Positions 1 to 64,000 of a DNA stretch of 64,000 nucleotides are shown piece after piece. The translations under genes and the position numbers were made by a program. The stretch spans positions 207,665 through 271,664 of the forward strand of contig CAWHSF010000003.1 of NCBI GenBank assembly GCA_963832025.1, read 5' to 3'. Within the stretch, counting starts at the first letter, position 1. Each line of letters opens with the position of its first letter. The notes below the pieces were generated by a model, which saw only the letters and a list, made by a program, of their open reading frames with translations, had not been told where the DNA came from and did no database searches. Origin of the DNA: Candidatus Nomurabacteria bacterium (GTDB taxonomy: Bacteria; Patescibacteriota; Minisyncoccia; Phycocordibacterales; UBA9973).

Positions 1-623
1 GCAGCACAAGAATTTATACCAATTAAAGAAGTCCGCGATGGAATAATCGTGTTAAAAAACGACGAGCTGCGGGCGATCGTTTTGGCCAATTCAATCAATC
101 TTTCCTTAAAATCAAACGATGAACAACAGGCAACTATTTTGCAATTTCAAAATTTTCTCAACACCTTGGATTTTCCAATACAAATATCGGTTCAGTCAAG
201 AAGACTGGATATTAGACCGTATCTTTTGCTTTTAGAAGATAGACTTAAGGTGCAAAGTGAGCCATTACTTAAACTGCAAACAAAAGAATACATAGAGTTC
301 ATTAAAAATTTTACTGACTACTGTGGCGATAATGACTAAAAGTTTTTTTGTGGTAGTGCCTTATACCCATACAACTTTAAAATCAGATTCTGGAATTTTT
401 GGAAGTTTTTTCTCTAAAAAGAGTAAAGAACAAACACAAGCAATGGCAGCAAGTTGATTTTGAAGAAAAAAGATCACAATTGGAGGAGAGAGTTGCTGTC
501 ATCCAGCAGGGTCTCGGGCGTTGTGGAATAAATTCTGCTCAGCTGGGAACCGAAGAAGTCGTGGAAGTTTTTTATAAAGTTTTCAATCCGGGAGAAGTTG
601 AAGGAAAAATAAAAGTTGAATAA
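1..623 (+). pseudogene. VirB4/TrbE-like ATPase, N-terminal region split over three reading frames (1-339, 302-457, 399-623)
   Basis: Open from base 1 (AAQEFIPIKEVRDGIIVLKND...). It continues as ...MTKSFFVVVPYTHT... in the +1 frame, then ...EERVAVIQQGLGRCGINSAQLGTEEVVEVFYKVFNP in the next +1 frame. Contiguous with the ATPase ORF at 616. Confidence 0.5.
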
Positions 624-2478
624 AAATATGATGGAATTTTTTAAAAAATTATTTGGTAAGAAAACATCCGCCAAAAAAGACGAGGCACAAATTTCCACTT
701 TGGCGGTTTTACCGGAAGAAATTTACAAATCTGCCAACCTGGAACTCCAGGATATCATTGCGCCATCAGCCTTAAAAATTGAATCTAAATCAATAAATTT
801 GGGCGAAAAAATTGCTCGCACTTTTTTTATCATATCTTATCCGAGATTTTTGAATGATAATTGGTTTTCTCCGATAATAAACTTGGATAAAGTTTTTGAT
901 ATTGCGATTTTTATCCATCCGATAGACACCTCGCTCATGCTCCGACAATTTCAAAAAAAGGTGGCCGAAGTGCAAAGCCAGATAAGCGTGCGTGAAACAA
1001 AAGGCATGGTACGTGACCCGATGCTTGATACCGCCTACCAAGACTTGGAAGGCCTGCGTGACAACTTAATTCAAGCGCAAGAAAAAATGTTTGATGTCGG
1101 TGTTTACATCACAATTTATGCGGACAACGAAATGGAACTTTTCAAAATTGAAAATGAAATAAAATCAATGTTGGAATCAAAGCTTATTTACATCAAACCA
1201 GCGCTTTTCCAACAAGAAGAAGGTTTTAAAAGTGTCATTCCGACAGAAACAGACTTATTGAACATTCATCAAAAATTAAATTCAGAGCCGCTTTCCAGTG
1301 TTTTTCCATTCATTTCTTCCGACCTGACTTCCGACAAAGGAATACTTTACGGTATCAACCGAACAAATTCCAGTTTGGTTATTTTTGATAGATTTTCCTT
1401 GGAAAACTACAATTCCGTAACCTTTGCCAAGTCCGGTTCTGGAAAATCTTATGCGACAAAATTGGAAATATTGAGGTCTTTGATGTTTGATACTGACGTC
1501 ATTGTGATAGACCCGGAAAGGGAATACGAATTTTTGGCTGAAGCTGTGGGCGGAAGATATTTTAATATTTCTCTTTCTTCGGAACACCACATCAATCCTT
1601 TTGATTTGCCGATGCCCCGCGAAGACGAAACAGCTGAAGATGTGTTACGTTCAAATATAATAAATTTGGTTGGACTTTTGCGTTTGATGTTGGGTGGACT
1701 CACTCCAGAAGAAGATTCCATGGTGGACCGAGCCATTTCGGAAACTTATGCGATGAAAGATATTACTCCGGAATCAGATTTTTCAAATATTGATCCTCCG
1801 CTTCTTTCCGATTTTGAAATGGTACTTTCCGGAATGGACGGAAGTGATTCCGTGGTGCAAAGACTGGTGAAATATACACGTGGCTCTTGGGCAACATTTT
1901 TAAACAGACCATCCAACGTAGACATTAATAAAAAATTCGTGGTATTTTCCGTTCGCGACATGGAAGACGAATTAAAACCAGTTGCCATGTATATCGTCAT
2001 GCATTATATTTGGACCGAGGTACGCAAAAATCTAAAAAAGCGTTTGCTCGTAGTGGATGAAGCTTGGTGGATGATGAAATCTGAAGACACCGCATCATTT
2101 TTGTATTCCATCGCCAAAAGAGGCAGAAAATATTATCTCGGCCTTTCCACCATCACCCAAGATGCGGCTGATTTTATGAAATCTCCATACGGAGTACCGA
2201 TAATCACCAACTCTTCTATCCAGCTTTTGTTAAAACAATCACCAACCACAATCGATATCTTGCAAAAAACTTTCAATCTGACGGATGAAGAAAAATATTT
2301 GCTTTTGGAGTCAAATGTTGGGGAAGGAATATTTTTTGCCGGACTAAAACACGTCGCGATAAAAATAATTGCTTCTTATACCGAAGACCAAATTATTACT
2401 TCCGACCCTTCTCAAATATTATCGAATAGAAAAGCTAAACAAGAACAGGAAGTAGCCGAAGAAGGGGGTAAGGTTTAA
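616..2478 (+). CDS. virB4: VirB4-like type IV secretion/conjugation ATPase (ATPase portion)
   Basis: 620-aa ORF; Walker A AKSGSGKSYATK; Walker B LLVVDEAWW; VirB4-like middle region YPRFLNDNWFSPII. Confidence 0.75.
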   Translation: MNKNMMEFFKKLFGKKTSAKKDEAQISTLAVLPEEIYKSANLELQDIIAPSALKIESKSINLGEKIARTFFIISYPRFLNDNWFSPIINLDKVFDIAIFIHPIDTSLMLRQFQKKVAEVQSQISVRETKGMVRDPMLDTAYQDLEGLRDNLIQAQEKMFDVGVYITIYADNEMELFKIENEIKSMLESKLIYIKPALFQQEEGFKSVIPTETDLLNIHQKLNSEPLSSVFPFISSDLTSDKGILYGINRTNSSLVIFDRFSLENYNSVTFAKSGSGKSYATKLEILRSLMFDTDVIVIDPEREYEFLAEAVGGRYFNISLSSEHHINPFDLPMPREDETAEDVLRSNIINLVGLLRLMLGGLTPEEDSMVDRAISETYAMKDITPESDFSNIDPPLLSDFEMVLSGMDGSDSVVQRLVKYTRGSWATFLNRPSNVDINKKFVVFSVRDMEDELKPVAMYIVMHYIWTEVRKNLKKRLLVVDEAWWMMKSEDTASFLYSIAKRGRKYYLGLSTITQDAADFMKSPYGVPIITNSSIQLLLKQSPTTIDILQKTFNLTDEEKYLLLESNVGEGIFFAGLKHVAIKIIASYTEDQIITSDPSQILSNRKAKQEQEVAEEGGKV

Positions 2479-2516
2479 TTGTAAGGTTCATAGAGTAGAA
2501 AGTCGCAAAGCTTGTA

Positions 2517-2525
2517 TGGTATAAT
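2517..2525 (+). promoter_or_regulatory. extended -10 box TGgTATAAT, 6 nt before ATG 2532 (leaderless-type)
   Basis: tatggtataat-taaatt-ATG read directly. Confidence 0.55.
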
Positions 2526-2531
2526 TAAATT

Positions 2532-3523
2532 ATGAAATTTAGGTTTCTATTACTGCTTTTAGTTACAATAATCATAACAACAGGTGTTATTTCACCGTTT
2601 AAAGTAAGTGCTTCTTCCCCCAGTGATGTTAGTATATCCACCGTTCCAGAAAACCCAGCTCCAAATCAAAATGTAACTATCACATTGAGCAGTTATGTAG
2701 ATGATTTGGATAGTGTTTTAATAACTTGGACTGTAAACGGAAAAAATTCTAGTTCGGGAATCGGCGATAAATCTTTTTCTTTAATCGCTCCAGCTTTGGG
2801 GCAAAAAACGACAGTCATAGCTACCATTTCTTTATCTGATGGAGATTTAAATGAAACGATACCGATAACCCCAGCAATAATGACCATGCTTTGGCAGGCA
2901 AATGATTCTTATGTGCCGCCTTTTTACGAGGGAAAAGCTTTGCCGTCACCGGACAGTGAAATAAAAGTTGTGGCTATGCCGGAAATAAAAAATGGTTCCA
3001 GTTTTGTCAATCCCACAAATATGACTTATGATTGGCAACTAGATGAAAACAATCGATGCGGACAATTCCGGTTATGGGAAAAATTCTTATATTTATGTAA
3101 GTGATTATTTGGATAATTCAAACAATGTTAGCGTGACAGCTTCTACTTTAGACCAACAAGACTTCAGTGGATGGAAGCTTAAATGTAGCAACCGTAAATC
3201 CAAAAATAGATTTTTATAAAGATGACCCAACTTTGGGAACTGTTTGGGAGAAGCAGTTTCAGATGGTATCAAGATTACGGGAAATGAAATTATTACAAGC
3301 TGCTCCATATTTCATATCACCAAAAGAGTTTAAGAATTCCTTTTTTGACATGGACCTGGTCTTTGAATGGAGCAACAGATTGCCGTGTCATCTTATAGTA
3401 GTAACATTATTGCCACTACAACTGCAAAACGGCATTCATGGAACATCTCAAATAGGCCTAGAGGTGAGCAATATTCACAGCTTGGTCAACACAGCCAGCA
3501 AGGAAATTAATGTAAATTTTTAA
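2532..3523 (+). pseudogene. secreted protein with signal peptide, interrupted by two +1 frame changes (2532-3104, ~3051-3219, 3167-3523)
   Basis: N-terminal signal peptide MKFRFLLLLLVTIIITTG. The sequence continues as IDADNSGYGKNSYIYVSDYLDNSNNVSVTASTLDQQDF in the +1 frame, then (V)DGSLNVATVNPKIDFYKDDP in the next +1 frame. Confidence 0.45.
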
Positions 3524-3529
3524 CATGAG

Positions 3530-3609
3530 TCCCGTTAGAAGTAACTTCTAATAATAACAATGTAATGATAAAAAACTATAAACAAAATAAAATAACTTCT
3601 AACGGGATG
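3530..3609 (+). repeat. intercistronic hairpin cassette, family G copy 3 (3' arm ends on ATG 3607)
   Basis: Left arm TCCCGTTAGAAGT (3530-3542). Proximal complement ACTTCTAA (3544-3551). Distal perfect complement ACTTCTAACGGGA (3595-3607), followed by TG. Confidence 0.7.
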
Positions 3610-4752
3610 AAAAAACTTTTATCGTACTTAATAATATTCATTGCGCTGGTCGCGATATTTGGCCCAACAATAAGAGTAAATGCACAGACATGCAATATGA
3701 ATGGTTATGATGGTAGCCCTACGGGAGCGTGTGATTATGGTGGCACCCCTGACTATACTGATTTTCAATCCACCCAAACTGAATGTAATGCTCAAATTGC
3801 CGCCAAGGATGCAGTATCTTTTATTCCTGACACATATGGGGTATGTACTATAAATGGTTCAGCAAATGCATGTTGGACAAAAACATCCTGTATACAAAAT
3901 AAGGGAACTTTTGCCGGTTACTATAATTTGTTACAGCCCCTTCCTGGAGTAGGCGCAACGTTTAATCCCATAAGCACTCCTGGTCAGCCAACTAGCTTGA
4001 GTAGCTACTTAAACCCAATGATAAATATTTTCATTGGTATTTGCGCAGTATTGGCTGTGATAATGATCTTAATGGGTGGAATTGAATACATGACAAGTGA
4101 ATTAATCTCAAGCAAAGAAGCAGGAAAGGAAAGAATAAGGAATGCTCTGCTTGGGCTTCTCTTGGCCCTCGGTGCTTGGAGTATTCTTAATACAATAAAT
4201 CCTAACTTACTTAAGTCTGATGTAAGTATTCCAGATGCAAATGTAACTACAAATATAACAGCGCAAAATTTTGCAAACTCTCCCTCAACGTACATTGTTC
4301 CTCTTGGCCAAACAGGAAAAACAAGTGGTACAAACTGTGATGAAAATGCAATTTCTACATCTAATCAAACGGCAAGCTCCGGTCTTAATAGTTCCCAGAT
4401 ACAGACACTTGCTTGTATAGGTGGGATAGAAAGCGGTTGTAACTCAGTCGTAAACTACAACTGGAATAATGGATCCTCTGCATATGGGCCTTTCCAGATA
4501 ACATTACAAACAAATGCTGGTTGTTTTGAAAATAGTGTTTGTCAGCAAGCAGCTGGAGTAAGTGGACCCCTTAATTGTGCCGCTGGATTCCATAATGGAA
4601 ATCCCATACCGGGTTCTCTAATTGTGGCACAATGCATGAAGGCTGCTGATAATTTTACCTGTAGTGTAGCTGCTGCCGCGTGTTTAATAAAACAGAACCC
4701 GAACTATAGCGACTGGAACGCAAACGGCAATCTTTCAAAATGCACATCATAA
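3607..4752 (+). CDS. T4SS-pilin-like protein (two hydrophobic helices) with Cys-rich N-terminal part and lytic-transglycosylase-like C-terminal region
   Basis: Signal peptide MKKLLSYLIIFIALVA. TrbC/VirB2-style hairpin IFIGICAVLAVIMILMGGIEYMTSE...ALLGLLLALGAWSILNTINPNL. The C-terminus has E-S...YGPFQI, resembling the SLT catalytic motif. The longest ORF starts at 3565; start 3607 is preferred. Confidence 0.55.
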   Translation: MKKLLSYLIIFIALVAIFGPTIRVNAQTCNMNGYDGSPTGACDYGGTPDYTDFQSTQTECNAQIAAKDAVSFIPDTYGVCTINGSANACWTKTSCIQNKGTFAGYYNLLQPLPGVGATFNPISTPGQPTSLSSYLNPMINIFIGICAVLAVIMILMGGIEYMTSELISSKEAGKERIRNALLGLLLALGAWSILNTINPNLLKSDVSIPDANVTTNITAQNFANSPSTYIVPLGQTGKTSGTNCDENAISTSNQTASSGLNSSQIQTLACIGGIESGCNSVVNYNWNNGSSAYGPFQITLQTNAGCFENSVCQQAAGVSGPLNCAAGFHNGNPIPGSLIVAQCMKAADNFTCSVAAAACLIKQNPNYSDWNANGNLSKCTS

Positions 4753-4768
4753 TTTAACCATAACTTTT

Positions 4769-6154
4769 ATGTCAAAAAGAAATTTTATACTTTTAATAAT
4801 CGTTCTCATTATCATCATCCTTGCTGTTTTTGGATTTTTGTTTTTCAACAAGCCAAGTGGTCAATCAGGAGGGAACACAACTGGCACAAATTTCTTTTCG
4901 CAATTTAATCCTTTTGCAAATGTCAAACCAAAAACACCGGTAACGACACCAGTGCAAACGCCGACAACGACACCAACGACAACTTCAACTCTTAATTTAA
5001 AACTGAAAGAAGTTTCCAGTATGCCAATAGCGGGTTTTACGATATTCAGCAAAGAAAGGTTGGTGCCAGTGGTAACAGCTACGACATCTTCAACCACCCC
5101 GCCTTCGGCACCCCTCCTTAATCAAGGAGGGGAAGGGGGTGGTAATTCTTCTTCCGCAACAAAAAAAACAACTATTAAAACAACCAAGCCAACTGCGCCA
5201 CCGACGGAAATGGCTCTAGCGTTAAGGTATGCTGCCAAGGCAACAGGAAATATTTATGAAACCTTTGCAGACACAATACAAGAAGGTCAATTTTCAACGA
5301 CAACAATCCCTGAAGTTTACGATGCTTATTTTGGAAACAACGGAAACTCGGTGGTGATGAGATACTTATCAGGAGACGAAGAAACGATTGAAACTTTTCT
5401 CGGAACATTACCAAAAGAAATTTTTGGTGCAGACACAATCGCCAACAATCAAATCACAGGGTCGTTGTTACCAAATAATATAAAAAGTATTAGTTTGTCA
5501 CCTGATACATCAAGCATGTTTTATTTATTTGACAGTGGAGACAGCATGATAGGCACAACTCTTAATTTTACAACCAATAAAAAAGTGCAAATTTTTACTT
5601 CTCCATTTACTGAATGGTCTTCCGGTTGGGGAAACAGTAAAATCATTACTCTTACCACAAAACCTACTTCGGGAATTCCCGGATATGTTTATGAAATGGA
5701 TCAAACTGGAAAAAATTTAAACCAGACTTTGGGAAACATTAATGGGCTTACCGCCTTACCTAGCCCGGACGGAAAATTTATACTTTATGGTGACAATAGT
5801 TTAAATTTAAATATTTACAATAAAAGCACCAATACTTCGACTTTGTTGGGAGTTAAAACTCTACCAGAAAAATGTGTCTGGAACAGTGGAAGTACCACAG
5901 TGTATTGCGCTGTACCAAAAGCTATCCCAGTAAACCAGTATCCGGATGCTTGGTATCAAGGAGAAGTTTCTTTTAATGATCAATTTTGGAAAATTAATGT
6001 TGGGACCGGAAACACCACTATGCTTGTAGACCCGATCACAATGCCCGGAGGGCAAGAAATTGATGGAATCAAACTTGCGGTAGATAGCGCTGAAAATTAT
6101 TTATTTTTTGTAAACAAAAAAGATTCTTATCTTTGGGAATTTTCTCTTAAATAG
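4769..6154 (+). CDS. membrane-anchored exported protein with Thr/Pro-rich linker and beta-propeller-like C-terminal part (hypothetical)
   Basis: 461-aa ORF; N-terminal TM LLIIVLIIIILAVFGFLFF; TPVTTPVQTPTTTPTTT linker; TolB-like PDGKFILYGDNS segment. Confidence 0.5.
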   Translation: MSKRNFILLIIVLIIIILAVFGFLFFNKPSGQSGGNTTGTNFFSQFNPFANVKPKTPVTTPVQTPTTTPTTTSTLNLKLKEVSSMPIAGFTIFSKERLVPVVTATTSSTTPPSAPLLNQGGEGGGNSSSATKKTTIKTTKPTAPPTEMALALRYAAKATGNIYETFADTIQEGQFSTTTIPEVYDAYFGNNGNSVVMRYLSGDEETIETFLGTLPKEIFGADTIANNQITGSLLPNNIKSISLSPDTSSMFYLFDSGDSMIGTTLNFTTNKKVQIFTSPFTEWSSGWGNSKIITLTTKPTSGIPGYVYEMDQTGKNLNQTLGNINGLTALPSPDGKFILYGDNSLNLNIYNKSTNTSTLLGVKTLPEKCVWNSGSTTVYCAVPKAIPVNQYPDAWYQGEVSFNDQFWKINVGTGNTTMLVDPITMPGGQEIDGIKLAVDSAENYLFFVNKKDSYLWEFSLK

Positions 6155-6647
6155 TTCCGATATATTTTATGACCACGCGGCGGGAAGGACCAAAACCGAT
6201 TGATTCGGTTTTTAAGTCAGTCGCATCGGACAAAAACTCATGGACAATTCTACGTTCAAAAGCCGACATTGGATCAACTTCAATATTTGATTTAAAGTAT
6301 CTTGCTCGCTCGGACATCATGTGAGCTACCGCACGGACACTTTCTATTCGTTTTTTTTGAAAACCATTTATATCAATAAGAATATTATTGAAGCCATTTT
6401 CTGTAGTTACTTCTGCTTCAACTCCATTTCTGGTCGGAGAAGTTTTAGCTTCAATAATCCTATGAACCAAGTGGTTAAGCGCATGCAACCCTTCGGCGTC
6501 ACGAGAAATAAAAAAATGCGGTTCGCTGACTTCTAAAGAGAACAAAGTATTCTTGGGACCGTCTTCGGTAATCTCAACTCCATTTAGTTTTATGGTTGTT
6601 TTTTCGATTAGTTCTTTTATTAATTTTTGTATTTCATTTTTGTCCAT
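6147..6647 (-). CDS. jag: Jag/KhpB-type RNA-binding protein (KH + R3H)
   Basis: C-terminal R3H-like ERRIVHEFLSD; located downstream of yidC as in the canonical operon. Confidence 0.7.
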   Translation of the reverse strand: MDKNEIQKLIKELIEKTTIKLNGVEITEDGPKNTLFSLEVSEPHFFISRDAEGLHALNHLVHRIIEAKTSPTRNGVEAEVTTENGFNNILIDINGFQKKRIESVRAVAHMMSERARYFKSNIEVDPMSAFERRIVHEFLSDATDLKTESIGFGPSRRVVIKYIGTI

Positions 6648-6686
6648 ATTTTTATCAAAAATTTAATCCGTTGTTTATTTCATCAA

Positions 6687-7463
6687 CTATTTTCCTTTAT
6701 CCATTTTTTCCATTTCTTCTAAAATAACTTTTGACTCCATTTTTACCATTTGAGGATTAAATTCTTTCTTTTTGATATAAATCTGTTGCCCAACCATAAA
6801 CAAATTGCTGGTAATCCAATATAAAGAAATCGCTCCAGAAATATTGTAAGCAATAAAGGCAACTAAAAAGGGGAAAACATATTTCATTTGCATATTCATG
6901 CTCTTGCCAAAACTATCTTGAAAAGAAGGACTCCTCCCTCCGGAAATAACCGGTTTTGGCATAAAATGTGCCTGCAGTGACTGAGAAATTCCAGCCAGAA
7001 TTGCTAAAATCAAGCTTTTTTTACCGATATCGACAATTCCTAGGAAAATCATATTAATGTGCGCGGGAACGTGAACAAAAGAATAAAGCACTCCGTTTTG
7101 AAAATGGATTCCTTTTAGGAAAACATAATACAAAGCAAAAATAATTGGGATTTGGATTAGAACCAAAAGACAGCCGGAAAATGGATTGGTTTTGTATTTT
7201 TTGTAAAGTTCAAAGGTGCGCGTAGCTTGTTCCTCTTTACTTGCTCCACTTTCTTTTATTTTCTGTAATTCCGGAGCAAGAATATTCATTTGAGCCTGAC
7301 TTTCAATGGATTTTCTGGAAAGCGGGAAAAGTATAACTTTCACAAGAATGGTAAGCACTATGACAGCAATCCCGACATCTCCGCCGGGGATAATTGACAC
7401 CAAAAAAGCCAAGGCATTTAATAGTGGCTGATATAAGATAAGGTTCCAGATATGACTAATCAT
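6687..7463 (-). CDS. yidC: membrane protein insertase YidC/Oxa1 family
   Basis: 258-aa polytopic ORF in rnpA-yidD-yidC synteny; YidC-like core helices. Confidence 0.85.
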   Translation of the reverse strand: MISHIWNLILYQPLLNALAFLVSIIPGGDVGIAVIVLTILVKVILFPLSRKSIESQAQMNILAPELQKIKESGASKEEQATRTFELYKKYKTNPFSGCLLVLIQIPIIFALYYVFLKGIHFQNGVLYSFVHVPAHINMIFLGIVDIGKKSLILAILAGISQSLQAHFMPKPVISGGRSPSFQDSFGKSMNMQMKYVFPFLVAFIAYNISGAISLYWITSNLFMVGQQIYIKKKEFNPQMVKMESKVILEEMEKMDKGK

Positions 7464-7493
7464 CCTCTCATTCTATATGAAAACATGTAAAAA

Positions 7494-7709
7494 TCAAAGC
7501 ACAGGGTCAATATGATTTTTTTGCCAAGGATGGCAACGCAAAATTCGCAAAAAGCCAAGATAACTTCCTTTTAATATTCCGTATTTTTCTACCGCTTGTT
7601 TGGTGTATTCGGAGCAAGAAGGATAAAACACACAACTTGGTTTTATAAAAATAGAAATATTTTTTTGGTAAAAATCAATTAATTTTAGAAAGTATTTTTT
7701 TAATTTCAT
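7494..7709 (-). CDS. yidD: membrane protein insertion efficiency factor YidD
   Basis: CVFYPSCSEYTKQAVEKYG...RILRCHPW motif. The ORF is open to 7769, but an internal Met (MKLKKYF) is the likely start. Confidence 0.75.
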   Translation of the reverse strand: MKLKKYFLKLIDFYQKNISIFIKPSCVFYPSCSEYTKQAVEKYGILKGSYLGFLRILRCHPWQKNHIDPVL

Positions 7710-8001
7710 TTTCAATGATTGAAGCATCGTCTTGGTATTTTTTAAAAATAAATACACCCAAGGTGCCAAGAGGGAATTGCTTCAGATGTTTTTCCAAAGC
7801 AATATATCCGCGTCTTCTCAATAAATTCCTTTTAACCGCAAGCCTAGCAACATTTTTTGGCGCAATAAAAGAAATCCGCAAAGTTGTAGAATTTAGATTT
7901 TTTATGTATTTAAAGGTTAAATTATCGGAATTTAAAAATTTTCCTTCTTTAAAGATTTGATTTACCGCCTTTCTGTCGGCTCTATTTTTTTTCTTTAGCA
8001 T
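7675..8001 (-). CDS. rnpA: ribonuclease P protein component
   Basis: 108-aa basic ORF directly downstream of rpmH; RNase P protein-like RLAVKRNLLRRR. Confidence 0.8.
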   Translation of the reverse strand: MLKKKNRADRKAVNQIFKEGKFLNSDNLTFKYIKNLNSTTLRISFIAPKNVARLAVKRNLLRRRGYIALEKHLKQFPLGTLGVFIFKKYQDDASIIENEIKKILSKIN

Positions 8002-8024
8002 TACTTGTCCCGCTAAGGCGTGGA

Positions 8025-8159
8025 TTAAACAGTGAGTTTTGCTCGTCTTTTTTGACGTCTCTTTTTTAAGACTCTTTTTCCGTTTTTGGTTCTAGATCTG
8101 ACCAGAAATCCGTGAGACTTGGCTCTTTTTCTCTTTTTTGGTTGGTATGTTTGTGACAT
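8025..8159 (-). CDS. rpmH: 50S ribosomal protein L34
   Basis: Hand translation gives [44 protein letters not shown] (44 aa). It is below the ORF-track length cutoff. Confidence 0.9.
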
Positions 8160-8285
8160 ATAGTAGAGTCTATAATATAATGGGGAATAAATCAATTATG
8201 GAAAATTTTTTATCCACAGATTATCAACATAGTTAATAAGTTTCTTTAGATGTCATCTAAAACAGAAAGAGTATAATATGGAACT
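8160..8285. other. putative oriC segment / dnaA promoter region with DnaA boxes
   Basis: Perfect TTATCCACA at 8210-8218 and TTATCAACA at 8221-8229. TATAAT at 8272-8277 lies 8 nt before dnaA ATG. Genes diverge from this point. Confidence 0.55.
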
Positions 8286-9626
8286 ATGAATACGAAACAA
8301 CTTTGGAAAAATTGCTTAGCGGAAATCGAAACTGGTATATCAAAAGCAAATTTCAGCACTTGGTTTAAAAACACCTCTATTGTAAGAGAAGATACCGGCA
8401 TTATCTATATTGGAGTACCAAATGAGTTCGTTCGTGACTGGCTAATGAATAAATACCACAAACTTATCACCAAAACCATCGCGGATGAATACGAAAATAT
8501 GCGCGCCGTGGAATATACGATTTCTAAAATAGAAAACCTGAGCCAAGAAGTAACCATCACGAAAGAAACTATTGAAAAAGAACTGCCCTTGAAGGATTTA
8601 TACATTAATCCAGAAGATAATTTAAACCCACGCTACCATTTCAATTCTTTTATCGTGGGAACTTTCAACGAACTTGCCTATGCAGCGGCACAAGCAATCA
8701 TAGAATCTCCCGGAACTAAATATAACCCGTTCTTCATTTACGGAGGCACCGGATTGGGGAAAACTCACCTGATTCAAGCGGTTGGGAACTCCATCAAAGA
8801 AAAATATCCAAATAAAAAAGTTCATTATATGACCTTGGAAAAATTTGCGACAGATTTTATAAATTCTCTGCAAAACAACAAAGCAAACTCCTTTAAAGAA
8901 AAATATCGCAAATACGACCTTTTAATCATAGATGACATTCAATTTATCGGGAAAATGGAAAAAATCCAAGAGGAACTTTTCCACACATTCAACACTTTTT
9001 ACGAAAACAACAAACAAATTATTTTTTCTTCCGACAAACACCCCAATTACATTCCGGAGTTGGCCGATCGTTTAAAATCTCGTTTTGCCGCCGGTATGAT
9101 TGTAGACATTTCGGAACCGGAATATGAGTCTCGTTTAGCAATCTTGAAAGTGAAACTGCGAGAACAAAACATTGAATTAGAAGAAGAACTTGTTGAATAT
9201 GTCGCAAGCTCCGTGCAGGGAAATATTCGCGAGCTAGAGGGGAGTTTAAATCTTATCGTTTGCCAATATCGCTTGAAAAATAAGCCTCTAACGCTCCTCG
9301 AGGTGAAAAACTTGTTAAAAAACAACATGAAACCCAAAAAGAATATGGCCATCAAAGATGTTGTAAAAATTGTGAGTGAATATTATAAACTTGAAGAACT
9401 CTCTGTTTATGAAAAGACTAGAAAAAAAGAAATAGTTAAGGCTAGGCAGATTGTGATGTATCTGCTCCGAGAAGACTTTAATGTTTCTTATCCTTTGATT
9501 GGACAAAAGCTAGGAGGGAAAGACCATACCACGGTTATACACTCTTGTTTAAAAATTAAAAAAGATTTAAAGAACGACCCACAACTTTTGCAAGAACTGG
9601 AACAAATAAGGATAATGTTCAAATAG
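8286..9626 (+). CDS. dnaA: chromosomal replication initiator DnaA
   Basis: 446 aa; AAA+ Walker A GGTGLGKTHL; C-terminal DNA-binding domain (...GGKDHTTVIHS...). Confidence 0.95.
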   Translation: MNTKQLWKNCLAEIETGISKANFSTWFKNTSIVREDTGIIYIGVPNEFVRDWLMNKYHKLITKTIADEYENMRAVEYTISKIENLSQEVTITKETIEKELPLKDLYINPEDNLNPRYHFNSFIVGTFNELAYAAAQAIIESPGTKYNPFFIYGGTGLGKTHLIQAVGNSIKEKYPNKKVHYMTLEKFATDFINSLQNNKANSFKEKYRKYDLLIIDDIQFIGKMEKIQEELFHTFNTFYENNKQIIFSSDKHPNYIPELADRLKSRFAAGMIVDISEPEYESRLAILKVKLREQNIELEEELVEYVASSVQGNIRELEGSLNLIVCQYRLKNKPLTLLEVKNLLKNNMKPKKNMAIKDVVKIVSEYYKLEELSVYEKTRKKEIVKARQIVMYLLREDFNVSYPLIGQKLGGKDHTTVIHSCLKIKKDLKNDPQLLQELEQIRIMFK

Positions 9627-9841
9627 ATTTGGTAACTTGTTGAAAAGATGTTAAAGAAAATTGATAAGAAGTGATTTTAAAATTTAAAAATTTTTAAAGA
9701 CAAAACAAATAAAAGTTATTAGACCCAGAATAAAAATAAAAAACAAAAAAACCCCTAATAAATATTACTAATTAAAGTATTCCACTTATCAACAGAACTA
9801 ATATTATTAATAATTTATATATAAAAGATATAAACAAATAT
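9627..9841. other. AT-rich dnaA-dnaN spacer, putative DNA unwinding element / oriC segment
   Basis: 215 bp, almost entirely A/T. DnaA-box-like TTATCAACA at 9786-9794, adjacent to TATTCCACT. Confidence 0.45.
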
Positions 9842-10939
9842 ATGAAACTAGAATGTTCAATTGAAAAAATTAAAAACGCGGTTGCTCAAGTGGAAAGAAT
9901 AACCGGGAAAAATTTAACCTTACCAATACTTAGTTCGGTTTTACTTATTGCATCTTTAAAATCTTTAAAGTTAAGGTCTACGAACTTAAGTCTTGGTATT
10001 GAAATAGAAATTCCCGCAAAAATAGATCGTGAAGGGACCCTGGCTATTTCTGGTTCGGTTTTAAATTCAATTTTTTCAAATGTTTCCCAAAATGAAAATG
10101 TAAATTTAGAAGAAAAGGATGGAAATTTACTTATTAAAACAAATAAGACTCAAATAAGACTCAAAAGTCAGCCCCATGAAGATTTTCCGACAATCCCGAC
10201 GGTAAACGGAACCAGTTTTGAAATAGAATCAAAAAAATTAATCGATGGGATAAAATCGGTTTATTACAGCTCTTCTGTTTCAGACATAAAACCGGAAATT
10301 TCAAGTGTTTTTATTTATACAAATAATGACAACCTGGTTTTTGTCTCTACAGACTCTTTCAGATTAGCGGAAAAGAAAATTAAAACTAAAGGAGTTCCCG
10401 AAATTTTGGGCATCCTTATTCCCTTTAAAAACATTACCGAAATATTAAAGATTTTTGGCGAACTTCAAGGTTTAATAAAAGTTTGTTTCAATAAAAACCA
10501 AATTTCTTTTTCCACGGAAAATATTTATTTAACTTCCAGGGTAATTGATGGAATTTTCCCGGACTACCGTCAAATTATTCCCAAAAATTTTACCACGGAA
10601 ATTGTTGTTCTAAAGCAAGACTTGCTAAATGCGCTTAAACTTTCGAATATATTTTCTGACAAATTCAACCAAGTTAATCTCAAGGTTCTTCCAAAAGAAA
10701 AGATTTTTGAGCTTTCTTCAGCAAACAACGATATTGGAGAAAACAAAACTTATTTAGATGCGGTGATAAAAGGAGAAAACATTGAATTAGGCTTCAATTA
10801 TAAATACTTTTGGGATTGTTTCGTTTCTATTACTACCGACAGTGTTTCTATAAGATTATCCGGAAGTGGCAAACCAATAGTTGTTTCTCCTGTTTCTGAC
10901 CCATTATTTACTTATCTCATCATGCCGATGAATAAATAA
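9842..10939 (+). CDS. dnaN: DNA polymerase III beta sliding clamp
   Basis: 365-aa ORF immediately after dnaA; clamp-like length and C-terminus (...YLIMPMN). Confidence 0.9.
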   Translation: MKLECSIEKIKNAVAQVERITGKNLTLPILSSVLLIASLKSLKLRSTNLSLGIEIEIPAKIDREGTLAISGSVLNSIFSNVSQNENVNLEEKDGNLLIKTNKTQIRLKSQPHEDFPTIPTVNGTSFEIESKKLIDGIKSVYYSSSVSDIKPEISSVFIYTNNDNLVFVSTDSFRLAEKKIKTKGVPEILGILIPFKNITEILKIFGELQGLIKVCFNKNQISFSTENIYLTSRVIDGIFPDYRQIIPKNFTTEIVVLKQDLLNALKLSNIFSDKFNQVNLKVLPKEKIFELSSANNDIGENKTYLDAVIKGENIELGFNYKYFWDCFVSITTDSVSIRLSGSGKPIVVSPVSDPLFTYLIMPMNK

Positions 10940-10953
10940 AAACTTAAAATTTA

Positions 10954-11023
10954 TCCCGTACTAAATTTTAATTAAAACAAATGAACACTATTATTAAAAA
11001 TTTAAAATTTTAGTACCGGGATG
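10954..11023 (+). repeat. intercistronic hairpin cassette, family G copy 1 (3' arm ends on ATG 11021)
   Basis: Left arm TCCCGTACTAAATTTTA (10954-10970). Right arm TAAAATTTTAGTACCGGGA (11003-11021), followed by TG. Starts 15 nt after the dnaN stop. Confidence 0.7.
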
Positions 11024-11278
11024 ATTGAAATAAAAGATTTACTTAGTCGTTTTAGTGAAATTCTTCTAGGGGAAGAAGGGAAAAAAGAAGCTGTTAGAGA
11101 CGTAATTTCGTCTGTTATTCAGGTAAAAATAAAATCTGAAGATATAAAAATAAAAAATAATATTATTTATTTAAACATCAAACCTATTTACAAAAACGAA
11201 ATTTTTATTAAACAAGAAAAAATTTTTCTCGCACTAAAAGAAGCTCTCGGTAAAAAAGCACCAGAAAGTCTTAGGTAA
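11021..11278 (+). CDS. small protein, possibly DUF721/DciA-like
   Basis: 85-aa ORF after dnaN. The position and the C-terminal pattern (NNIIYLNIKPIYKNEIFIKQEKIFLALKEALG) resemble DUF721. Weak call. Confidence 0.35.
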   Translation: MIEIKDLLSRFSEILLGEEGKKEAVRDVISSVIQVKIKSEDIKIKNNIIYLNIKPIYKNEIFIKQEKIFLALKEALGKKAPESLR

Positions 11279-11286
11279 GACAAAAA

Positions 11287-13827
11287 CTATTGTGAAACTT
11301 TAAATACAGAATCCGTTTCACTACTATTATATTGCGTATCGTAAGAAATTATTTTTAAAGTGTTGCTTGCCTGCAGGTTCTCTAAATTTTCTGGAATGAA
11401 AGAAAAAGCAAATGGTGGAGTAATGGTTTCTTGATAAACACCATTTATATAAATATCCATTTTTTGCAACGGGAATGTACCAGAACTTGATATTTGTAGA
11501 TTTATTTTTTGTCCTGGTTGATAAACAGTCGTAGTATCTGGGGAAACGACTGAGACCACAGGTTTGTTTTGGTCGGTATGAATGTTGTCCGCGGCTACTG
11601 GTTTGTCAGCAAGCGTTACTATCGGGTACTTACTTTTATTTTGTGCCCACCAATTTTGTACCGGTACATCCCAGTGTTCAAATTGTGGATCGCTTGCCGG
11701 GTTTACCGGTGGTGGCCCTAAAATATCATTTCTATCCACCCAATATAAAATTGAATGTACATTTGTTATCACTTTTTCTTCCAAAGTTTGACTTGGTGTA
11801 TCGGAAGTAGCTAAAAGTCCGGTAGTTTTATCTATGAAAAAATTATCATTGCCCTCCCAGAAGCCTCGCAAAGCAGGTTTTACAAGCATCGGATTTGTGG
11901 TTAAATCCGGTTTTTCAAATGTTTCTTTTGGGAGGGTTGCCAAAGCTTGTGTCATAAACTGATTCCAGATGGGTCCGGCAACTGCAACTCCGCCGTTTTT
12001 CATTGGAGTATCGTTATTATTTCCTGCCCAAACTCCTACAACTAAAGAAGGAGTGTAGCCAATTGTCCAAGCGTCTTTATCATTATTTGTCGTTCCTGTT
12101 TTAACTGCGACATCTTTACCGGGAATATATAAAGCCGAGTGTACTCCAAAAGTTGGTTCACGGGCTGTTTCATCGGAAAGAATATCCGAAATAGTTAAAG
12201 CGGTATTCTTGGGCAGAACTTGTTGCAGAGTTGGCTGATATTGCTCTAAAATTTTTCCGGTCAAATCTTGAACCTGCAAGATTCCAGTGTAAGGGTTCCT
12301 TAACCCATCATTTGCGAACACTCCGTAAGCTGAGGTCATATCCAAAAGAGAAACTTCTCCACCTCCGATAACCAAAGTGAGTCCATACTGCTCCGCATCA
12401 CCCAGGGTGCTAATACCCATGTTTTCCGCTGTTTGCAGAGAGTTTTGTTCTCCGGTTAGGTAATAAAGTTTTACTGCCGGAATATTGATTGATTGGGCAA
12501 GTGCGTTTCTCAAACTAATTGGGCCACGATATTTTCCATCAAAATCTTGTGGCATATAGCAATCACTTTGGCTGTGACCTGGGAGTGCTTTACCATAAGC
12601 ATCACAGGTCGTTTGGAATTCTGTGGGTAAGTCAAACAGCACGGTGTCCGGAGTAAAGCCCTCATTAAAGGCTGTAGCGTAAATAAAAGGCTTAAAGGAA
12701 GAGCCTGGTTGTCTAGTGGCCGTGGCAACGTTGAAATTACCGTCTATTGTTTTATCAAAATAATCTCTTGAACCTACCATCGCCAGCACTTGTCCGGTTT
12801 TTGGGTCTATTGCCACAAGAGCGGCGTTTGATGCATTCCAAGTTTTCTCGTTCTGCAAAGCGCCATTTTTTACAATTTGTTCCGCCTGCGCCTCCAAATT
12901 GGCATCCAAGGTCGTAATAACTTTTAATCCACCGTTTTCCACCAGATCCGTGCCATATTTTTGTTCCAAGTAATCTTGAATCCAAAAAACAAAGTGCGGA
13001 GCTATTATGCCCGAGGTTGCCTGTGGAACAAAAGTTACAACTTCATTTTTTGCTTGGTCGTATTGAGCTTGTGTAATCATTTTGAGATCCAACATTCTAG
13101 ACAAGACTAAATTTTTCCTTTCATCTAGTTTATCTTTATTTTTCCCATAAGGAGAAAGAATGCTGGGGGATTGTGGGATTGATGCTAAATATGCGGCTTG
13201 CGCCAAATCCAAATCCGATGCATCAATACTAAAATAATTTTTACTGGCTGCCTCAATACCATAAATATTTCCTCCATAAGGAATTGCATTCAAATATGCC
13301 TCCAAGATGTCGTCTTTTGACATTGAATGGTCTATCTTTATTGCTAAAACCCATTCCTTGATTTTTCTGATGTAACTTCTATCCGATGTAAGCAAAGTAT
13401 TTTTTACCAATTGTTGGGTTATGGTAGAACCACCACCTCCGACTCCAATATGAAAAACATCAGAAAATGCCGCACGCAAAGTAGAGCTAATCCTAACTCC
13501 TCCCTCTGTGTAGAAATTTGAATCCTCGATTGCAATCGTTGCATTTTTAATGTTTGGGCTCATTTGAGCTAGCGGAATGTCAGTTCTTTTTACGTCGTTG
13601 TGTATATCATAAAGCAAAATTTTACCTGTTCGGTCATAAATTTGTGTGGAATTGGCAACCTTTCTGTCCGCGAAAGAATGAAAATCCGGAATCTTCAAAG
13701 AAGACAACATTATTACCACTGCTCCGGAAAATAAAATAAAAAGGCTAATGACAAATAAGGCTAAGTTTTTCAGCAACCGCTTGTTTTTATATAAATTTTT
13801 AAGTTTTCTAAAGATTTTTTTCACCAT
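11287..13827 (-). CDS. bifunctional penicillin-binding protein 1A (glycosyltransferase + transpeptidase) with C-terminal extension
   Basis: GT51 motif EDSNFYTEGG; transpeptidase SSFKP (SxxK) and KTGTT; N-terminal TM. Confidence 0.9.
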   Translation of the reverse strand: MVKKIFRKLKNLYKNKRLLKNLALFVISLFILFSGAVVIMLSSLKIPDFHSFADRKVANSTQIYDRTGKILLYDIHNDVKRTDIPLAQMSPNIKNATIAIEDSNFYTEGGVRISSTLRAAFSDVFHIGVGGGGSTITQQLVKNTLLTSDRSYIRKIKEWVLAIKIDHSMSKDDILEAYLNAIPYGGNIYGIEAASKNYFSIDASDLDLAQAAYLASIPQSPSILSPYGKNKDKLDERKNLVLSRMLDLKMITQAQYDQAKNEVVTFVPQATSGIIAPHFVFWIQDYLEQKYGTDLVENGGLKVITTLDANLEAQAEQIVKNGALQNEKTWNASNAALVAIDPKTGQVLAMVGSRDYFDKTIDGNFNVATATRQPGSSFKPFIYATAFNEGFTPDTVLFDLPTEFQTTCDAYGKALPGHSQSDCYMPQDFDGKYRGPISLRNALAQSINIPAVKLYYLTGEQNSLQTAENMGISTLGDAEQYGLTLVIGGGEVSLLDMTSAYGVFANDGLRNPYTGILQVQDLTGKILEQYQPTLQQVLPKNTALTISDILSDETAREPTFGVHSALYIPGKDVAVKTGTTNNDKDAWTIGYTPSLVVGVWAGNNNDTPMKNGGVAVAGPIWNQFMTQALATLPKETFEKPDLTTNPMLVKPALRGFWEGNDNFFIDKTTGLLATSDTPSQTLEEKVITNVHSILYWVDRNDILGPPPVNPASDPQFEHWDVPVQNWWAQNKSKYPIVTLADKPVAADNIHTDQNKPVVSVVSPDTTTVYQPGQKINLQISSSGTFPLQKMDIYINGVYQETITPPFAFSFIPENLENLQASNTLKIISYDTQYNSSETDSVFKVSQ

Positions 13828-13846
13828 AGAATTGTAACAGCAAACA

Positions 13847-13855
13847 TGGTATTAT
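13847..13855 (+). promoter_or_regulatory. extended -10 box TGgTATTAT, 7 nt before tyrS ATG
   Basis: catggtattat-tcaaact-ATG. Confidence 0.5.
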
Positions 13856-13862
13856 TCAAACT

Positions 13863-15032
13863 ATGAAAGTGATAACGGACGCGAAAAGAATAGAGGAGGT
13901 TTTGACTAAAGGAGTTGAAAACGTCTTTGTAAAAGAAGAGCTTAAGAAGAAGCTCTCTTCCGGTAAAAAACTAAAAGTATATCTAGGCATTGATCCAACT
14001 GGACCCACTCTCCACATGGGGCACGCAATACCACTGAAAAAACTACAGCAATTTCAAGAGCTTGGACACCAAGTAATTCTTTTGATGGGAGACTTTACTG
14101 CGATGATTGGAGACCCTACCGACAAGTCTTCCACCAGAAAACAACTTTCTCACAAAGAAGTTTTAAATAATTTAAAAAGATATAAAAAACAAGCTTCGAT
14201 TTTTTTGAAGTTCACAGGAGACAATAAAGCTGAATTTAAATTCAACTCCAAGTGGTTATCAAAAATGAAGTTTGAAGATGTTTTAAACTTAGCCTCAAAA
14301 ATGACAGTTGAACAAATGTTGAAGCGCGATATGTTTGTGAAGAGAAGCGAAGAAGGTAAACCAATATTTATTCATGAATTTTTATATCCTTTAATGCAGG
14401 GTTATGACAGTGTGGCCATGAAAGTGGATGTGGAAGTCGGTGGAAACGATCAAATGTTCAACATGCTTGCCGGCCGAAATCTTTCCGCGCAAATTTTAAA
14501 GAAAGACAAAGCAGTTGTTACTATGCAACTTCTTGAAGATAACACCGGCAAAAAAATGGGCAAAACAGAAGGAAATATGGTTACCTTTGAAGACTCTGCG
14601 CAAGATATGTTTGGAAAAGTGATGAGCTGGAATGACTCTTTAATTAAAAAAGGTTTTGAACTTTGTACCAATGTCGATTCTTTACTCATAGACATGAATC
14701 AAAACCCCCGCGATTTGAAAATGAAGCTTGCTTTTGAAATCGTAAAAATTTATCACGGAGAAAAAAAATCCAAAGAAGCAGAAAATATTTTTGTTAATAC
14801 ATTTCAAAAAAAAGAAGTTCCGGAAGTCGTAGAAGAAATAGAGGGCGAAGGTTTATTAACACAAATTCTTTTACAAGCAAAAATTTTTAGTTCAAACTCT
14901 GAAATACGTCGTCTGTTTGAAGCAGGAGCCATTTCTGATATGACGGAAAATAAGAAACTTTCTGCTCCTGGCGTTGTTACAAAGGGGCACGTTTATAAAA
15001 TCGGTAAACACAGATTTATAAAAATAAAATAA
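13863..15032 (+). CDS. tyrS: tyrosyl-tRNA synthetase
   Basis: GIDPTGPTLHMGH (HIGH) and KMGKT (KMSKS) motifs; C-terminal S4-like domain. Confidence 0.9.
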   Translation: MKVITDAKRIEEVLTKGVENVFVKEELKKKLSSGKKLKVYLGIDPTGPTLHMGHAIPLKKLQQFQELGHQVILLMGDFTAMIGDPTDKSSTRKQLSHKEVLNNLKRYKKQASIFLKFTGDNKAEFKFNSKWLSKMKFEDVLNLASKMTVEQMLKRDMFVKRSEEGKPIFIHEFLYPLMQGYDSVAMKVDVEVGGNDQMFNMLAGRNLSAQILKKDKAVVTMQLLEDNTGKKMGKTEGNMVTFEDSAQDMFGKVMSWNDSLIKKGFELCTNVDSLLIDMNQNPRDLKMKLAFEIVKIYHGEKKSKEAENIFVNTFQKKEVPEVVEEIEGEGLLTQILLQAKIFSSNSEIRRLFEAGAISDMTENKKLSAPGVVTKGHVYKIGKHRFIKIK

Positions 15033-15036
15033 ATAA

Positions 15037-15060
15037 AAAAGGCCTTCGAAAAGGTCTTTT
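15037..15060. terminator. bidirectional stem-loop terminator
   Basis: AAAAGGCCTT-cgaa-AAGGTCTTTT, with an A-run on one side and a T-run on the other, between convergent tyrS and the minus-strand genes. Confidence 0.6.
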
Positions 15061-15071
15061 TTATTTATTAA

Positions 15072-15203
15072 CTAACTATCTTTGTCTGGATCTTCTTCGT
15101 CTAGACCAAAATCCATATCCGGCATATCTTCTAGTGGTTCATCTTCATCATCGTCACTCATTTTAAAACCACCTTGCAATTCATCTTCTTCGTCGTAACT
15201 CAT
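15072..15203 (-). CDS. hypothetical highly acidic 43-aa micro-protein
   Basis: Hand translation: MSYDEEDELQGGFKMSDDDEDEPLEDMPDMDFGLDEEDPDKDS. Lies downstream of ruvC on the same strand. No homology recognised. Confidence 0.25.
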   Translation of the reverse strand: MSYDEEDELQGGFKMSDDDEDEPLEDMPDMDFGLDEEDPDKDS

Positions 15204-15299
15204 ATTAAATTTTTATTTTAAAATTTTTTAGCGACCTTTTGATAATTTCCTCCTTTGTATCAAAACGGAGAACGCTTTGCAAGAGAATTTGTGGATAAC

Positions 15300-15780
15300 T
15301 TATCCTCGTAAGCAGGCGAAAGCTGTCAGGGCGATAGCAATAGCATCCAACTCATCATCACTCTTCTTGGAATTGTCTATTTCAACCAGAATTTTCACCA
15401 TTTTTATGATTTGTTCCTTGCTCGCTCTACCGTAACCGGTCGTGGCAATTTTAATTTGTGGCGGAGAAGCTTCAAAAACCTTAAGTCCCGCACAGATAGC
15501 TTCATAAATCACTACCCCGCGTGCTTCTGCCACGTGCATGACAGTTTTTTGATTGGTAGTGAGAAATAAAGTTTCAATGGAAAGAATTTCTGGTTTGTAT
15601 TTTTTAACAATCATTTTTACTTCTTCGCCAATTAAATGCAATCGTTCACTAAAATTTAATTTGGCAGAAGTTTTGAAACATTCCGAAAAAAGCACAACTT
15701 CTCTTTTTGTCCCCTTTCCTTTTTTCTAAGATTGCTATTCCCAATCTTTCAAACCCAGGATCTATTCCTAAAATTTTCAT
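15300..15780 (-). CDS. ruvC: Holliday junction resolvase RuvC, interrupted by a +1 frame change in a T6/A6 run (15720-15725)
   Basis: The N-terminal piece MKILGIDPGFERLGIAILEK (ATG 15780) carries the catalytic Asp. The remainder (ORF 15300-15695) is in the +1 frame. The ATG overlaps the yebC TGA (ATGA). Confidence 0.75.
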
Positions 15781-16388
15781 GTTAAGTTTACCCCCACACC
15801 TATTTTAAAGCAAAAATAGGTGTGGGATTCTGCATTAGTGTAAACTTCCTGCACGTCGTCATTTTCTTCCAATTCTTCCACAAGCTTATCCAACAATTCT
15901 AAATCTTGGTCGGAGAGGGAAATTGTATTTTTTGGGATCCATCCATCAGTTTTTTCCCCGCCCGCATCGCCCTGCGAAGCATGGCGGGCAGGTTTTTGGA
16001 ATCCCCAAGTGACCGAACCGATACCTCCTAAAAGGAAACCATTTTTTGTTAAAATGTGTTTTATATCTTGGGCGGTTCTGTTTTTACTATCGGTTAAAGT
16101 TTCAATAATTATTCCGACTCCGCCCGGACCATATGTTTCATAAACAATTGCATCCATGTGCGCTCCCGGTTCACTTGCTTTTTTTATCGCCCTTTCAATA
16201 TTTTCCGCCGGCATATTTACTTTTTTTGCTTTTTCAATTGCGGCGCGTAAGCCGGGAGAGTCTTTTCCGCCGGAAAGTTTTGCTTCCACAGAAATAAAAC
16301 GTACAAGCTTGGAAAAGATTTTACTTTTCTTAGCATCCGTCATTCCTTTTTGTCTCTTAATTTGTGTCCAACTATTATGACCACTCAT
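15777..16388 (-). CDS. yebC: YebC/PmpR family transcriptional regulator
   Basis: MSGHNSWTQIKRQKG... N-terminus is typical of YebC. Carries an internal GC-rich insert and a repeat-encoded C-terminal tail. Confidence 0.85.
   Translation of the reverse strand: MSGHNSWTQIKRQKGMTDAKKSKIFSKLVRFISVEAKLSGGKDSPGLRAAIEKAKKVNMPAENIERAIKKASEPGAHMDAIVYETYGPGGVGIIIETLTDSKNRTAQDIKHILTKNGFLLGGIGSVTWGFQKPARHASQGDAGGEKTDGWIPKNTISLSDQDLELLDKLVEELEENDDVQEVYTNAESHTYFCFKIGVGVNLT
15781..15830 (-). repeat. family E hairpin repeat forming the last ~16 codons of yebC
   Basis: Coding strand reads CCCACACCTATTTTtgctttAAAATAGGTGTGGGGGTAAACTTAA. The right arm plus flank match the copy at 37431-37470. Confidence 0.65.
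15956..15992. repeat. GC-rich hairpin segment in-frame inside yebC
   Basis: ccccGCCCGCatcgccctgcgaagcatgGCGGGCagg encodes ...KPARHASQGDAGG... inside an otherwise AT-rich gene. Confidence 0.5.
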
Positions 16389-16412
16389 ATTAGTTTGTCT
16401 TGTTTTTCTTTT

Positions 16413-17438
16413 TTAAGGTCGAAATCCCAAATGTTCATAAGCTTTGTCAGTTGCCACTCTTCCTCGCGCAGTACGTTCTAGCAACCCAAGCTGAATCAAA
16501 TATGGTTCAATTACTTCTTCCACCGTGGCTTCTTCTTCGGACATGGCCGCGCCGATAGTTTTTAATCCGACTGGCCCGCCATTAAATTTTTCAATTAATA
16601 TTTCCAAAAATTTTCTGTCGGAAGAATTCAGGCCGATATCATCAATGGCGAGCATGTTCAATGCTTCTTTGACTGTTTTTTGGTCTAAGTTTTTTTTATG
16701 GACTTGTGCAAAGTCACGGCAACGTTTCAAAAAATAATTTGCGGTACGTGGAGTGAAACGACTTCGTTTAGCGATTTCTTTTAATGCACCTTCGTCCAAC
16801 TCCGTTTTCAAAAGTTTGCTGGACCTTTCTATAATTTTTGCGATTTCTTCATTAGAATAAAATTCTAAGCGAAAAACTCCTCCACCAAAACGAGAACGAA
16901 GCGGGGAAGACACCAAAGCTACACGAGTCGTCGCTGCGATTAAAGTAAAAGGTGGTAAGTCTAGTTGGATGGTGCGAGCAGAAGGGCCTTTGCCGATAAT
17001 AATATCTAAGACGCCGGATTCCATAGCCGGATAGAGTATTTCTTCAACCATTTTATTTAGTCGGTGTATTTCGTCAATAAAAAGAATGTCGCCAGCAGTC
17101 AAATTCGTCAAAATAGAGGCTAAATCACCAACTTTTTCAATTGCGGGGCCGGAAGTAATTTTCATTTGCTTGCCAGTTTCTTTGGCAATCAAATGTGCCA
17201 AGGTTGTTTTTCCCAATCCCGGTGGCCCATAAAAAAGTATGTGTTCCGGAATATGCCCACGCTCTTCAGCTGCGCGCAGTAAGATTTTCACATTGTCTTT
17301 TATGTGTTTTTGGCCGATATACTCATCCCAGTGTGTTGGACGAAGAGTTTGGTCTAGAAAAGATTCATCAATATTTGAAGTTTTCTCGAGCTCCGGGGTA
17401 TTTACTTCTTTTGTTTTTTTACTTGACATTGTTTTCAT
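16413..17438 (-). CDS. ruvB: Holliday junction branch migration helicase RuvB
   Basis: GPPGLGKTTLA Walker A; DEIHRL Walker B; RuvB C-terminal winged helix. Confidence 0.95.
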   Translation of the reverse strand: MKTMSSKKTKEVNTPELEKTSNIDESFLDQTLRPTHWDEYIGQKHIKDNVKILLRAAEERGHIPEHILFYGPPGLGKTTLAHLIAKETGKQMKITSGPAIEKVGDLASILTNLTAGDILFIDEIHRLNKMVEEILYPAMESGVLDIIIGKGPSARTIQLDLPPFTLIAATTRVALVSSPLRSRFGGGVFRLEFYSNEEIAKIIERSSKLLKTELDEGALKEIAKRSRFTPRTANYFLKRCRDFAQVHKKNLDQKTVKEALNMLAIDDIGLNSSDRKFLEILIEKFNGGPVGLKTIGAAMSEEEATVEEVIEPYLIQLGLLERTARGRVATDKAYEHLGFRP

Positions 17439-17699
17439 AATATGCTATATTACTAGTGTTAGTAAGTTTATTAACACGCTATGCACACTGCTATCAACAT
17501 TATAGCACTTGCTTAGTTTTGCATATAGTACAATTGGTTTTATAGAGAAAGCATTAATCTCTAAGCAATCAGCCATCGGTTATACGAATTTGCATAGGAC
17601 GTTTTGGTTCTATTTATAGCTCACTGGAACTATCCTATAATTTTTTGTTACTTTTGGGGCTCAGCTTCGAAAGGATTGTTTGGAGATTAATGCTTTTTT

Positions 17700-19397
17700 T
17701 TACTCCTCATTTAGATCTACTACGCTTTGCACTTCTTCGTAGGAAGTAATTCCGCTTAGCATTTTTACTAGTCCGTCTTGGCGCATGGAAAGGATGCCTT
17801 GAGTACTGGCGACTTTTTTAATTTCGCGCTCACTCGGATTTTCCGGAATTATTTTTTCTATGGCAGCATCCGTTTTTATTGCTTCAAAAATACCGATTCT
17901 TCCTTTGTAACCAGTCATATTGCATTTCTCACAACCAACTGCGGTAAATAATTTTATTGGAGCTTCGGGATTTATATTATAATCGGAAATTTTTTTACCC
18001 TCTGATGTCATTCCATCAATAATTGTTTTTAAAATTTTTATTTCTTGTTCAGTTGTCTGTTTTTCTTTTTTACAAACAGGACATAATTTTCGCACCAATC
18101 TTTGCGCGATGGAAAGAGTCAAAGCAGAGACGAGAATTTTCGGATTGACTCCAAGATCAATCAGACGGGGAATGACTCCGGCGGCGTTGTTGGTGTGTAA
18201 AGTTGAGAAAACGATATGTCCGGTCAAGGCCGATTGCACAGCGGTTTCCGCTGTTTCGTTGTCACGAATTTCTCCGACCATTACTACATCCGGGTCTTGG
18301 CGGAGCGCCGAACGCAATCCTTCCGCGAAAGTATAGCCCTTTACTTCGTTGGTTTGAGTTTGAGTTATTCCGGGAAGATGGTATTCAACCGGGTCTTCAA
18401 TCGTTATTATTTTTATTTCCGGCGAATAGATTCTTCTTAGAAAAGCGTAAAGAGTGGTGGTTTTTCCAGAACCAGTCGGTCCAGTGACTAAAATTAAGCC
18501 ATTTGGTTTTAAAATTTCTTCTTCGATTACAGAAAAAAGGCGAGTTTCTATTCCCAGCTCTTCAAGTTTTACTTGAATGGATTTTGGATCCAAAATACGC
18601 ATAACAATTGATTCACCGTATGCTCCGGGAATCAAAGAACTACGAATGCTTATTTCTTCACTTCCTTCTTCAATATTGAAACGCCCATCCTGTGCAATCG
18701 TGGAAGTTAATTTCATTCCGGACAAAAGTTTAATTCGCGAATTTAGTAAATGGTAAACATCCAAGCCAAAAAAATTCACGTCTTGTAGAACACCATCCAG
18801 ACGCAGACGTAATCTCCCTCGTTCTTTTTCCGGTTCAATGTGTATATCAGAAGCTTGAATAGCAATTGCTCCGGCCAAAATTATTTCAAGTAAGCGAGAA
18901 ATTTTATGAATTTTATTTCCTTCCAACGCCTCCGTCACCATTTTTTGAATGTCTTGTATTTTTTCTATTTTTTTAACTGTTTCTCGCAAAATATCTCCGG
19001 CAATATCTATACCTCCCACTCGGGAACTTTCTGCCATTGAGATTTCTTTATATCTATCCCAGATTTTATTGATACTTCCACTTGAAGCCATATAAAAAGT
19101 AGGAATTAAATTTTTCCTCTCCATGTCTTCTTTTAAACTTCGCAAAAGGTCTTCCGATGGTGAACGTACCGCGATAAAAATATTTTTCCCAAAAAGTTTA
19201 AAGGGTCCGATATTTTTTTCTCGAGAATCTTTTTCGGAAATTGCTCGGAGGGATTCGTTGTCTATGCCGAGGCGAGATAAGTCAATATAAGGGAGACCAT
19301 ATTTTGATTCTGCCAGGGTTGCCACCAATTGTTCTTCTTCTCGTTTATGCAAATCATCCAGTTGCTTGTTTTGTTTTTCTTCATTAAATAAAGCCAT
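17700..19397 (-). CDS. pilB: type IV pilus assembly / type II secretion ATPase (PilB/GspE family)
   Basis: GPTGSGKTTTLYA Walker A; GEIRD and TGH boxes; tetracysteine CPVC...CEKC. Confidence 0.85.
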   Translation of the reverse strand: MALFNEEKQNKQLDDLHKREEEQLVATLAESKYGLPYIDLSRLGIDNESLRAISEKDSREKNIGPFKLFGKNIFIAVRSPSEDLLRSLKEDMERKNLIPTFYMASSGSINKIWDRYKEISMAESSRVGGIDIAGDILRETVKKIEKIQDIQKMVTEALEGNKIHKISRLLEIILAGAIAIQASDIHIEPEKERGRLRLRLDGVLQDVNFFGLDVYHLLNSRIKLLSGMKLTSTIAQDGRFNIEEGSEEISIRSSLIPGAYGESIVMRILDPKSIQVKLEELGIETRLFSVIEEEILKPNGLILVTGPTGSGKTTTLYAFLRRIYSPEIKIITIEDPVEYHLPGITQTQTNEVKGYTFAEGLRSALRQDPDVVMVGEIRDNETAETAVQSALTGHIVFSTLHTNNAAGVIPRLIDLGVNPKILVSALTLSIAQRLVRKLCPVCKKEKQTTEQEIKILKTIIDGMTSEGKKISDYNINPEAPIKLFTAVGCEKCNMTGYKGRIGIFEAIKTDAAIEKIIPENPSEREIKKVASTQGILSMRQDGLVKMLSGITSYEEVQSVVDLNEE

Positions 19398-19454
19398 TTA
19401 CGGTAAATTATAGCTCATTTTAACTGCAAAAGATATTATAAAAATATTAAATTA

Positions 19455-19463
19455 TGTTAATAT
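19455..19463 (+). promoter_or_regulatory. extended -10 box TGtTAATAT, 6 nt before tsaE ATG
   Basis: tatgttaatat-caaaag-ATG. Confidence 0.5.
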
Positions 19464-19469
19464 CAAAAG

Positions 19470-19937
19470 ATGACTAGCGGAATAAAAAAAATATCGAAAA
19501 GCGTAAAAGAAACAAGTAAAATAGCAAAAATATTTATTGAAGAAGTTCTGAAAAATAGCAAAACCGACCAAGGCGCTTTTGTGGTTGGCTTGGTTGGGAA
19601 TTTAGGGGCAGGCAAGACAGCTTTTGCGCAAGCTGTCGCCAAACACCTGGGAGTAAAAAATAAAGTTAGTAGTCCAACTTTTGTAATTATGAAAAAATAT
19701 CCCCTAAAAAAAAATCAGAAAAATAAAAAATATGACTTTTTATTTCACTTAGATGCTTATCGCCTAAAAAATGAGCAAGAATTATTGTATTTGGGGTGGC
19801 AAGAAATTTTAGACAACGAGAAACACCTTGTCTTTATTGAATGGCCGGAAAATGTATCCAAAGTTATGCCAAAAAATATCAAGTATATTCATATTTCCGA
19901 CCAAAAAGATGGGCAAAAAGTTTTCAAATTTAAATGA
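19470..19937 (+). CDS. tsaE: tRNA t6A37 biosynthesis ATPase TsaE
   Basis: P-loop GNLGAGKTAF; SPTF motif; HLDAYRL. Confidence 0.8.
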   Translation: MTSGIKKISKSVKETSKIAKIFIEEVLKNSKTDQGAFVVGLVGNLGAGKTAFAQAVAKHLGVKNKVSSPTFVIMKKYPLKKNQKNKKYDFLFHLDAYRLKNEQELLYLGWQEILDNEKHLVFIEWPENVSKVMPKNIKYIHISDQKDGQKVFKFK

Positions 19938-19943
19938 TATAAT
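19935..19943 (+). promoter_or_regulatory. extended -10 box TGaTATAAT upstream of polA
   Basis: Overlaps the tsaE stop codon. Followed by the family H hairpin and then ATG 19993. Confidence 0.4.
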
Positions 19944-19947
19944 TCCA

Positions 19948-19981
19948 CTTGTTGGACAACAATTTCCCGTTGTTCGACAAG
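19948..19981. repeat. family H palindromic repeat (degenerate copy) in polA leader
   Basis: CTTGTtggACAACaatttcccGTTGTtcgACAAG; compare 39233-39268 and 53515-53551. Confidence 0.55.
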
Positions 19982-19992
19982 AAAGACAAAAA

Positions 19993-22434
19993 ATGAAAAC
20001 GGAAAATAAAAATTCAACTAAAACAATGGTCCTATTAGATGCTCACGCGATAATACATCGCGCCTATCATGCGTTGCCGGAGTTTTTATCATCCAGCGGT
20101 GAACCTACTGGCGCTCTGTACGGGCTTTCCAGCATGTTGATGAAAATTATCACCGAACTCAAACCGGACTATATTGCTGCTTGTTATGATTTGCCGCAAA
20201 AAACTTTTCGTCACGAAGCTTATGATGCCTACAAAGCTGGCCGGGCAAAAACAGATGAAGCACTGGTGGTGCAACTAAAAAAATCCAGACAAATTTTTGA
20301 AGCTTTCAACATACCTATTTATGATGCCCCTGGTTTCGAGGCGGATGATGTTTTGGGAACAATCGTTGAAAAATATAAAAAAGACAAAAGCATCAATATC
20401 ATTATCGCTTCTGGAGACATGGATACGATGCAGTTGGTTGATGATAAGAAAGTTCAAGTTTACACTCTAAAAAAAGGAATCAATGAAACCATTTTATATG
20501 ACGAAGATGCAGTAATGGAACGTTTCCATTTCAAACCGAAACTTTTGCCGGACTACAAAGGTTTGCGTGGCGACCCATCGGATAACATTATTGGCATAAA
20601 AGGCATTGGAGAAAAAACAGCGGAAAATTTAATTGTCAATTTTGGAACCATCGAGGAAATATATAAAAAAATAAAAAAAGACAAAGAAGCTTTCGTGAAA
20701 GCAAACATAAGCCTCAGAATAATTGAATTATTGAAAGAGAACGAAGAGGAAGCTCTGTTTTCAAAAACATTAGCGACCATTCGCAAAGATGCGCCGATAA
20801 ATTTTACATTACCGGCAAAAACTTTTTGGGAAAACATTGACTCTAAAAAAGTGGAACAAGTTTTCATGGATTTTGAGTTTAAAAGTTTGATGGCTCGCTT
20901 GAAGAATTTTTTTAGCGAGAATTCGACGGGTGTTGCTCAGAGGAGTCTTCGCAACGACCAGAAAGAACTTGCCCTTCCAGGACGGGGTGCGAACGACGGC
21001 GAGCAATATCCACCGAATTCTCAAATCATTAATCCTCAAAAGTTGCAAGAAGCCAGCATTGTTCTTTGGCTCATCAATTCCGATATTTCTACTCCTGGCT
21101 TAGAAGATATGTATTTCTTTGCAAAGACTGAGTCTTTTGATGTGGCTTATGAGTACATTTTTAAACAGCTAAAAGAAAGAAAGTTAGATAAAGTATATGA
21201 AGAAATCGAAAAACCGATTATTGGTGTCGTAAAAAAGATGGAAGATTTTGGAATTCTGATAGATAAAAAATATTTTGAAAAATTATCTCTTGAATACCAC
21301 AAAGAATTGGATATTTTGACCAAAAACATTTACAAAATGGCTGGAACAGAATTTAATATTAATTCTCCAAAACAGCTAGGCGAAATTCTTTTTGGTAAGC
21401 TTGGCATGAAATCTGGTAAGAAAAAAAGTGCCAATGGTAGTTTTTCCACCAAGGTTTCCATTCTGGAAGACCTTGCCGAAGAAAATGAAATTATTAAAGA
21501 AATTTTAGCTTACAGAGAGTTACAGAAATTGCTTTCTACCTACGTTGATGTCATTCCAAAAATGGCAGGGCCAGATGGACGACTGCATTCAAAATTTATA
21601 CAAAATGCCACTACAACTGGCAGGTTTTCTTCAATTGACCCAAACTTGCAAAATTTACCAATTAAAACAGAATTAGGTAGAAGAATCCGTGGTGGTTTCG
21701 TAGCTTCCAAAAATCATAAGCTAGCAGCTTTTGATTATAGCCAAATTGAATTACGGGTGGCAGCGATACTTTCCGGAGACAAAAACATGACTGAAATATT
21801 CCGTGACCGCAAAGACATTCATGCCGGAGTCGCCTCTTTTGTTTTTGGTGTGCCGATAGAGCGTGTTGATAGTGAAATGCGTCGCCGAGCAAAAGTCATC
21901 AACTTTGGCATTATTTACGGCATGGGGGTTTCTGCCTTACGAAAAAATCTGGGAGGTACCCGTGAAGAAGCGCAAAAATTTTACGATAATTATTTTAATC
22001 AATTTTCTGGAGTGCGAGATTATTTAGAAAGCGTGAAAATGTTTGCTGCTAAAAATTCCTTTACAGAGACATTGTTTGGTCGTAGGCGTTACTTCCCAAA
22101 TATCAATTCCCGAATTCCTTTTTTGAAAAACACGGCTGAACGTACTGCGACCAATGCTCCACTGCAAGGCACAGCCGCTGATATTATCAAACTTGCTATC
22201 AGATACGCTGAAGAAGATTTAAATAAAAAAGGATTGCTTTCGAAAGTTCATCTCGTGCTTCAAATCCATGATGAACTGGTTTACGAAATAGAAGATGATG
22301 TTTTAGAAGAGGCTGATAAAATAATAAAGCAGGCGATGGAAGAGGTGCTAGAAAGATCATATTTGCATTACAAAACAGACATTCCTTTACTGGTTCGCTC
22401 TGGTTTTGGTGACAATTTTGGGGAAGTAAAATAA
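19993..22434 (+). CDS. polA: DNA polymerase I (5' nuclease + polymerase domains)
   Basis: 5'-nuclease N-terminus (LLDAHAIIHRAYHAL); polymerase motifs DYSQIELRV and QIHDELV. The ORF is open from 19828, but ATG 19993 follows tsaE. Confidence 0.9.
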   Translation: MKTENKNSTKTMVLLDAHAIIHRAYHALPEFLSSSGEPTGALYGLSSMLMKIITELKPDYIAACYDLPQKTFRHEAYDAYKAGRAKTDEALVVQLKKSRQIFEAFNIPIYDAPGFEADDVLGTIVEKYKKDKSINIIIASGDMDTMQLVDDKKVQVYTLKKGINETILYDEDAVMERFHFKPKLLPDYKGLRGDPSDNIIGIKGIGEKTAENLIVNFGTIEEIYKKIKKDKEAFVKANISLRIIELLKENEEEALFSKTLATIRKDAPINFTLPAKTFWENIDSKKVEQVFMDFEFKSLMARLKNFFSENSTGVAQRSLRNDQKELALPGRGANDGEQYPPNSQIINPQKLQEASIVLWLINSDISTPGLEDMYFFAKTESFDVAYEYIFKQLKERKLDKVYEEIEKPIIGVVKKMEDFGILIDKKYFEKLSLEYHKELDILTKNIYKMAGTEFNINSPKQLGEILFGKLGMKSGKKKSANGSFSTKVSILEDLAEENEIIKEILAYRELQKLLSTYVDVIPKMAGPDGRLHSKFIQNATTTGRFSSIDPNLQNLPIKTELGRRIRGGFVASKNHKLAAFDYSQIELRVAAILSGDKNMTEIFRDRKDIHAGVASFVFGVPIERVDSEMRRRAKVINFGIIYGMGVSALRKNLGGTREEAQKFYDNYFNQFSGVRDYLESVKMFAAKNSFTETLFGRRRYFPNINSRIPFLKNTAERTATNAPLQGTAADIIKLAIRYAEEDLNKKGLLSKVHLVLQIHDELVYEIEDDVLEEADKIIKQAMEEVLERSYLHYKTDIPLLVRSGFGDNFGEVK
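20917..21022 (+). repeat. family A palindrome-ended repeat, in-frame inside polA
   Basis: TIR GAGAATTCG...CGAATTCTC. The core matches the reverse complement of 24739-24830. Confidence 0.8.
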
Positions 22435-22442
22435 AAAATTTA

Positions 22443-22451
22443 TGTTATAAT
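22443..22451 (+). promoter_or_regulatory. extended -10 box TGtTATAAT, 6 nt before ATG 22458
   Basis: tatgttataat-agatgg-ATG. Confidence 0.55.
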
Positions 22452-22457
22452 AGATGG

Positions 22458-22925
22458 ATGGAAAACAACCCCCCGGATATCTACAAGAATAAAGTCCATA
22501 AAATTTTAGCCCGTTCTTACTCTGTTTATCTAGTTTTTTTCTTGCTAGGCGTGTATTTAAATTTAATTTTTAACTTCAAAGTTTTTGCTAGTTCTATCGT
22601 TACACCGATTGGCCTTCTTTTCTTAATACTTGGAACTTTTTTAGCCATCTGGGCACAAAAAACGTCTAGAAATTTAGATACAAAAAATTTAACGAAAGAA
22701 GTTTTTTACAAGGGGCCGTATCGTTTTACCAGTACACCTACCAACTTCGGATTATTTTTTTTGATGTTGGGCTTTGGGATGATTGCGAACTCCTTTTTTA
22801 TCATGACTTGTTCTTGTATCGCCTTCGTGATTGCTAGGTTTGTTCTTCTGGTACAAGAAGAACAAGTTCTCGCGGAGAAATACGGTATCCCTTATATAGA
22901 ATATAAAAAAATAGTTAAGTTTTAA
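22458..22925 (+). CDS. membrane methyltransferase-like protein (ICMT/PEMT-like family)
   Basis: 155 aa, about 4 TM. C-terminal LVQEEQVLAEKYGIPYIEYKKIV resembles isoprenylcysteine carboxyl methyltransferase family tails. Confidence 0.5.
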   Translation: MENNPPDIYKNKVHKILARSYSVYLVFFLLGVYLNLIFNFKVFASSIVTPIGLLFLILGTFLAIWAQKTSRNLDTKNLTKEVFYKGPYRFTSTPTNFGLFFLMLGFGMIANSFFIMTCSCIAFVIARFVLLVQEEQVLAEKYGIPYIEYKKIVKF

Positions 22926-22928
22926 TGT

Positions 22929-23576
22929 ATGATATATCTATTTTCCGGAGACGATACAAAAAAGAAAAATGTTATCTATGAGGAATTTATAAATTCCTTG
23001 CCAAAAAATGCCGAGATTTTTTCTTTTAGCAGAAATAATTTTGATAAAGTTCAAATAGAAAGCCTTTATTCCGGCTCAAGCTTGTTTTCAAATAAATCCA
23101 TAATTGTATTTTCCAACATTCTGGAATACGAAGAAAACAGGAATTTTATTCTTGATAAATTAAAATTAATTGCGGAATCGAATAATATTTTTGTTTTTTT
23201 AGAGGGGAAATTAAATAAACCCATAGTTGATGCTTTTAAAAAAAATAATGCCGAAATAAACCTTTTTGAATTACTCAAAGAGAAAAAAGAAAAATTTGAT
23301 AATTTTCTTATAGCTAATGCTTTTGCCAATAAAGATAAGTTGAATACATGGATCTATTTTAGGCGGGGGATAGAAGCTGATGCAAGCCTGGAAGAAGTTA
23401 CCGGTATTCTTTTCTGGAAAATCAAGGACATGATTTTGAAAAAGAATTTCAGTAAATTCAAAGAAGAACAATTAAAAACCTTTGTCTCAAAATTAAGTTA
23501 TATTGTGCCGGAGGCCAGAAAAAACGGTCGCGACGCTGAATCCACCCTCGAGCAATTTTTACTTGAAGCTTTCTAG
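22929..23576 (+). CDS. holA: DNA polymerase III delta subunit-like (short)
   Basis: N-terminus MIYLFSGDDTKKK... is typical of HolA. Only 215 aa. Confidence 0.5.
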   Translation: MIYLFSGDDTKKKNVIYEEFINSLPKNAEIFSFSRNNFDKVQIESLYSGSSLFSNKSIIVFSNILEYEENRNFILDKLKLIAESNNIFVFLEGKLNKPIVDAFKKNNAEINLFELLKEKKEKFDNFLIANAFANKDKLNTWIYFRRGIEADASLEEVTGILFWKIKDMILKKNFSKFKEEQLKTFVSKLSYIVPEARKNGRDAESTLEQFLLEAF

Positions 23577-23581
23577 AATTG

Positions 23582-23590
23582 TGTTATTAT
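23582..23590 (+). promoter_or_regulatory. extended -10 box TGtTATTAT, 9 nt before tRNA-Lys 5' end
   Basis: gtgttattat-caaaatcat-GCGCCCG. Confidence 0.5.
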
Positions 23591-23599
23591 CAAAATCAT

Positions 23600-23672
23600 G
23601 CGCCCGTAGCTCAGCTGGTAGAGCAGATCCCTTTTAAGGATAAGGTCCTCGGTTCGATCCCGAGCGGGCGCA
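23600..23672 (+). tRNA. tRNA-Lys (anticodon UUU)
   Basis: Hand-folded cloverleaf: acceptor GCGCCCG/CGGGCGC; anticodon loop CTTTTAA; T-loop TTCGATC. Confidence 0.9.
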
Positions 23673-23699
23673 CAAAGTAATTGTCTCTTTTTAATTTTC

Positions 23700-25949
23700 A
23701 TGCAAAAAAATATTTTTAAATTAAAGAATTTATGGGAACCAGCGGGGGATCAGCCGAAGGCTATTTCTAAGCTGGTAGAAGGTTTAGAGAAGGGAATGAA
23801 GAAACAAACATTGTTGGGCGCAACCGGAACTGGCAAAACTTTTACCATGGCCAATGTCATTGCGCAGTACAACAAACCGACGCTCGTAATAGCTCACAAC
23901 AAAACTCTGGCTGCCCAGCTCGCGCAAGAATTTCGCCAGTTTTTCCCCGATGCGGCCGTGCATTATTTTGTTTCTTATTATGACTATTATCAACCGGAAG
24001 CATATATGCCTGCTTCGGATACTTATATCGAAAAAGATGCTTCCATCAATAAAGAAATAGATATGCTTCGTCACGCCAGCACACAAGCATTACTTACCAG
24101 GCGTGACGTGATTATCGTCGCTTCGGTTTCCTGTATTTATGGGCTGGGTTCTCCCGAAGAATATGAAAAAGTAAATTTAAAACTTGAACTTGGCATGAAA
24201 CTGGACCGCATGACTTTAATGAGAAAACTGATTGAGATTCATTTTGAAAGAACCAACGCGGATTTGAGTCCAGGGCAATTTCGTTCGATTGGTTCGCGAG
24301 TGGAATTTATGCCGGTGTCGGAGACTGTCATGTATCAAATAGAATTTGGAACGTCGGACCTTAAGGGGATTCAAGGTCCGACGTTAACAAAAATAATCAA
24401 AGTTGATCCGGTATCCTCGAAAATAATCGAAGAAATAAAACCCGCCGAAGGACGGGCAGGCATTTTCATTTTTCCGGCAAAACATTTTATTACTGAAGAA
24501 GTAAAAAAGCAAAAGGCATTGATTGAAATTAAAAAAGAATTAAATAAACAATTGAAAAAATTTGAAAAAGAAGGAAAGTTGCTCGAAGCTGAGCGTATTA
24601 AGAGAAGAACAAACTATGACCTAGCGATGATTCGCGAAGTTGGTTATTGCAACGGCATCGAAAATTATTCTCGGCATCTGTCGGGTAAATTGGAAGGTGA
24701 ACCGCCAGAAACTCTGCTTTCATATTTTCCGCATAGGGCTCGAGATTATTCTCGCCGTCGTTCGCACTCCGTCCTGGAAGGGCAAGAAAGTTCTGGTCGC
24801 AACGAAGACTCCTCTGAGAACAATCTCGAACCCGATTTCCTTACGATTATAGATGAATCGCATGTTACACTTCCGCAACTGCAAGGCATGTATGCCGGAG
24901 ATGCTTCCAGAAAAGAAACCCTAGTAGAATATGGATTCAGATTGCCATCAGCTAAGGACAACAGACCCCTTAAATTTAATGAATTTGAAGAAAGAATAAA
25001 TAATGTAATTTATACTTCTGCCACACCTGGAGAATTTGAAAGATCTAATAGTAATCAAACAGTAGAACAGATAATCAGACCCACTGGTTTGGTTGATCCA
25101 GAAATAGAAGTAAAGTCGGTAAGCGAAAAAGAAGATTACAAGGGCCAAATTCAAGATTTTATTTTTGAGACAGAAAAAACAATCAAAAAAGGTTTCCGCG
25201 TTTTAGCGACCACCCTCACAAAAAAAATGGCGGAGGACCTCTCAACATATTTGAAGGATAAAAAAATCAAAGCGGAATATTTACATAGTGATATAAAAAC
25301 AATGGAACGAATAAAAATTCTCACTCAGTTTAGAAAAGGAGAATTTGATGTTTTGGTTGGAGTAAACTTACTTCGCGAGGGACTTGATTTACCTGAAGTT
25401 GCTTTAATCGGTATTTTAGATGCTGATAAATCCGGATTTTTACGTTCGGAAACAGCGCTAGTGCAAACCATCGGTCGCGCAGCCAGAAATAGCGAAGGAA
25501 AAGTTATTCTATATGCGGACATCATGACTCCGGCCATGGAATATGCTATTTCCGAAACTACTCGCCGGAGAAATATTCAGCTTGCTTATAATAAAAAACA
25601 TGGTATCACTCCGAAGACAATTATGAAAAAGATAAATGACATTACCGAAGAGTTGGAAAGTGAACATGGGAAAACAGTGAATGCGGAATTAAACCTTGAT
25701 TTGGAAGTTTTCAAACGAGCTTACGCCAAAGAGTTAAAATTAGACAAAAGTAAACTAACAAAAAAGAATGGACTAACTGAAGTTAAATTACACATGTCCG
25801 ACGAAGAGAGAAGCAACTTAGTCTATGAAAAAATAATAAAAATCAAGGAAAAAGAAATGAGTAAAGCAGTTAAAGAATTGGATTTCGAAACCGCAGCGAT
25901 TCTGCGTGATGAAATTGGAGTTTTGAAATTACGTTTGGAGAAAAAATAA
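23700..25949 (+). CDS. uvrB: excinuclease ABC subunit B
   Basis: GATGTGKTF; DESHVTLPQ; helicase C motifs; C-terminal UVR domain (FETAAILRDEI). Carries three inserted repeat segments. Confidence 0.95.
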   Translation: MQKNIFKLKNLWEPAGDQPKAISKLVEGLEKGMKKQTLLGATGTGKTFTMANVIAQYNKPTLVIAHNKTLAAQLAQEFRQFFPDAAVHYFVSYYDYYQPEAYMPASDTYIEKDASINKEIDMLRHASTQALLTRRDVIIVASVSCIYGLGSPEEYEKVNLKLELGMKLDRMTLMRKLIEIHFERTNADLSPGQFRSIGSRVEFMPVSETVMYQIEFGTSDLKGIQGPTLTKIIKVDPVSSKIIEEIKPAEGRAGIFIFPAKHFITEEVKKQKALIEIKKELNKQLKKFEKEGKLLEAERIKRRTNYDLAMIREVGYCNGIENYSRHLSGKLEGEPPETLLSYFPHRARDYSRRRSHSVLEGQESSGRNEDSSENNLEPDFLTIIDESHVTLPQLQGMYAGDASRKETLVEYGFRLPSAKDNRPLKFNEFEERINNVIYTSATPGEFERSNSNQTVEQIIRPTGLVDPEIEVKSVSEKEDYKGQIQDFIFETEKTIKKGFRVLATTLTKKMAEDLSTYLKDKKIKAEYLHSDIKTMERIKILTQFRKGEFDVLVGVNLLREGLDLPEVALIGILDADKSGFLRSETALVQTIGRAARNSEGKVILYADIMTPAMEYAISETTRRRNIQLAYNKKHGITPKTIMKKINDITEELESEHGKTVNAELNLDLEVFKRAYAKELKLDKSKLTKKNGLTEVKLHMSDEERSNLVYEKIIKIKEKEMSKAVKELDFETAAILRDEIGVLKLRLEKK
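24350..24385. repeat. 36-bp perfect hairpin in-frame inside uvrB
   Basis: AACGTCGGACCTT-aaggggattc-AAGGTCCGACGTT (13-bp perfect arms); encodes GTSDLKGIQGPT. Confidence 0.7.
24441..24460. repeat. short GC-rich hairpin in-frame inside uvrB
   Basis: CCCGccgaaggaCGGGcagg encodes PAEGRAG; shares its terminal CGGGCAGG with the yebC insert. Confidence 0.35.
24739..24830 (-). repeat. family A palindrome-ended repeat, in-frame inside uvrB (inverted relative to polA copy)
   Basis: TIR CTCGAGATT...AATCTCGAA. Encodes ...RARDYSRRRSHSVLEGQESSGRNEDSSENNLEP between conserved YFP and DFLTIIDESH. Confidence 0.8.
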
Positions 25950-26059
25950 CAAATAAAGACTTTTTTAATTTTTGTGATATAGTATATTTACTTTAATATT
26001 GATACACACCCCCCTATGAAGAGAGCGGGTGTTCTTTGGTCCATATTGAATTTTAAATT

Positions 26060-33043: not shown

Positions 33044-34774
33044 TTGGATACTAAAAAAGAAAAACTGAATCAGCCTGGTCTTTTCGGTTTACTGAAACCG
33101 TACAAATTGCTGCTTTTTCTGCTGATTGTTTTTACAGTCATCGGCAATGGTTTCAACTTGATTGTGCCGAAAATTATCGCGCAGGCGATTGATACTTACA
33201 AGAAAGGCAATTTTTTTCTTAATCACTTAATCATAGAGTTTGCCGTAATTGCTATCCTTATTTTTATTTTTACCTATCTGCAAAACATTGTGCAAGTTTA
33301 TGTTTCCGAACGGGTAGCTCGCGATGTGCGCAATGACCTGACAGCAAAAATCTCGGTGCAGCAATATTCATACATCGAGCGTGTGACACCCGCCAAGCTT
33401 TTAACCAACCTTACTTCCGATGTTGATGCGATAAAAACTTTCGTTTCAACGGCGATTGCTTCTATTGTTGCTTCCTTTTTTTTGATTGTCGGAGCCGCCG
33501 TGCTCTTGCTTCTGATTGATTGGAGATTGGCGCTTGCCGTACTCATAATCGTACCGTTTATTGCGGTAACTTTTTTTTATGTTTTGACCAAGGTGCGAAA
33601 ACTTTTCTTGGAGTCGCAGAAGGCGATTGATTGGCTCAACAAAGTCATCAGTGAAAGTATTTTAGGTTCGGCGCTGATTAGATTACTTAATTCAAAAGAT
33701 ATCGAATATGAAAAATTTCTTCTGGCCAGCACGGAGGCGAAAAGAATTAGTCTGAATATTTTGGCTTTGTTTGCCAGTCTTATTCCGGTCATTACTTTTT
33801 TTACGAATCTCGCGACTCTCGTCATCGTAGTTTTGGGCGGACGCTTCGTAATTGAAGGGAACATGTCTCTTGGAAATTTTACCGCGTTCAACAGTTATTT
33901 AGCTATTCTTATTTTCCCGATTTTAATAATTGGTTTTATGACCAACGTTATTGCTTCCGCGCGAGCTTCCTATGGACGTATCTCGGAAGTTTTGTATGCG
34001 CCGGAAGAAAAGAAAAATGGTTTATTGAAAACTAAACTCCACGGCGACATTGAAGTAAATAACGTGACCGTTCTTTTTGGAGAAAAAGCAGCACTCAAGG
34101 ATGTCACTTTTTCCGTCCAGGCGGGAAGCAAAACTGCGATAATTGGTCCAACCGCGGCGGGTAAGACACAGCTATTGTACTTACTGACCGGACTTTTGAC
34201 TCCGACAGAAGGAACCATCAAAATAGACGGTCGAAACATCAACGAATACGACAAAGAGAGTCTGCACAGCCAAATTGGTTTTGTTTTTCAGGATAGCATT
34301 TTGTTTAATTTAAGTTTGCGGGAAAATATTGCTTTCAGTAATCTAGCCAAGGATGATTTTTTGGAAAAAGCGATAGATACCGCCGAGCTCCGGGATTTTA
34401 TCGATACTTTGCCGGACAAGCTCGACACAATCGTCTCCGAGAGAGGAACCAGTCTTTCCGGAGGGCAAAAACAGCGCATCATGCTAGCTCGCGCCTTGGC
34501 TCTCAATCCCAAAATACTCCTGCTTGATGATTTTACTTCTCGCGTGGACAACAAAACAGAATCTAAAATTCTAAGCAACATTACGCAAAATTATCCCGAA
34601 CTCACTCTTGTGTCGGTGACACAAAAAATACAGTCAATTGAACATTATGACCAAATTATTTTATTAATGGAGGGAGAGCTCCTGGCAAAGGGAACACATG
34701 AGGAACTTTTGTCTTCCTCTCCGGAATATGTGCAAATTTATGATTCACAAAAAAGCATAAACCAATATGAGTGA
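33044..34774 (+). CDS. ABC transporter, fused permease/ATPase (exporter half-transporter)
   Basis: 6-TM N-terminal domain; GPTAAGKTQ Walker A; LSGGQKQR signature; LLLDD Walker B. Confidence 0.85.
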   Translation: MDTKKEKLNQPGLFGLLKPYKLLLFLLIVFTVIGNGFNLIVPKIIAQAIDTYKKGNFFLNHLIIEFAVIAILIFIFTYLQNIVQVYVSERVARDVRNDLTAKISVQQYSYIERVTPAKLLTNLTSDVDAIKTFVSTAIASIVASFFLIVGAAVLLLLIDWRLALAVLIIVPFIAVTFFYVLTKVRKLFLESQKAIDWLNKVISESILGSALIRLLNSKDIEYEKFLLASTEAKRISLNILALFASLIPVITFFTNLATLVIVVLGGRFVIEGNMSLGNFTAFNSYLAILIFPILIIGFMTNVIASARASYGRISEVLYAPEEKKNGLLKTKLHGDIEVNNVTVLFGEKAALKDVTFSVQAGSKTAIIGPTAAGKTQLLYLLTGLLTPTEGTIKIDGRNINEYDKESLHSQIGFVFQDSILFNLSLRENIAFSNLAKDDFLEKAIDTAELRDFIDTLPDKLDTIVSERGTSLSGGQKQRIMLARALALNPKILLLDDFTSRVDNKTESKILSNITQNYPELTLVSVTQKIQSIEHYDQIILLMEGELLAKGTHEELLSSSPEYVQIYDSQKSINQYE

Positions 34775-36554
34775 TTATTCATTAAACAAAACAGACATAG
34801 CGAAAGAAAAGGAAAAAGGAGTATTAATTACCGCCTGGCGTAGACTTGTGCCCTTGATGAAAGAGGAAGGGCGCTCGGTCACTTTTGCTCTCATTGCAAT
34901 ACTCGTGTCTTCGGCGGCGACGCTTATTGTTCCGATTATTATCGGACACATTGTGGATGTTTATCTGCAAAGCAAAAATTTTCACGGAGTGGTGGTTTTT
35001 TCCGTCATTCTGGCGGGGGTGTATATCGTCGGACTGATTGCGAGCTATATTCAAGTAAAGACTATGGGTGGAGTGGGAAGGCGATTACTTTTCAATTTAC
35101 GCAATAAAATTTTTGAAAAACTAGAAGAACTTCCTTTGGCATTTTTTAATCAAAACAAAGAAGGGGACATTATTTCACGTATCAACAACGACACGGACAA
35201 ATTAAATCAATTTTTTTCCCAAGCCTTGATGCAATTTATCGGTAACATCGTATTGATTATCGGCACCGGAATATTTCTCTTGGTTATCAATATTCGTCTG
35301 GGGAGTGTCGCCCTAGTTCCTGCCATCATAGCGCTGGGCGCGACCCAATTACTTTCTCCTTGGGTAAAACGTACAAGTTTGCGCAGTTTGCGGACCTTGG
35401 GCAGTATGAGCGGTGAAATTTCCGAAAGTATCAATAATTTTAAAGTGATTGTCGCCTTCAATCGGTTGGATTATTTCCGAGATAAATTCAGAGAATCTAA
35501 TGATTTAAACTACAAGGCATCTGTTTCAGCCGGAATCGCCAGCAACGTTTTTAATCCTCTATACGCCCTGGCGGGAGTGCTGGGGCAAATCGGCGTTTTG
35601 GCTTATGGTATTTATTTAATTTCCATCGGCAATTTTACGATTGGTTTACTCATCAGTTTTCTGCTTTATGTAAACAATTTTTACAACCCATTGCGACAAC
35701 TCGCTTCAGTTTGGCCATCGCTCCAGCTTGCCTTAGCTGGATTGGATCGCATCTCCGAGGTTTTATCGCTCGAGTCAAATATGAAAATATTATCTCCCGG
35801 GGAAGAGCGAAATTCTCCAATACTTTCTACTTCTTCGGCGACACTTGAATTCAAAAATGTGTATTTCAGATATTCGGACGGTAAGGAAGTTTTGAAAAAT
35901 ATTAATTTCAAATTGGAAAAAGGGAAAACTTATGCCTTCGTTGGTCCAACCGGTGGCGGCAAGACCACAACAGCTTCGCTCATGGCGCGATTATACGACC
36001 CGACGAAGGGAGAGGTGTACCTGGAGGGCAAAGATATCAAGTATTATGAATCGGATGAAAGAACAAAAAAAATCGGCTTTATTCTGCAGGAACCATTTTT
36101 GTTTACTGGCACAGTTTATGAAAATATTCTCTATGGCAACAAAGAACATTCCGGATATTCACGGGAACAATTGGAAGACGTGTTGGAGAAAGCCAATCTG
36201 GGGAAATTACTATCGCGGTTTTCCGAAGGTTTGGATACGAAAATTTTTCCGGGTGGCGGAGCCATCAGTTTGGGGCAAAGACAGCTCATCGCTTTCATGC
36301 GTGCGGTTTTACGCAATCCCGATGTTTTAATTCTGGACGAAGCCACTGCCAACATTGATACGGTTACCGAGCAACTACTAGAAGACATTTTGAAAAAATT
36401 ACCGGTAAACACGACTCGGATTATCATTGCGCATCGTCTGAACACGATTGAAAGCGCCGATGAAATATTCTTTGTGAATGGAGGAGAAGTGATTCCTGCC
36501 GGAGACATGAAACATGCCGTTGAAATGCTTCTGCACGGCAAAAGACAAAGCTAG
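34767..36554 (+). CDS. ABC transporter, fused permease/ATPase (partner half-transporter)
   Basis: GPTGGGKTT Walker A; signature-like LGQRQL; ILDEATA Walker B. Overlaps the upstream gene by 8 nt. Confidence 0.85.
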   Translation: MSDYSLNKTDIAKEKEKGVLITAWRRLVPLMKEEGRSVTFALIAILVSSAATLIVPIIIGHIVDVYLQSKNFHGVVVFSVILAGVYIVGLIASYIQVKTMGGVGRRLLFNLRNKIFEKLEELPLAFFNQNKEGDIISRINNDTDKLNQFFSQALMQFIGNIVLIIGTGIFLLVINIRLGSVALVPAIIALGATQLLSPWVKRTSLRSLRTLGSMSGEISESINNFKVIVAFNRLDYFRDKFRESNDLNYKASVSAGIASNVFNPLYALAGVLGQIGVLAYGIYLISIGNFTIGLLISFLLYVNNFYNPLRQLASVWPSLQLALAGLDRISEVLSLESNMKILSPGEERNSPILSTSSATLEFKNVYFRYSDGKEVLKNINFKLEKGKTYAFVGPTGGGKTTTASLMARLYDPTKGEVYLEGKDIKYYESDERTKKIGFILQEPFLFTGTVYENILYGNKEHSGYSREQLEDVLEKANLGKLLSRFSEGLDTKIFPGGGAISLGQRQLIAFMRAVLRNPDVLILDEATANIDTVTEQLLEDILKKLPVNTTRIIIAHRLNTIESADEIFFVNGGEVIPAGDMKHAVEMLLHGKRQS

Positions 36555-36557
36555 GCA

Positions 36558-36660
36558 GCTCAAAATATATTTTATAAAGCAATCTATCTCCGCAAGCTTG
36601 CGGAGCGAACCTGCTCGGCTACCCGCCTGCGCAAGACTTTCTAAAACATATTTTCTGAGC
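36558..36660 (+). repeat. family F intergenic palindromic element, copy 2
   Basis: Outer TIR GCTCAAAATATATTTTATAAAG / CTTTCTAAAACATATTTTCTGAGC. Inner palindrome CTCCGCAAGCTTGCGGAG (36588-36605). The core is identical to copy 1. Confidence 0.75.
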
Positions 36661-36670
36661 TACTTAAATT

Positions 36671-36698
36671 AAAAAACCACCCGAGAGGGTGGTTTTTT
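36671..36698. terminator. bidirectional Rho-independent terminator
   Basis: AAAAAACCACCC-gaga-GGGTGGTTTTTT, between convergent ABC gene and cspA. Confidence 0.8.
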
Positions 36699-36711
36699 AT
36701 TAGAGAGAATA

Positions 36712-36909
36712 TTATGCGCGTTGAACGTTCACAGCATTCAATCCTTTTGGTGATTGTTCTGTTTCGAAAGAAACAGTATCACCTTCATGCAACTCATCAA
36801 AGGTTACTCCAACCAAAGAATTGCTGTGGAAGAATAAATCCTTCTGTAAGCCTTCTCCAGTAATGAAGCCGAAACCTTTATCTGTCAATCTTTTTATTGT
36901 ACCAGTCAT
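36712..36909 (-). CDS. cspA: cold-shock protein (CspA family)
   Basis: 65 aa; KGFGFI (RNP1) and cold-shock domain. Confidence 0.9.
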   Translation of the reverse strand: MTGTIKRLTDKGFGFITGEGLQKDLFFHSNSLVGVTFDELHEGDTVSFETEQSPKGLNAVNVQRA

Positions 36910-37059
36910 TGATTTTTTTGTTTAAGTTATTAAGTACAAACAGATATCCCTTAGAAATCGACTCTTTTCGAACCTGCTTTGTGCATGAAGTATATCATAA
37001 AATAGCCTGATTTGTCAAGGTACCTTTCTATTTTACCCTAAATAAGCTAGTCTGTATAA

Positions 37060-38590
37060 ATGGCAAAAGAAGAAGGCGGAAGGGAGAAAAACAAGGAAAC
37101 AATAGTCAGATTTGAAAATGTCTCATTTGAATGGGGAGTAACATAAGCCTATTTTAGAAGAGGTGAGCTTCACCATTCGGCGAGGCATGAAACTCACGTT
37201 GATGGGGCAAAATGGCGCTGGAAAAAGCACCATTTTTAGTTTAATCTCTGGGCTATCGGTCCCTGAGTCTGGAATAATCAACGTTGTTAAAGGGGTGAGT
37301 ATCGCAAACTCCTTGCAAGTAATTCCTCGCGACCAAATGGATTCTACTGTACGAGAATTTTTCGCAAATTGTTTTAAGGAAAAAGTTTATGATATTGACC
37401 CACGGATTGATGACATTTTAGAAGTAGTAAACCCCCACACCAAAAATTTTGGTGTGGGGGTAAATCTTAAGGGTCACGCGAAAATTCACGACAGAAAAAT
37501 AAATACTTTCTCTGGTGGGCAACAAGCGCGACTGCTTTTGGCTTCCGCCCTCATTCGAGATCCAGATTTACTATTATTGGATGAACCAACAAACAATTTA
37601 GACAAAGCCGGAATTGCTCACCTCACAAATTTTCTAGTAAATTACAAAAAAACAGTTCTAGTTATTTCCCACGATGCGGAATTTTTAAATGCTTTCACTG
37701 AAGGAGTGCTTTATTTAGATGTTTATACAAAAAAAGTTGAACAATATGTCGGTAACTATTTTAATGTGATGAAAGATATTACTGCGCGAGTAGAAAAAGA
37801 AAATATGAAGAACGCACAACTTCAAAAGGAAATTCAAGCCAAGAAAGACCAAGCAAATGTGTTTGCATATAAAGGCGGACGTTTGAGATTGGTAGCAAAG
37901 CGAATGCGAGAAAAGGCTGAAGAATTGGAAGAGGAAATTGTGGACGTTCGAAAAGAAGATAAAGCCATCAGGCCTTTTGTTATTCCTTCACAGCCAGACT
38001 TGATCGGGGAAATTTTAAACATCTCTTCTTTTACCACGATGGTGAATGGAAAAATTGTAAAACGGAAAGCACGTATTTCTTTAAATAAAAAACAACATTT
38101 GCTTTTACAAGGACCAAACGGAATTGGAAAAACAACACTCTTGGAAAGACTGGCGAGCGGAAAAGCCGAAGGAGAGAAAGTAAAAGAGGGAATACGTATC
38201 GGATATTATAGGCAAGATTTTTCCACGCTCAATTTTGAACATTCAGTTTATGAATCTTTGGCAGAAGCGATGATTGAGGGTGGAGAAAAATTAAATGAGG
38301 AACATATGCGTTCAGTTGCCGCGGGATTTTTAATTACTGGAGAATTTATTCGCACAAAAATTAAAGATTTATCCGAAGGACAAAAAGGGCTAGTGGCTTT
38401 TGCGAGATTGGTTTTACAAAAACCCGGACTCCTCATTTTGGATGAGCCAACAAACCATATAAATTTTCGTCACTTGCCAATAATCGCAGAAGCATTAGAT
38501 AAATATGCCGGTGCAATGATTCTCGTTTCCCACGTGCCCGAATTCGTCAAACAAATTAGGATTGATGAAGTACTTGATCTAGAAAAGTAG
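37060..38590 (+). CDS. ABC-F family ATPase, N-terminus displaced by a +1 frame change near 37138-37144
   Basis: MAKEEGGREKNKETIVRFENVSFEWGV (ATG 37060) stops at 37144. The +1 frame continues HKPILEEVSFTIRRGMKLTLMGQNGAGKST. Second module GPNGIGKTT. No TM domains. Confidence 0.8.
37431..37470 (+). repeat. family E hairpin repeat, in-frame inside the ABC-F gene
   Basis: ACCCCCACACCAAAA-a-TTTTGGTGTGGGGGT plus the flank AAATCTTAA; encodes NPHTKNFGVGVNLK. Confidence 0.7.
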
Positions 38591-39206
38591 ACAATTCTTC
38601 TCCTTTTATTTCTCTCACTCCTCCGGGTTTTAAGGTTCCTAATTTTATATTAATAATTCTTTCGCGTTTCAAATCGGCGACTTCTTGAAACAAAGCAGAA
38701 CACATGCGGCGGATTTGGTGTTTCTTGCCTTCTGTTAAAATTACTCTGAAAGTATTTTCATTTACAATTTTTACTTTGCATTTTTTTGTCAGGTAGCCTT
38801 CAATATTTACGCCAGCTTCCATTTTATTTTTTAAACTCGAGCGAAGTTTATTGGAGGTGCGGACAATGTATTCTTTTTCGTGAAAGTATTTAGGACTCAA
38901 AAGTTGCTCAGTGATGCGTCCGTCATTCGTCAAGATGAGTAATCCATGAGAATTTTTATCTAACCTCCCAAGAGGGAAGAAGCCCTCCTTTGGAGAATCA
39001 GTTTCAACCCCGATTGGTTTATTGTATGCAAAATATTTATATTCTTTTGGTTTTACCCCTTTTATTTCTACCTTATCATTTTCGCCTACTTGGCTGCCGA
39101 GTTCTGCCAACTTGCCATTTATAAAAACCTTCTTTTCTTTTATAAGTTCATCCGCACCCCTTCTGGTGGAGATTTTTCTATCAGCTAAATATTTATTAAT
39201 CCGCAT
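38556..39206 (-). CDS. pseudouridine synthase, RsuA/RluB family
   Basis: N-terminal S4 domain (MRINKYLADRKISTRR); catalytic motif GRLDKNSHGLLILTNDG. The 3' end overlaps the ABC-F gene by 35 nt. Confidence 0.8.
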   Translation of the reverse strand: MRINKYLADRKISTRRGADELIKEKKVFINGKLAELGSQVGENDKVEIKGVKPKEYKYFAYNKPIGVETDSPKEGFFPLGRLDKNSHGLLILTNDGRITEQLLSPKYFHEKEYIVRTSNKLRSSLKNKMEAGVNIEGYLTKKCKVKIVNENTFRVILTEGKKHQIRRMCSALFQEVADLKRERIINIKLGTLKPGGVREIKGEELSTFLDQVLHQS

Positions 39207-39232
39207 TCACTCATCTTAACATAGAATTTTCT

Positions 39233-39268
39233 CTTGTCCGACAACAAAATTCCCCGTTGCCGGACAAG
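39233..39268 (-). repeat. family H palindromic repeat after the efflux operon
   Basis: CTTGTCCG-acaacaaaattccccgttgc-CGGACAAG. The reverse complement closely matches 53515-53551. Confidence 0.65.
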
Positions 39269-39274
39269 TAGTTT

Positions 39275-39694
39275 TTATTGCGTTGGCGTTGTCGTGGTTG
39301 CAGGAAGTTTCGGTGTAATTCTTATTGATTGCGCGGTGACGCTGCCATCTACATTGGCTGTGCCTGTAACCATTACACTTGTGCCAACGGCAAGGTCGGA
39401 CATTGTTCCATCAACCTGTTTTGTGATTGGCGTAGTCTTGTCTAAGAAAACTATTTCCGAACCACCGCTCGGCAGGGCGATAGTTATACTTTGTGCATTC
39501 TCGGAAAGTATCTGTCCGATTACTCCTCCTCCAAAACCGCCAGCACCTCTTGCCCCACTTCTTACTCCTGCGTAGGCAGAAGCCCCTGATGTTTTAGTTG
39601 CCGATGTTTGACCTTTGCCTACTGACATTCCTACAAAAAACACTCCAATTAAAACCAAGATACCCACAACTCCCCAAATAATTTTTTTTCTCAT
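39275..39694 (-). CDS. exported small beta-rich protein (paralog of 43374-43856)
   Basis: N-terminal TM/signal; Gly-rich linker; C-terminal ...VGTSVMVTGTANVDGSVTAQSIRITP. Last gene of the efflux operon. Confidence 0.4.
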   Translation of the reverse strand: MRKKIIWGVVGILVLIGVFFVGMSVGKGQTSATKTSGASAYAGVRSGARGAGGFGGGVIGQILSENAQSITIALPSGGSEIVFLDKTTPITKQVDGTMSDLAVGTSVMVTGTANVDGSVTAQSIRITPKLPATTTTPTQ

Positions 39695-39726
39695 ATTTTT
39701 TTAATTATATTTTTAATATTAATAAT

Positions 39727-40956
39727 TTACTCATACCTTAATGCATCAATCGGATTTAACTGCGCGGCACGTCGAGCAGGGTAGTACCCGAAGACAATTC
39801 CAATTCCGGCCGAGACACAAAAAGCCAGAATGATTGATGAAATTGACACGGATGCTTGCAAGATACCAAAATACGTCACACCAAACGCGATTAAACAGCC
39901 TAACACTATGCCGATAAATCCGCCGATAAAAGTAAGCATCATGGCTTCAATTAAAAATTGTTTATTAATGTCGCTCCTTTTTGCGCCGATTGCTTTTCGT
40001 AGTCCGATTTCGCGCGTGCGCTCGGTGACGGTCGTGAGCATCATGTTCATAATTCCTATTCCACCGACGACTAATGAAATACCAGCGACTGCAGCGAGCA
40101 ACGTAGTGAATGTTCCTGTGACCGATGAAGCTGTCGCGACAATTGATGCTTCATTTAAAACGTTGAAATCAGCTTTGGTTGGGTCACTGATATTATGATT
40201 GGCAAGTAATAATGTAGTTATGTCATTTTGAACTTGCGTTGAAGTTTTGGAGCTAGAAGCTTGCACATCAATTTCACTTAAATATTTATTTCCGGAAATA
40301 TATTGCTGCGCGGTTGTGTAGGGAATATAAATCATATCATCTGCATTACTAAAACCCGAACCGCCCTTTGCGACAGTCACTCCTATGACGCTGTATTCCA
40401 TGCCGTTTATGCGGATAACTTGTCCTATGGCGTCGGCAGCAGTTGCGTCTGTTCCGAATAAATCTCCCATTGTTGTCGGGCCCAAAACCGCTACTTTATC
40501 TGCGTTTGTAACATTTTCATCTGAAATAAAGTCTCCACTTGCGACAGCAACATTTCTTACCGAAAGATAATCTGGCTCGGTGCCCAAAATCGTTGTATTG
40601 GTGTTTGCTCCTTCGTAAATCACTTGTTTTCGTGAAGACACCTCTCGACTTACTTGTGATACATTTGAAACTTGAGAGGCAATAGCGTCTGCATCTGCCA
40701 CGGTCAGAGTTTGAGCTCCTCCACGTCCGCCGGATGGTCCTCCGAAAGTGCGTGTTGCTCCGGGCATAATCATCAGTAAATTTGCCCCTATTGATTCGAT
40801 ACTAGAGGATACAGAATTTTGAGCTCCTTGTCCGACGGCGGTCATCGCGATTACAGAAGCTATGCCAATAACAATTCCAAGCATTGTGAGTCCAGAGCGT
40901 GCCTTGTTGGCGGAAAGGGCGGAATATGTTTCGTGTAATAAATCAGCGTTTTTCAT
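39727..40956 (-). CDS. MacB-type ABC transporter permease (FtsX-like)
   Basis: 409 aa; RSGLTMLGIVIGIASVI TM1; large extracytoplasmic domain; C-terminal FtsX helices with RTREIGLRKAIGA. Confidence 0.85.
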   Translation of the reverse strand: MKNADLLHETYSALSANKARSGLTMLGIVIGIASVIAMTAVGQGAQNSVSSSIESIGANLLMIMPGATRTFGGPSGGRGGAQTLTVADADAIASQVSNVSQVSREVSSRKQVIYEGANTNTTILGTEPDYLSVRNVAVASGDFISDENVTNADKVAVLGPTTMGDLFGTDATAADAIGQVIRINGMEYSVIGVTVAKGGSGFSNADDMIYIPYTTAQQYISGNKYLSEIDVQASSSKTSTQVQNDITTLLLANHNISDPTKADFNVLNEASIVATASSVTGTFTTLLAAVAGISLVVGGIGIMNMMLTTVTERTREIGLRKAIGAKRSDINKQFLIEAMMLTFIGGFIGIVLGCLIAFGVTYFGILQASVSISSIILAFCVSAGIGIVFGYYPARRAAQLNPIDALRYE

Positions 40957-41657
40957 ATATGATTAATTATTCTTTTAATATGCGGATCACGTTCTGCCAG
41001 TAATCCATCTTTAATAAAAAGTATTCGGTCAGCGTGTTCAGCTACATCTGGTTCGTGTGTAATGAGCACGATGGTTCGTCCTAAGTCTTTATTTAATTTT
41101 TGAAAAGTTCCTAAAACAATTTCACTGGTTTTTGAATCTAGGTTTCCAGTAGGTTCATCAGCTAGAATGAGGGATGGGTCGTTTACCAAAGCACGGGCGA
41201 TAGCAACTCTTTGAATTTGCCCCCCAGAGAGTTGATTGGAAAGATTGAAGAAATGTCCTTCGTCCAAACCTGCCAGCAAAAGAACTTTTTTTGCTCTTTC
41301 TTCTCTTTCCGGTGACTCAATTCCTTCATAAATAAGTGGGAGCATTACATTGCGCAAAACAGTCGTTCTGGGAAGTAGGTTGAAAGATTGAAAAACGAAA
41401 CCAATTTTGTCTTTGCGAATTTCTGCCAACTCATCATCAGAGAGAGTCGAGACATCCTTGCCATCCAATAAATATGTCCCGCTCGTCGGATTATCCAATC
41501 CACCTAAAATATGCATCAAGGTTGATTTTCCGGAGCCGGAGGGTCCCATGATTGCCACAAATTCTCCATCTTTTATGGTGAAGCTTATTCCTCTCAAAGC
41601 TTCAAATTCAATATCTCCAGTTTTATATGTTTTTTTTATGTCTTTTATCTCTATCAT
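40953..41657 (-). CDS. ABC transporter ATP-binding protein (MacB/LolD-type)
   Basis: GPSGSGKST; [15 protein letters not shown]; [11 protein letters not shown]. Confidence 0.9.
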   Translation of the reverse strand: MIEIKDIKKTYKTGDIEFEALRGISFTIKDGEFVAIMGPSGSGKSTLMHILGGLDNPTSGTYLLDGKDVSTLSDDELAEIRKDKIGFVFQSFNLLPRTTVLRNVMLPLIYEGIESPEREERAKKVLLLAGLDEGHFFNLSNQLSGGQIQRVAIARALVNDPSLILADEPTGNLDSKTSEIVLGTFQKLNKDLGRTIVLITHEPDVAEHADRILFIKDGLLAERDPHIKRIINHI

Positions 41658-41663
41658 AAGTGT

Positions 41664-43370
41664 TTACCCACCTATTCTTACAGCTCCTCCGCCCACTCTT
41701 CCTCCGCCTCCTACTCCACCCAATATACTAGGAGCAGTTGAAGTAGTTGTGCTTGTTGTTGCTGAAGTGATTGTTTTTGTTACGATTATATCTCCTGCGT
41801 TCAGTCCAGAAACAATTTCCGTAGAAGTATTATTGGAAATTCCAGTTACAACAATCTGTGATTTAGGTGGGGTTGCAGAAGGAGAACCTTGTACTCCCGG
41901 CAAAGGAGCAGGTAAAGCTGTGGCAAATGTCTGCACATAACTTACACCGCCCTGTGTTTTTATCGCGCCATTTGGCACCATCAAAACATTTTGCTTCACA
42001 GCTGTGATGATATCTGCATTTACGCTCATCCCCGGTTTTACGCCTCCGTCATTGGTGGCATCAAAACTTATTTGCACATTGTAGTTTACAACTCCAGAAG
42101 AAACAGTGCCCACAGAATCAATTTCTGTAACTTCTCCGGCGATGGTTAAATTCGGTATAGCATCAAATGTCAGTGTAGCTTGATCTCCGAGTGCTATTTT
42201 TGCCACATCCACTTCACTAAGGGTAACTGTCGCTAAGTCTTCGGAAGTAATAATTGTACCCAAAGTTGTTCCGGAACCTGCAGTGTCTCCGACAATAACA
42301 GGAACACTGGACATTACTCCGCCAAAAGGAGCGGTGACATAACAATCAGCCAAGGTTTGTTTTGCATCTGTTAAGGTGTTGTTCGCTTGTTGAATAGAAA
42401 TTTGCGCAGACTGCACATCTAAATCGCTACTTGGCAGCGCCTCTTCGTTGCTCGAAATACTTGTCTCCGATGACAACAAATCACTCAAATGCGAATTAAT
42501 TTCAGAAGTATAAGTATTTAGGGATGCTTCTTGGGTAGTAATGATTGTCGGAACTTTGAAATTATATTTTTGAAGAGTAGTATCTACAAAATCAATATAG
42601 TTATTTGCGGCTTGTATTTCGTCGGCGATTAATTTGGTCGTAGTGTAAGTCTCAGAGATCAAGCCATCAATCGCAGTGTCGTCGGAAGTTCTGGTAATTG
42701 TTTTGTAGTCGCTGGAATTTTGAGTGTATGCAGTTGTGGCGAGTTTGTAAGCATCCATAAAATTTTGTTTATAAAGCATCGCCTGAGCTGTTTCTGTGCT
42801 GGTGACTTGTTCCGCGTACCAATCAATATTTTGCTGAGTCGTTCCGTTGGTGCTTTCAAAAAACATATTATTTATTCCATTCGTGACAGAAGGTAAATCC
42901 AAAAAGGTGTTTGATACAGAAGTAAAGCCATTATCGTAGGCTTGTGTTAAGGCAGTGTTTAGAGTGTCGGTTGAATCTTGGAGCTGAAGTTTTTGTAATG
43001 CCAAGTTCGCATTTTGTACGCCTATCTCCGCGTCGCGAACTGCTTGTTGTGCACTGGTATCATCAATAACAAAAAGTGTTTCACCGGCTCTGACATGATC
43101 TCCTGGTTTGACATTCACGCCAGTGATGGTGCCGGAAACTTGTGGAGTGACATTGATTTGGTTAAACGCAGACACTTGTCCACTGTCAGTAATTGAAGCA
43201 ATAATTGTACCGGTAGTAACTTTTGAGGTAACATATCGAACAACCCCAGCCGGAGTAGTTATTTTTTGATATCCTAAGTATCCACCTCCCAAGATTATTA
43301 TAATTACAATAGTGCTAATAATTTTATGTGCTAACGCGTAAGTTTTTATTTTAGTGAAAATGTTTTTCAT
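41664..43370 (-). CDS. HlyD/MacA-family periplasmic adaptor-like protein
   Basis: N-terminal TM; lipoyl-like GTITGVNVKPGDHVRAGETLFVIDD; long coiled-coil; beta-barrel; Gly-rich tail. Confidence 0.75.
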   Translation of the reverse strand: MKNIFTKIKTYALAHKIISTIVIIIILGGGYLGYQKITTPAGVVRYVTSKVTTGTIIASITDSGQVSAFNQINVTPQVSGTITGVNVKPGDHVRAGETLFVIDDTSAQQAVRDAEIGVQNANLALQKLQLQDSTDTLNTALTQAYDNGFTSVSNTFLDLPSVTNGINNMFFESTNGTTQQNIDWYAEQVTSTETAQAMLYKQNFMDAYKLATTAYTQNSSDYKTITRTSDDTAIDGLISETYTTTKLIADEIQAANNYIDFVDTTLQKYNFKVPTIITTQEASLNTYTSEINSHLSDLLSSETSISSNEEALPSSDLDVQSAQISIQQANNTLTDAKQTLADCYVTAPFGGVMSSVPVIVGDTAGSGTTLGTIITSEDLATVTLSEVDVAKIALGDQATLTFDAIPNLTIAGEVTEIDSVGTVSSGVVNYNVQISFDATNDGGVKPGMSVNADIITAVKQNVLMVPNGAIKTQGGVSYVQTFATALPAPLPGVQGSPSATPPKSQIVVTGISNNTSTEIVSGLNAGDIIVTKTITSATTSTTTSTAPSILGGVGGGGRVGGGAVRIGG

Positions 43371-43373
43371 AAT

Positions 43374-43856
43374 TTAATTTGTTGTTGTCTGTGGCGGTGG
43401 AACAGGCATTCCAACTGGCATTACTCTTATAAATTTTGCTTCTATCTGACCTTGCGTATTAGGTTCTCCAATTACAACAACAAAATCATTCAATTTCAAA
43501 TCAGTATTTGCAATCTTTGCTCTCATGTCTTCTATCTGTGTGTCGTTTGTTGTCAGAATTACTTTTTCTGTATTGTCTTTATCTTGTACGATAATGGTCG
43601 GCAATTCTATTTTTATAATTTTGCCGATTGCACCGTTGGCATTTGGAAAATTATTTTCCCCAGAAATCGAATGGTCGGGCCCAAAACCAAAATTGCGTTC
43701 GTAGTTTTCTTCCCAAGCTCTTCCAAAAGTTGCTTTATGAAAACCGACATTCATTCCCAGGTAGAAGATAAACAAAGCGATCAATACGATTCCAATTACG
43801 CATAAAATTTTAAACAGCAATTTTGACTCGAAAAACTTTTTTATGTTTTCGTACAT
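43374..43856 (-). CDS. membrane-anchored small beta-rich protein (paralog of 39275-39694)
   Basis: N-terminal TM; C-terminal ...DFVVVIGEPNTQGQIEAKFIRVMP parallels the 39275 protein. Confidence 0.4.
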   Translation of the reverse strand: MYENIKKFFESKLLFKILCVIGIVLIALFIFYLGMNVGFHKATFGRAWEENYERNFGFGPDHSISGENNFPNANGAIGKIIKIELPTIIVQDKDNTEKVILTTNDTQIEDMRAKIANTDLKLNDFVVVIGEPNTQGQIEAKFIRVMPVGMPVPPPQTTTN

Positions 43857-43865
43857 TCTTTATAT

Positions 43866-44282
43866 TTAAATTGATAATGTCGCACCGTTTATTGATTGAC
43901 TCCTACTAATTTGTTTCATTAAATATTTTAATGACAAGAAGCAAACAAAGAAAAGAGAAAGAGTAAAAATAATACTCATTGTTGGTAAAGATTCAGCCAG
44001 AGAAAAAGACAATTCTTTCCAGTAGGTCAACATTGATCCACTATCGGAAAAGATTAAAGAGAAATATTCATAAAAACCAGAATGTGCAAAATCACTTAAC
44101 AACATTTGGAAGGCCGGTATTAGTCCCACTGAAGACAGGAAAAGGATTAAGGACAGAGACCACAATTTTAATCTAATCATTCTTTTTTGGTGTGCATTTA
44201 TGATTTTCCATACGGAAAAAGACAACTCCGGGCTGGGTTCGTATACTGCCTTTTTAAATAATTTTATTAATTTGTCTTGCAT
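43866..44282 (-). CDS. putative anti-sigma factor (membrane protein)
   Basis: 138-aa ORF with 3 TM segments, immediately downstream of the ECF sigma gene. Assignment rests on position only. Confidence 0.35.
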   Translation of the reverse strand: MQDKLIKLFKKAVYEPSPELSFSVWKIINAHQKRMIRLKLWSLSLILFLSSVGLIPAFQMLLSDFAHSGFYEYFSLIFSDSGSMLTYWKELSFSLAESLPTMSIIFTLSLFFVCFLSLKYLMKQISRSQSINGATLSI

Positions 44283-44320
44283 ATGGATATTATACGTTAT
44301 TTAAGGTTATTTTGGTGCAT

Positions 44321-44944
44321 TTATTTATGGCTCACTTCAATGCCTCCTTGCGAAGGAGAGGCAGATATTATTTTTTTAAGTTCTAAAAGAGCTCTACGGT
44401 GTTGGCTTTTGACCGTGTTTAGCGGTTTGTCTAGAATTTTTCCTATTTCTTCAAAAGTCATTTCTTCTTGGTAATGAAGAATCAAAACTTCCTGATAATC
44501 TAAACGTAATTTTTCCAAAGTCTTATTCAAAAATTGACTGTCTTGTAATTTTTGCAAGGTCACGTCCGGCAACAGATCTTCTGCAGGAATATTTTCGGCA
44601 AAAGAATTTATATTTTCTTCGTCCTTGTTTTCCATGTCGGAAAACAGCAAACTTCTTTTTTTTCTCAAAAAATCGGTTACGGTATTTTTTGTAATAGTAA
44701 AAATCCAAGTTTTGAAACTTGCCTTTTTTGAATCAAAGTTACGAATATTTTTCCATATTTTTATAAAAACTTCTTGAACTATGTCTGGTGCATCGTTGCG
44801 ATTTGTTAGGCGTGCAGTAAAGTTATAAAGAGAAGTGGTATAACGATTTATGAGAATTTTTAACGCTTCTTGTTCTCTGTTTTTGTATAAAATAAGAATT
44901 TCTTCGTCACTTGATTTAGTTAGGTCACTATCATCATTTTCCAT
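44321..44944 (-). CDS. ECF-type sigma-70 family RNA polymerase sigma factor
   Basis: Region 2 DIVQEVFIKIWKN; region 4 HTH MTFEEIGKILDKPLNTVKSQHRRAL. Start MENDDSD chosen from the promoter spacing. Confidence 0.8.
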   Translation of the reverse strand: MENDDSDLTKSSDEEILILYKNREQEALKILINRYTTSLYNFTARLTNRNDAPDIVQEVFIKIWKNIRNFDSKKASFKTWIFTITKNTVTDFLRKKRSLLFSDMENKDEENINSFAENIPAEDLLPDVTLQKLQDSQFLNKTLEKLRLDYQEVLILHYQEEMTFEEIGKILDKPLNTVKSQHRRALLELKKIISASPSQGGIEVSHK

Positions 44945-44950
44945 GCCTTT

Positions 44951-44959
44951 AATATAGCA
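44951..44959 (-). promoter_or_regulatory. extended -10 box TGcTATATT, 6 nt before sigma-factor ATG 44944
   Basis: Minus strand: tgtgctatatt-aaaggc-ATG. Confidence 0.5.
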
Positions 44960-44984
44960 CAAATTTTTTTGGTTTTTCCATATT

Positions 44985-45018
44985 AAAAGCCCTTCGGCTT
45001 TATGCCTGAAGGGCTTTT
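44985..45018 (-). terminator. stem-loop after the giant surface-protein gene
   Basis: AAAAGCCCTTC-ggctttatgcct-GAAGGGCTTTT (11-bp arms). Confidence 0.55.
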
Positions 45019-45034
45019 AATATGGAACTTTGGT

Positions 45035-48000
45035 TTATTCTTGTACTGTTGTTGTGGTAGTTTTCTTTCCGAGAGGTTGATGATCTACAACAGTGGTAGT
45101 TCTTTTGATAAAAGGAGCTGTGGGCGGTGGAAGATATGCTGGATTTATTTTTCTTTGTCCGTAAATATATTTTGCTAACAATATCAATATAAGAATAAGT
45201 ATGATTATGATAAGCCAACCAAATATATTTGTCGGGAAGAAGCCAGCTCCGAAAGCGAATGCTCCAAGAGGGGAGGTCGTTCCGGTTGTTGCACTCCATA
45301 CTTGAGCGGAAACATTCGCATTGACTGATTGAGAATTACCGGAAGGGTCAACATAGTTTAAGGTTGCAGGGAAGTTGAGCAATGTGCCTGCGGTTGCGTC
45401 GCTGTTTACCTGTGTTTTTACTGTTACCACACCGGAAGCTCCTCCTCTAAGTGTTCCCAAGTTGAATACCAAAGTATTTCCGAGAACATTAGGATTGATT
45501 GGGTTCGATGAAAGATAAGTTACTTCTTGTGGCAACACTAACTGCAAACTTAGATTGGTAGCAGATCCTGTTCCGACATTTTGATAATTTATAGTGTAAT
45601 TAATTTCATCTCCTGGGTGTGGTCTGGTGTTGTCAATTGTAGGAACAATCGGTTGGTCTCTATTTACCGAAGAAGTAATAAGAAGAAGTGAACTTGCAGC
45701 TGTCCTGTTTACATATCTGATTACTGTCGTCGGACTCTGTGCCCCAGTTGTGGTAAAGCTTAATATATAACCATTACTACTTTGATAGGAATCTTGCGCA
45801 ATTGCTCGGAAGTAATAAGTTGTTCCAGGGCTTAATCCACTCAATGTGTCTGTGTGTATAACCGATGGCAATGTTCCGACAGCTGTGGTTGTAGTCGTAT
45901 TTCCCAAATTTATAGTTGGGCCCCACTCAAACCAAGCATTTATTGGGCTGGAATCAGAACTGCTAATTAAGGAGTTCAATTGTGCACTGGTGCTTAATAC
46001 TTGTGTTGCTTGCGTGGTGACGACACTTAGATTGCTTGCTATTGGTTGTGGATATATTGGTGTTGGAACGGGATATACCGGAACTATTGGTTGATAGTTT
46101 TGATTTACATAAACAGTGGTTGAACCAGTCGCTTGCTGTCCGGTGCTACTAGTACAAACAATATTGTAAGTAGTTGTATAAGTTAGAGCTCCAGTAGTTA
46201 TACTGCCGGAAGTACTTTGTGTTCCGGAAAGTCCATTGTAACCACCAGTAATACTACAATAACTTGCGTTAGTTGAGTTCCAAGAAATAATACTGGAACC
46301 ATTATAGTTGACACTGGAAGGATTTGCGTAAATGTTGACGGTAGGTTGCAAAATTTGATTTTGATTTACATAAACAGTGGTTGAACCAGTCGCTTGCTGT
46401 CCGGTGCTACTAGTACAAACAATATTGTAAGTAGTTGTATAAGTTAGAGCTCCAGTAGTTATACTGCCGGAAGTACTTTGTGTTCCGGAAAGTCCATTGT
46501 AACCACCAGTAATACTACAATAACTTGCGTTAGTTGAGTTCCAAGAAATAATACTGGAACCATTGTAGTTGACACTGGAAGGATTTGCGTAAATGTTGAC
46601 GGTAGGAATCTGGTTTTGAATTTGATTTACCGACACCGTCGCTGAAGCACTTACTTGTGTTCCATTGGTTCCATAACAAGTAATTGAATAGGTTGTAGTT
46701 CCACTTGGTACTACAACTCCGGAACCACTAGTTGCTGTACTGGAAGTCCAGTAAGCCTGACAAGATGTTGCGTTATTTGAACTCCAAGTAAGTGTAGAGT
46801 TTGCTCCGGATTGGATGGAAGTTGGGTTGGCGTAAAGAGAAACGGTTGGGTTTTGATATTGAATCTGATTTACCGACACCGTCGCTGAAGCACTTACTTG
46901 TGTTCCATTGGTTCCATAACAAGTAATTGAATAGGTTGTAGTTCCACTTGGTACTACAACTCCGGAACCACTAGTTGCTGTACTGGAAGTCCAGTAAGCC
47001 TGACAAGATGTTGCGTTATTTGAACTCCAAGTAAGTGTAGAGTTTGCTCCGGATTGGATGGAAGTTGGGTTGGCGTAAAGAGAAACGGTTGGGTTTTGAT
47101 ATTGAATCTGATTTACCGACACCGTCGCTGAAGCACTTACTTGTGTTCCATTGGTTCCATAACAAGTAATTGAATAGGTTGTAGTTCCACTTGGTACTAC
47201 AACTCCGGAACCACTAGTTGCTGTACTGGAAGTCCAGTAAGCCTGACAAGATGTTGCGTTATTTGAACTCCAAGTAAGTGTAGAGTTTGCTCCGGATTGG
47301 ATGGAAGTTGGGTTGGCGTAAAGAGAAACGGTTGGGTTTTGATATTGAATCTGATTTACCGACACCGTCGCTGAAGCACTTACTTGTGTTCCATTGGTTC
47401 CATAACAAGTAATTGAATAGGTTGTAGTTCCACTTGGTACTACAACTCCGGAACCACTAGTTGCTGTACTGGAAGTCCAGTAAGCCTGACAAGATGTTGC
47501 GTTATTTGAACTCCAAGTAAGTGTAGAGTTTGCTCCGGATTGGATGGAAGTTGGGTTGGCGTAAAGAGAAACGGTTGGGTTTTGAATCTGTTGCGCTGCT
47601 ACTGTTACCGTCGCATATGCGGAAGCTTGTGCTCCGGTACTGCTGGTACAAGTAAGATTGTAAGAAGTTGTATTAGCTAAAGCTCCAGTATTAAAACTAC
47701 CGGAAGTATTTTGATTTCCTCCCCAACCATTTGTACCACCACTTGCGATGCAAGATGTTGCGTTGGTGGAATTCCAAGTTAAGATACTTGTTCCATTGTA
47801 AGCTACGGAAGTTGGATTAGCGGAAAGAGAAACTGTCGGCTGAACCTGACCACTCACTGACACCGTCGCATAGGCGGAAGCTTGTGCTCCGGTACTGCTG
47901 GTACAAGTAAGATTGTAAGAAGTTGTATTAGCTAAAGCTCCAGTATTAAAACTACCGGAAGTATTTTGATTTCCTCCCCAACCATTTGTACCACCACTTG

Positions 48001-48967
48001 CGATGCAAGAAGTTGCGTTAGTAGAATTCCAAATTAACGTACTTGTTCCATTGTAAGCTACGGAAGTTGGATTAGCGGTTAAACTGACAGTTGGGGTTTT
48101 TATCTGTTGAGTTACCGACACCGTCGCTGAAGCACTTACTTGTGTTCCATTGGTTCCATAACAAGTAATTGAATAGGTTGTAGTTCCACTTGGTACTACA
48201 ACTCCGGAACCACTAGTTGCTGTACTGGAAGTCCAGTAAGCCTGACAAGATGTTGCGTTATTTGAACTCCAAGTAAGTGTAGAGTTTGCTCCGGATTGGA
48301 TGGAAGTTGGGTTGGCGTAAAGAGAAACGGTTGGGTTTTGAATCTGTTGCGCTGCTACTGTTACCGTCGCATATGCGGAAGCTTGTGCTCCGGTACTGCT
48401 GGTACAAGTAAGATTGTAAGAAGTTGTATTAGCTAAAGCTCCAGTATTAAAACTACCGGAAGTATTTTGATTTCCTCCCCAACCATTTGTACCACCACTT
48501 GCGATGCAAGATGTTGCGTTGGTGGAATTCCAAGTTAAGATACTTGTTCCATTGTAAGCTACGGAAGTTGGATTAGCTGTAAGGTTAACGGTTGGTGTAA
48601 CTACAGTAGGTTGGCAAGAAGCGGTAGTAAAAGAAACCATACTTCCGGACCATGATCCTTGAGGGGCATTGTTGAATTCTGTTTCATAATAATATGTAGT
48701 GTTTTGAGTGAGACCATTTATTACGGCACTGAAATCCGAATACGCAGTATAAGTTTGAGGAGTCGTGGAATATCCGAGAGATGGAGTAGGTCCCCATTCA
48801 AACCAAGCTGAAGTCGGAGTTCCGTTTGGACTTACGTAGCCATTTAAGGTTGCGCTGTTGCAAGTCTGCACTTGATATTGTGCTGCTGCTTTGTTTACAT
48901 TAATAAAAAGCCCGAAAACGGTAACGAAAACGATAAACATGGATATTGATAACTTTTTCATATTCAT
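45035..48967 (-). CDS. giant cell-surface repeat protein (signal peptide, FN3-like ends, 10 Ig-like tandem repeats, DUF11-like domain, C-terminal TM anchor)
   Basis: 1310 aa. N-terminal MNMKKLSISMFIVFVTVFGLF. Two ...WFEWGPT... modules. Three repeat types (A x3, B x5, C x2). C-terminal WLIIIILILILILLAKY anchor. Confidence 0.8.
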   Translation of the reverse strand: MNMKKLSISMFIVFVTVFGLFINVNKAAAQYQVQTCNSATLNGYVSPNGTPTSAWFEWGPTPSLGYSTTPQTYTAYSDFSAVINGLTQNTTYYYETEFNNAPQGSWSGSMVSFTTASCQPTVVTPTVNLTANPTSVAYNGTSILTWNSTNATSCIASGGTNGWGGNQNTSGSFNTGALANTTSYNLTCTSSTGAQASAYATVTVAAQQIQNPTVSLYANPTSIQSGANSTLTWSSNNATSCQAYWTSSTATSGSGVVVPSGTTTYSITCYGTNGTQVSASATVSVTQQIKTPTVSLTANPTSVAYNGTSTLIWNSTNATSCIASGGTNGWGGNQNTSGSFNTGALANTTSYNLTCTSSTGAQASAYATVSVSGQVQPTVSLSANPTSVAYNGTSILTWNSTNATSCIASGGTNGWGGNQNTSGSFNTGALANTTSYNLTCTSSTGAQASAYATVTVAAQQIQNPTVSLYANPTSIQSGANSTLTWSSNNATSCQAYWTSSTATSGSGVVVPSGTTTYSITCYGTNGTQVSASATVSVNQIQYQNPTVSLYANPTSIQSGANSTLTWSSNNATSCQAYWTSSTATSGSGVVVPSGTTTYSITCYGTNGTQVSASATVSVNQIQYQNPTVSLYANPTSIQSGANSTLTWSSNNATSCQAYWTSSTATSGSGVVVPSGTTTYSITCYGTNGTQVSASATVSVNQIQYQNPTVSLYANPTSIQSGANSTLTWSSNNATSCQAYWTSSTATSGSGVVVPSGTTTYSITCYGTNGTQVSASATVSVNQIQNQIPTVNIYANPSSVNYNGSSIISWNSTNASYCSITGGYNGLSGTQSTSGSITTGALTYTTTYNIVCTSSTGQQATGSTTVYVNQNQILQPTVNIYANPSSVNYNGSSIISWNSTNASYCSITGGYNGLSGTQSTSGSITTGALTYTTTYNIVCTSSTGQQATGSTTVYVNQNYQPIVPVYPVPTPIYPQPIASNLSVVTTQATQVLSTSAQLNSLISSSDSSPINAWFEWGPTINLGNTTTTTAVGTLPSVIHTDTLSGLSPGTTYYFRAIAQDSYQSSNGYILSFTTTGAQSPTTVIRYVNRTAASSLLLITSSVNRDQPIVPTIDNTRPHPGDEINYTINYQNVGTGSATNLSLQLVLPQEVTYLSSNPINPNVLGNTLVFNLGTLRGGASGVVTVKTQVNSDATAGTLLNFPATLNYVDPSGNSQSVNANVSAQVWSATTGTTSPLGAFAFGAGFFPTNIFGWLIIIILILILILLAKYIYGQRKINPAYLPPPTAPFIKRTTTVVDHQPLGKKTTTTTVQE
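46101..46622 (-). repeat. 2 x 261-bp near-identical tandem coding repeat (type C)
   Basis: tgatttacataaacagtggttgaacc... recurs at 46101 and 46362. Confidence 0.85.
46624..47585 (-). repeat. 4 x 243-bp tandem coding repeat (type B), apparently identical at nucleotide level
   Basis: gatttaccgacaccgtcgctgaagc... starts at 46624, 46867, 47110 and 47353. Units 2 and 3 read identical by eye. Confidence 0.9.
47586..48600 (-). repeat. interleaved type A / type B repeat units (A3, A2, B1, A1) with long identical stretches
   Basis: ttgaatctgttgcgctgctactgttaccgtcgcatatgcgg occurs near 47580 and again near 48320. Confidence 0.75.
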
Positions 48968-49275
48968 AAATTAATTTTTAATTATTAAAATTTTAATTTT
49001 TAATTAAACTAAATCGTTTGGCTTTTTAAAATATTAAGATAGATAATATATCTATATTTTATAAGCTTTTTTGGGAAATGAGCTTTTGTCAACTTCCTTA
49101 CTAGTGATTGTAGCATAGTCTGATAGAAATGTCAACTCTAGAATCTTGGCGTTCCAAATCTGCAAAATATATTTTGAACATCAAGATTCACATAAATCGA
49201 GTGTTTAAAAAAGAAAATTATTAATTTAATTTTGATTTTTATTAAAAAACTGCTAATCTTCAAGTGTAAAGACTT

Positions 49276-49347
49276 GCCCTCATAGTTTAATGGATAGAAT
49301 GCGAGCTTGCGGAGTTTGCGATCCAGGTTCGATTCCTGGTGAGGGCA
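49276..49347 (+). tRNA. tRNA-Arg (anticodon GCG)
   Basis: Acceptor GCCCTCA/TGAGGGC; anticodon loop TTGCGGA; T-arm CCAGG-TTCGATT-CCTGG. Confidence 0.8.
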
Positions 49348-49389
49348 CACAAATAAAAAAACACTCTGAGAGTGTTTTTTTATTTGTGT
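49347..49389. terminator. long bidirectional stem-loop terminator
   Basis: ACACAAATAAAAAAACACTC-tgag-AGTGTTTTTTTATTTGTGT, between the tRNA and the convergent gene. Confidence 0.75.
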
Positions 49390-49391
49390 AG

Positions 49392-49880
49392 TTAAAATCC
49401 AAGCATTTCCATTATTCTATCTGTCGGGTGTTCTCTCATTTCAACTTCTGCAATATTTTTTGAAGTCATAATGTAATGAATGTCTGTCGCCATCGTCTCA
49501 TCTATCGGGATGGTTATGATTGGCATAAAAGCTCTTTCTGAGTGTATGAAAAGAAGTGATTTTGTATTTATCTGTTCGGGTTGTTCTGTTTGTATCCAAA
49601 AAGACTTTATATTTTCATAAGGATAAATACGATTGCCGATTTTAAGTCCTTTATTGTTTAATTCATAAAAAATAGTTCCCGGCTTTTTTACCGCAAAAAA
49701 TCCGAGCAATATTCCAGAAAGAATCAATAATGCGGCAAAAAAATAATCACCAAAAATAATTGCAGCAATTGAACTGGTTATCACAATAATTCCGAGAGCC
49801 CAAAACCAATCTTTGCTTCTTTCTCGTTCTTCGTATTCGAGTGCGGACCAATTTAATTTTTCACTTAAACCCTCATCCAT
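49392..49880 (-). CDS. membrane protein with bacterial PH-like domain (hypothetical)
   Basis: 162 aa; two TM helices followed by KKPGTIFYELNNKGLKIGNRIYPYENIKSFWI. Confidence 0.4.
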   Translation of the reverse strand: MDEGLSEKLNWSALEYEERERSKDWFWALGIIVITSSIAAIIFGDYFFAALLILSGILLGFFAVKKPGTIFYELNNKGLKIGNRIYPYENIKSFWIQTEQPEQINTKSLLFIHSERAFMPIITIPIDETMATDIHYIMTSKNIAEVEMREHPTDRIMEMLGF

Positions 49881-49952
49881 GCTATAATCATACTATACTA
49901 ATAACCTTTTATCAAAAATAAATGCAAAAATTTTCCGTCGTTCTTTCCTTTT

Positions 49953-51495
49953 ATGCGAAATTTAATTAAATCCAAAATAACAATTAGTATTATTGTCTTT
50001 ATACTGCTTTTGGTGGGTGTGTTTTTACTCTTTTCTCATCATAGCCCTAAGTATCAATTTGTCTCTGTAACACGTGGTCCTATAACAGAAGTAGTTTCCC
50101 TGACCGGCAACACGACACCGAGCCAAAGTGTCGCTTTGTCTTTTAGCAGTAGTGGAAATATTTCCAATATATATTCTGCACTCGGAAAGAATGTGTCTGC
50201 GGGCGAGGTACTTGCGGAGTTGGATACCAGCAATCTAGTGGCTCAATTGCACCAAGCACAAGCAAACCTAGACACCGAACAAGCAAAATTGGAGGGATTA
50301 CAAGTCGGAGCCAGTCCCGAGAACATAGCGGTATCACAAACAGCTCTTGATAAAGCAAACCAAGACCTTGCGAATATGTATTCTAGTATTATTGATACTT
50401 CTACCGATGCATACGCCAAAGCAAATGACGCAGTCAGTACACAAATGAGTCAACTTTTTACCAATACCAATGGAACAATGCCAAGTCTTTCATATAGTAC
50501 TTCTGATTCTCAAGCTCAAACGAATGCTCAATTAGAATTGTCCTATTCACAGACAGCTTTGAGTAAATGGTCTTCCGAGCTCACAAACAATGATGGTTCT
50601 AATACCAGTTTAGACACTCTCTTAACGGATGGAATTTCTTATCTGGCAACCATACGAGAATTATTAAACAGTGTTTCTACTACACTCCAAAGTACTACTA
50701 ATTTGAGCGCGACAACCCTAGCCACATATAAGATGAATGTTTCTACTGCGCTTAGTGAAGTAAATTTAGCTACGACAAATCTAAATACGCTTTCTCAAAA
50801 TATTTCTTCGCAAAAACTAACCGTCTCGCAAGCGGTCAGCCGCGCTTGCTCTAACAAAAGCCGGTTCCACGGCAACTGATATTGCTGCGCAACAGGCCCA
50901 AGTAGAGGAGGCTACCGCTAGTGTTCAGAGCGCCCAAGCGCAACTGCAAAATGCCGAAATTGTAGCGCCGATAAGTGGAACGGTAACGCAGTTCGATGCA
51001 AAGATAGGACAGTTTGCGTCTTCAAATACACCTCTTGTTTCTATTATGTCTGATGCCGGATACGAGGTGGATGGAGGTGTTTCCGAAATTGACATAGGAA
51101 AAGTTGCGATCGGCGATACTGTGTCAATGACCCTGGATGCCTTTCCCGGGGAAACTTTTACCGGTTCAGTTTTCTATATTGCCCCGGCCGAAACAAATAC
51201 CGGCGGAGTTATAAGTTATCTAATTAAAATTGCATTTAGCAAACCAGACCCTAGGATAAAGAGTGGCTTGACCGCAAATATTGATATACAAACAAAACAA
51301 GACAATAATGTATTGATTCTTCCGCAATACGCCATTTTACAAAATGACCAAGGAACATTTGTGGAGACGTTGGTAAATAATAAAATTGTTCAAACTCCAG
51401 TTGTTTTGGGGATACAAGATGAAACAGGTAATGTTGAAGTGACTTCCGGCGTGAGCGAAGGAGAGCAGGTTATCAATATCGGGCTGAAGTCTTAA
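49953..51495 (+). CDS. HlyD/MacA-family adaptor-like protein, interrupted by a +1 frame change near 50828-50840
   Basis: ORFs 49953-50879 and 51046-51495. The +1 frame reads ...AALALTKAGSTATDIAAQQAQVEEATASVQSAQAQLQNAEIVAPISGTVTQFDAKIGQFA... across the gap. Confidence 0.7.
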
Positions 51496-51528
51496 TTGAA
51501 ATCCCAACTGAGTCCTAATTTAGCAGTA

Positions 51529-52236
51529 ATGATTGATTTACATAATTTAAAAAAAGAATATCAAGAGGAAGAAACTCCGACGTTGGCTTTACGTGACGTG
51601 ACTTTTTCTGTTGAAAAAGGAGAGTTTGTTTCTATTATGGGTCCTTCGGGTTCAGGTAAATCAACTCTTCTGCATATTTTAAGTTTTCTTGACAGACCAA
51701 CCGGCGGAGCTTATACCTTTCAAGGTAAAAGTATTGATGACATGACTGACAAAGAACTTGCAGAAGTGCGCAATAAAGATATGGGTTTCGTTTTTCAATC
51801 TTTTAATTTACTTTCTCGTCTGACAGTTTATGACAATGTTGAAATCCCCCTTATCTATTCCGATATTCCGCCTAAAGAAAGACAAAAATTAGTGGAAGAG
51901 GCAGTAAAAGCGGTAGGACTTGAAGAAAAATTATATACCGAAGCCGGAAAACTTTCCGGAGGGCAAAAACAGCGTGTCGCCATTGCCAGAGCTCTAGTGG
52001 TTGACCCAAATGTTATTTTTGCCGATGAGCCGACCGGTAACCTTGATTCGCAATCTGGATTACAAGTTATGGAAATTCTTGAATCATTGCACGACAAAGG
52101 TCGCACGATAATACTAGTGACTCACGAGACAGAAACCGCAAAATTTGCAGATCGTATTATTAAAATAAGAGACGGAATGGTTGAGAGCGACGAAAAAATT
52201 GTTGCTCTACGTCATATTCGTGGCAGTTTAAAATAA
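51529..52236 (+). CDS. ABC transporter ATP-binding protein (MacB/LolD-type)
   Basis: GPSGSGKST; [15 protein letters not shown]; [11 protein letters not shown]. Start [11 protein letters not shown] chosen by comparison with the paralog at 40953-41657. Confidence 0.9.
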
Positions 52237-52237
52237 T

Positions 52238-53492
52238 ATGTTATTTAGAGACGCTTTTAAAACTGCAACGCGAAGTCTTGATGCATGGCAAGATGCGTTC
52301 AATCTTGACGATGCTCGGTATTGTTATCGGTATCGCCTCCGTTATTATTTTGATGTCAATCGGGCAATCAGCGCAAGATTTGATTTTAAATCAAGTGGAA
52401 TCCATCGGCTCCAATCTAATTATTGTCATACCCGGCGCTCCAGCCAATGGAAAATTTTCTTCGCCGGCGGCAGCGCAGGGAATTGTCATCACCAGTCTGC
52501 AACAGCGAGACGTGGAGGCACTGTCTCGCGAACCGTCAATCGATTATGCCGTGCCGGAAGTGCGTGGACAAGCAGATGTTGTTTATGGGAACAACGATGT
52601 GACGGAAGGTTTTACCGGTTCTACCGCGGATTTTTTTACTGTCAGTAATTTAGCCAAAGTTTCTGCCGGGCAAACTTTTACCAAAAGTGATGTCGATTCA
52701 GCCAATCATGTCGTTGTCATCGGTCCCGATTTAGCCAAGACATTATTTGGAGCAAACATAAATCCGATTGATAAAATAATTCGTTTAAAAAATGTTTCCT
52801 TCCGAGTGGTTGGAGTTTTGGCGAAAGGTGGCACCGGAGCCTTTGGCGTTGATATTGGAAACTTGGTAGTGATGCCGATCACAGTTGCCCAGACACAACT
52901 TTTAGGAATTAATTATTTTAATGTTATCGTTGTCCAGGCTGATGCTCAGTACGATAGTACTTTCGTAAAATCTCGCGTGGAATTTATTTTGGAACAGGAC
53001 CACGGTATTACTAATTCTAATAAAGATGATTTCACTATTGATACTCAGGAAGATATTTTGTCTTTACTTGGAAATATCACATCAATCTTGACTCTCTTTT
53101 TGGCGGCGATTGCTTCTATCTCGCTTTTGGTCGGGGGAATCGGCATTATGAATATAATGTTGGTTTCGGTTACCGAAAGAACGCGCGAAATTGGACTACG
53201 TAAAGCTGTCGGTGCCACCAACGGAGATATTTTAAAACAATTTTTAATTGAATCAGTCTTGCTAACGCTTTTTGGCGGCGTGATTGGTATCGCAATAGGT
53301 GCAGGAGTGGTGGGGTTGGTTTATTTTGCTATTTCAGTTTTTGATCCGTCGCTCGGCTGGGTTTTCGCCTTTCCTATTTCCTCGGTAATTCTGGGGCTTC
53401 TCGTTTCCGGTATTGCCGGTATTGCCTTCGGTATTTATCCTGCGCAAAAAGCCGGTAAGAAAAATCCGATTGATGCATTACGTTACGAATAA
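52238..53492 (+). CDS. MacB-type ABC transporter permease (FtsX-like), N-terminus displaced by a +1 frame change near 52274-52281
   Basis: MLFRDAFKTATRSL (ATG 52238) followed by +1 frame MHGKMRSILTMLGIVIG reproduces the 23-residue N-terminal length of the paralog at 39727-40956. Confidence 0.8.
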
Positions 53493-53514
53493 TTCTTATT
53501 GGACACCAGAATTT

Positions 53515-53551
53515 CTTGTCCGACAATGGAGAATTTTTGTTGTCGGACAAG
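53515..53551 (+). repeat. family H palindromic repeat after the second efflux operon (possible terminator)
   Basis: CTTGTCCGACAA-tggagaattttt-gTTGTCGGACAAG (12-bp perfect arms). Confidence 0.65.
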
Positions 53552-53557
53552 GAGAAT

Positions 53558-54292
53558 TTATCTTTTTAATATTTCGGCAACAATCGCCATGTGGTCGCTA
53601 ACTCCGTCTACCAGTTTAACGTTTGAAGTTTTGTATTCTGGGGTGGTAAAAAGACAATCAACCATATATTGCAATCCTTTAACCCTGTGTAATTTTTGGT
53701 CTAGGCTAGTTTTATATCCCAATGGGATATTGTCTTTATATTTTTTTTCAAGCATGTTAAAAGTTTCATTTCCACGAGGAGCGTTCATGTCTCCACAAAT
53801 AACAAACTCACCGAAGGAGTTTAATTTTTCCAAAAGATTTTTTGCTACTTCTATTTGAAAGGGGCTAGATTCTCCCTCTTTGGTAACCGGTAGGTGAGTA
53901 GTTATAATTTTGTATATTACACCATCAACATTTTTTACGTTCGTCCAGACTAAAGCATAATTTTTTATAAATTTTTCATCAGAGATATATTCATCAAACG
54001 ATTTTAAAAGATTCTCTTCTTTCCCATAATAAAAAATTGAGTCTGAATCAATAATGTTTTTTGTAAAAATCGCAATGCCCTGTCTTTTACCAATCAGCTC
54101 TAAATAATTCTTACTTTTAATATAACTGAAGCAACAAAAATTTCCACTTAAATTCAATTCTTTCTTAAAAAACTCAAAATCTTCTTCCAGAAGTTCTTGA
54201 AAACAAACCACATCAGGTTTTTCTTTTTTTAGAAAACTTAAAACAGTATCATAATGTAAATTATTTTCTATATTAATTGATATCAACTTCAT
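53558..54292 (-). CDS. endonuclease/exonuclease/phosphatase (EEP) family protein
   Basis: 244 aa; ...VVCFQE..., ICGDMNAPRGNE, SDHMAIVAEI motifs. Confidence 0.7.
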   Translation of the reverse strand: MKLISINIENNLHYDTVLSFLKKEKPDVVCFQELLEEDFEFFKKELNLSGNFCCFSYIKSKNYLELIGKRQGIAIFTKNIIDSDSIFYYGKEENLLKSFDEYISDEKFIKNYALVWTNVKNVDGVIYKIITTHLPVTKEGESSPFQIEVAKNLLEKLNSFGEFVICGDMNAPRGNETFNMLEKKYKDNIPLGYKTSLDQKLHRVKGLQYMVDCLFTTPEYKTSNVKLVDGVSDHMAIVAEILKR

Positions 54293-54298
54293 TGTCTT

Positions 54299-54307
54299 AT
54301 TATAGCA
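54299..54307 (-). promoter_or_regulatory. extended -10 box TGcTATAAT, 6 nt before ATG 54292
   Basis: Minus strand: tctgctataat-aagaca-ATG. Confidence 0.55.
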
Positions 54308-54316
54308 GATTTATTT

Positions 54317-55366
54317 TTAGTATTCTTTTGCATTATAGAAGTCTAGGTAAAAAGTTTTCTCCAAAGAATTTATTATTGTCGGGTCCGAAAGAAAAATTCC
54401 CAATTCACGGTTTTTATTGAGAGAAGTATAGGAAAAATTTTCTGAACCGATAAAAGCATTAGTGTCATCAGCCAGAATCATCTTGGCATGAATATAAAAT
54501 TTTTCACCGTGAAAAAGATGCAAATTTACACCCGCATTTTTTAATTCCGCAAAAGCATTTTTATCGGCACTCTGATACGTCATGACCACATTTACGGTTA
54601 CTCCCCGTTTTTCCGCCCGGATGAGTGCATCGATTACCGCAGAGTCCGCCATTTCTTCATTGTAGATATCGAGTTCCTTGGTGGCGCTCTTGATTATTAA
54701 AAGGATGTTTCCATCCGAGCCGGGACTCCAAACCAAATCGTCTCCATTTTCCGCTAAGGTGTTTTGATTAGTCCAATCATTGCCAAAAGTATTTTCTATC
54801 GCTCCGACATCGTTTTGATCCGTATCCAAAATAGCGAAGTCTCTGGCTGTGGCATAATATTCCGGCACGAAATTAAAAGTCATTATCAATGCTTTGTTTT
54901 TATCCACCACCATAGTTTTTTGGTGAGTCAAAGCAAAAAAACCGGGTGTCCAGTGTACTGCGACTCCTCCGGATTTCAAATATACGTATGCCGGCTCGTT
55001 CATTTTTTCTTCTTTGCCGTAATAGCCTTGGTTGATTAATACCCGCACACTTACTCCGCGTTTTTCCGCATCAATCAGCGCATCGGCAATGTCCTTGTCT
55101 TTAAATTCATACATGACCAAATCAATTGAGCTCGTAGAATTTTTTATCATAGCCAATATCGGAGAGATGCCTGCTTCCGGCTCTGTCATCAGAGAAAAAG
55201 TTCCGGCTGGCAGATTTATGTTTGGCAAACTTGCGCGAGTGTTTTCTTGGAGAGGAGTATTGAGCGGATGAGTGTAGGCAAAAATTAAAAAACAGACGAG
55301 AAATACAACCCCAATACAGGCATATATGGGATATTTTTTTATTTTTGAAATAAAACCATCAATCAT
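54317..55366 (-). CDS. phospholipase D-like protein with two HKD motifs and N-terminal TM
   Basis: HQKTMVVD...N and HAKMILADD...GSENFS motifs. Confidence 0.75.
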   Translation of the reverse strand: MIDGFISKIKKYPIYACIGVVFLVCFLIFAYTHPLNTPLQENTRASLPNINLPAGTFSLMTEPEAGISPILAMIKNSTSSIDLVMYEFKDKDIADALIDAEKRGVSVRVLINQGYYGKEEKMNEPAYVYLKSGGVAVHWTPGFFALTHQKTMVVDKNKALIMTFNFVPEYYATARDFAILDTDQNDVGAIENTFGNDWTNQNTLAENGDDLVWSPGSDGNILLIIKSATKELDIYNEEMADSAVIDALIRAEKRGVTVNVVMTYQSADKNAFAELKNAGVNLHLFHGEKFYIHAKMILADDTNAFIGSENFSYTSLNKNRELGIFLSDPTIINSLEKTFYLDFYNAKEY

Positions 55367-55742
55367 CCTTTGAAAGGTTTAAAATTTTTCCGGTATCCAC
55401 ATAAACTTGATACCAGGCAAAAGTGGAATTTTTGCCGGATAAGTTTTGATAAACTTGCACCGTCCAATAAACGCCAAAGGTGTCTTTGTCTGTCGTCGCG
55501 CTTACGCCTATGAGCGGATGCCCGTGTTTCTTTTCGGTTTGGGTGAAGAAGTTTTCTACTTCCGGCAAATCGCTGACTACCTTGATTGCTTGATCCTGAG
55601 TGATTTCGTTCTGGCTTTTATCTAAGACACTGGGAGTGTAAATAAAACCTAGCTCTTGCTCCACTAAATAATAAGCTAGCGCCCCAGCTATGATGGTGAT
55701 AATGAGAAGCGCATAAATAAAATTTACTTTTTTATAAATCAT
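55359..55742 (-). CDS. membrane-anchored small protein (hypothetical, PepSY-like shape)
   Basis: 127 aa; N-terminal TM. Overlaps the downstream PLD gene by 8 nt. Confidence 0.4.
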   Translation of the reverse strand: MIYKKVNFIYALLIITIIAGALAYYLVEQELGFIYTPSVLDKSQNEITQDQAIKVVSDLPEVENFFTQTEKKHGHPLIGVSATTDKDTFGVYWTVQVYQNLSGKNSTFAWYQVYVDTGKILNLSKDD

Positions 55743-55749
55743 TATCTAA

Positions 55750-55758
55750 AGTATAGCA
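55750..55758 (-). promoter_or_regulatory. extended -10 box TGcTATACT, 7 nt before ATG 55742
   Basis: Minus strand: tttgctatact-ttagata-ATG. Confidence 0.5.
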
Positions 55759-55905
55759 AAATTTGGACAAACGAAAAAGCCACAGAGACTCTTCCTAAAT
55801 AATTTAGATAAATCTAAGTGACTTGTGTGATTTGCTTCCGATTGGAAGAAATGTGGGCTTTGGGGGTCCGCGGCGGACCCCCAGTCCCGTGTTCCGCGCC
55901 TTCAG

Positions 55906-56040
55906 CTAGTCGGCCGGCTCGGTGTTGTCAGCGCAGAAGTTGGTGTTGAGGCCGGTGCTACCGCGGGTGTCGGTGAGGCCTTCGCATACGACATTGGCAT
56001 TCGGGTTGGCGCAGGAGGCGCCGAGACAGCGTTTGTTCAT
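55906..56040 (-). CDS. 44-aa Cys-containing peptide encoded in a high-GC islet (foreign-looking)
   Basis: MNKRCLGASCANPNANVVCEGLTDTRGSTGLNTNFCADNTEPAD. 35 of 43 codons after ATG end in G/C. AAGGAG lies 7 nt upstream of ATG. GC stem-loop GGGGGTCCG-cgg-CGGACCCCC lies downstream. Confidence 0.5.
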   Translation of the reverse strand: MNKRCLGASCANPNANVVCEGLTDTRGSTGLNTNFCADNTEPAD

Positions 56041-56153
56041 GGTGTTGCTCCTTGGGGAGAGGCTACCTTCTCGACTCCATAAAACTGGAAGGAACTCTCA
56101 GATAGAGAGTAATATATTTCTCTCCAACATACAAATAAGTTATCCCCACCTAT

Positions 56154-56315
56154 TTACTTAAACGCGAAAGCGAGGAGCACGATAGTGAGAGCGTTCAGAA
56201 CAACCAACGCAATCACTAATGCTGTTTTTGAATGCATCGCGTTGGGGTTGTTTAAAATATATACCGTGTAGATTATCGCAACAATCGCCGCGCCAATAAA
56301 ATTTCCTTTTATCAT
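56154..56315 (-). CDS. hypothetical 53-aa two-TM micro-protein
   Basis: Hand translation: MIKGNFIGAAIVAIIYTVYILNNPNAMHSKTALVIALVVLNALTIVLLAFAFK. Below the ORF-track cutoff. Confidence 0.35.
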   Translation of the reverse strand: MIKGNFIGAAIVAIIYTVYILNNPNAMHSKTALVIALVVLNALTIVLLAFAFK

Positions 56316-56395
56316 AGTTTTTAAATTATTAAATTAATAAAGCATTCGGCCTTTAATGGTTATATTATATCATCTTTCGAAATGAATTTTTCCTG

Positions 56396-56477
56396 CGGAG
56401 GGCAGAGGAGTCGAACCTCTAAGTGGTTTCCCACGATAGTTTTCAAGACTATTGCCATACCATTAGGCGAGCCCTCC
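56396..56477 (-). tRNA. tRNA-Ser (anticodon UGA)
   Basis: Acceptor GGAGGGC/GCCCTCC; anticodon stem-loop ATAGT-CTTGAAA-ACTAT; long variable arm GTGG-GAAA-CCAC; T-arm AGAGG-TTCGACT-CCTCT. Confidence 0.85.
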
Positions 56478-56505
56478 GTGTAATACAGAACAATATCAAT
56501 ATACC

Positions 56506-56994
56506 TTATTGTGCTTTTTTTTCAATCTTTTTTCGTAACCAGCTCTTTTCTAAAAAATGTTCTTCGTAATGACAATTTGGACAAATAAGTTCCAGGTTAT
56601 TTAATTCGTTGCGATTTCTGTTTCTGTCTTTGTGGTGGACTTGCAGAATTTCATATTTGTTATAATTGCATTTTTCGCATTTCAATCCTCTCGCTTTCAG
56701 AAGTTTTAGTTTTAGGGCTTGTTGAGACTTAACTTTGTCTCTCGGACTGCCTAAGTGGTATTTAATGCCTGTTCTTTGTATGTTAGCACAAGCCCTTCCA
56801 CAAGTTTTTTTATTTAATCCAGATAAAATTAATTTTCCGCAAACCGAGCAGGGGATTTCTTTTCTGCAAGATATTCCACGACAAACCAAGCTACAAAAGA
56901 CCTGTCCACTTTTTATTTGGAATGGTCTTCTATAGATTTCCTTACAGCAAACATTACATTTTGTATTCGGTTTTCTTTTGTACGGCTCGCTCAC
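56506..56994 (-). CDS. HNH endonuclease with N-terminal repeated Cys4 zinc-ribbon modules
   Basis: HHKDRNRNRNELNNLELICPNCH; upstream CxxC...CxxxC repeats; GTG start. Confidence 0.7.
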   Translation of the reverse strand: MSEPYKRKPNTKCNVCCKEIYRRPFQIKSGQVFCSLVCRGISCRKEIPCSVCGKLILSGLNKKTCGRACANIQRTGIKYHLGSPRDKVKSQQALKLKLLKARGLKCEKCNYNKYEILQVHHKDRNRNRNELNNLELICPNCHYEEHFLEKSWLRKKIEKKAQ

Positions 56995-57000
56995 TCATCC

Positions 57001-57009
57001 AGTATACCA
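57001..57009 (-). promoter_or_regulatory. extended -10 box TGgTATACT, 6 nt before GTG 56994
   Basis: Minus strand: agtggtatact-ggatga-GTG. Confidence 0.4.
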
Positions 57010-57013
57010 CTTT

Positions 57014-57259
57014 TTATTTAAATGACGAAAGTGCTTTGCGAAAATCTCTTTTTACGTCCGTCCAGCTTTTCTTTGCAATCTTGAAAATGTAGAAAATTTC
57101 TAAAATTCCCACAGTATTCAAGATGAGCAAAACGATAAACCATCCCTTTTGATTGTGCTTGGCACAGAGCCAAAGCGAATAGGCTTTCCATGGAATGGTC
57201 CAAAGAGCCAAGATTAAAATAATGACATTGAAAGCACCCGAACTATATAAATTATACAT
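57014..57259 (-). CDS. small two/three-TM membrane protein (hypothetical)
   Basis: 81 aa; WTIPWKAYSLWLCAKHNQKGWFIVLLILNTVGILEIFYIF. Confidence 0.5.
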   Translation of the reverse strand: MYNLYSSGAFNVIILILALWTIPWKAYSLWLCAKHNQKGWFIVLLILNTVGILEIFYIFKIAKKSWTDVKRDFRKALSSFK

Positions 57260-57294
57260 GCCGAAATAATAACAGAAAAAAGCATTTTATGCTA

Positions 57295-57362
57295 CCCGGT
57301 AGTGAAACTTGGCAAAGTTTTTTAAAACGTGCCGAAGCGCATTGCCAAGTTCTACTACCGGG
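57295..57362 (+). repeat. 21-bp-armed hairpin upstream of yqgF, related to family G arms
   Basis: CCCGGTAGTGAAACTTGGCAA ... TTGCCAAGTTCTACTACCGGG. Followed by TGcTAGTAT (57363-57371), 8 nt before ATG 57380. Confidence 0.55.
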
Positions 57363-57379
57363 TGCTAGTATTCTTTTAT

Positions 57380-57823
57380 ATGAGATTTTTGGGAATTGAT
57401 TATGGGACAAAGAGAATAGGACTCGCAGTTTCTGATGAAAATGGACAAATTGCTTTTCCGAAAGAAATACTCGTCAATGATTTGAATACTTTTAAAACGC
57501 TGGGTGATATAATCAAAACAGAAAAGGTCAAAGAGATTGTTGTTGGCGAGTCGGTGGATTTTTCCGGAAAATTAAACGCGCTGTCTGGCAGAATTGAAGT
57601 TTTTATTTTAGAATTAAAAGAGAAGTTTGGGTTGCCGGTTTACAAACAAAAAGAATTTTTGACTTCCGTGGAGGCCCGCCGTTCTAAAAATAGTAAAAAA
57701 GATTTTAATTCACCTCAATCACACAGCAAAGTAAAACAAATAAAGTCAGGGAGAGTAGATGCTTCGGCTTCCGCATTAATATTACAAAGATATTTAGATC
57801 GCAGAAATAAAACAAATGAGTGA
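57380..57823 (+). CDS. ruvX: YqgF/RuvX-family putative pre-16S rRNA nuclease / resolvase-like protein
   Basis: MRFLGIDYGTKRIGLAVSD N-terminus. The ORF is open from 57329, but that part covers the hairpin. Confidence 0.8.
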   Translation: MRFLGIDYGTKRIGLAVSDENGQIAFPKEILVNDLNTFKTLGDIIKTEKVKEIVVGESVDFSGKLNALSGRIEVFILELKEKFGLPVYKQKEFLTSVEARRSKNSKKDFNSPQSHSKVKQIKSGRVDASASALILQRYLDRRNKTNE

Positions 57824-58187
57824 AATAATCAAATTAGAAGATTTTAAAAAAATTGATATTGCGGTTGGGGAAATTTTATCCGCAGAAAAAGTTCCAGAAA
57901 CTGATAAGTTGCTCAGATTACTGGTTGATTTGGGACCCTCCGACGCCAAGGCTTTGGAGGGCGAAGGAGCCAACGATATAAGACAAATTGTTTCTGGTAT
58001 TGCCGAATTTTTTCCTGATTGCTCGGAGTTAGTGGGAAAAAAGTGCATGTTTGTGGCAAATTTGGAACCCAGAGTGATTCGTGGTCTGGAAAGTAACGGC
58101 ATGTTGTTCGCTGTTTCCGGAGAAGACGGAGAATTTTCTCTTTTAGAACCAAATAACAGCATAAAAGTTGGAGCTCGCGCTAAATAA
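57816..58187 (+). CDS. tRNA-binding domain protein (CsaA/Trbp111-like OB fold)
   Basis: DFKKIDIAVGEILSAEKVPETDKLLRLLVDLG...RQIVSGIAEFF...VANLEPRVIRGLESNGML. Confidence 0.75.
   Translation: MSEIIKLEDFKKIDIAVGEILSAEKVPETDKLLRLLVDLGPSDAKALEGEGANDIRQIVSGIAEFFPDCSELVGKKCMFVANLEPRVIRGLESNGMLFAVSGEDGEFSLLEPNNSIKVGARAK
57936..57975. repeat. GC-rich hairpin segment in-frame inside the tRNA-binding protein gene
   Basis: CCCTCCgacgccaaggctttGGAGGGcgaagg... encodes PSDAKALEGEGAND, between conserved VDLG and RQIVSGI. Confidence 0.45.
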
Positions 58188-58212
58188 AATAGCAACCGGA
58201 ACCAAAATATCG

Positions 58213-58218
58213 TATACT
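58213..58218 (+). promoter_or_regulatory. -10 box TATACT, 6 nt before pilM ATG 58225
   Basis: tcgtatact-attaac-ATG. Confidence 0.4.
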
Positions 58219-58224
58219 ATTAAC

Positions 58225-59331
58225 ATGTTTATGGAGTCACCTAATAAGAATTTTTCAAAATTTTTTCTTAAATTATTCCCTATTCCCAATTTTTTAGAAG
58301 CTCGTTCTTTTGGTTTGGATATATCGGATGAATCATTGAAATTTGTTGAGCTGCTCTCGACGAGGCATGGCATGAAGGTGGGGCGTTGGGGAGAAAAAAT
58401 TATTCCGCCCGGAGTGATTGAGTCTGGAAAAATCACAGACCCGAGACGAATGGAGGAGATTCTCTCCAGGTTGCGAAAAGAAGAAGGCGTAAAGTCTGTT
58501 CGTGTTTCTTTACCAGAAGAACAAGTTTACATCTTTCAACTTCGCCTGGAAAAAGCCGGACTCAAGAATATAAAAGAGGCGATAGAGCTTGTGCTGGAAG
58601 AACACGTTCCCATTCAAGCAGAAGATGCGATTTTTGACTACGCTTTAGTCAAAGAAGATGCGCAAAGTTTGGAGGTGCAAGTCGTGACAATTCCAAAAAA
58701 TATTATAGACAATTATCTGCTGATTTTTGAACACTCCCAAATACAAGTACAAGCTTTTGAATTGGAGGCGCAAGCCATCTCGCGCGCTGTTATCAAAAAT
58801 AAAGACATGGATACTTATATGATTGTTGATTTCGGCAAGAAACGAACTGGTATTTTCATTGTATCTAGTGGTATTGTCATGTTTACTTTTACTTTGGATG
58901 TGGGTGGTATCGCGCTTACCAATGTCATCCAAAAAAGTTTCAACGTAAATTTTGAAGAAGCGGAAAAAATGAAAGAAAAATATGGTTTAGAGCGTAGTTC
59001 GGAGAATAAAGAAATTTTTGCCGTGCTTTTAAACAATGTTTCCATTTTGCGCGATGAAATTGTGAAGCATTTTTTATATTGGAATACCCACAAAGACGAA
59101 GAAGGTAAAAATAATCCGCCGATAAAAAAAATAATTCTTTGTGGCGGAGATTCAAATTTGATAGGACTAGCAGATTATATTTCAGTAAGCATGAAGACTG
59201 CCGTAGAAATGGCAAATGTTTGGGTTAACATTATAAATACAGAAAGTTTTACCCCAGAGATGCCTTTTAGACAAGTTTTAGCTTTTGCCACGGCGTTTGG
59301 TCTGGTGCTCGGCAATTTCATTGATAATTAA
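58225..59331 (+). CDS. pilM: type IV pilus assembly protein PilM (actin-like ATPase fold)
   Basis: About 368 aa; FGLDISDESLKFVEL start; followed by pilN/pilO-like genes. Confidence 0.75.
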   Translation: MFMESPNKNFSKFFLKLFPIPNFLEARSFGLDISDESLKFVELLSTRHGMKVGRWGEKIIPPGVIESGKITDPRRMEEILSRLRKEEGVKSVRVSLPEEQVYIFQLRLEKAGLKNIKEAIELVLEEHVPIQAEDAIFDYALVKEDAQSLEVQVVTIPKNIIDNYLLIFEHSQIQVQAFELEAQAISRAVIKNKDMDTYMIVDFGKKRTGIFIVSSGIVMFTFTLDVGGIALTNVIQKSFNVNFEEAEKMKEKYGLERSSENKEIFAVLLNNVSILRDEIVKHFLYWNTHKDEEGKNNPPIKKIILCGGDSNLIGLADYISVSMKTAVEMANVWVNIINTESFTPEMPFRQVLAFATAFGLVLGNFIDN

Positions 59332-59335
59332 AAAG

Positions 59336-59878
59336 ATGATTAATTTAATTCCAAAAGAAGAAAAGAAGAAAATGGTCACAGAGTTTTACTACAGGCTTTT
59401 GGTTTTATTATTTTTAATGTTCAGTTTTGCTGTATTTATTGGGAGCGTAGTTCTGTTACCGGCCTATTTTTATTCCGTAGTTAAAGATGAGATTATTAAC
59501 AATAAACTGACTATGCAGAAAAATGACCCGGTCCCTGTGTCCAGCCAAGAATCCTTGACCGAGATAAAAGACATGAACGACAAACTCACTTTAGTGGAAA
59601 ATGCAGAGAAAAATAAATTTTTAATTTCCGCAAATGTTATCAATAATATTTTGGCAGAAAAAACATCCGACATAAAAATAATTCAAATTACATATCAAAA
59701 TGATCCGATTTTAGGTAAAAAAATCAATTTACTGGGGACAGCTTCTTCTCGTGATGCGCTACTTTCCTTTGAGCAAACTCTCCAAAATGATGCAAATTTC
59801 AAAAATGTAAACTTACCGATTTCCAGTTTTGTTAAACAATCCAACATTCAATTTGATTTGAGTTTAAGTCCTGCCTAA
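59336..59878 (+). CDS. pilN: type IV pilus assembly protein PilN-like
   Basis: MINLIPKEEKKK N-terminus followed by a single TM. Confidence 0.6.
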   Translation: MINLIPKEEKKKMVTEFYYRLLVLLFLMFSFAVFIGSVVLLPAYFYSVVKDEIINNKLTMQKNDPVPVSSQESLTEIKDMNDKLTLVENAEKNKFLISANVINNILAEKTSDIKIIQITYQNDPILGKKINLLGTASSRDALLSFEQTLQNDANFKNVNLPISSFVKQSNIQFDLSLSPA

Positions 59879-59881
59879 TAT

Positions 59882-60421
59882 ATGAAAAATAACTTTCCAA
59901 AAATATTTATATTTCTCTCAGCCTTAGTTTTCATATTTGCTTGCTTGGTTTTTGTGTTTTTATATATGAAAATAAATCAAAACAATCAAAAAGCAGAAGC
60001 AGGAATGGTGGCTTGGCAAACAGAAACAGAAAGGAGAAACGATATAGTTACTCTTAATACCTCGCTTGCCGAGGTGGCTCCTGACAGAACTTTGCTTGAA
60101 ACGCATTTTGCTCAAAGCTCTGACGTTGTGCCATTTTTAAATACCATCGGACAATTAGGGGCACCGGTCGGAGCTACCGTGGTAATCTCTTCGGTGGAGA
60201 CAAGTACGGACAACAGCTCATTGGTGGTGGATTTAAAAGCGACAGGGACTTTCGGGCAAGTTTATAAATTCTTGACCCTTTTAGAGAATTCTCCATATGA
60301 AATAAGTTTTAATTCAATGGATATGCATGAGTTGGTCGTGCCAACAACCCCTAATGAAAAAGTCGGAATTTCACAATGGGAAGGTGATTTTGAAATACAA
60401 CTTTTAAGTTATGTTCCATAA
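59882..60421 (+). CDS. PilO-like bitopic membrane protein
   Basis: 179 aa; N-terminal TM; position after pilN. Confidence 0.45.
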   Translation: MKNNFPKIFIFLSALVFIFACLVFVFLYMKINQNNQKAEAGMVAWQTETERRNDIVTLNTSLAEVAPDRTLLETHFAQSSDVVPFLNTIGQLGAPVGATVVISSVETSTDNSSLVVDLKATGTFGQVYKFLTLLENSPYEISFNSMDMHELVVPTTPNEKVGISQWEGDFEIQLLSYVP

Positions 60422-60430
60422 ATTCATTAT

Positions 60431-60739
60431 ATGAAATTAAATTTTTTCAAAAAGAAAAATAATTTTAAGAAGAAAAAGTTTGACATAAGGCCAGATTTCT
60501 TTTGGGAGATTATCTTTTTTTGTACGGCATTGATAATGGTGGGATCTTTTGTTTTTGGGTATTACCTTTTTATGAAAATAAATCAAGAGCCAACTTTGTC
60601 AATTTCCAGTAATTCCGGACAAGTCGGTACAGTAAATAAAGACCGTATTGAAAAAGACCTAAATTATTTTTCAGCAAAAGCACAAACATCAACTGAAATA
60701 TTAAATTCGTCCGCGCCGGTCGTTGACCCATCGCTCTAA
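60431..60739 (+). CDS. small bitopic membrane protein in pilus cluster (hypothetical)
   Basis: 102 aa; Lys-rich N-terminus then a TM. Confidence 0.35.
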   Translation: MKLNFFKKKNNFKKKKFDIRPDFFWEIIFFCTALIMVGSFVFGYYLFMKINQEPTLSISSNSGQVGTVNKDRIEKDLNYFSAKAQTSTEILNSSAPVVDPSL

Positions 60740-60778
60740 ATGTGCTAATTTTAAACAGTATTTATGAATAAACATTTG

Positions 60779-60851
60779 CGCGCTTAGCTCAGTTGGTAGA
60801 GCAACTCATTTACACTGAGAAGGTCGGGGGTTCGAGTCCCTCAGCGCGCAC
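60779..60851 (+). tRNA. tRNA-Val (anticodon UAC)
   Basis: Acceptor GCGCGCT/AGCGCGC; anticodon loop TTTACAC; T-arm GGGGG-TTCGAGT-CCCTC. Confidence 0.9.
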
Positions 60852-60869
60852 TAGAGCCTTAGAGAAATG

Positions 60870-60941
60870 CCCTCGTAGTTCAATGGATAGAACAGAGCTC
60901 TTCTAAGGCTTCGATGTAGGTTCGATTCCTACCGAGGGCAC
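60870..60941 (+). tRNA. tRNA-Arg (anticodon UCU)
   Basis: Acceptor GCCCTCG/CGAGGGC; anticodon loop CTTCTAA; T-arm GTAGG-TTCGATT-CCTAC. Confidence 0.9.
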
Positions 60942-61259
60942 AAAAATAAGCGGAGCATATTTTTGTGCCCGAGAGCGAGCAAACTGCTTTGCTCGCGGGT
61001 AGGAAGCGAAAAGCTTTTCATTAATAGCGAGAAATTTATTTCGAGCTATTTGAAAAGGTATACTGTTCCCGTAGGGAAAGATATCCTACCGAGGGCACAA
61101 AAATAAGCGGAGCATATTTTTGTGCCCGAGAGCGAGCAAACTGCTTTGCTCGCGGGTAGGAAGCGAAAAGCTTTTCATTAATAGCGAGAAATTTATTTCG
61201 AGCTATTTGAAAAGGTATACTGTTCCCGTAGGGAAAGATATCCTACCGAGGGCACAAAT
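60929..61259 (+). repeat. 2 x 157-bp direct tandem repeat, each unit starting with the last 13 nt of tRNA-Arg(UCU)
   Basis: CCTACCGAGGGCACAAA occurs at 60929, 61086 and 61243. The intervening 157-bp units read identical. Confidence 0.9.
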
Positions 61260-61278
61260 TTTAAATAAATTACGGTTG

Positions 61279-61287
61279 TGATACAAT
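61279..61287 (+). promoter_or_regulatory. extended -10 box TGaTACAAT, 6 nt before ATG 61294
   Basis: ttgtgatacaat-tgttct-ATG. Confidence 0.5.
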
Positions 61288-61293
61288 TGTTCT

Positions 61294-62061
61294 ATGGACG
61301 AAAATACGAATACGGAACCCATAGAAAATATCAACTCTGCTACCTTTAAATATATTCGTACTAGTTATTTACCATATGTAATTGTTTACATAGGTGTTTT
61401 TCTTGCCTTAATGATTATTTTTCACAACCCAGTTATTATTTACGTAATGATTATTCTGGGGTTCTTTGGGTACTCTTTTATTTTTAAAAAAATTAAAACT
61501 GAGTTCACAGAAGAGTTTGGTAAATCTATTGGTTTTAGTTACACAAAATCGACAGGAATAGAAACAGTTTCGGGGAAGTTATTTAAAACAGGTCACAGCC
61601 AATCTCTTTACGATGTTTTGACTGGTGTTTACCAAAATATCCCCATGCGTATTTTCACCCTATGCTTTACCGAAGGATATGGTAAAAATTCTCATACTTA
61701 CTCTTATACGGTTTTTGAATCCACTCTCAATAAGGTTGTGCCAGATATTTTATTATATTCAAAAAAACACTCAAGCGCCGTGCTTGATTTTTTTAATGGT
61801 GATGAGACAGTGGAGTTAGAAGGTGATTTTAATAAATATTTTAAATTACGAGTCCCAAAAGGATATGAGCAAGAGGCTTATCAAATATTCGCGCCCGATG
61901 TCATGGCTGATTTGATTGATAAAGCGCAAGAGGCCAGTTTTGAATTTACTGGCAACAAGCTTTATATATATGCTACGACAATCATCACAACCAAGGAACA
62001 AATGCAATCAATGTTTTCTCTTTCTGAATATCTTATTGCTTTATTTGATAAAAATATCTAA
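61294..62061 (+). CDS. hypothetical membrane protein (two N-terminal TM helices)
   Basis: 255-aa ORF. Possibly DUF3137-like; weak. Confidence 0.4.
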   Translation: MDENTNTEPIENINSATFKYIRTSYLPYVIVYIGVFLALMIIFHNPVIIYVMIILGFFGYSFIFKKIKTEFTEEFGKSIGFSYTKSTGIETVSGKLFKTGHSQSLYDVLTGVYQNIPMRIFTLCFTEGYGKNSHTYSYTVFESTLNKVVPDILLYSKKHSSAVLDFFNGDETVELEGDFNKYFKLRVPKGYEQEAYQIFAPDVMADLIDKAQEASFEFTGNKLYIYATTIITTKEQMQSMFSLSEYLIALFDKNI

Positions 62062-62093
62062 TAAATAGATAATTGTTTTTATTTTTCAGTTAT

Positions 62094-62102
62094 TGCTATA
62101 AT
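62094..62102 (+). promoter_or_regulatory. extended -10 box TGcTATAAT, 6 nt before thyA ATG 62109
   Basis: attgctataat-ctatct-ATG. Confidence 0.55.
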
Positions 62103-62108
62103 CTATCT

Positions 62109-63050
62109 ATGCAAGGCAAACACGTAGACGAATCTTATTTAGATTTATTGGAGCACATTATCAAGAATGGTGCGGTGAAAACTGACCGCACGGGAACGGG
62201 TACGAAGAGTTTATTGGGCTATCAAATGCGCTTTAATCTAAGCGACGGTTTTCCTCTTCTGACTACAAAAAAAGTTCCAATCAAATCAATCATCCACGAA
62301 TTGTTATGGTTCATGCGTGGTGACACCAACTTAAAATATTTGGCTGATAATAATGTGCACATTTGGGACGAGTGGCCTTACAAAGCTTATTTAATCAGAA
62401 ACAAAATGAATGTTCCAAAAACAGGCTCGGAAGAATGGAATTCGGGCATCAAGGAATTTATAGAAAAAATAAAAGCAGATGAAAGTTTTGCCAAAGATTA
62501 CGGAAACCTCGGTCCGATTTACGGATATCAGTGGAGAAGTTGGCCGACGCCAAACGGTGGACACATAGACCAGCTGGCGAAAGTCATAGAAGATATTAAA
62601 AACACTCCGGATTCTCGACGATTGATAGTTTCAGCCTGGAATGTAGCGGACATTGATGAGATGGCGAAAGCCGGACTTCCTCCATGTCATTGTTTTTTTC
62701 AATTCTATGTCGTGGATGGAAAATTGTCTTGTCAGCTCTATCAGCGCTCCTGTGATACTTTTCTCGGAGTTCCGTTTAATATTGCTTCTTATGCTTTGTT
62801 CACAATGATTATCGCACAGATTTGCGGATTACAGCCCGGAGAATTTGTTTGGACCGGCGGAGATGTTCATCTCTACTCAAATCATTTAGAGCAAGCGAAT
62901 TTACAACTTTCTCGTCGCGGTGATATTCGTCCGATGCCAAAAATGAAAATAAATCCAAACAAAAATAAAATTGCAGATTTTACAATCGATGATTTTGAAT
63001 TAATTGATTATAATCCTCATGAAGGAATAAAAGCCCCTATCGCAGTTTAA
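62109..63050 (+). CDS. thyA: thymidylate synthase (ThyA)
   Basis: [18 protein letters not shown] (catalytic Cys), GDVHLY motifs. The ORF is open from 62073. Confidence 0.9.
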
Positions 63051-63055
63051 ACATC

Positions 63056-63571
63056 ATGATTTCACTAATTGCAGCCATTGGTAGAAATAATGAACTTGGG
63101 AAGGGGAATACTTTGCTTTGGAAACTACCAGCCGACATGGAACATTTTAAAAAAATAACTTCTTTACATACCGTTTTGATGGGCAGAAAAACTTTTGAGT
63201 CCCTCGGGCGTAGTCCTACGGGCGAGCCAGTTGGACGTCCATTGCCAAATAGGAGAAATATAATCATTACTCGAGATGTAAATTACAAAAAAGAAGGAGT
63301 TGAAATTGCTCATTCATTGAGTGAGGCTTTAGACATAATCGGAAACAACGATGAAGAAATTTTTGTTATCGGCGGAGCAGAAATTTACAAGCAAACCATG
63401 CCGATTGCCGACAAGCTTTACATTACCCATATTGATGCGGAAGATAGTTCTGCCGACAGTTTTTTCCCGGAAATTATTCCGATTGTTTGGAATGAAGTAT
63501 CTCACGAGGAACACGAAAGAGACGAGAAAAATCCCTTAAACTACACTTTTTCTGTTTACGAGAAAATTTAA
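63056..63571 (+). CDS. folA: dihydrofolate reductase
   Basis: MISLIAAIGRNNELG; MGRKTFES; VIGGAEIY. Contains a 9-codon insertion in the GRPLP motif. Confidence 0.85.
   Translation: MISLIAAIGRNNELGKGNTLLWKLPADMEHFKKITSLHTVLMGRKTFESLGRSPTGEPVGRPLPNRRNIIITRDVNYKKEGVEIAHSLSEALDIIGNNDEEIFVIGGAEIYKQTMPIADKLYITHIDAEDSSADSFFPEIIPIVWNEVSHEEHERDEKNPLNYTFSVYEKI
63209..63238. other. 27-bp GC-rich in-frame insertion with flanking GR/GR codon duplication inside folA
   Basis: ESLGR-SPTGEPVGR-PLPNRR; gggcgt...ggacgt flank the insert; CGTAG-tc-CTACG mini-hairpin. Confidence 0.5.
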
Positions 63572-64000
63572 ACGAGATAAGTGCTTTTGTATTGTCTAAT
63601 TTTTACACCGGCTAATTTAAATAGTTTTTTTGATGCTCGTACGATCGGAGTCTTTGCATATTTGTCACTTTCATAAATAACTTCCTTGATCCCATTCTGG
63701 ATTATGGTTTTTGCGCATTCGTTGCAAGGGAATAGATTGCAATATATTTTACATCCCTTGGTTGAATTATTGGCATTATAAACTGCGTTTTCTTCTGCGT
63801 GGCATACGTAAGCGTATTTTGTGTCTTCAAAATCCCCGACTTTCTCCCAAGGCAAAGCATCATTTTCAATTCCTCTAGGGAAACCATTGTATCCGACTCC
63901 CACTACAACATTACTATAGTCCACGACCACAGCACCTGCTTGAGTATTGGGGTCCTTGGATCTTTCGGAAATAAGATGAGCCATTCTCATAAAGCATTCA
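63568..64000 (-). CDS. dCMP deaminase (ComEB-like), 5' end beyond window
   Basis: CHAEENA...PCNECAK cytidine/deoxycytidylate deaminase zinc motif. The reading frame is still open at base 64000. Confidence 0.8.
   Translation of the reverse strand, partial: ECFMRMAHLISERSKDPNTQAGAVVVDYSNVVVGVGYNGFPRGIENDALPWEKVGDFEDTKYAYVCHAEENAVYNANNSTKGCKIYCNLFPCNECAKTIIQNGIKEVIYESDKYAKTPIVRASKKLFKLAGVKIRQYKSTYLV

What the first reader, a model, noticed from the sequence alone, without database searches (positions are those of the whole stretch)
63209..63238. Nine-codon GC-rich insertion inside the conserved GRPLP motif of DHFR
The DHFR cofactor-binding motif is normally contiguous (...T-F/W-E-S-I-G-R-P-L-P-G-R...). 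Here it reads ESLGR-SPTGEPVGR-PLPNRR. The 27-bp insert is GC-rich and contains a CGTAG-tc-CTACG mini-hairpin. It is bracketed by a duplicated Gly-Arg codon pair (gggcgt / ggacgt), which looks like a target-site duplication and regenerates an intact GRPLP on the C-terminal side.
Basis: partly seen in the sequence, partly recalled or inferred. Interest (0 to 1): 0.6.

Follow-up and report, generated by a model that had tools for sequence, protein, structure and literature searches.

The report
Nucleotide-identical 27-base loop cassette in DHFR
The nine extra codons in this dihydrofolate reductase are real and encode a surface loop, but the surprise is that the same 27 bases, identical almost to the letter, sit at the same codon in a scattered minority of otherwise strongly diverged DHFR genes of related uncultured bacteria, so the piece has been passed around (or is constrained) as DNA.

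Summary
Observation confirmed; interpretation mostly wrong. The ORF 63056-63571 is a full-length DHFR with nine extra residues between the equivalents of E. coli S49 and I50. This is the folate-tail loop, not the NADPH motif, and it is the site of the eukaryotic PEKN insertion. The Gly-Arg 'target-site duplication' fails: 8 of 12 carriers have Gly-Lys there, and the conserved block does not end at those codons. The mini-hairpin is no better than chance.

The loop belongs to a family. A sister clade of Paceibacterota/Nomurabacteria DHFRs mostly carries 8-9-residue loops at this site, and there they vary normally. The SPTGEP allele behaves differently. In 12 genes that are 56-81% identical in DNA, the 29-nt block TCCCTCGGGCGTAGYCCTACGGGCGAGCC diverges 1.4% from consensus, against 19.8% elsewhere. 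Identity stops at the insert boundaries. Carriers are scattered like random labels (12 events for 13 tips).

Best reading (about 0.45): a translated loop allele on a 27-nt cassette spread laterally, probably by very short-patch recombination. Rivals: a precise site-specific mini-element, or an old element under nucleotide-level constraint with repeated loss. Mechanism unresolved; interest moderate to high.

The parts
63056..63571 (+). Dihydrofolate reductase gene (171 aa), with stop codon
   Evidence: Pfam DHFR_1 full length, E 2.7e-57. PDB DHFRs down to E 2e-41. AF2 model pTM 0.83; Foldseek TM 0.85-0.94 to bacterial DHFR crystal structures.
63202..63228 (+). The inserted 27-nt cassette CCTCGGGCGTAGTCCTACGGGCGAGCC (consensus has C at 63214), lying inside the ancestral Ser codon TC|N
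   Evidence: Codon alignment of 12 carriers and 6 non-carriers: non-carriers read GAR TCN ATC GGN AAR; carriers read GAR TC[C CTC GGG CGT AGC CCT ACG GGC GAG CC]N ATH GGN AAR. The base after the cassette varies (A/T/C/G) as a host third position would.
63200..63228 (+). 29-nt block that is nearly invariant at the nucleotide level among carriers
   Evidence: 5 differences from consensus in 348 bases, against 1151 in 5808 in the rest of the gene. Third positions 4/108 against 698/1932. Lowest-divergence window of 463. Same-amino-acid codon identity 0.87 against 0.52.
63203..63229 (+). Codons of the extra loop L50-G-R-S-P-T-G-E-P58 (protein-alignment placement of the gap)
   Evidence: MAFFT gap placement against 107 insert-less relatives. 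AF2: residues 51-60 have mean pLDDT 60, the lowest in the protein, with no helix or strand of the tool's minimum length (only isolated bridge residues at 52 and 58).
63230..63256 (+). The original motif V59-G-R-P-L-P-N-R-R67 (equivalent to E. coli I50-G-R-P-L-P-G-R-K58)
   Evidence: Alignment with E. coli FolA and insert-less P0010. G60, P62, L63, P64, N65, R66 and R67 are invariant or nearly so among 119 relatives.
63209..63220 (+). CGTAG-TC-CTACG mini-palindrome, centre of an imperfect palindrome CTCG-GG-CGTAG-YC-CTACG-GG-CGAG (63203-63226)
   Evidence: Read from sequence. Not exceptional: 134 such 5+5 palindromes and 40 with 11-nt arms at 9/11 or better in the window; fold z-scores -0.3 to -0.7.
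62106..63050 (+). Thymidylate synthase ThyA directly upstream (ORF opens at TTG 62073; probable start ATG 62106)
   Evidence: Pfam Thymidylat_synt E 8.6e-119. Context only: relatives have ThyA, ThyX or a distant ThyA-like gene here irrespective of the insert.
63568..63990 (-). dCMP/cytidine deaminase, convergent, ORF end overlapping the DHFR stop by 4 nt
   Evidence: Pfam dCMP_cyt_deam_1 E 7.4e-21. Context only.

Best explanation
The nine codons are translated into a flexible surface loop at the C-terminal end of helix alpha-C, on the rim of the cleft that holds the folate tail. The loop is one allele (LGRSPTGEP) of a family of 8-9-residue loops that many Paceibacterota/Nomurabacteria DHFRs carry at this indel-prone point. 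This allele travels as a discrete 27-nt GC-rich DNA cassette. It entered normally loop-less DHFR genes of many diverged lineages recently, relative to the divergence of those genes. The most likely route is DNA uptake followed by very short-patch homologous exchange (gene conversion), kept by selection on the enzyme or by biased conversion, with occasional loss by slippage.

Shown: the loop family, the nucleotide identity, the sharp boundaries, the scattered distribution, one mosaic gene, one likely deletion derivative.

Inferred: translation and loop function, direction (gain rather than loss), the recombination mechanism, any selective advantage.
For: Real and translated:
- The insert is always 27 nt, in frame and without stops.
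- Homologous loops in the sister clade evolve at the protein level with conserved length and pattern (L-[GA]-x-x-x-x-G-x-x), and they cluster phylogenetically.
- The AF2 fold is intact, with the insert as the lowest-confidence loop. TM is 0.85-0.94 to DHFR structures.
- The site is a natural indel hotspot: +1 to +4 residues in 47 of 150 diverse representatives, and PEKN in eukaryotes (PMC8697555).

Spread as DNA:
- Block divergence is 1.4% against 19.8% elsewhere.
- The exact codon string has probability about 5e-8 given the peptide, and the DNA patterns used to collect carriers were degenerate at synonymous sites, so there is no ascertainment bias.
- All block variants seen in the DNA alignment are singletons.
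- GC3 is 6-7/9 in hosts whose GC3 is 0.24-0.51, i.e. not ameliorated.
- Thirteen carriers among 120 relatives need 12 events, the same as shuffled labels at 12.4. Nearest masked neighbours are insert-less, up to 93% identity. Carriers are also scattered in the sister clade, next to loop-less genes.
- Carriers sit beside three different thymidylate-synthase genes.

Recombination:
- L035 is 99-100% identical to L003 up to and through the block, then 100% identical to L010 for 48 nt.
- L010 differs from its closest relative L029 (insert-less) at 0 of 30 nt upstream but 8 of 30 nt downstream, plus a Ser-codon family switch. That fits an imported patch with a donor flank.
- Imports with a mean length of 28 bp are documented after natural transformation of H. 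pylori (PMC4917963).

Loss:
- L031 lacks the insert but keeps the rare codons TCC CTC before GGT AGA, as expected from slippage between the TCGG repeats.
Against: - Apart from L010, L035 and L003, there is no donor haplotype around the block. The 30-nt flanks are as diverged among carriers (0.77 and 0.74 identity) as between carriers and non-carriers. They are no more L003-like than non-carrier flanks.
- Eleven of 12 carriers have different sequences in the 13 nt after the block.
- The base immediately after the cassette matches the Ser third base of the nearest non-carrier in the four closest pairs. That fits a clean indel better than a patch with flanks.
- RecA-type exchange between 70-80%-identical flanks should be rare, yet about 12 events are needed.
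- A PHI-type test shows no general recombination signal once L035 and L003 are removed (p = 0.69), though its power is low.
- L035 comes from a short metagenome contig, so a chimeric assembly cannot be fully excluded.
- Competence and DNA uptake in these organisms were not examined here.
- No functional data exist for the loop.
Confidence: 0.45

Rival explanations
1. A non-autonomous, site-specific mobile mini-element. The 27-nt imperfect palindrome is inserted precisely, without target duplication and without flank conversion, into the Ser49 codon of loop-less DHFR genes. It may also be excised precisely. A trans-acting enzyme would do this, for example a hairpin-recognising single-strand (Y1, IS200/IS605- or RAYT-like) transposase or a recombinase. 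It is tolerated because it lands in frame in an indel-tolerant loop.
For: - The invariant region coincides exactly with the inserted 27 nt, and host-like variation resumes at the very next base on both sides.
- Flanks show no hitch-hiking.
- The base after the cassette tracks the Ser third base of the nearest non-carrier.
- The distribution is as scattered as random labels.
- The cassette is GC-rich and quasi-palindromic, with 4-nt inverted termini CTCG...CGAG and an internal GTAG.
- Precedents exist for palindromic elements translated in frame: Rickettsia RPEs (PMC10969869). Mobile GC-rich hairpin clusters also occur in AT-rich yeast mitochondrial DNA (PMC4478555).
Against: - There is only one copy in the 64-kb window (3 mismatches or fewer), and one per locus in the roughly 100 kb of relatives' DNA held, always in DHFR. 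None was found in viral contigs.
- 27 nt is far below any known autonomous or non-autonomous element.
- No transposase was looked for or seen next to the gene.
- The palindrome and fold are not better than chance.
- The peptide resembles native sister-clade loops (LGYSPTGE-PG, LGVSPTGE-LG), which points to an origin as a protein loop rather than as a selfish element.
- L010/L029 and L035 show flank co-transfer.
Confidence: 0.2
2. An old insertion, ancestral to both clades, whose 27 nucleotides are held constant by selection on the nucleic acid itself. It could be a protein- or RNA-binding site, or a recombinase-type site of 12+2+12 architecture embedded in the coding sequence. The scattered pattern would come from many independent precise deletions.
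For: - Invariance covers all positions, including six four-fold-degenerate sites, against AT-biased host composition.
- At least one loss by deletion is visible (L031).
- The cassette is flanked by the near-repeat GAGTC/GAGCC, which could promote precise slippage.
- Its half-sites form an 11-12-nt imperfect inverted repeat around a 2-nt centre.
Against: - Sister-clade loops at the same site vary freely at the protein level, so any constraint would have to be all-or-none and allele-specific.
- No Rfam family matches, and there is no unusual folding energy.
- No covariation is possible to assess.
- It needs about 12 exact 27-nt deletions among 120 sequences, each restoring the universal ES-IG[KR]PLP motif.
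- L029's AGT Ser codon cannot derive from TC|N by deletion.
- All variants in the DNA alignment are singletons, mostly G-to-A or C-to-T, as expected for a young GC-rich segment decaying in AT-rich genomes.
Confidence: 0.2
3. Footprint of a homing element. A group I intron, intein or free-standing homing endonuclease once targeted this conserved DHFR site. The cassette would be the co-converted donor exon tract left after repeated invasion and loss.
For: Short nucleotide-identical tracts at one site in diverged genes, sporadically distributed, are what exonic co-conversion tracts look like in the plant cox1 intron system (PMC3192709). Thymidylate-cycle genes are classic homing targets in phages (established knowledge, from memory).
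Against: - No DHFR in 240 close relatives or 150 representatives carries a large insertion or a split at this site.
- No endonuclease gene flanks the gene in any locus.
- Co-conversion tracts have one fixed and one ragged boundary, whereas here both boundaries are sharp.
Confidence: 0.05
4. Assembly or sequencing artefact, or a plain lineage-specific loop of no special history.
For: Metagenome-assembled sources; one mosaic gene (L035) sits on a 1.1-kb contig.
Against: - The cassette is joined to 11 different flank haplotypes in assemblies from NCBI, JGI, ENA and Logan, from different samples and assemblers. Such junctions must exist in reads.
- A plain vertical loop would show synonymous divergence like the rest of the gene and would form a clade.
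Confidence: 0.03

Closest known systems
Eukaryotic DHFR 'PEKN' insertion (human residues 62-65; E. coli G51PEKN 'humanised' variant, PDB 4gh8)
   Same: Same point of the fold: the gap falls between E. coli S49 and R52 in both. It is an in-frame loop extension next to the folate-tail contacts. It is reported to add flexibility and to modulate hydride transfer and turnover (PMC8697555). The humanised E. coli DHFR appears among the structural matches.
   Different: PEKN is 3-4 residues, unrelated in sequence, vertically inherited in eukaryotes and coupled to a Met20-loop PP insertion. Here the insert is 9 residues, bacterial (CPR), has no companion insertion, and has a nucleotide-identical, sporadic distribution.
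Long-loop DHFRs of Paceibacterota/Nomurabacteria (sister clade found here: L[AG][RK]DENGKQ[IV]G[RK]LLP and LGxSPTGE[LP]G[RK]PLP types)
   Same: Same site, same length class (8-9 residues), same pattern (Leu, then Gly/Ala... Gly ..., then [IVLP]-G-[RK]). Some members read SPTGE. Same group of organisms.
   Different: Those loops vary normally and cluster on the tree. The LGRSPTGEP allele is almost invariant in protein and DNA and is scattered in both clades. DNA of the sister-clade loops could not be fetched.
Mosaic alleles spread by natural transformation, including very short 'micro-imports' (mean 28 bp) in Helicobacter pylori
   Same: Short patches of foreign sequence inside otherwise native genes, with a size class matching the cassette (PMC4917963). 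One mosaic DHFR (L035) and one probable patch with a donor flank (L010) were seen here.
   Different: The H. pylori donor and recipient differ by about 4.5%. Here the flanks differ by 20-30%, the import is a 27-nt heterology, and most carriers show no donor flank at all.
Rickettsia palindromic elements (RPEs) and other MITEs inserted in frame in coding genes
   Same: Palindromic DNA that lands in frame in conserved genes and is translated as an extra peptide compatible with the fold (PMC10969869).
   Different: RPEs are about 150 bp, multi-copy (44 insertions in unrelated genes in one genome) and fall into families. The cassette is 27 nt, single-copy and confined to one codon of one gene.
Mobile GC-rich hairpin clusters of AT-rich yeast mitochondrial genomes (e.g. 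GC42)
   Same: Short GC-rich palindromic sequences in AT-rich DNA, sporadic presence/absence among strains, stems conserved below the synonymous rate (PMC4478555).
   Different: GC clusters are multi-copy, mostly intergenic, and have AG target-site duplications. None of these holds here.
Exonic co-conversion tracts left by homing introns (plant mitochondrial cox1)
   Same: A short nucleotide-identical tract at a fixed site that marks lateral events in otherwise diverged genes (PMC3192709).
   Different: No intron, intein or endonuclease is associated with this site in any sequence examined.

Membership tests
Dihydrofolate reductase (Pfam PF00186, FolA type) | Full-length match to the DHFR_1 profile above the curated cut-off | tested here: met
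   193.3 bits against a cut-off of 25; residues 1-170 on profile 1-159/159.
Dihydrofolate reductase (Pfam PF00186, FolA type) | DHFR fold | tested here: met
   AF2 pTM 0.83, mean pLDDT 87. Foldseek TM 0.85-0.94, rmsd 1.3-2.5 A to bacterial DHFR structures.
Dihydrofolate reductase (Pfam PF00186, FolA type) | Catalytic and ligand-contact residues (E. coli D27, F31, T46, R57, G96-G97, Y100, T113 equivalents) | tested here: met
   D27, F31, T46, G106, G107, Y111 and T124 are invariant, and R66 nearly invariant, among 119 relatives and present in the window protein. Residue roles are from established E. coli DHFR knowledge.
Dihydrofolate reductase (Pfam PF00186, FolA type) | Enzymatic activity | not testable with these tools
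   Needs expression and assay.
   GGG CGT / GGA CGT occurs only in the window. Eight of 12 carriers have GGN AAA. The inferred junctions TC|C...CC|N share at most one base.
MITE / Rickettsia-palindromic-element-like in-frame repeat | Multiple copies at unrelated loci in a genome | tested here: not met
   One copy in the 64-kb window at 3 mismatches or fewer. One per relative locus, always in DHFR. The rest of the genome was not available.
MITE / Rickettsia-palindromic-element-like in-frame repeat | Terminal inverted repeats and palindromic structure beyond chance | tested here: inconclusive
   CTCG...CGAG termini and 11-nt arms at 9/11 exist, but 40 such palindromes occur in the window (9-18 in shuffles), and fold z is -0.3 to -0.7.
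MITE / Rickettsia-palindromic-element-like in-frame repeat | In-frame insertion in a conserved gene, translated | tested here: met
   27 nt, no stop, in all carriers. Translation is inferred from homologous protein-level loops.
REP / RAYT or IS200-IS605-type hairpin element | Hairpin with conserved GTAG, many extragenic copies, cognate Y1 transposase gene | tested here: not met
   A GTAG tetranucleotide is present in the cassette, but the element is single-copy and intragenic. The transposase gene was not searched genome-wide.
Programmed translational bypass element (T4 gene 60, mitochondrial byps) | Insert unreadable (stop or frameshift), with matched take-off and landing codons | tested here: not met
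   The insert is an open 9-codon frame in every carrier. Related loops evolve as protein.
Eukaryote-type PEKN insertion | Insertion at the E. coli G51 position | tested here: met
   The gap coincides in the four-way alignment; PMC8697555.
Eukaryote-type PEKN insertion | P-E-K-N/X sequence, 3-4 residues, with a Met20-loop polyproline partner | tested here: not met
   The sequence is LGRSPTGEP, 9 residues, with no Met20-loop insertion.
Paceibacteria long-loop DHFR family (defined here) | 8-9 extra residues between ES and [IVLP]G[RK], starting Leu-Gly/Ala, with an internal Gly | tested here: met
   The window loop L-G-R-S-P-T-G-E-P fits; about 100 of 119 sister-clade sequences carry such loops.
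Paceibacteria long-loop DHFR family (defined here) | Vertical inheritance with ordinary sequence drift | tested here: not met
   The SPTGEP allele is invariant and scattered.
Known RNA family (Rfam 15) | Covariance-model match at the site | tested here: not met
   No match overlapping 63200-63228, even at E up to 10; none at gathering thresholds in the window except 5 tRNAs.

The most novel reading that the evidence does not exclude
The 27-nt cassette is the smallest known site-specific mobile insertion. It would be a non-coding, quasi-palindromic mini-element that homes precisely into one codon of a conserved housekeeping gene (DHFR Ser49) across diverged CPR lineages. It would leave no target duplication and no flank conversion, and it would be tolerated because it is read as a surface loop. 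That implies an unrecognised trans-acting insertion/excision activity in Paceibacteria.
Probability: 0.15. Interest if true: 0.9.

Novelty: new variant of a known kind. Interest (0 to 1): 0.6.

Why it matters
Three reasons.

1. It is direct sequence evidence that uncultured, small-genome CPR bacteria (Paceibacteria) exchange or mobilise tiny DNA segments between lineages whose genes differ by 20-45%. Very little is known about recombination in these organisms.

2. A 27-nt segment that stays letter-identical while everything around it, including the adjacent base, has diverged is hard to produce with ordinary homologous recombination. Either very short-patch import works across large divergence, or there is an unknown precise insertion mechanism, or there is a nucleic-acid-level function inside a housekeeping gene. 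Each outcome would be informative.

3. The loop sits where eukaryotic DHFR acquired PEKN, an insertion shown to tune dynamics and turnover, and next to the residues that hold folate and antifolate tails. Natural with/without pairs at up to 93% identity are ready-made material for testing how loop length at this site affects catalysis and inhibitor binding.

Tried and rejected
- **Target-site duplication.** Rejected from the codon alignment.
- **Hairpin significance.** RNA folds of 39- and 91-nt contexts on both strands gave z from -0.7 to +1.1. Palindrome counts were compared with shuffles. Not special.
- **Rfam.** Run at E up to 10 on 63000-63600 and at gathering thresholds on the whole window. 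Nothing at the site.
- **Dispersed repeat or uptake-sequence idea.** One copy in the window and one per locus. Sub-word search found only a 13-mer at 3713 coding G-S-P-T-G in an unrelated secreted protein, judged chance.
- **Local template for a templated insertion.** No forward or reverse-complement match of 10 nt or more near the gene.
- **GC-richness as a pure amino-acid effect.** This was my first idea (note 1). Rejected: GC3 is 6-7/9.
- **Correlation with neighbouring genes.** Carriers occur with ThyA, ThyX and a distant ThyA-like gene, with or without MazG. No association.
- **Phage vector.** No exact cassette in viral contigs, and the best viral DHFR is 48% identical.
- **Donor-flank signal.** Identity to L003 and difference density by distance from the block were both negative except for L010/L035.
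- **General recombination (PHI-type permutation test).** p = 0.055 with L035 and L003, p = 0.69 without. Uninformative at this saturation.
- **Short-peptide homolog search centred on the insert.** Returned only four DHFR fragments; wasted.
- **The 17 non-DHFR hits of the degenerate genome scan.** These are 15-19/23 matches in high-GC genomes, out of frame. Chance.
- **Tandem-duplication origin** (ESLGRSPTG / EPVGRPLPN, and a 13-nt internal period). Suggestive by eye but too short to test; kept only as a comment on the ancient origin of the loop family.
- **P0037 DNA.** P0037 is the 93%-identical insert-less partner of P0004. Its DNA was not retrievable.
Full report
**1. What is at the coordinates**

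Window 63056-63571 (+) is a 171-aa ORF that matches the Pfam DHFR profile end to end (E 2.7e-57). It lies between thyA (62106-63050, +) and a convergent dCMP deaminase (63568-63990, -). The protein reads ...VLMGRKTFES-LGRSPTGEP-VGRPLPNRRNIIITRD....

Every solved bacterial DHFR aligns with a clean nine-residue gap at this point. In a four-way alignment the gap falls between E. coli S49 and I50. That is exactly where human DHFR carries its extra PEKN residues.

By established knowledge of E. coli DHFR (from memory), this stretch is the end of helix alpha-C and the loop whose I50, R52, L54 and R57 hold the p-aminobenzoyl-glutamate tail of folate. The NADPH contacts are G43-T46 and the GG motif.

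**2.

- *GC-richness: confirmed.* 27-nt windows reach 0.74 GC in a 0.378-GC window, roughly the 99.9th percentile. It is not only an amino-acid effect: third positions inside the block are 6-7/9 G or C, against 0.24-0.51 in the rest of the gene.
- *CGTAG-TC-CTACG palindrome: exists but is ordinary.* The window holds 134 perfect 5+5 palindromes with a 2-nt spacer (78-102 in shuffles). It holds 40 with 11-nt arms at 9/11 or better. Predicted folding energies are indistinguishable from shuffles (z -0.3 to -0.7). Rfam finds nothing there.
- *Duplicated Gly-Arg pair as target-site duplication: fails.* Among 12 carriers, the second pair is Gly-Lys (GGN AAA) in eight. The conserved block begins seven nucleotides upstream of the first GGG CGT.

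**3. Relatives**

The exact protein lies on a 430-kb contig. Named close relatives are Candidatus Paceibacterota/Nomurabacteria, i.e. CPR bacteria.

Of the 120 best hits (70-100% identical), 107 lack the insert and read FES-IG[KRH]PLPNRRN. Thirteen carry it, nearly unchanged, as LGRSPTGEP[IVM]G[KR].

With the insert masked, carriers do not group. Their nearest neighbours are insert-less (P0004/P0037 93%, P0007/P0108 90%, P0008/P0065 89%). A parsimony count on NJ trees needs 12 changes for 13 carriers (bootstraps 11-12), the same as randomly shuffled labels at 12.4.

The gene upstream of DHFR is ThyA, ThyX or a distant ThyA-like gene, irrespective of the insert. The carriers are therefore genuinely different organisms.

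**4. The key result: nucleotide identity**

I obtained DNA for 12 carriers and 6 non-carriers. Sources were degenerate pattern scans, which do not constrain synonymous positions, and exact-protein look-ups.

In the codon alignment, non-carriers read GAR TCN ATC GGN AAR. Carriers read GAR TC[C CTC GGG CGT AGC CCT ACG GGC GAG CC]N ATH GGN AAR.

| Measure (12 carriers) | 29-nt block | Rest of gene |
|---|---|---|
| Differences from consensus, all positions | 5 of 348 (1.4%) | 1151 of 5808 (19.8%) |
| Differences from consensus, third positions | 4 of 108 | 698 of 1932 |

- The block is the least diverged of 463 windows of that size.
- Same-amino-acid codon identity is 0.87 inside and 0.52 outside.
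- Given the peptide and this window's codon usage, the codon string has a probability of about 5e-8. Convergence is excluded.
- Identity stops at the edges. The third base of Glu48 (A/G) and the base after the cassette (A/T/C/G) already vary, and 11 of 12 carriers have different sequences in the next 13 nt.
- The 30-nt flanks are no more alike among carriers (0.77, 0.74) than between carriers and non-carriers. They are not more like the most divergent carrier, L003, than non-carrier flanks are.
- All variants in the DNA alignment are singletons, mostly G-to-A or C-to-T.
- The cassette joined to so many different flanks, in assemblies from four repositories, cannot be an assembly artefact.

**5. 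The loop is not unique: a sister clade**

L003 (Candidatus Nomurabacteria) is only 55% identical to the window protein, yet it carries the block unchanged. Searching with it revealed a sister clade (MGQKTFES...; 173-177 aa) in which most members have a loop at this same site. Four states occur:

- a 9-residue L[AG][RK]DENGKQ[IV]G[RK]LLP type;
- an 8-residue LG-x-[SG]P[TD]G-E[LP]G[RK]PLP type, which includes LGYSPTGE-PG and LGVSPTGE-LG;
- a few exact LGRSPTGEPIGK alleles;
- about 16 with no loop.

The first two types vary normally and form coherent blocks on the tree. The exact SPTGEP allele is again scattered (six sequences in five places), and its nearest neighbours are mostly loop-less.

So an 8-9-residue loop at this site is an old, protein-level-evolving feature of Paceibacteria DHFRs. 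That is the best evidence that the nine codons are translated. SPTGEP looks like one member of that family.

Outside these clades the site is a known length-variable spot: 47 of 150 diverse 50%-identity representatives have +1 to +4 residues, and none has +9 or SPTGEP. A species-representative genome scan found the peptide in DHFR only in three CPR genomes. The other 17 hits were chance matches in high-GC genomes.

**6. Structure**

An AlphaFold2 model built on 119 relatives keeps the DHFR fold (pTM 0.83, mean pLDDT 87). Residues 51-60 are the least confident stretch (mean pLDDT 60), with no helix or strand of the tool's minimum length and only isolated bridge residues at 52 and 58. The model superposes on bacterial DHFR structures with TM 0.85-0.94. 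Catalytic and ligand-contact residues are conserved.

By analogy with PEKN, which is described as adding flexibility and whose removal changes kcat and kinetic isotope effects (PMC8697555), the loop probably modulates folate-tail binding or dynamics. This is inference.

**7. How did the same 27 nt get into diverged genes?**

*Evidence for recombination.* L035 is a mosaic: 99-100% identical to L003 up to and through the block, then 100% identical to L010 for 48 nt. L010 differs from its closest relative L029 (insert-less; 92% identical in the 5' part) at 0 of 30 nt upstream of the block. Downstream it differs at 8 of 30 nt, plus a Ser-codon family switch. That is what an imported patch with a donor flank would look like. 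Imports averaging 28 bp are documented after natural transformation in H. pylori (PMC4917963).

*Evidence against ordinary recombination.* The other carriers show no donor flank at all. The base after the cassette matches the Ser third base of the nearest non-carrier in the four closest pairs. A PHI-type test is negative without L035 and L003 (p = 0.69), though it has low power. Flanks of 70-80% identity are poor substrates for exchange.

*A clean 27-nt indel would fit these points better.* This means either precise site-specific insertion, or precise loss of an old element held constant at the nucleotide level.

- Against a transposable element: it is single-copy in 64 kb and in all relatives' loci, and absent from viral contigs. 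It is tiny, and its peptide resembles native loops.
- Against ancient constraint: sister-clade loops are free to vary, no RNA family or fold signal exists, about 12 exact deletions would be required, and the GC-rich third positions look un-ameliorated.

*Loss does occur.* L031 lacks the insert but keeps the rare codons TCC CTC before GGT AGA, as slippage between the TCGG repeats would leave.

**8. Verdict**

The TSD/hairpin interpretation is not supported.

The loop is a member of a lineage-specific loop family at a known indel hotspot of DHFR, which is ordinary. Its SPTGEP allele is a nucleotide-identical 27-nt cassette, sporadically distributed across strongly diverged genes, which is not ordinary.

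| Reading | Probability |
|---|---|
| Recent lateral spread by very short-patch exchange | about 0.45 |
| Precise mobile mini-element | about 0.2 |
| Nucleotide-level constraint with recurrent loss | about 0.2 |
| Homing footprint, artefact or other | the remainder |

The decisive data are sister-clade DNA, whole-genome scans for further copies, and a species tree of the carriers.

Noticed in passing
Loci L030, L036, L027, L037, L021 (ThyX); window, L032, L007, L026, L033, L035, L003, L028, L031 (ThyA); L010, L024, L034 (distant ThyA-like, 28-38% id): The gene immediately upstream of DHFR is swapped among close relatives. It is a canonical ThyA, a 451-aa ThyX (PF02511) or a distant ThyA-like protein, independent of the DHFR insert. 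ThyX next to a DHFR is unexpected, because ThyX does not produce dihydrofolate.
   Followed up: partly
L035 (P0079), whole DHFR gene 566-1081: Mosaic DHFR: the 5' part is 99-100% identical in DNA to L003 up to and through the cassette. The next 48 nt are 100% identical to L010, and the rest is about 76% identical to L010. The crossover lies at or in the cassette. It is a 1.1-kb contig, so a chimera cannot be fully excluded.
   Followed up: yes
L031 (P0011), DHFR codons 49-52: Insert-less allele reading ES-L-GR-PLL, with the cassette's rare codons TCC CTC retained before GGT AGA. This is probably a 27-nt deletion derivative formed between the TCGG repeats. About seven of 107 insert-less relatives have this Leu-type junction.
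   Followed up: partly
window 30634-30717 (+), 36571-36654 (+), 32682-32722 (inverted copy): Three copies of an intergenic element of about 84 nt. Its hairpin arms differ by compensatory changes (GGCAAAGCTTTGCC / CCGCAAGCTTGCGG / GGCGAAGCTTCGCC), followed by a conserved GC-rich tail GCGAACCTGCTCGGCTACCCGCCTG. It is a candidate structured RNA or terminator family, with no Rfam hit at gathering score.
   Followed up: no
window 26520-26589 / 29206-29275, and 10939-11024 / 28752-28837: Two further pairs of dispersed repeats (70 nt at 79% identity, 86 nt at 73%) with internal inverted repeats.
   Followed up: no
window 60927-61240: Perfect tandem duplication of a 157-nt unit that starts in the 3' end of the tRNA at 60869-60940. 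Each unit holds a 35-nt hairpin (GGGCACAAAAATAAGCGGAGCATATTTTTGTGCCC).
   Followed up: no
window 20936-21010 and 24744-24818: 75-nt inverted repeats (85% complementary) bracketing 3.7 kb that includes the tRNA at 23600-23672. This could be the ends of a mobile or duplicated segment.
   Followed up: no
window 46098-48608: Long in-register tandem repeats with 243-nt and 261-nt units (62-100% identity), presumably a repeat-domain protein.
   Followed up: no
window 55850-56035: An unusually long GC-rich stretch (three adjacent islands with 27-nt GC of 0.70 or more) in a 38%-GC window, just upstream of the tRNA at 56396-56477.
   Followed up: no
window 3713-3725: The 13-mer GTAGCCCTACGGG of the consensus cassette occurs once more, coding G-S-P-T-G in a 395-aa secreted-type ORF (3565-4752). 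My rough composition-based estimate of the chance expectation is about 0.01. The rest of the cassette is absent, so it is probably coincidence.
   Followed up: partly
L010 (P0033) and P0106, after DHFR residue ~78: A second, independent 5-6-residue insertion (QKNLTTHA / DLPAEAR) in the loop before beta-strand D in a few relatives. This shows that other loops of these DHFRs are also length-variable.
   Followed up: no
window 63568-63571: The DHFR ORF and the convergent dCMP deaminase ORF overlap by 4 nt at their ends. thyA ends 5 nt before the DHFR start. The packing is very tight, typical of reduced genomes.
   Followed up: no
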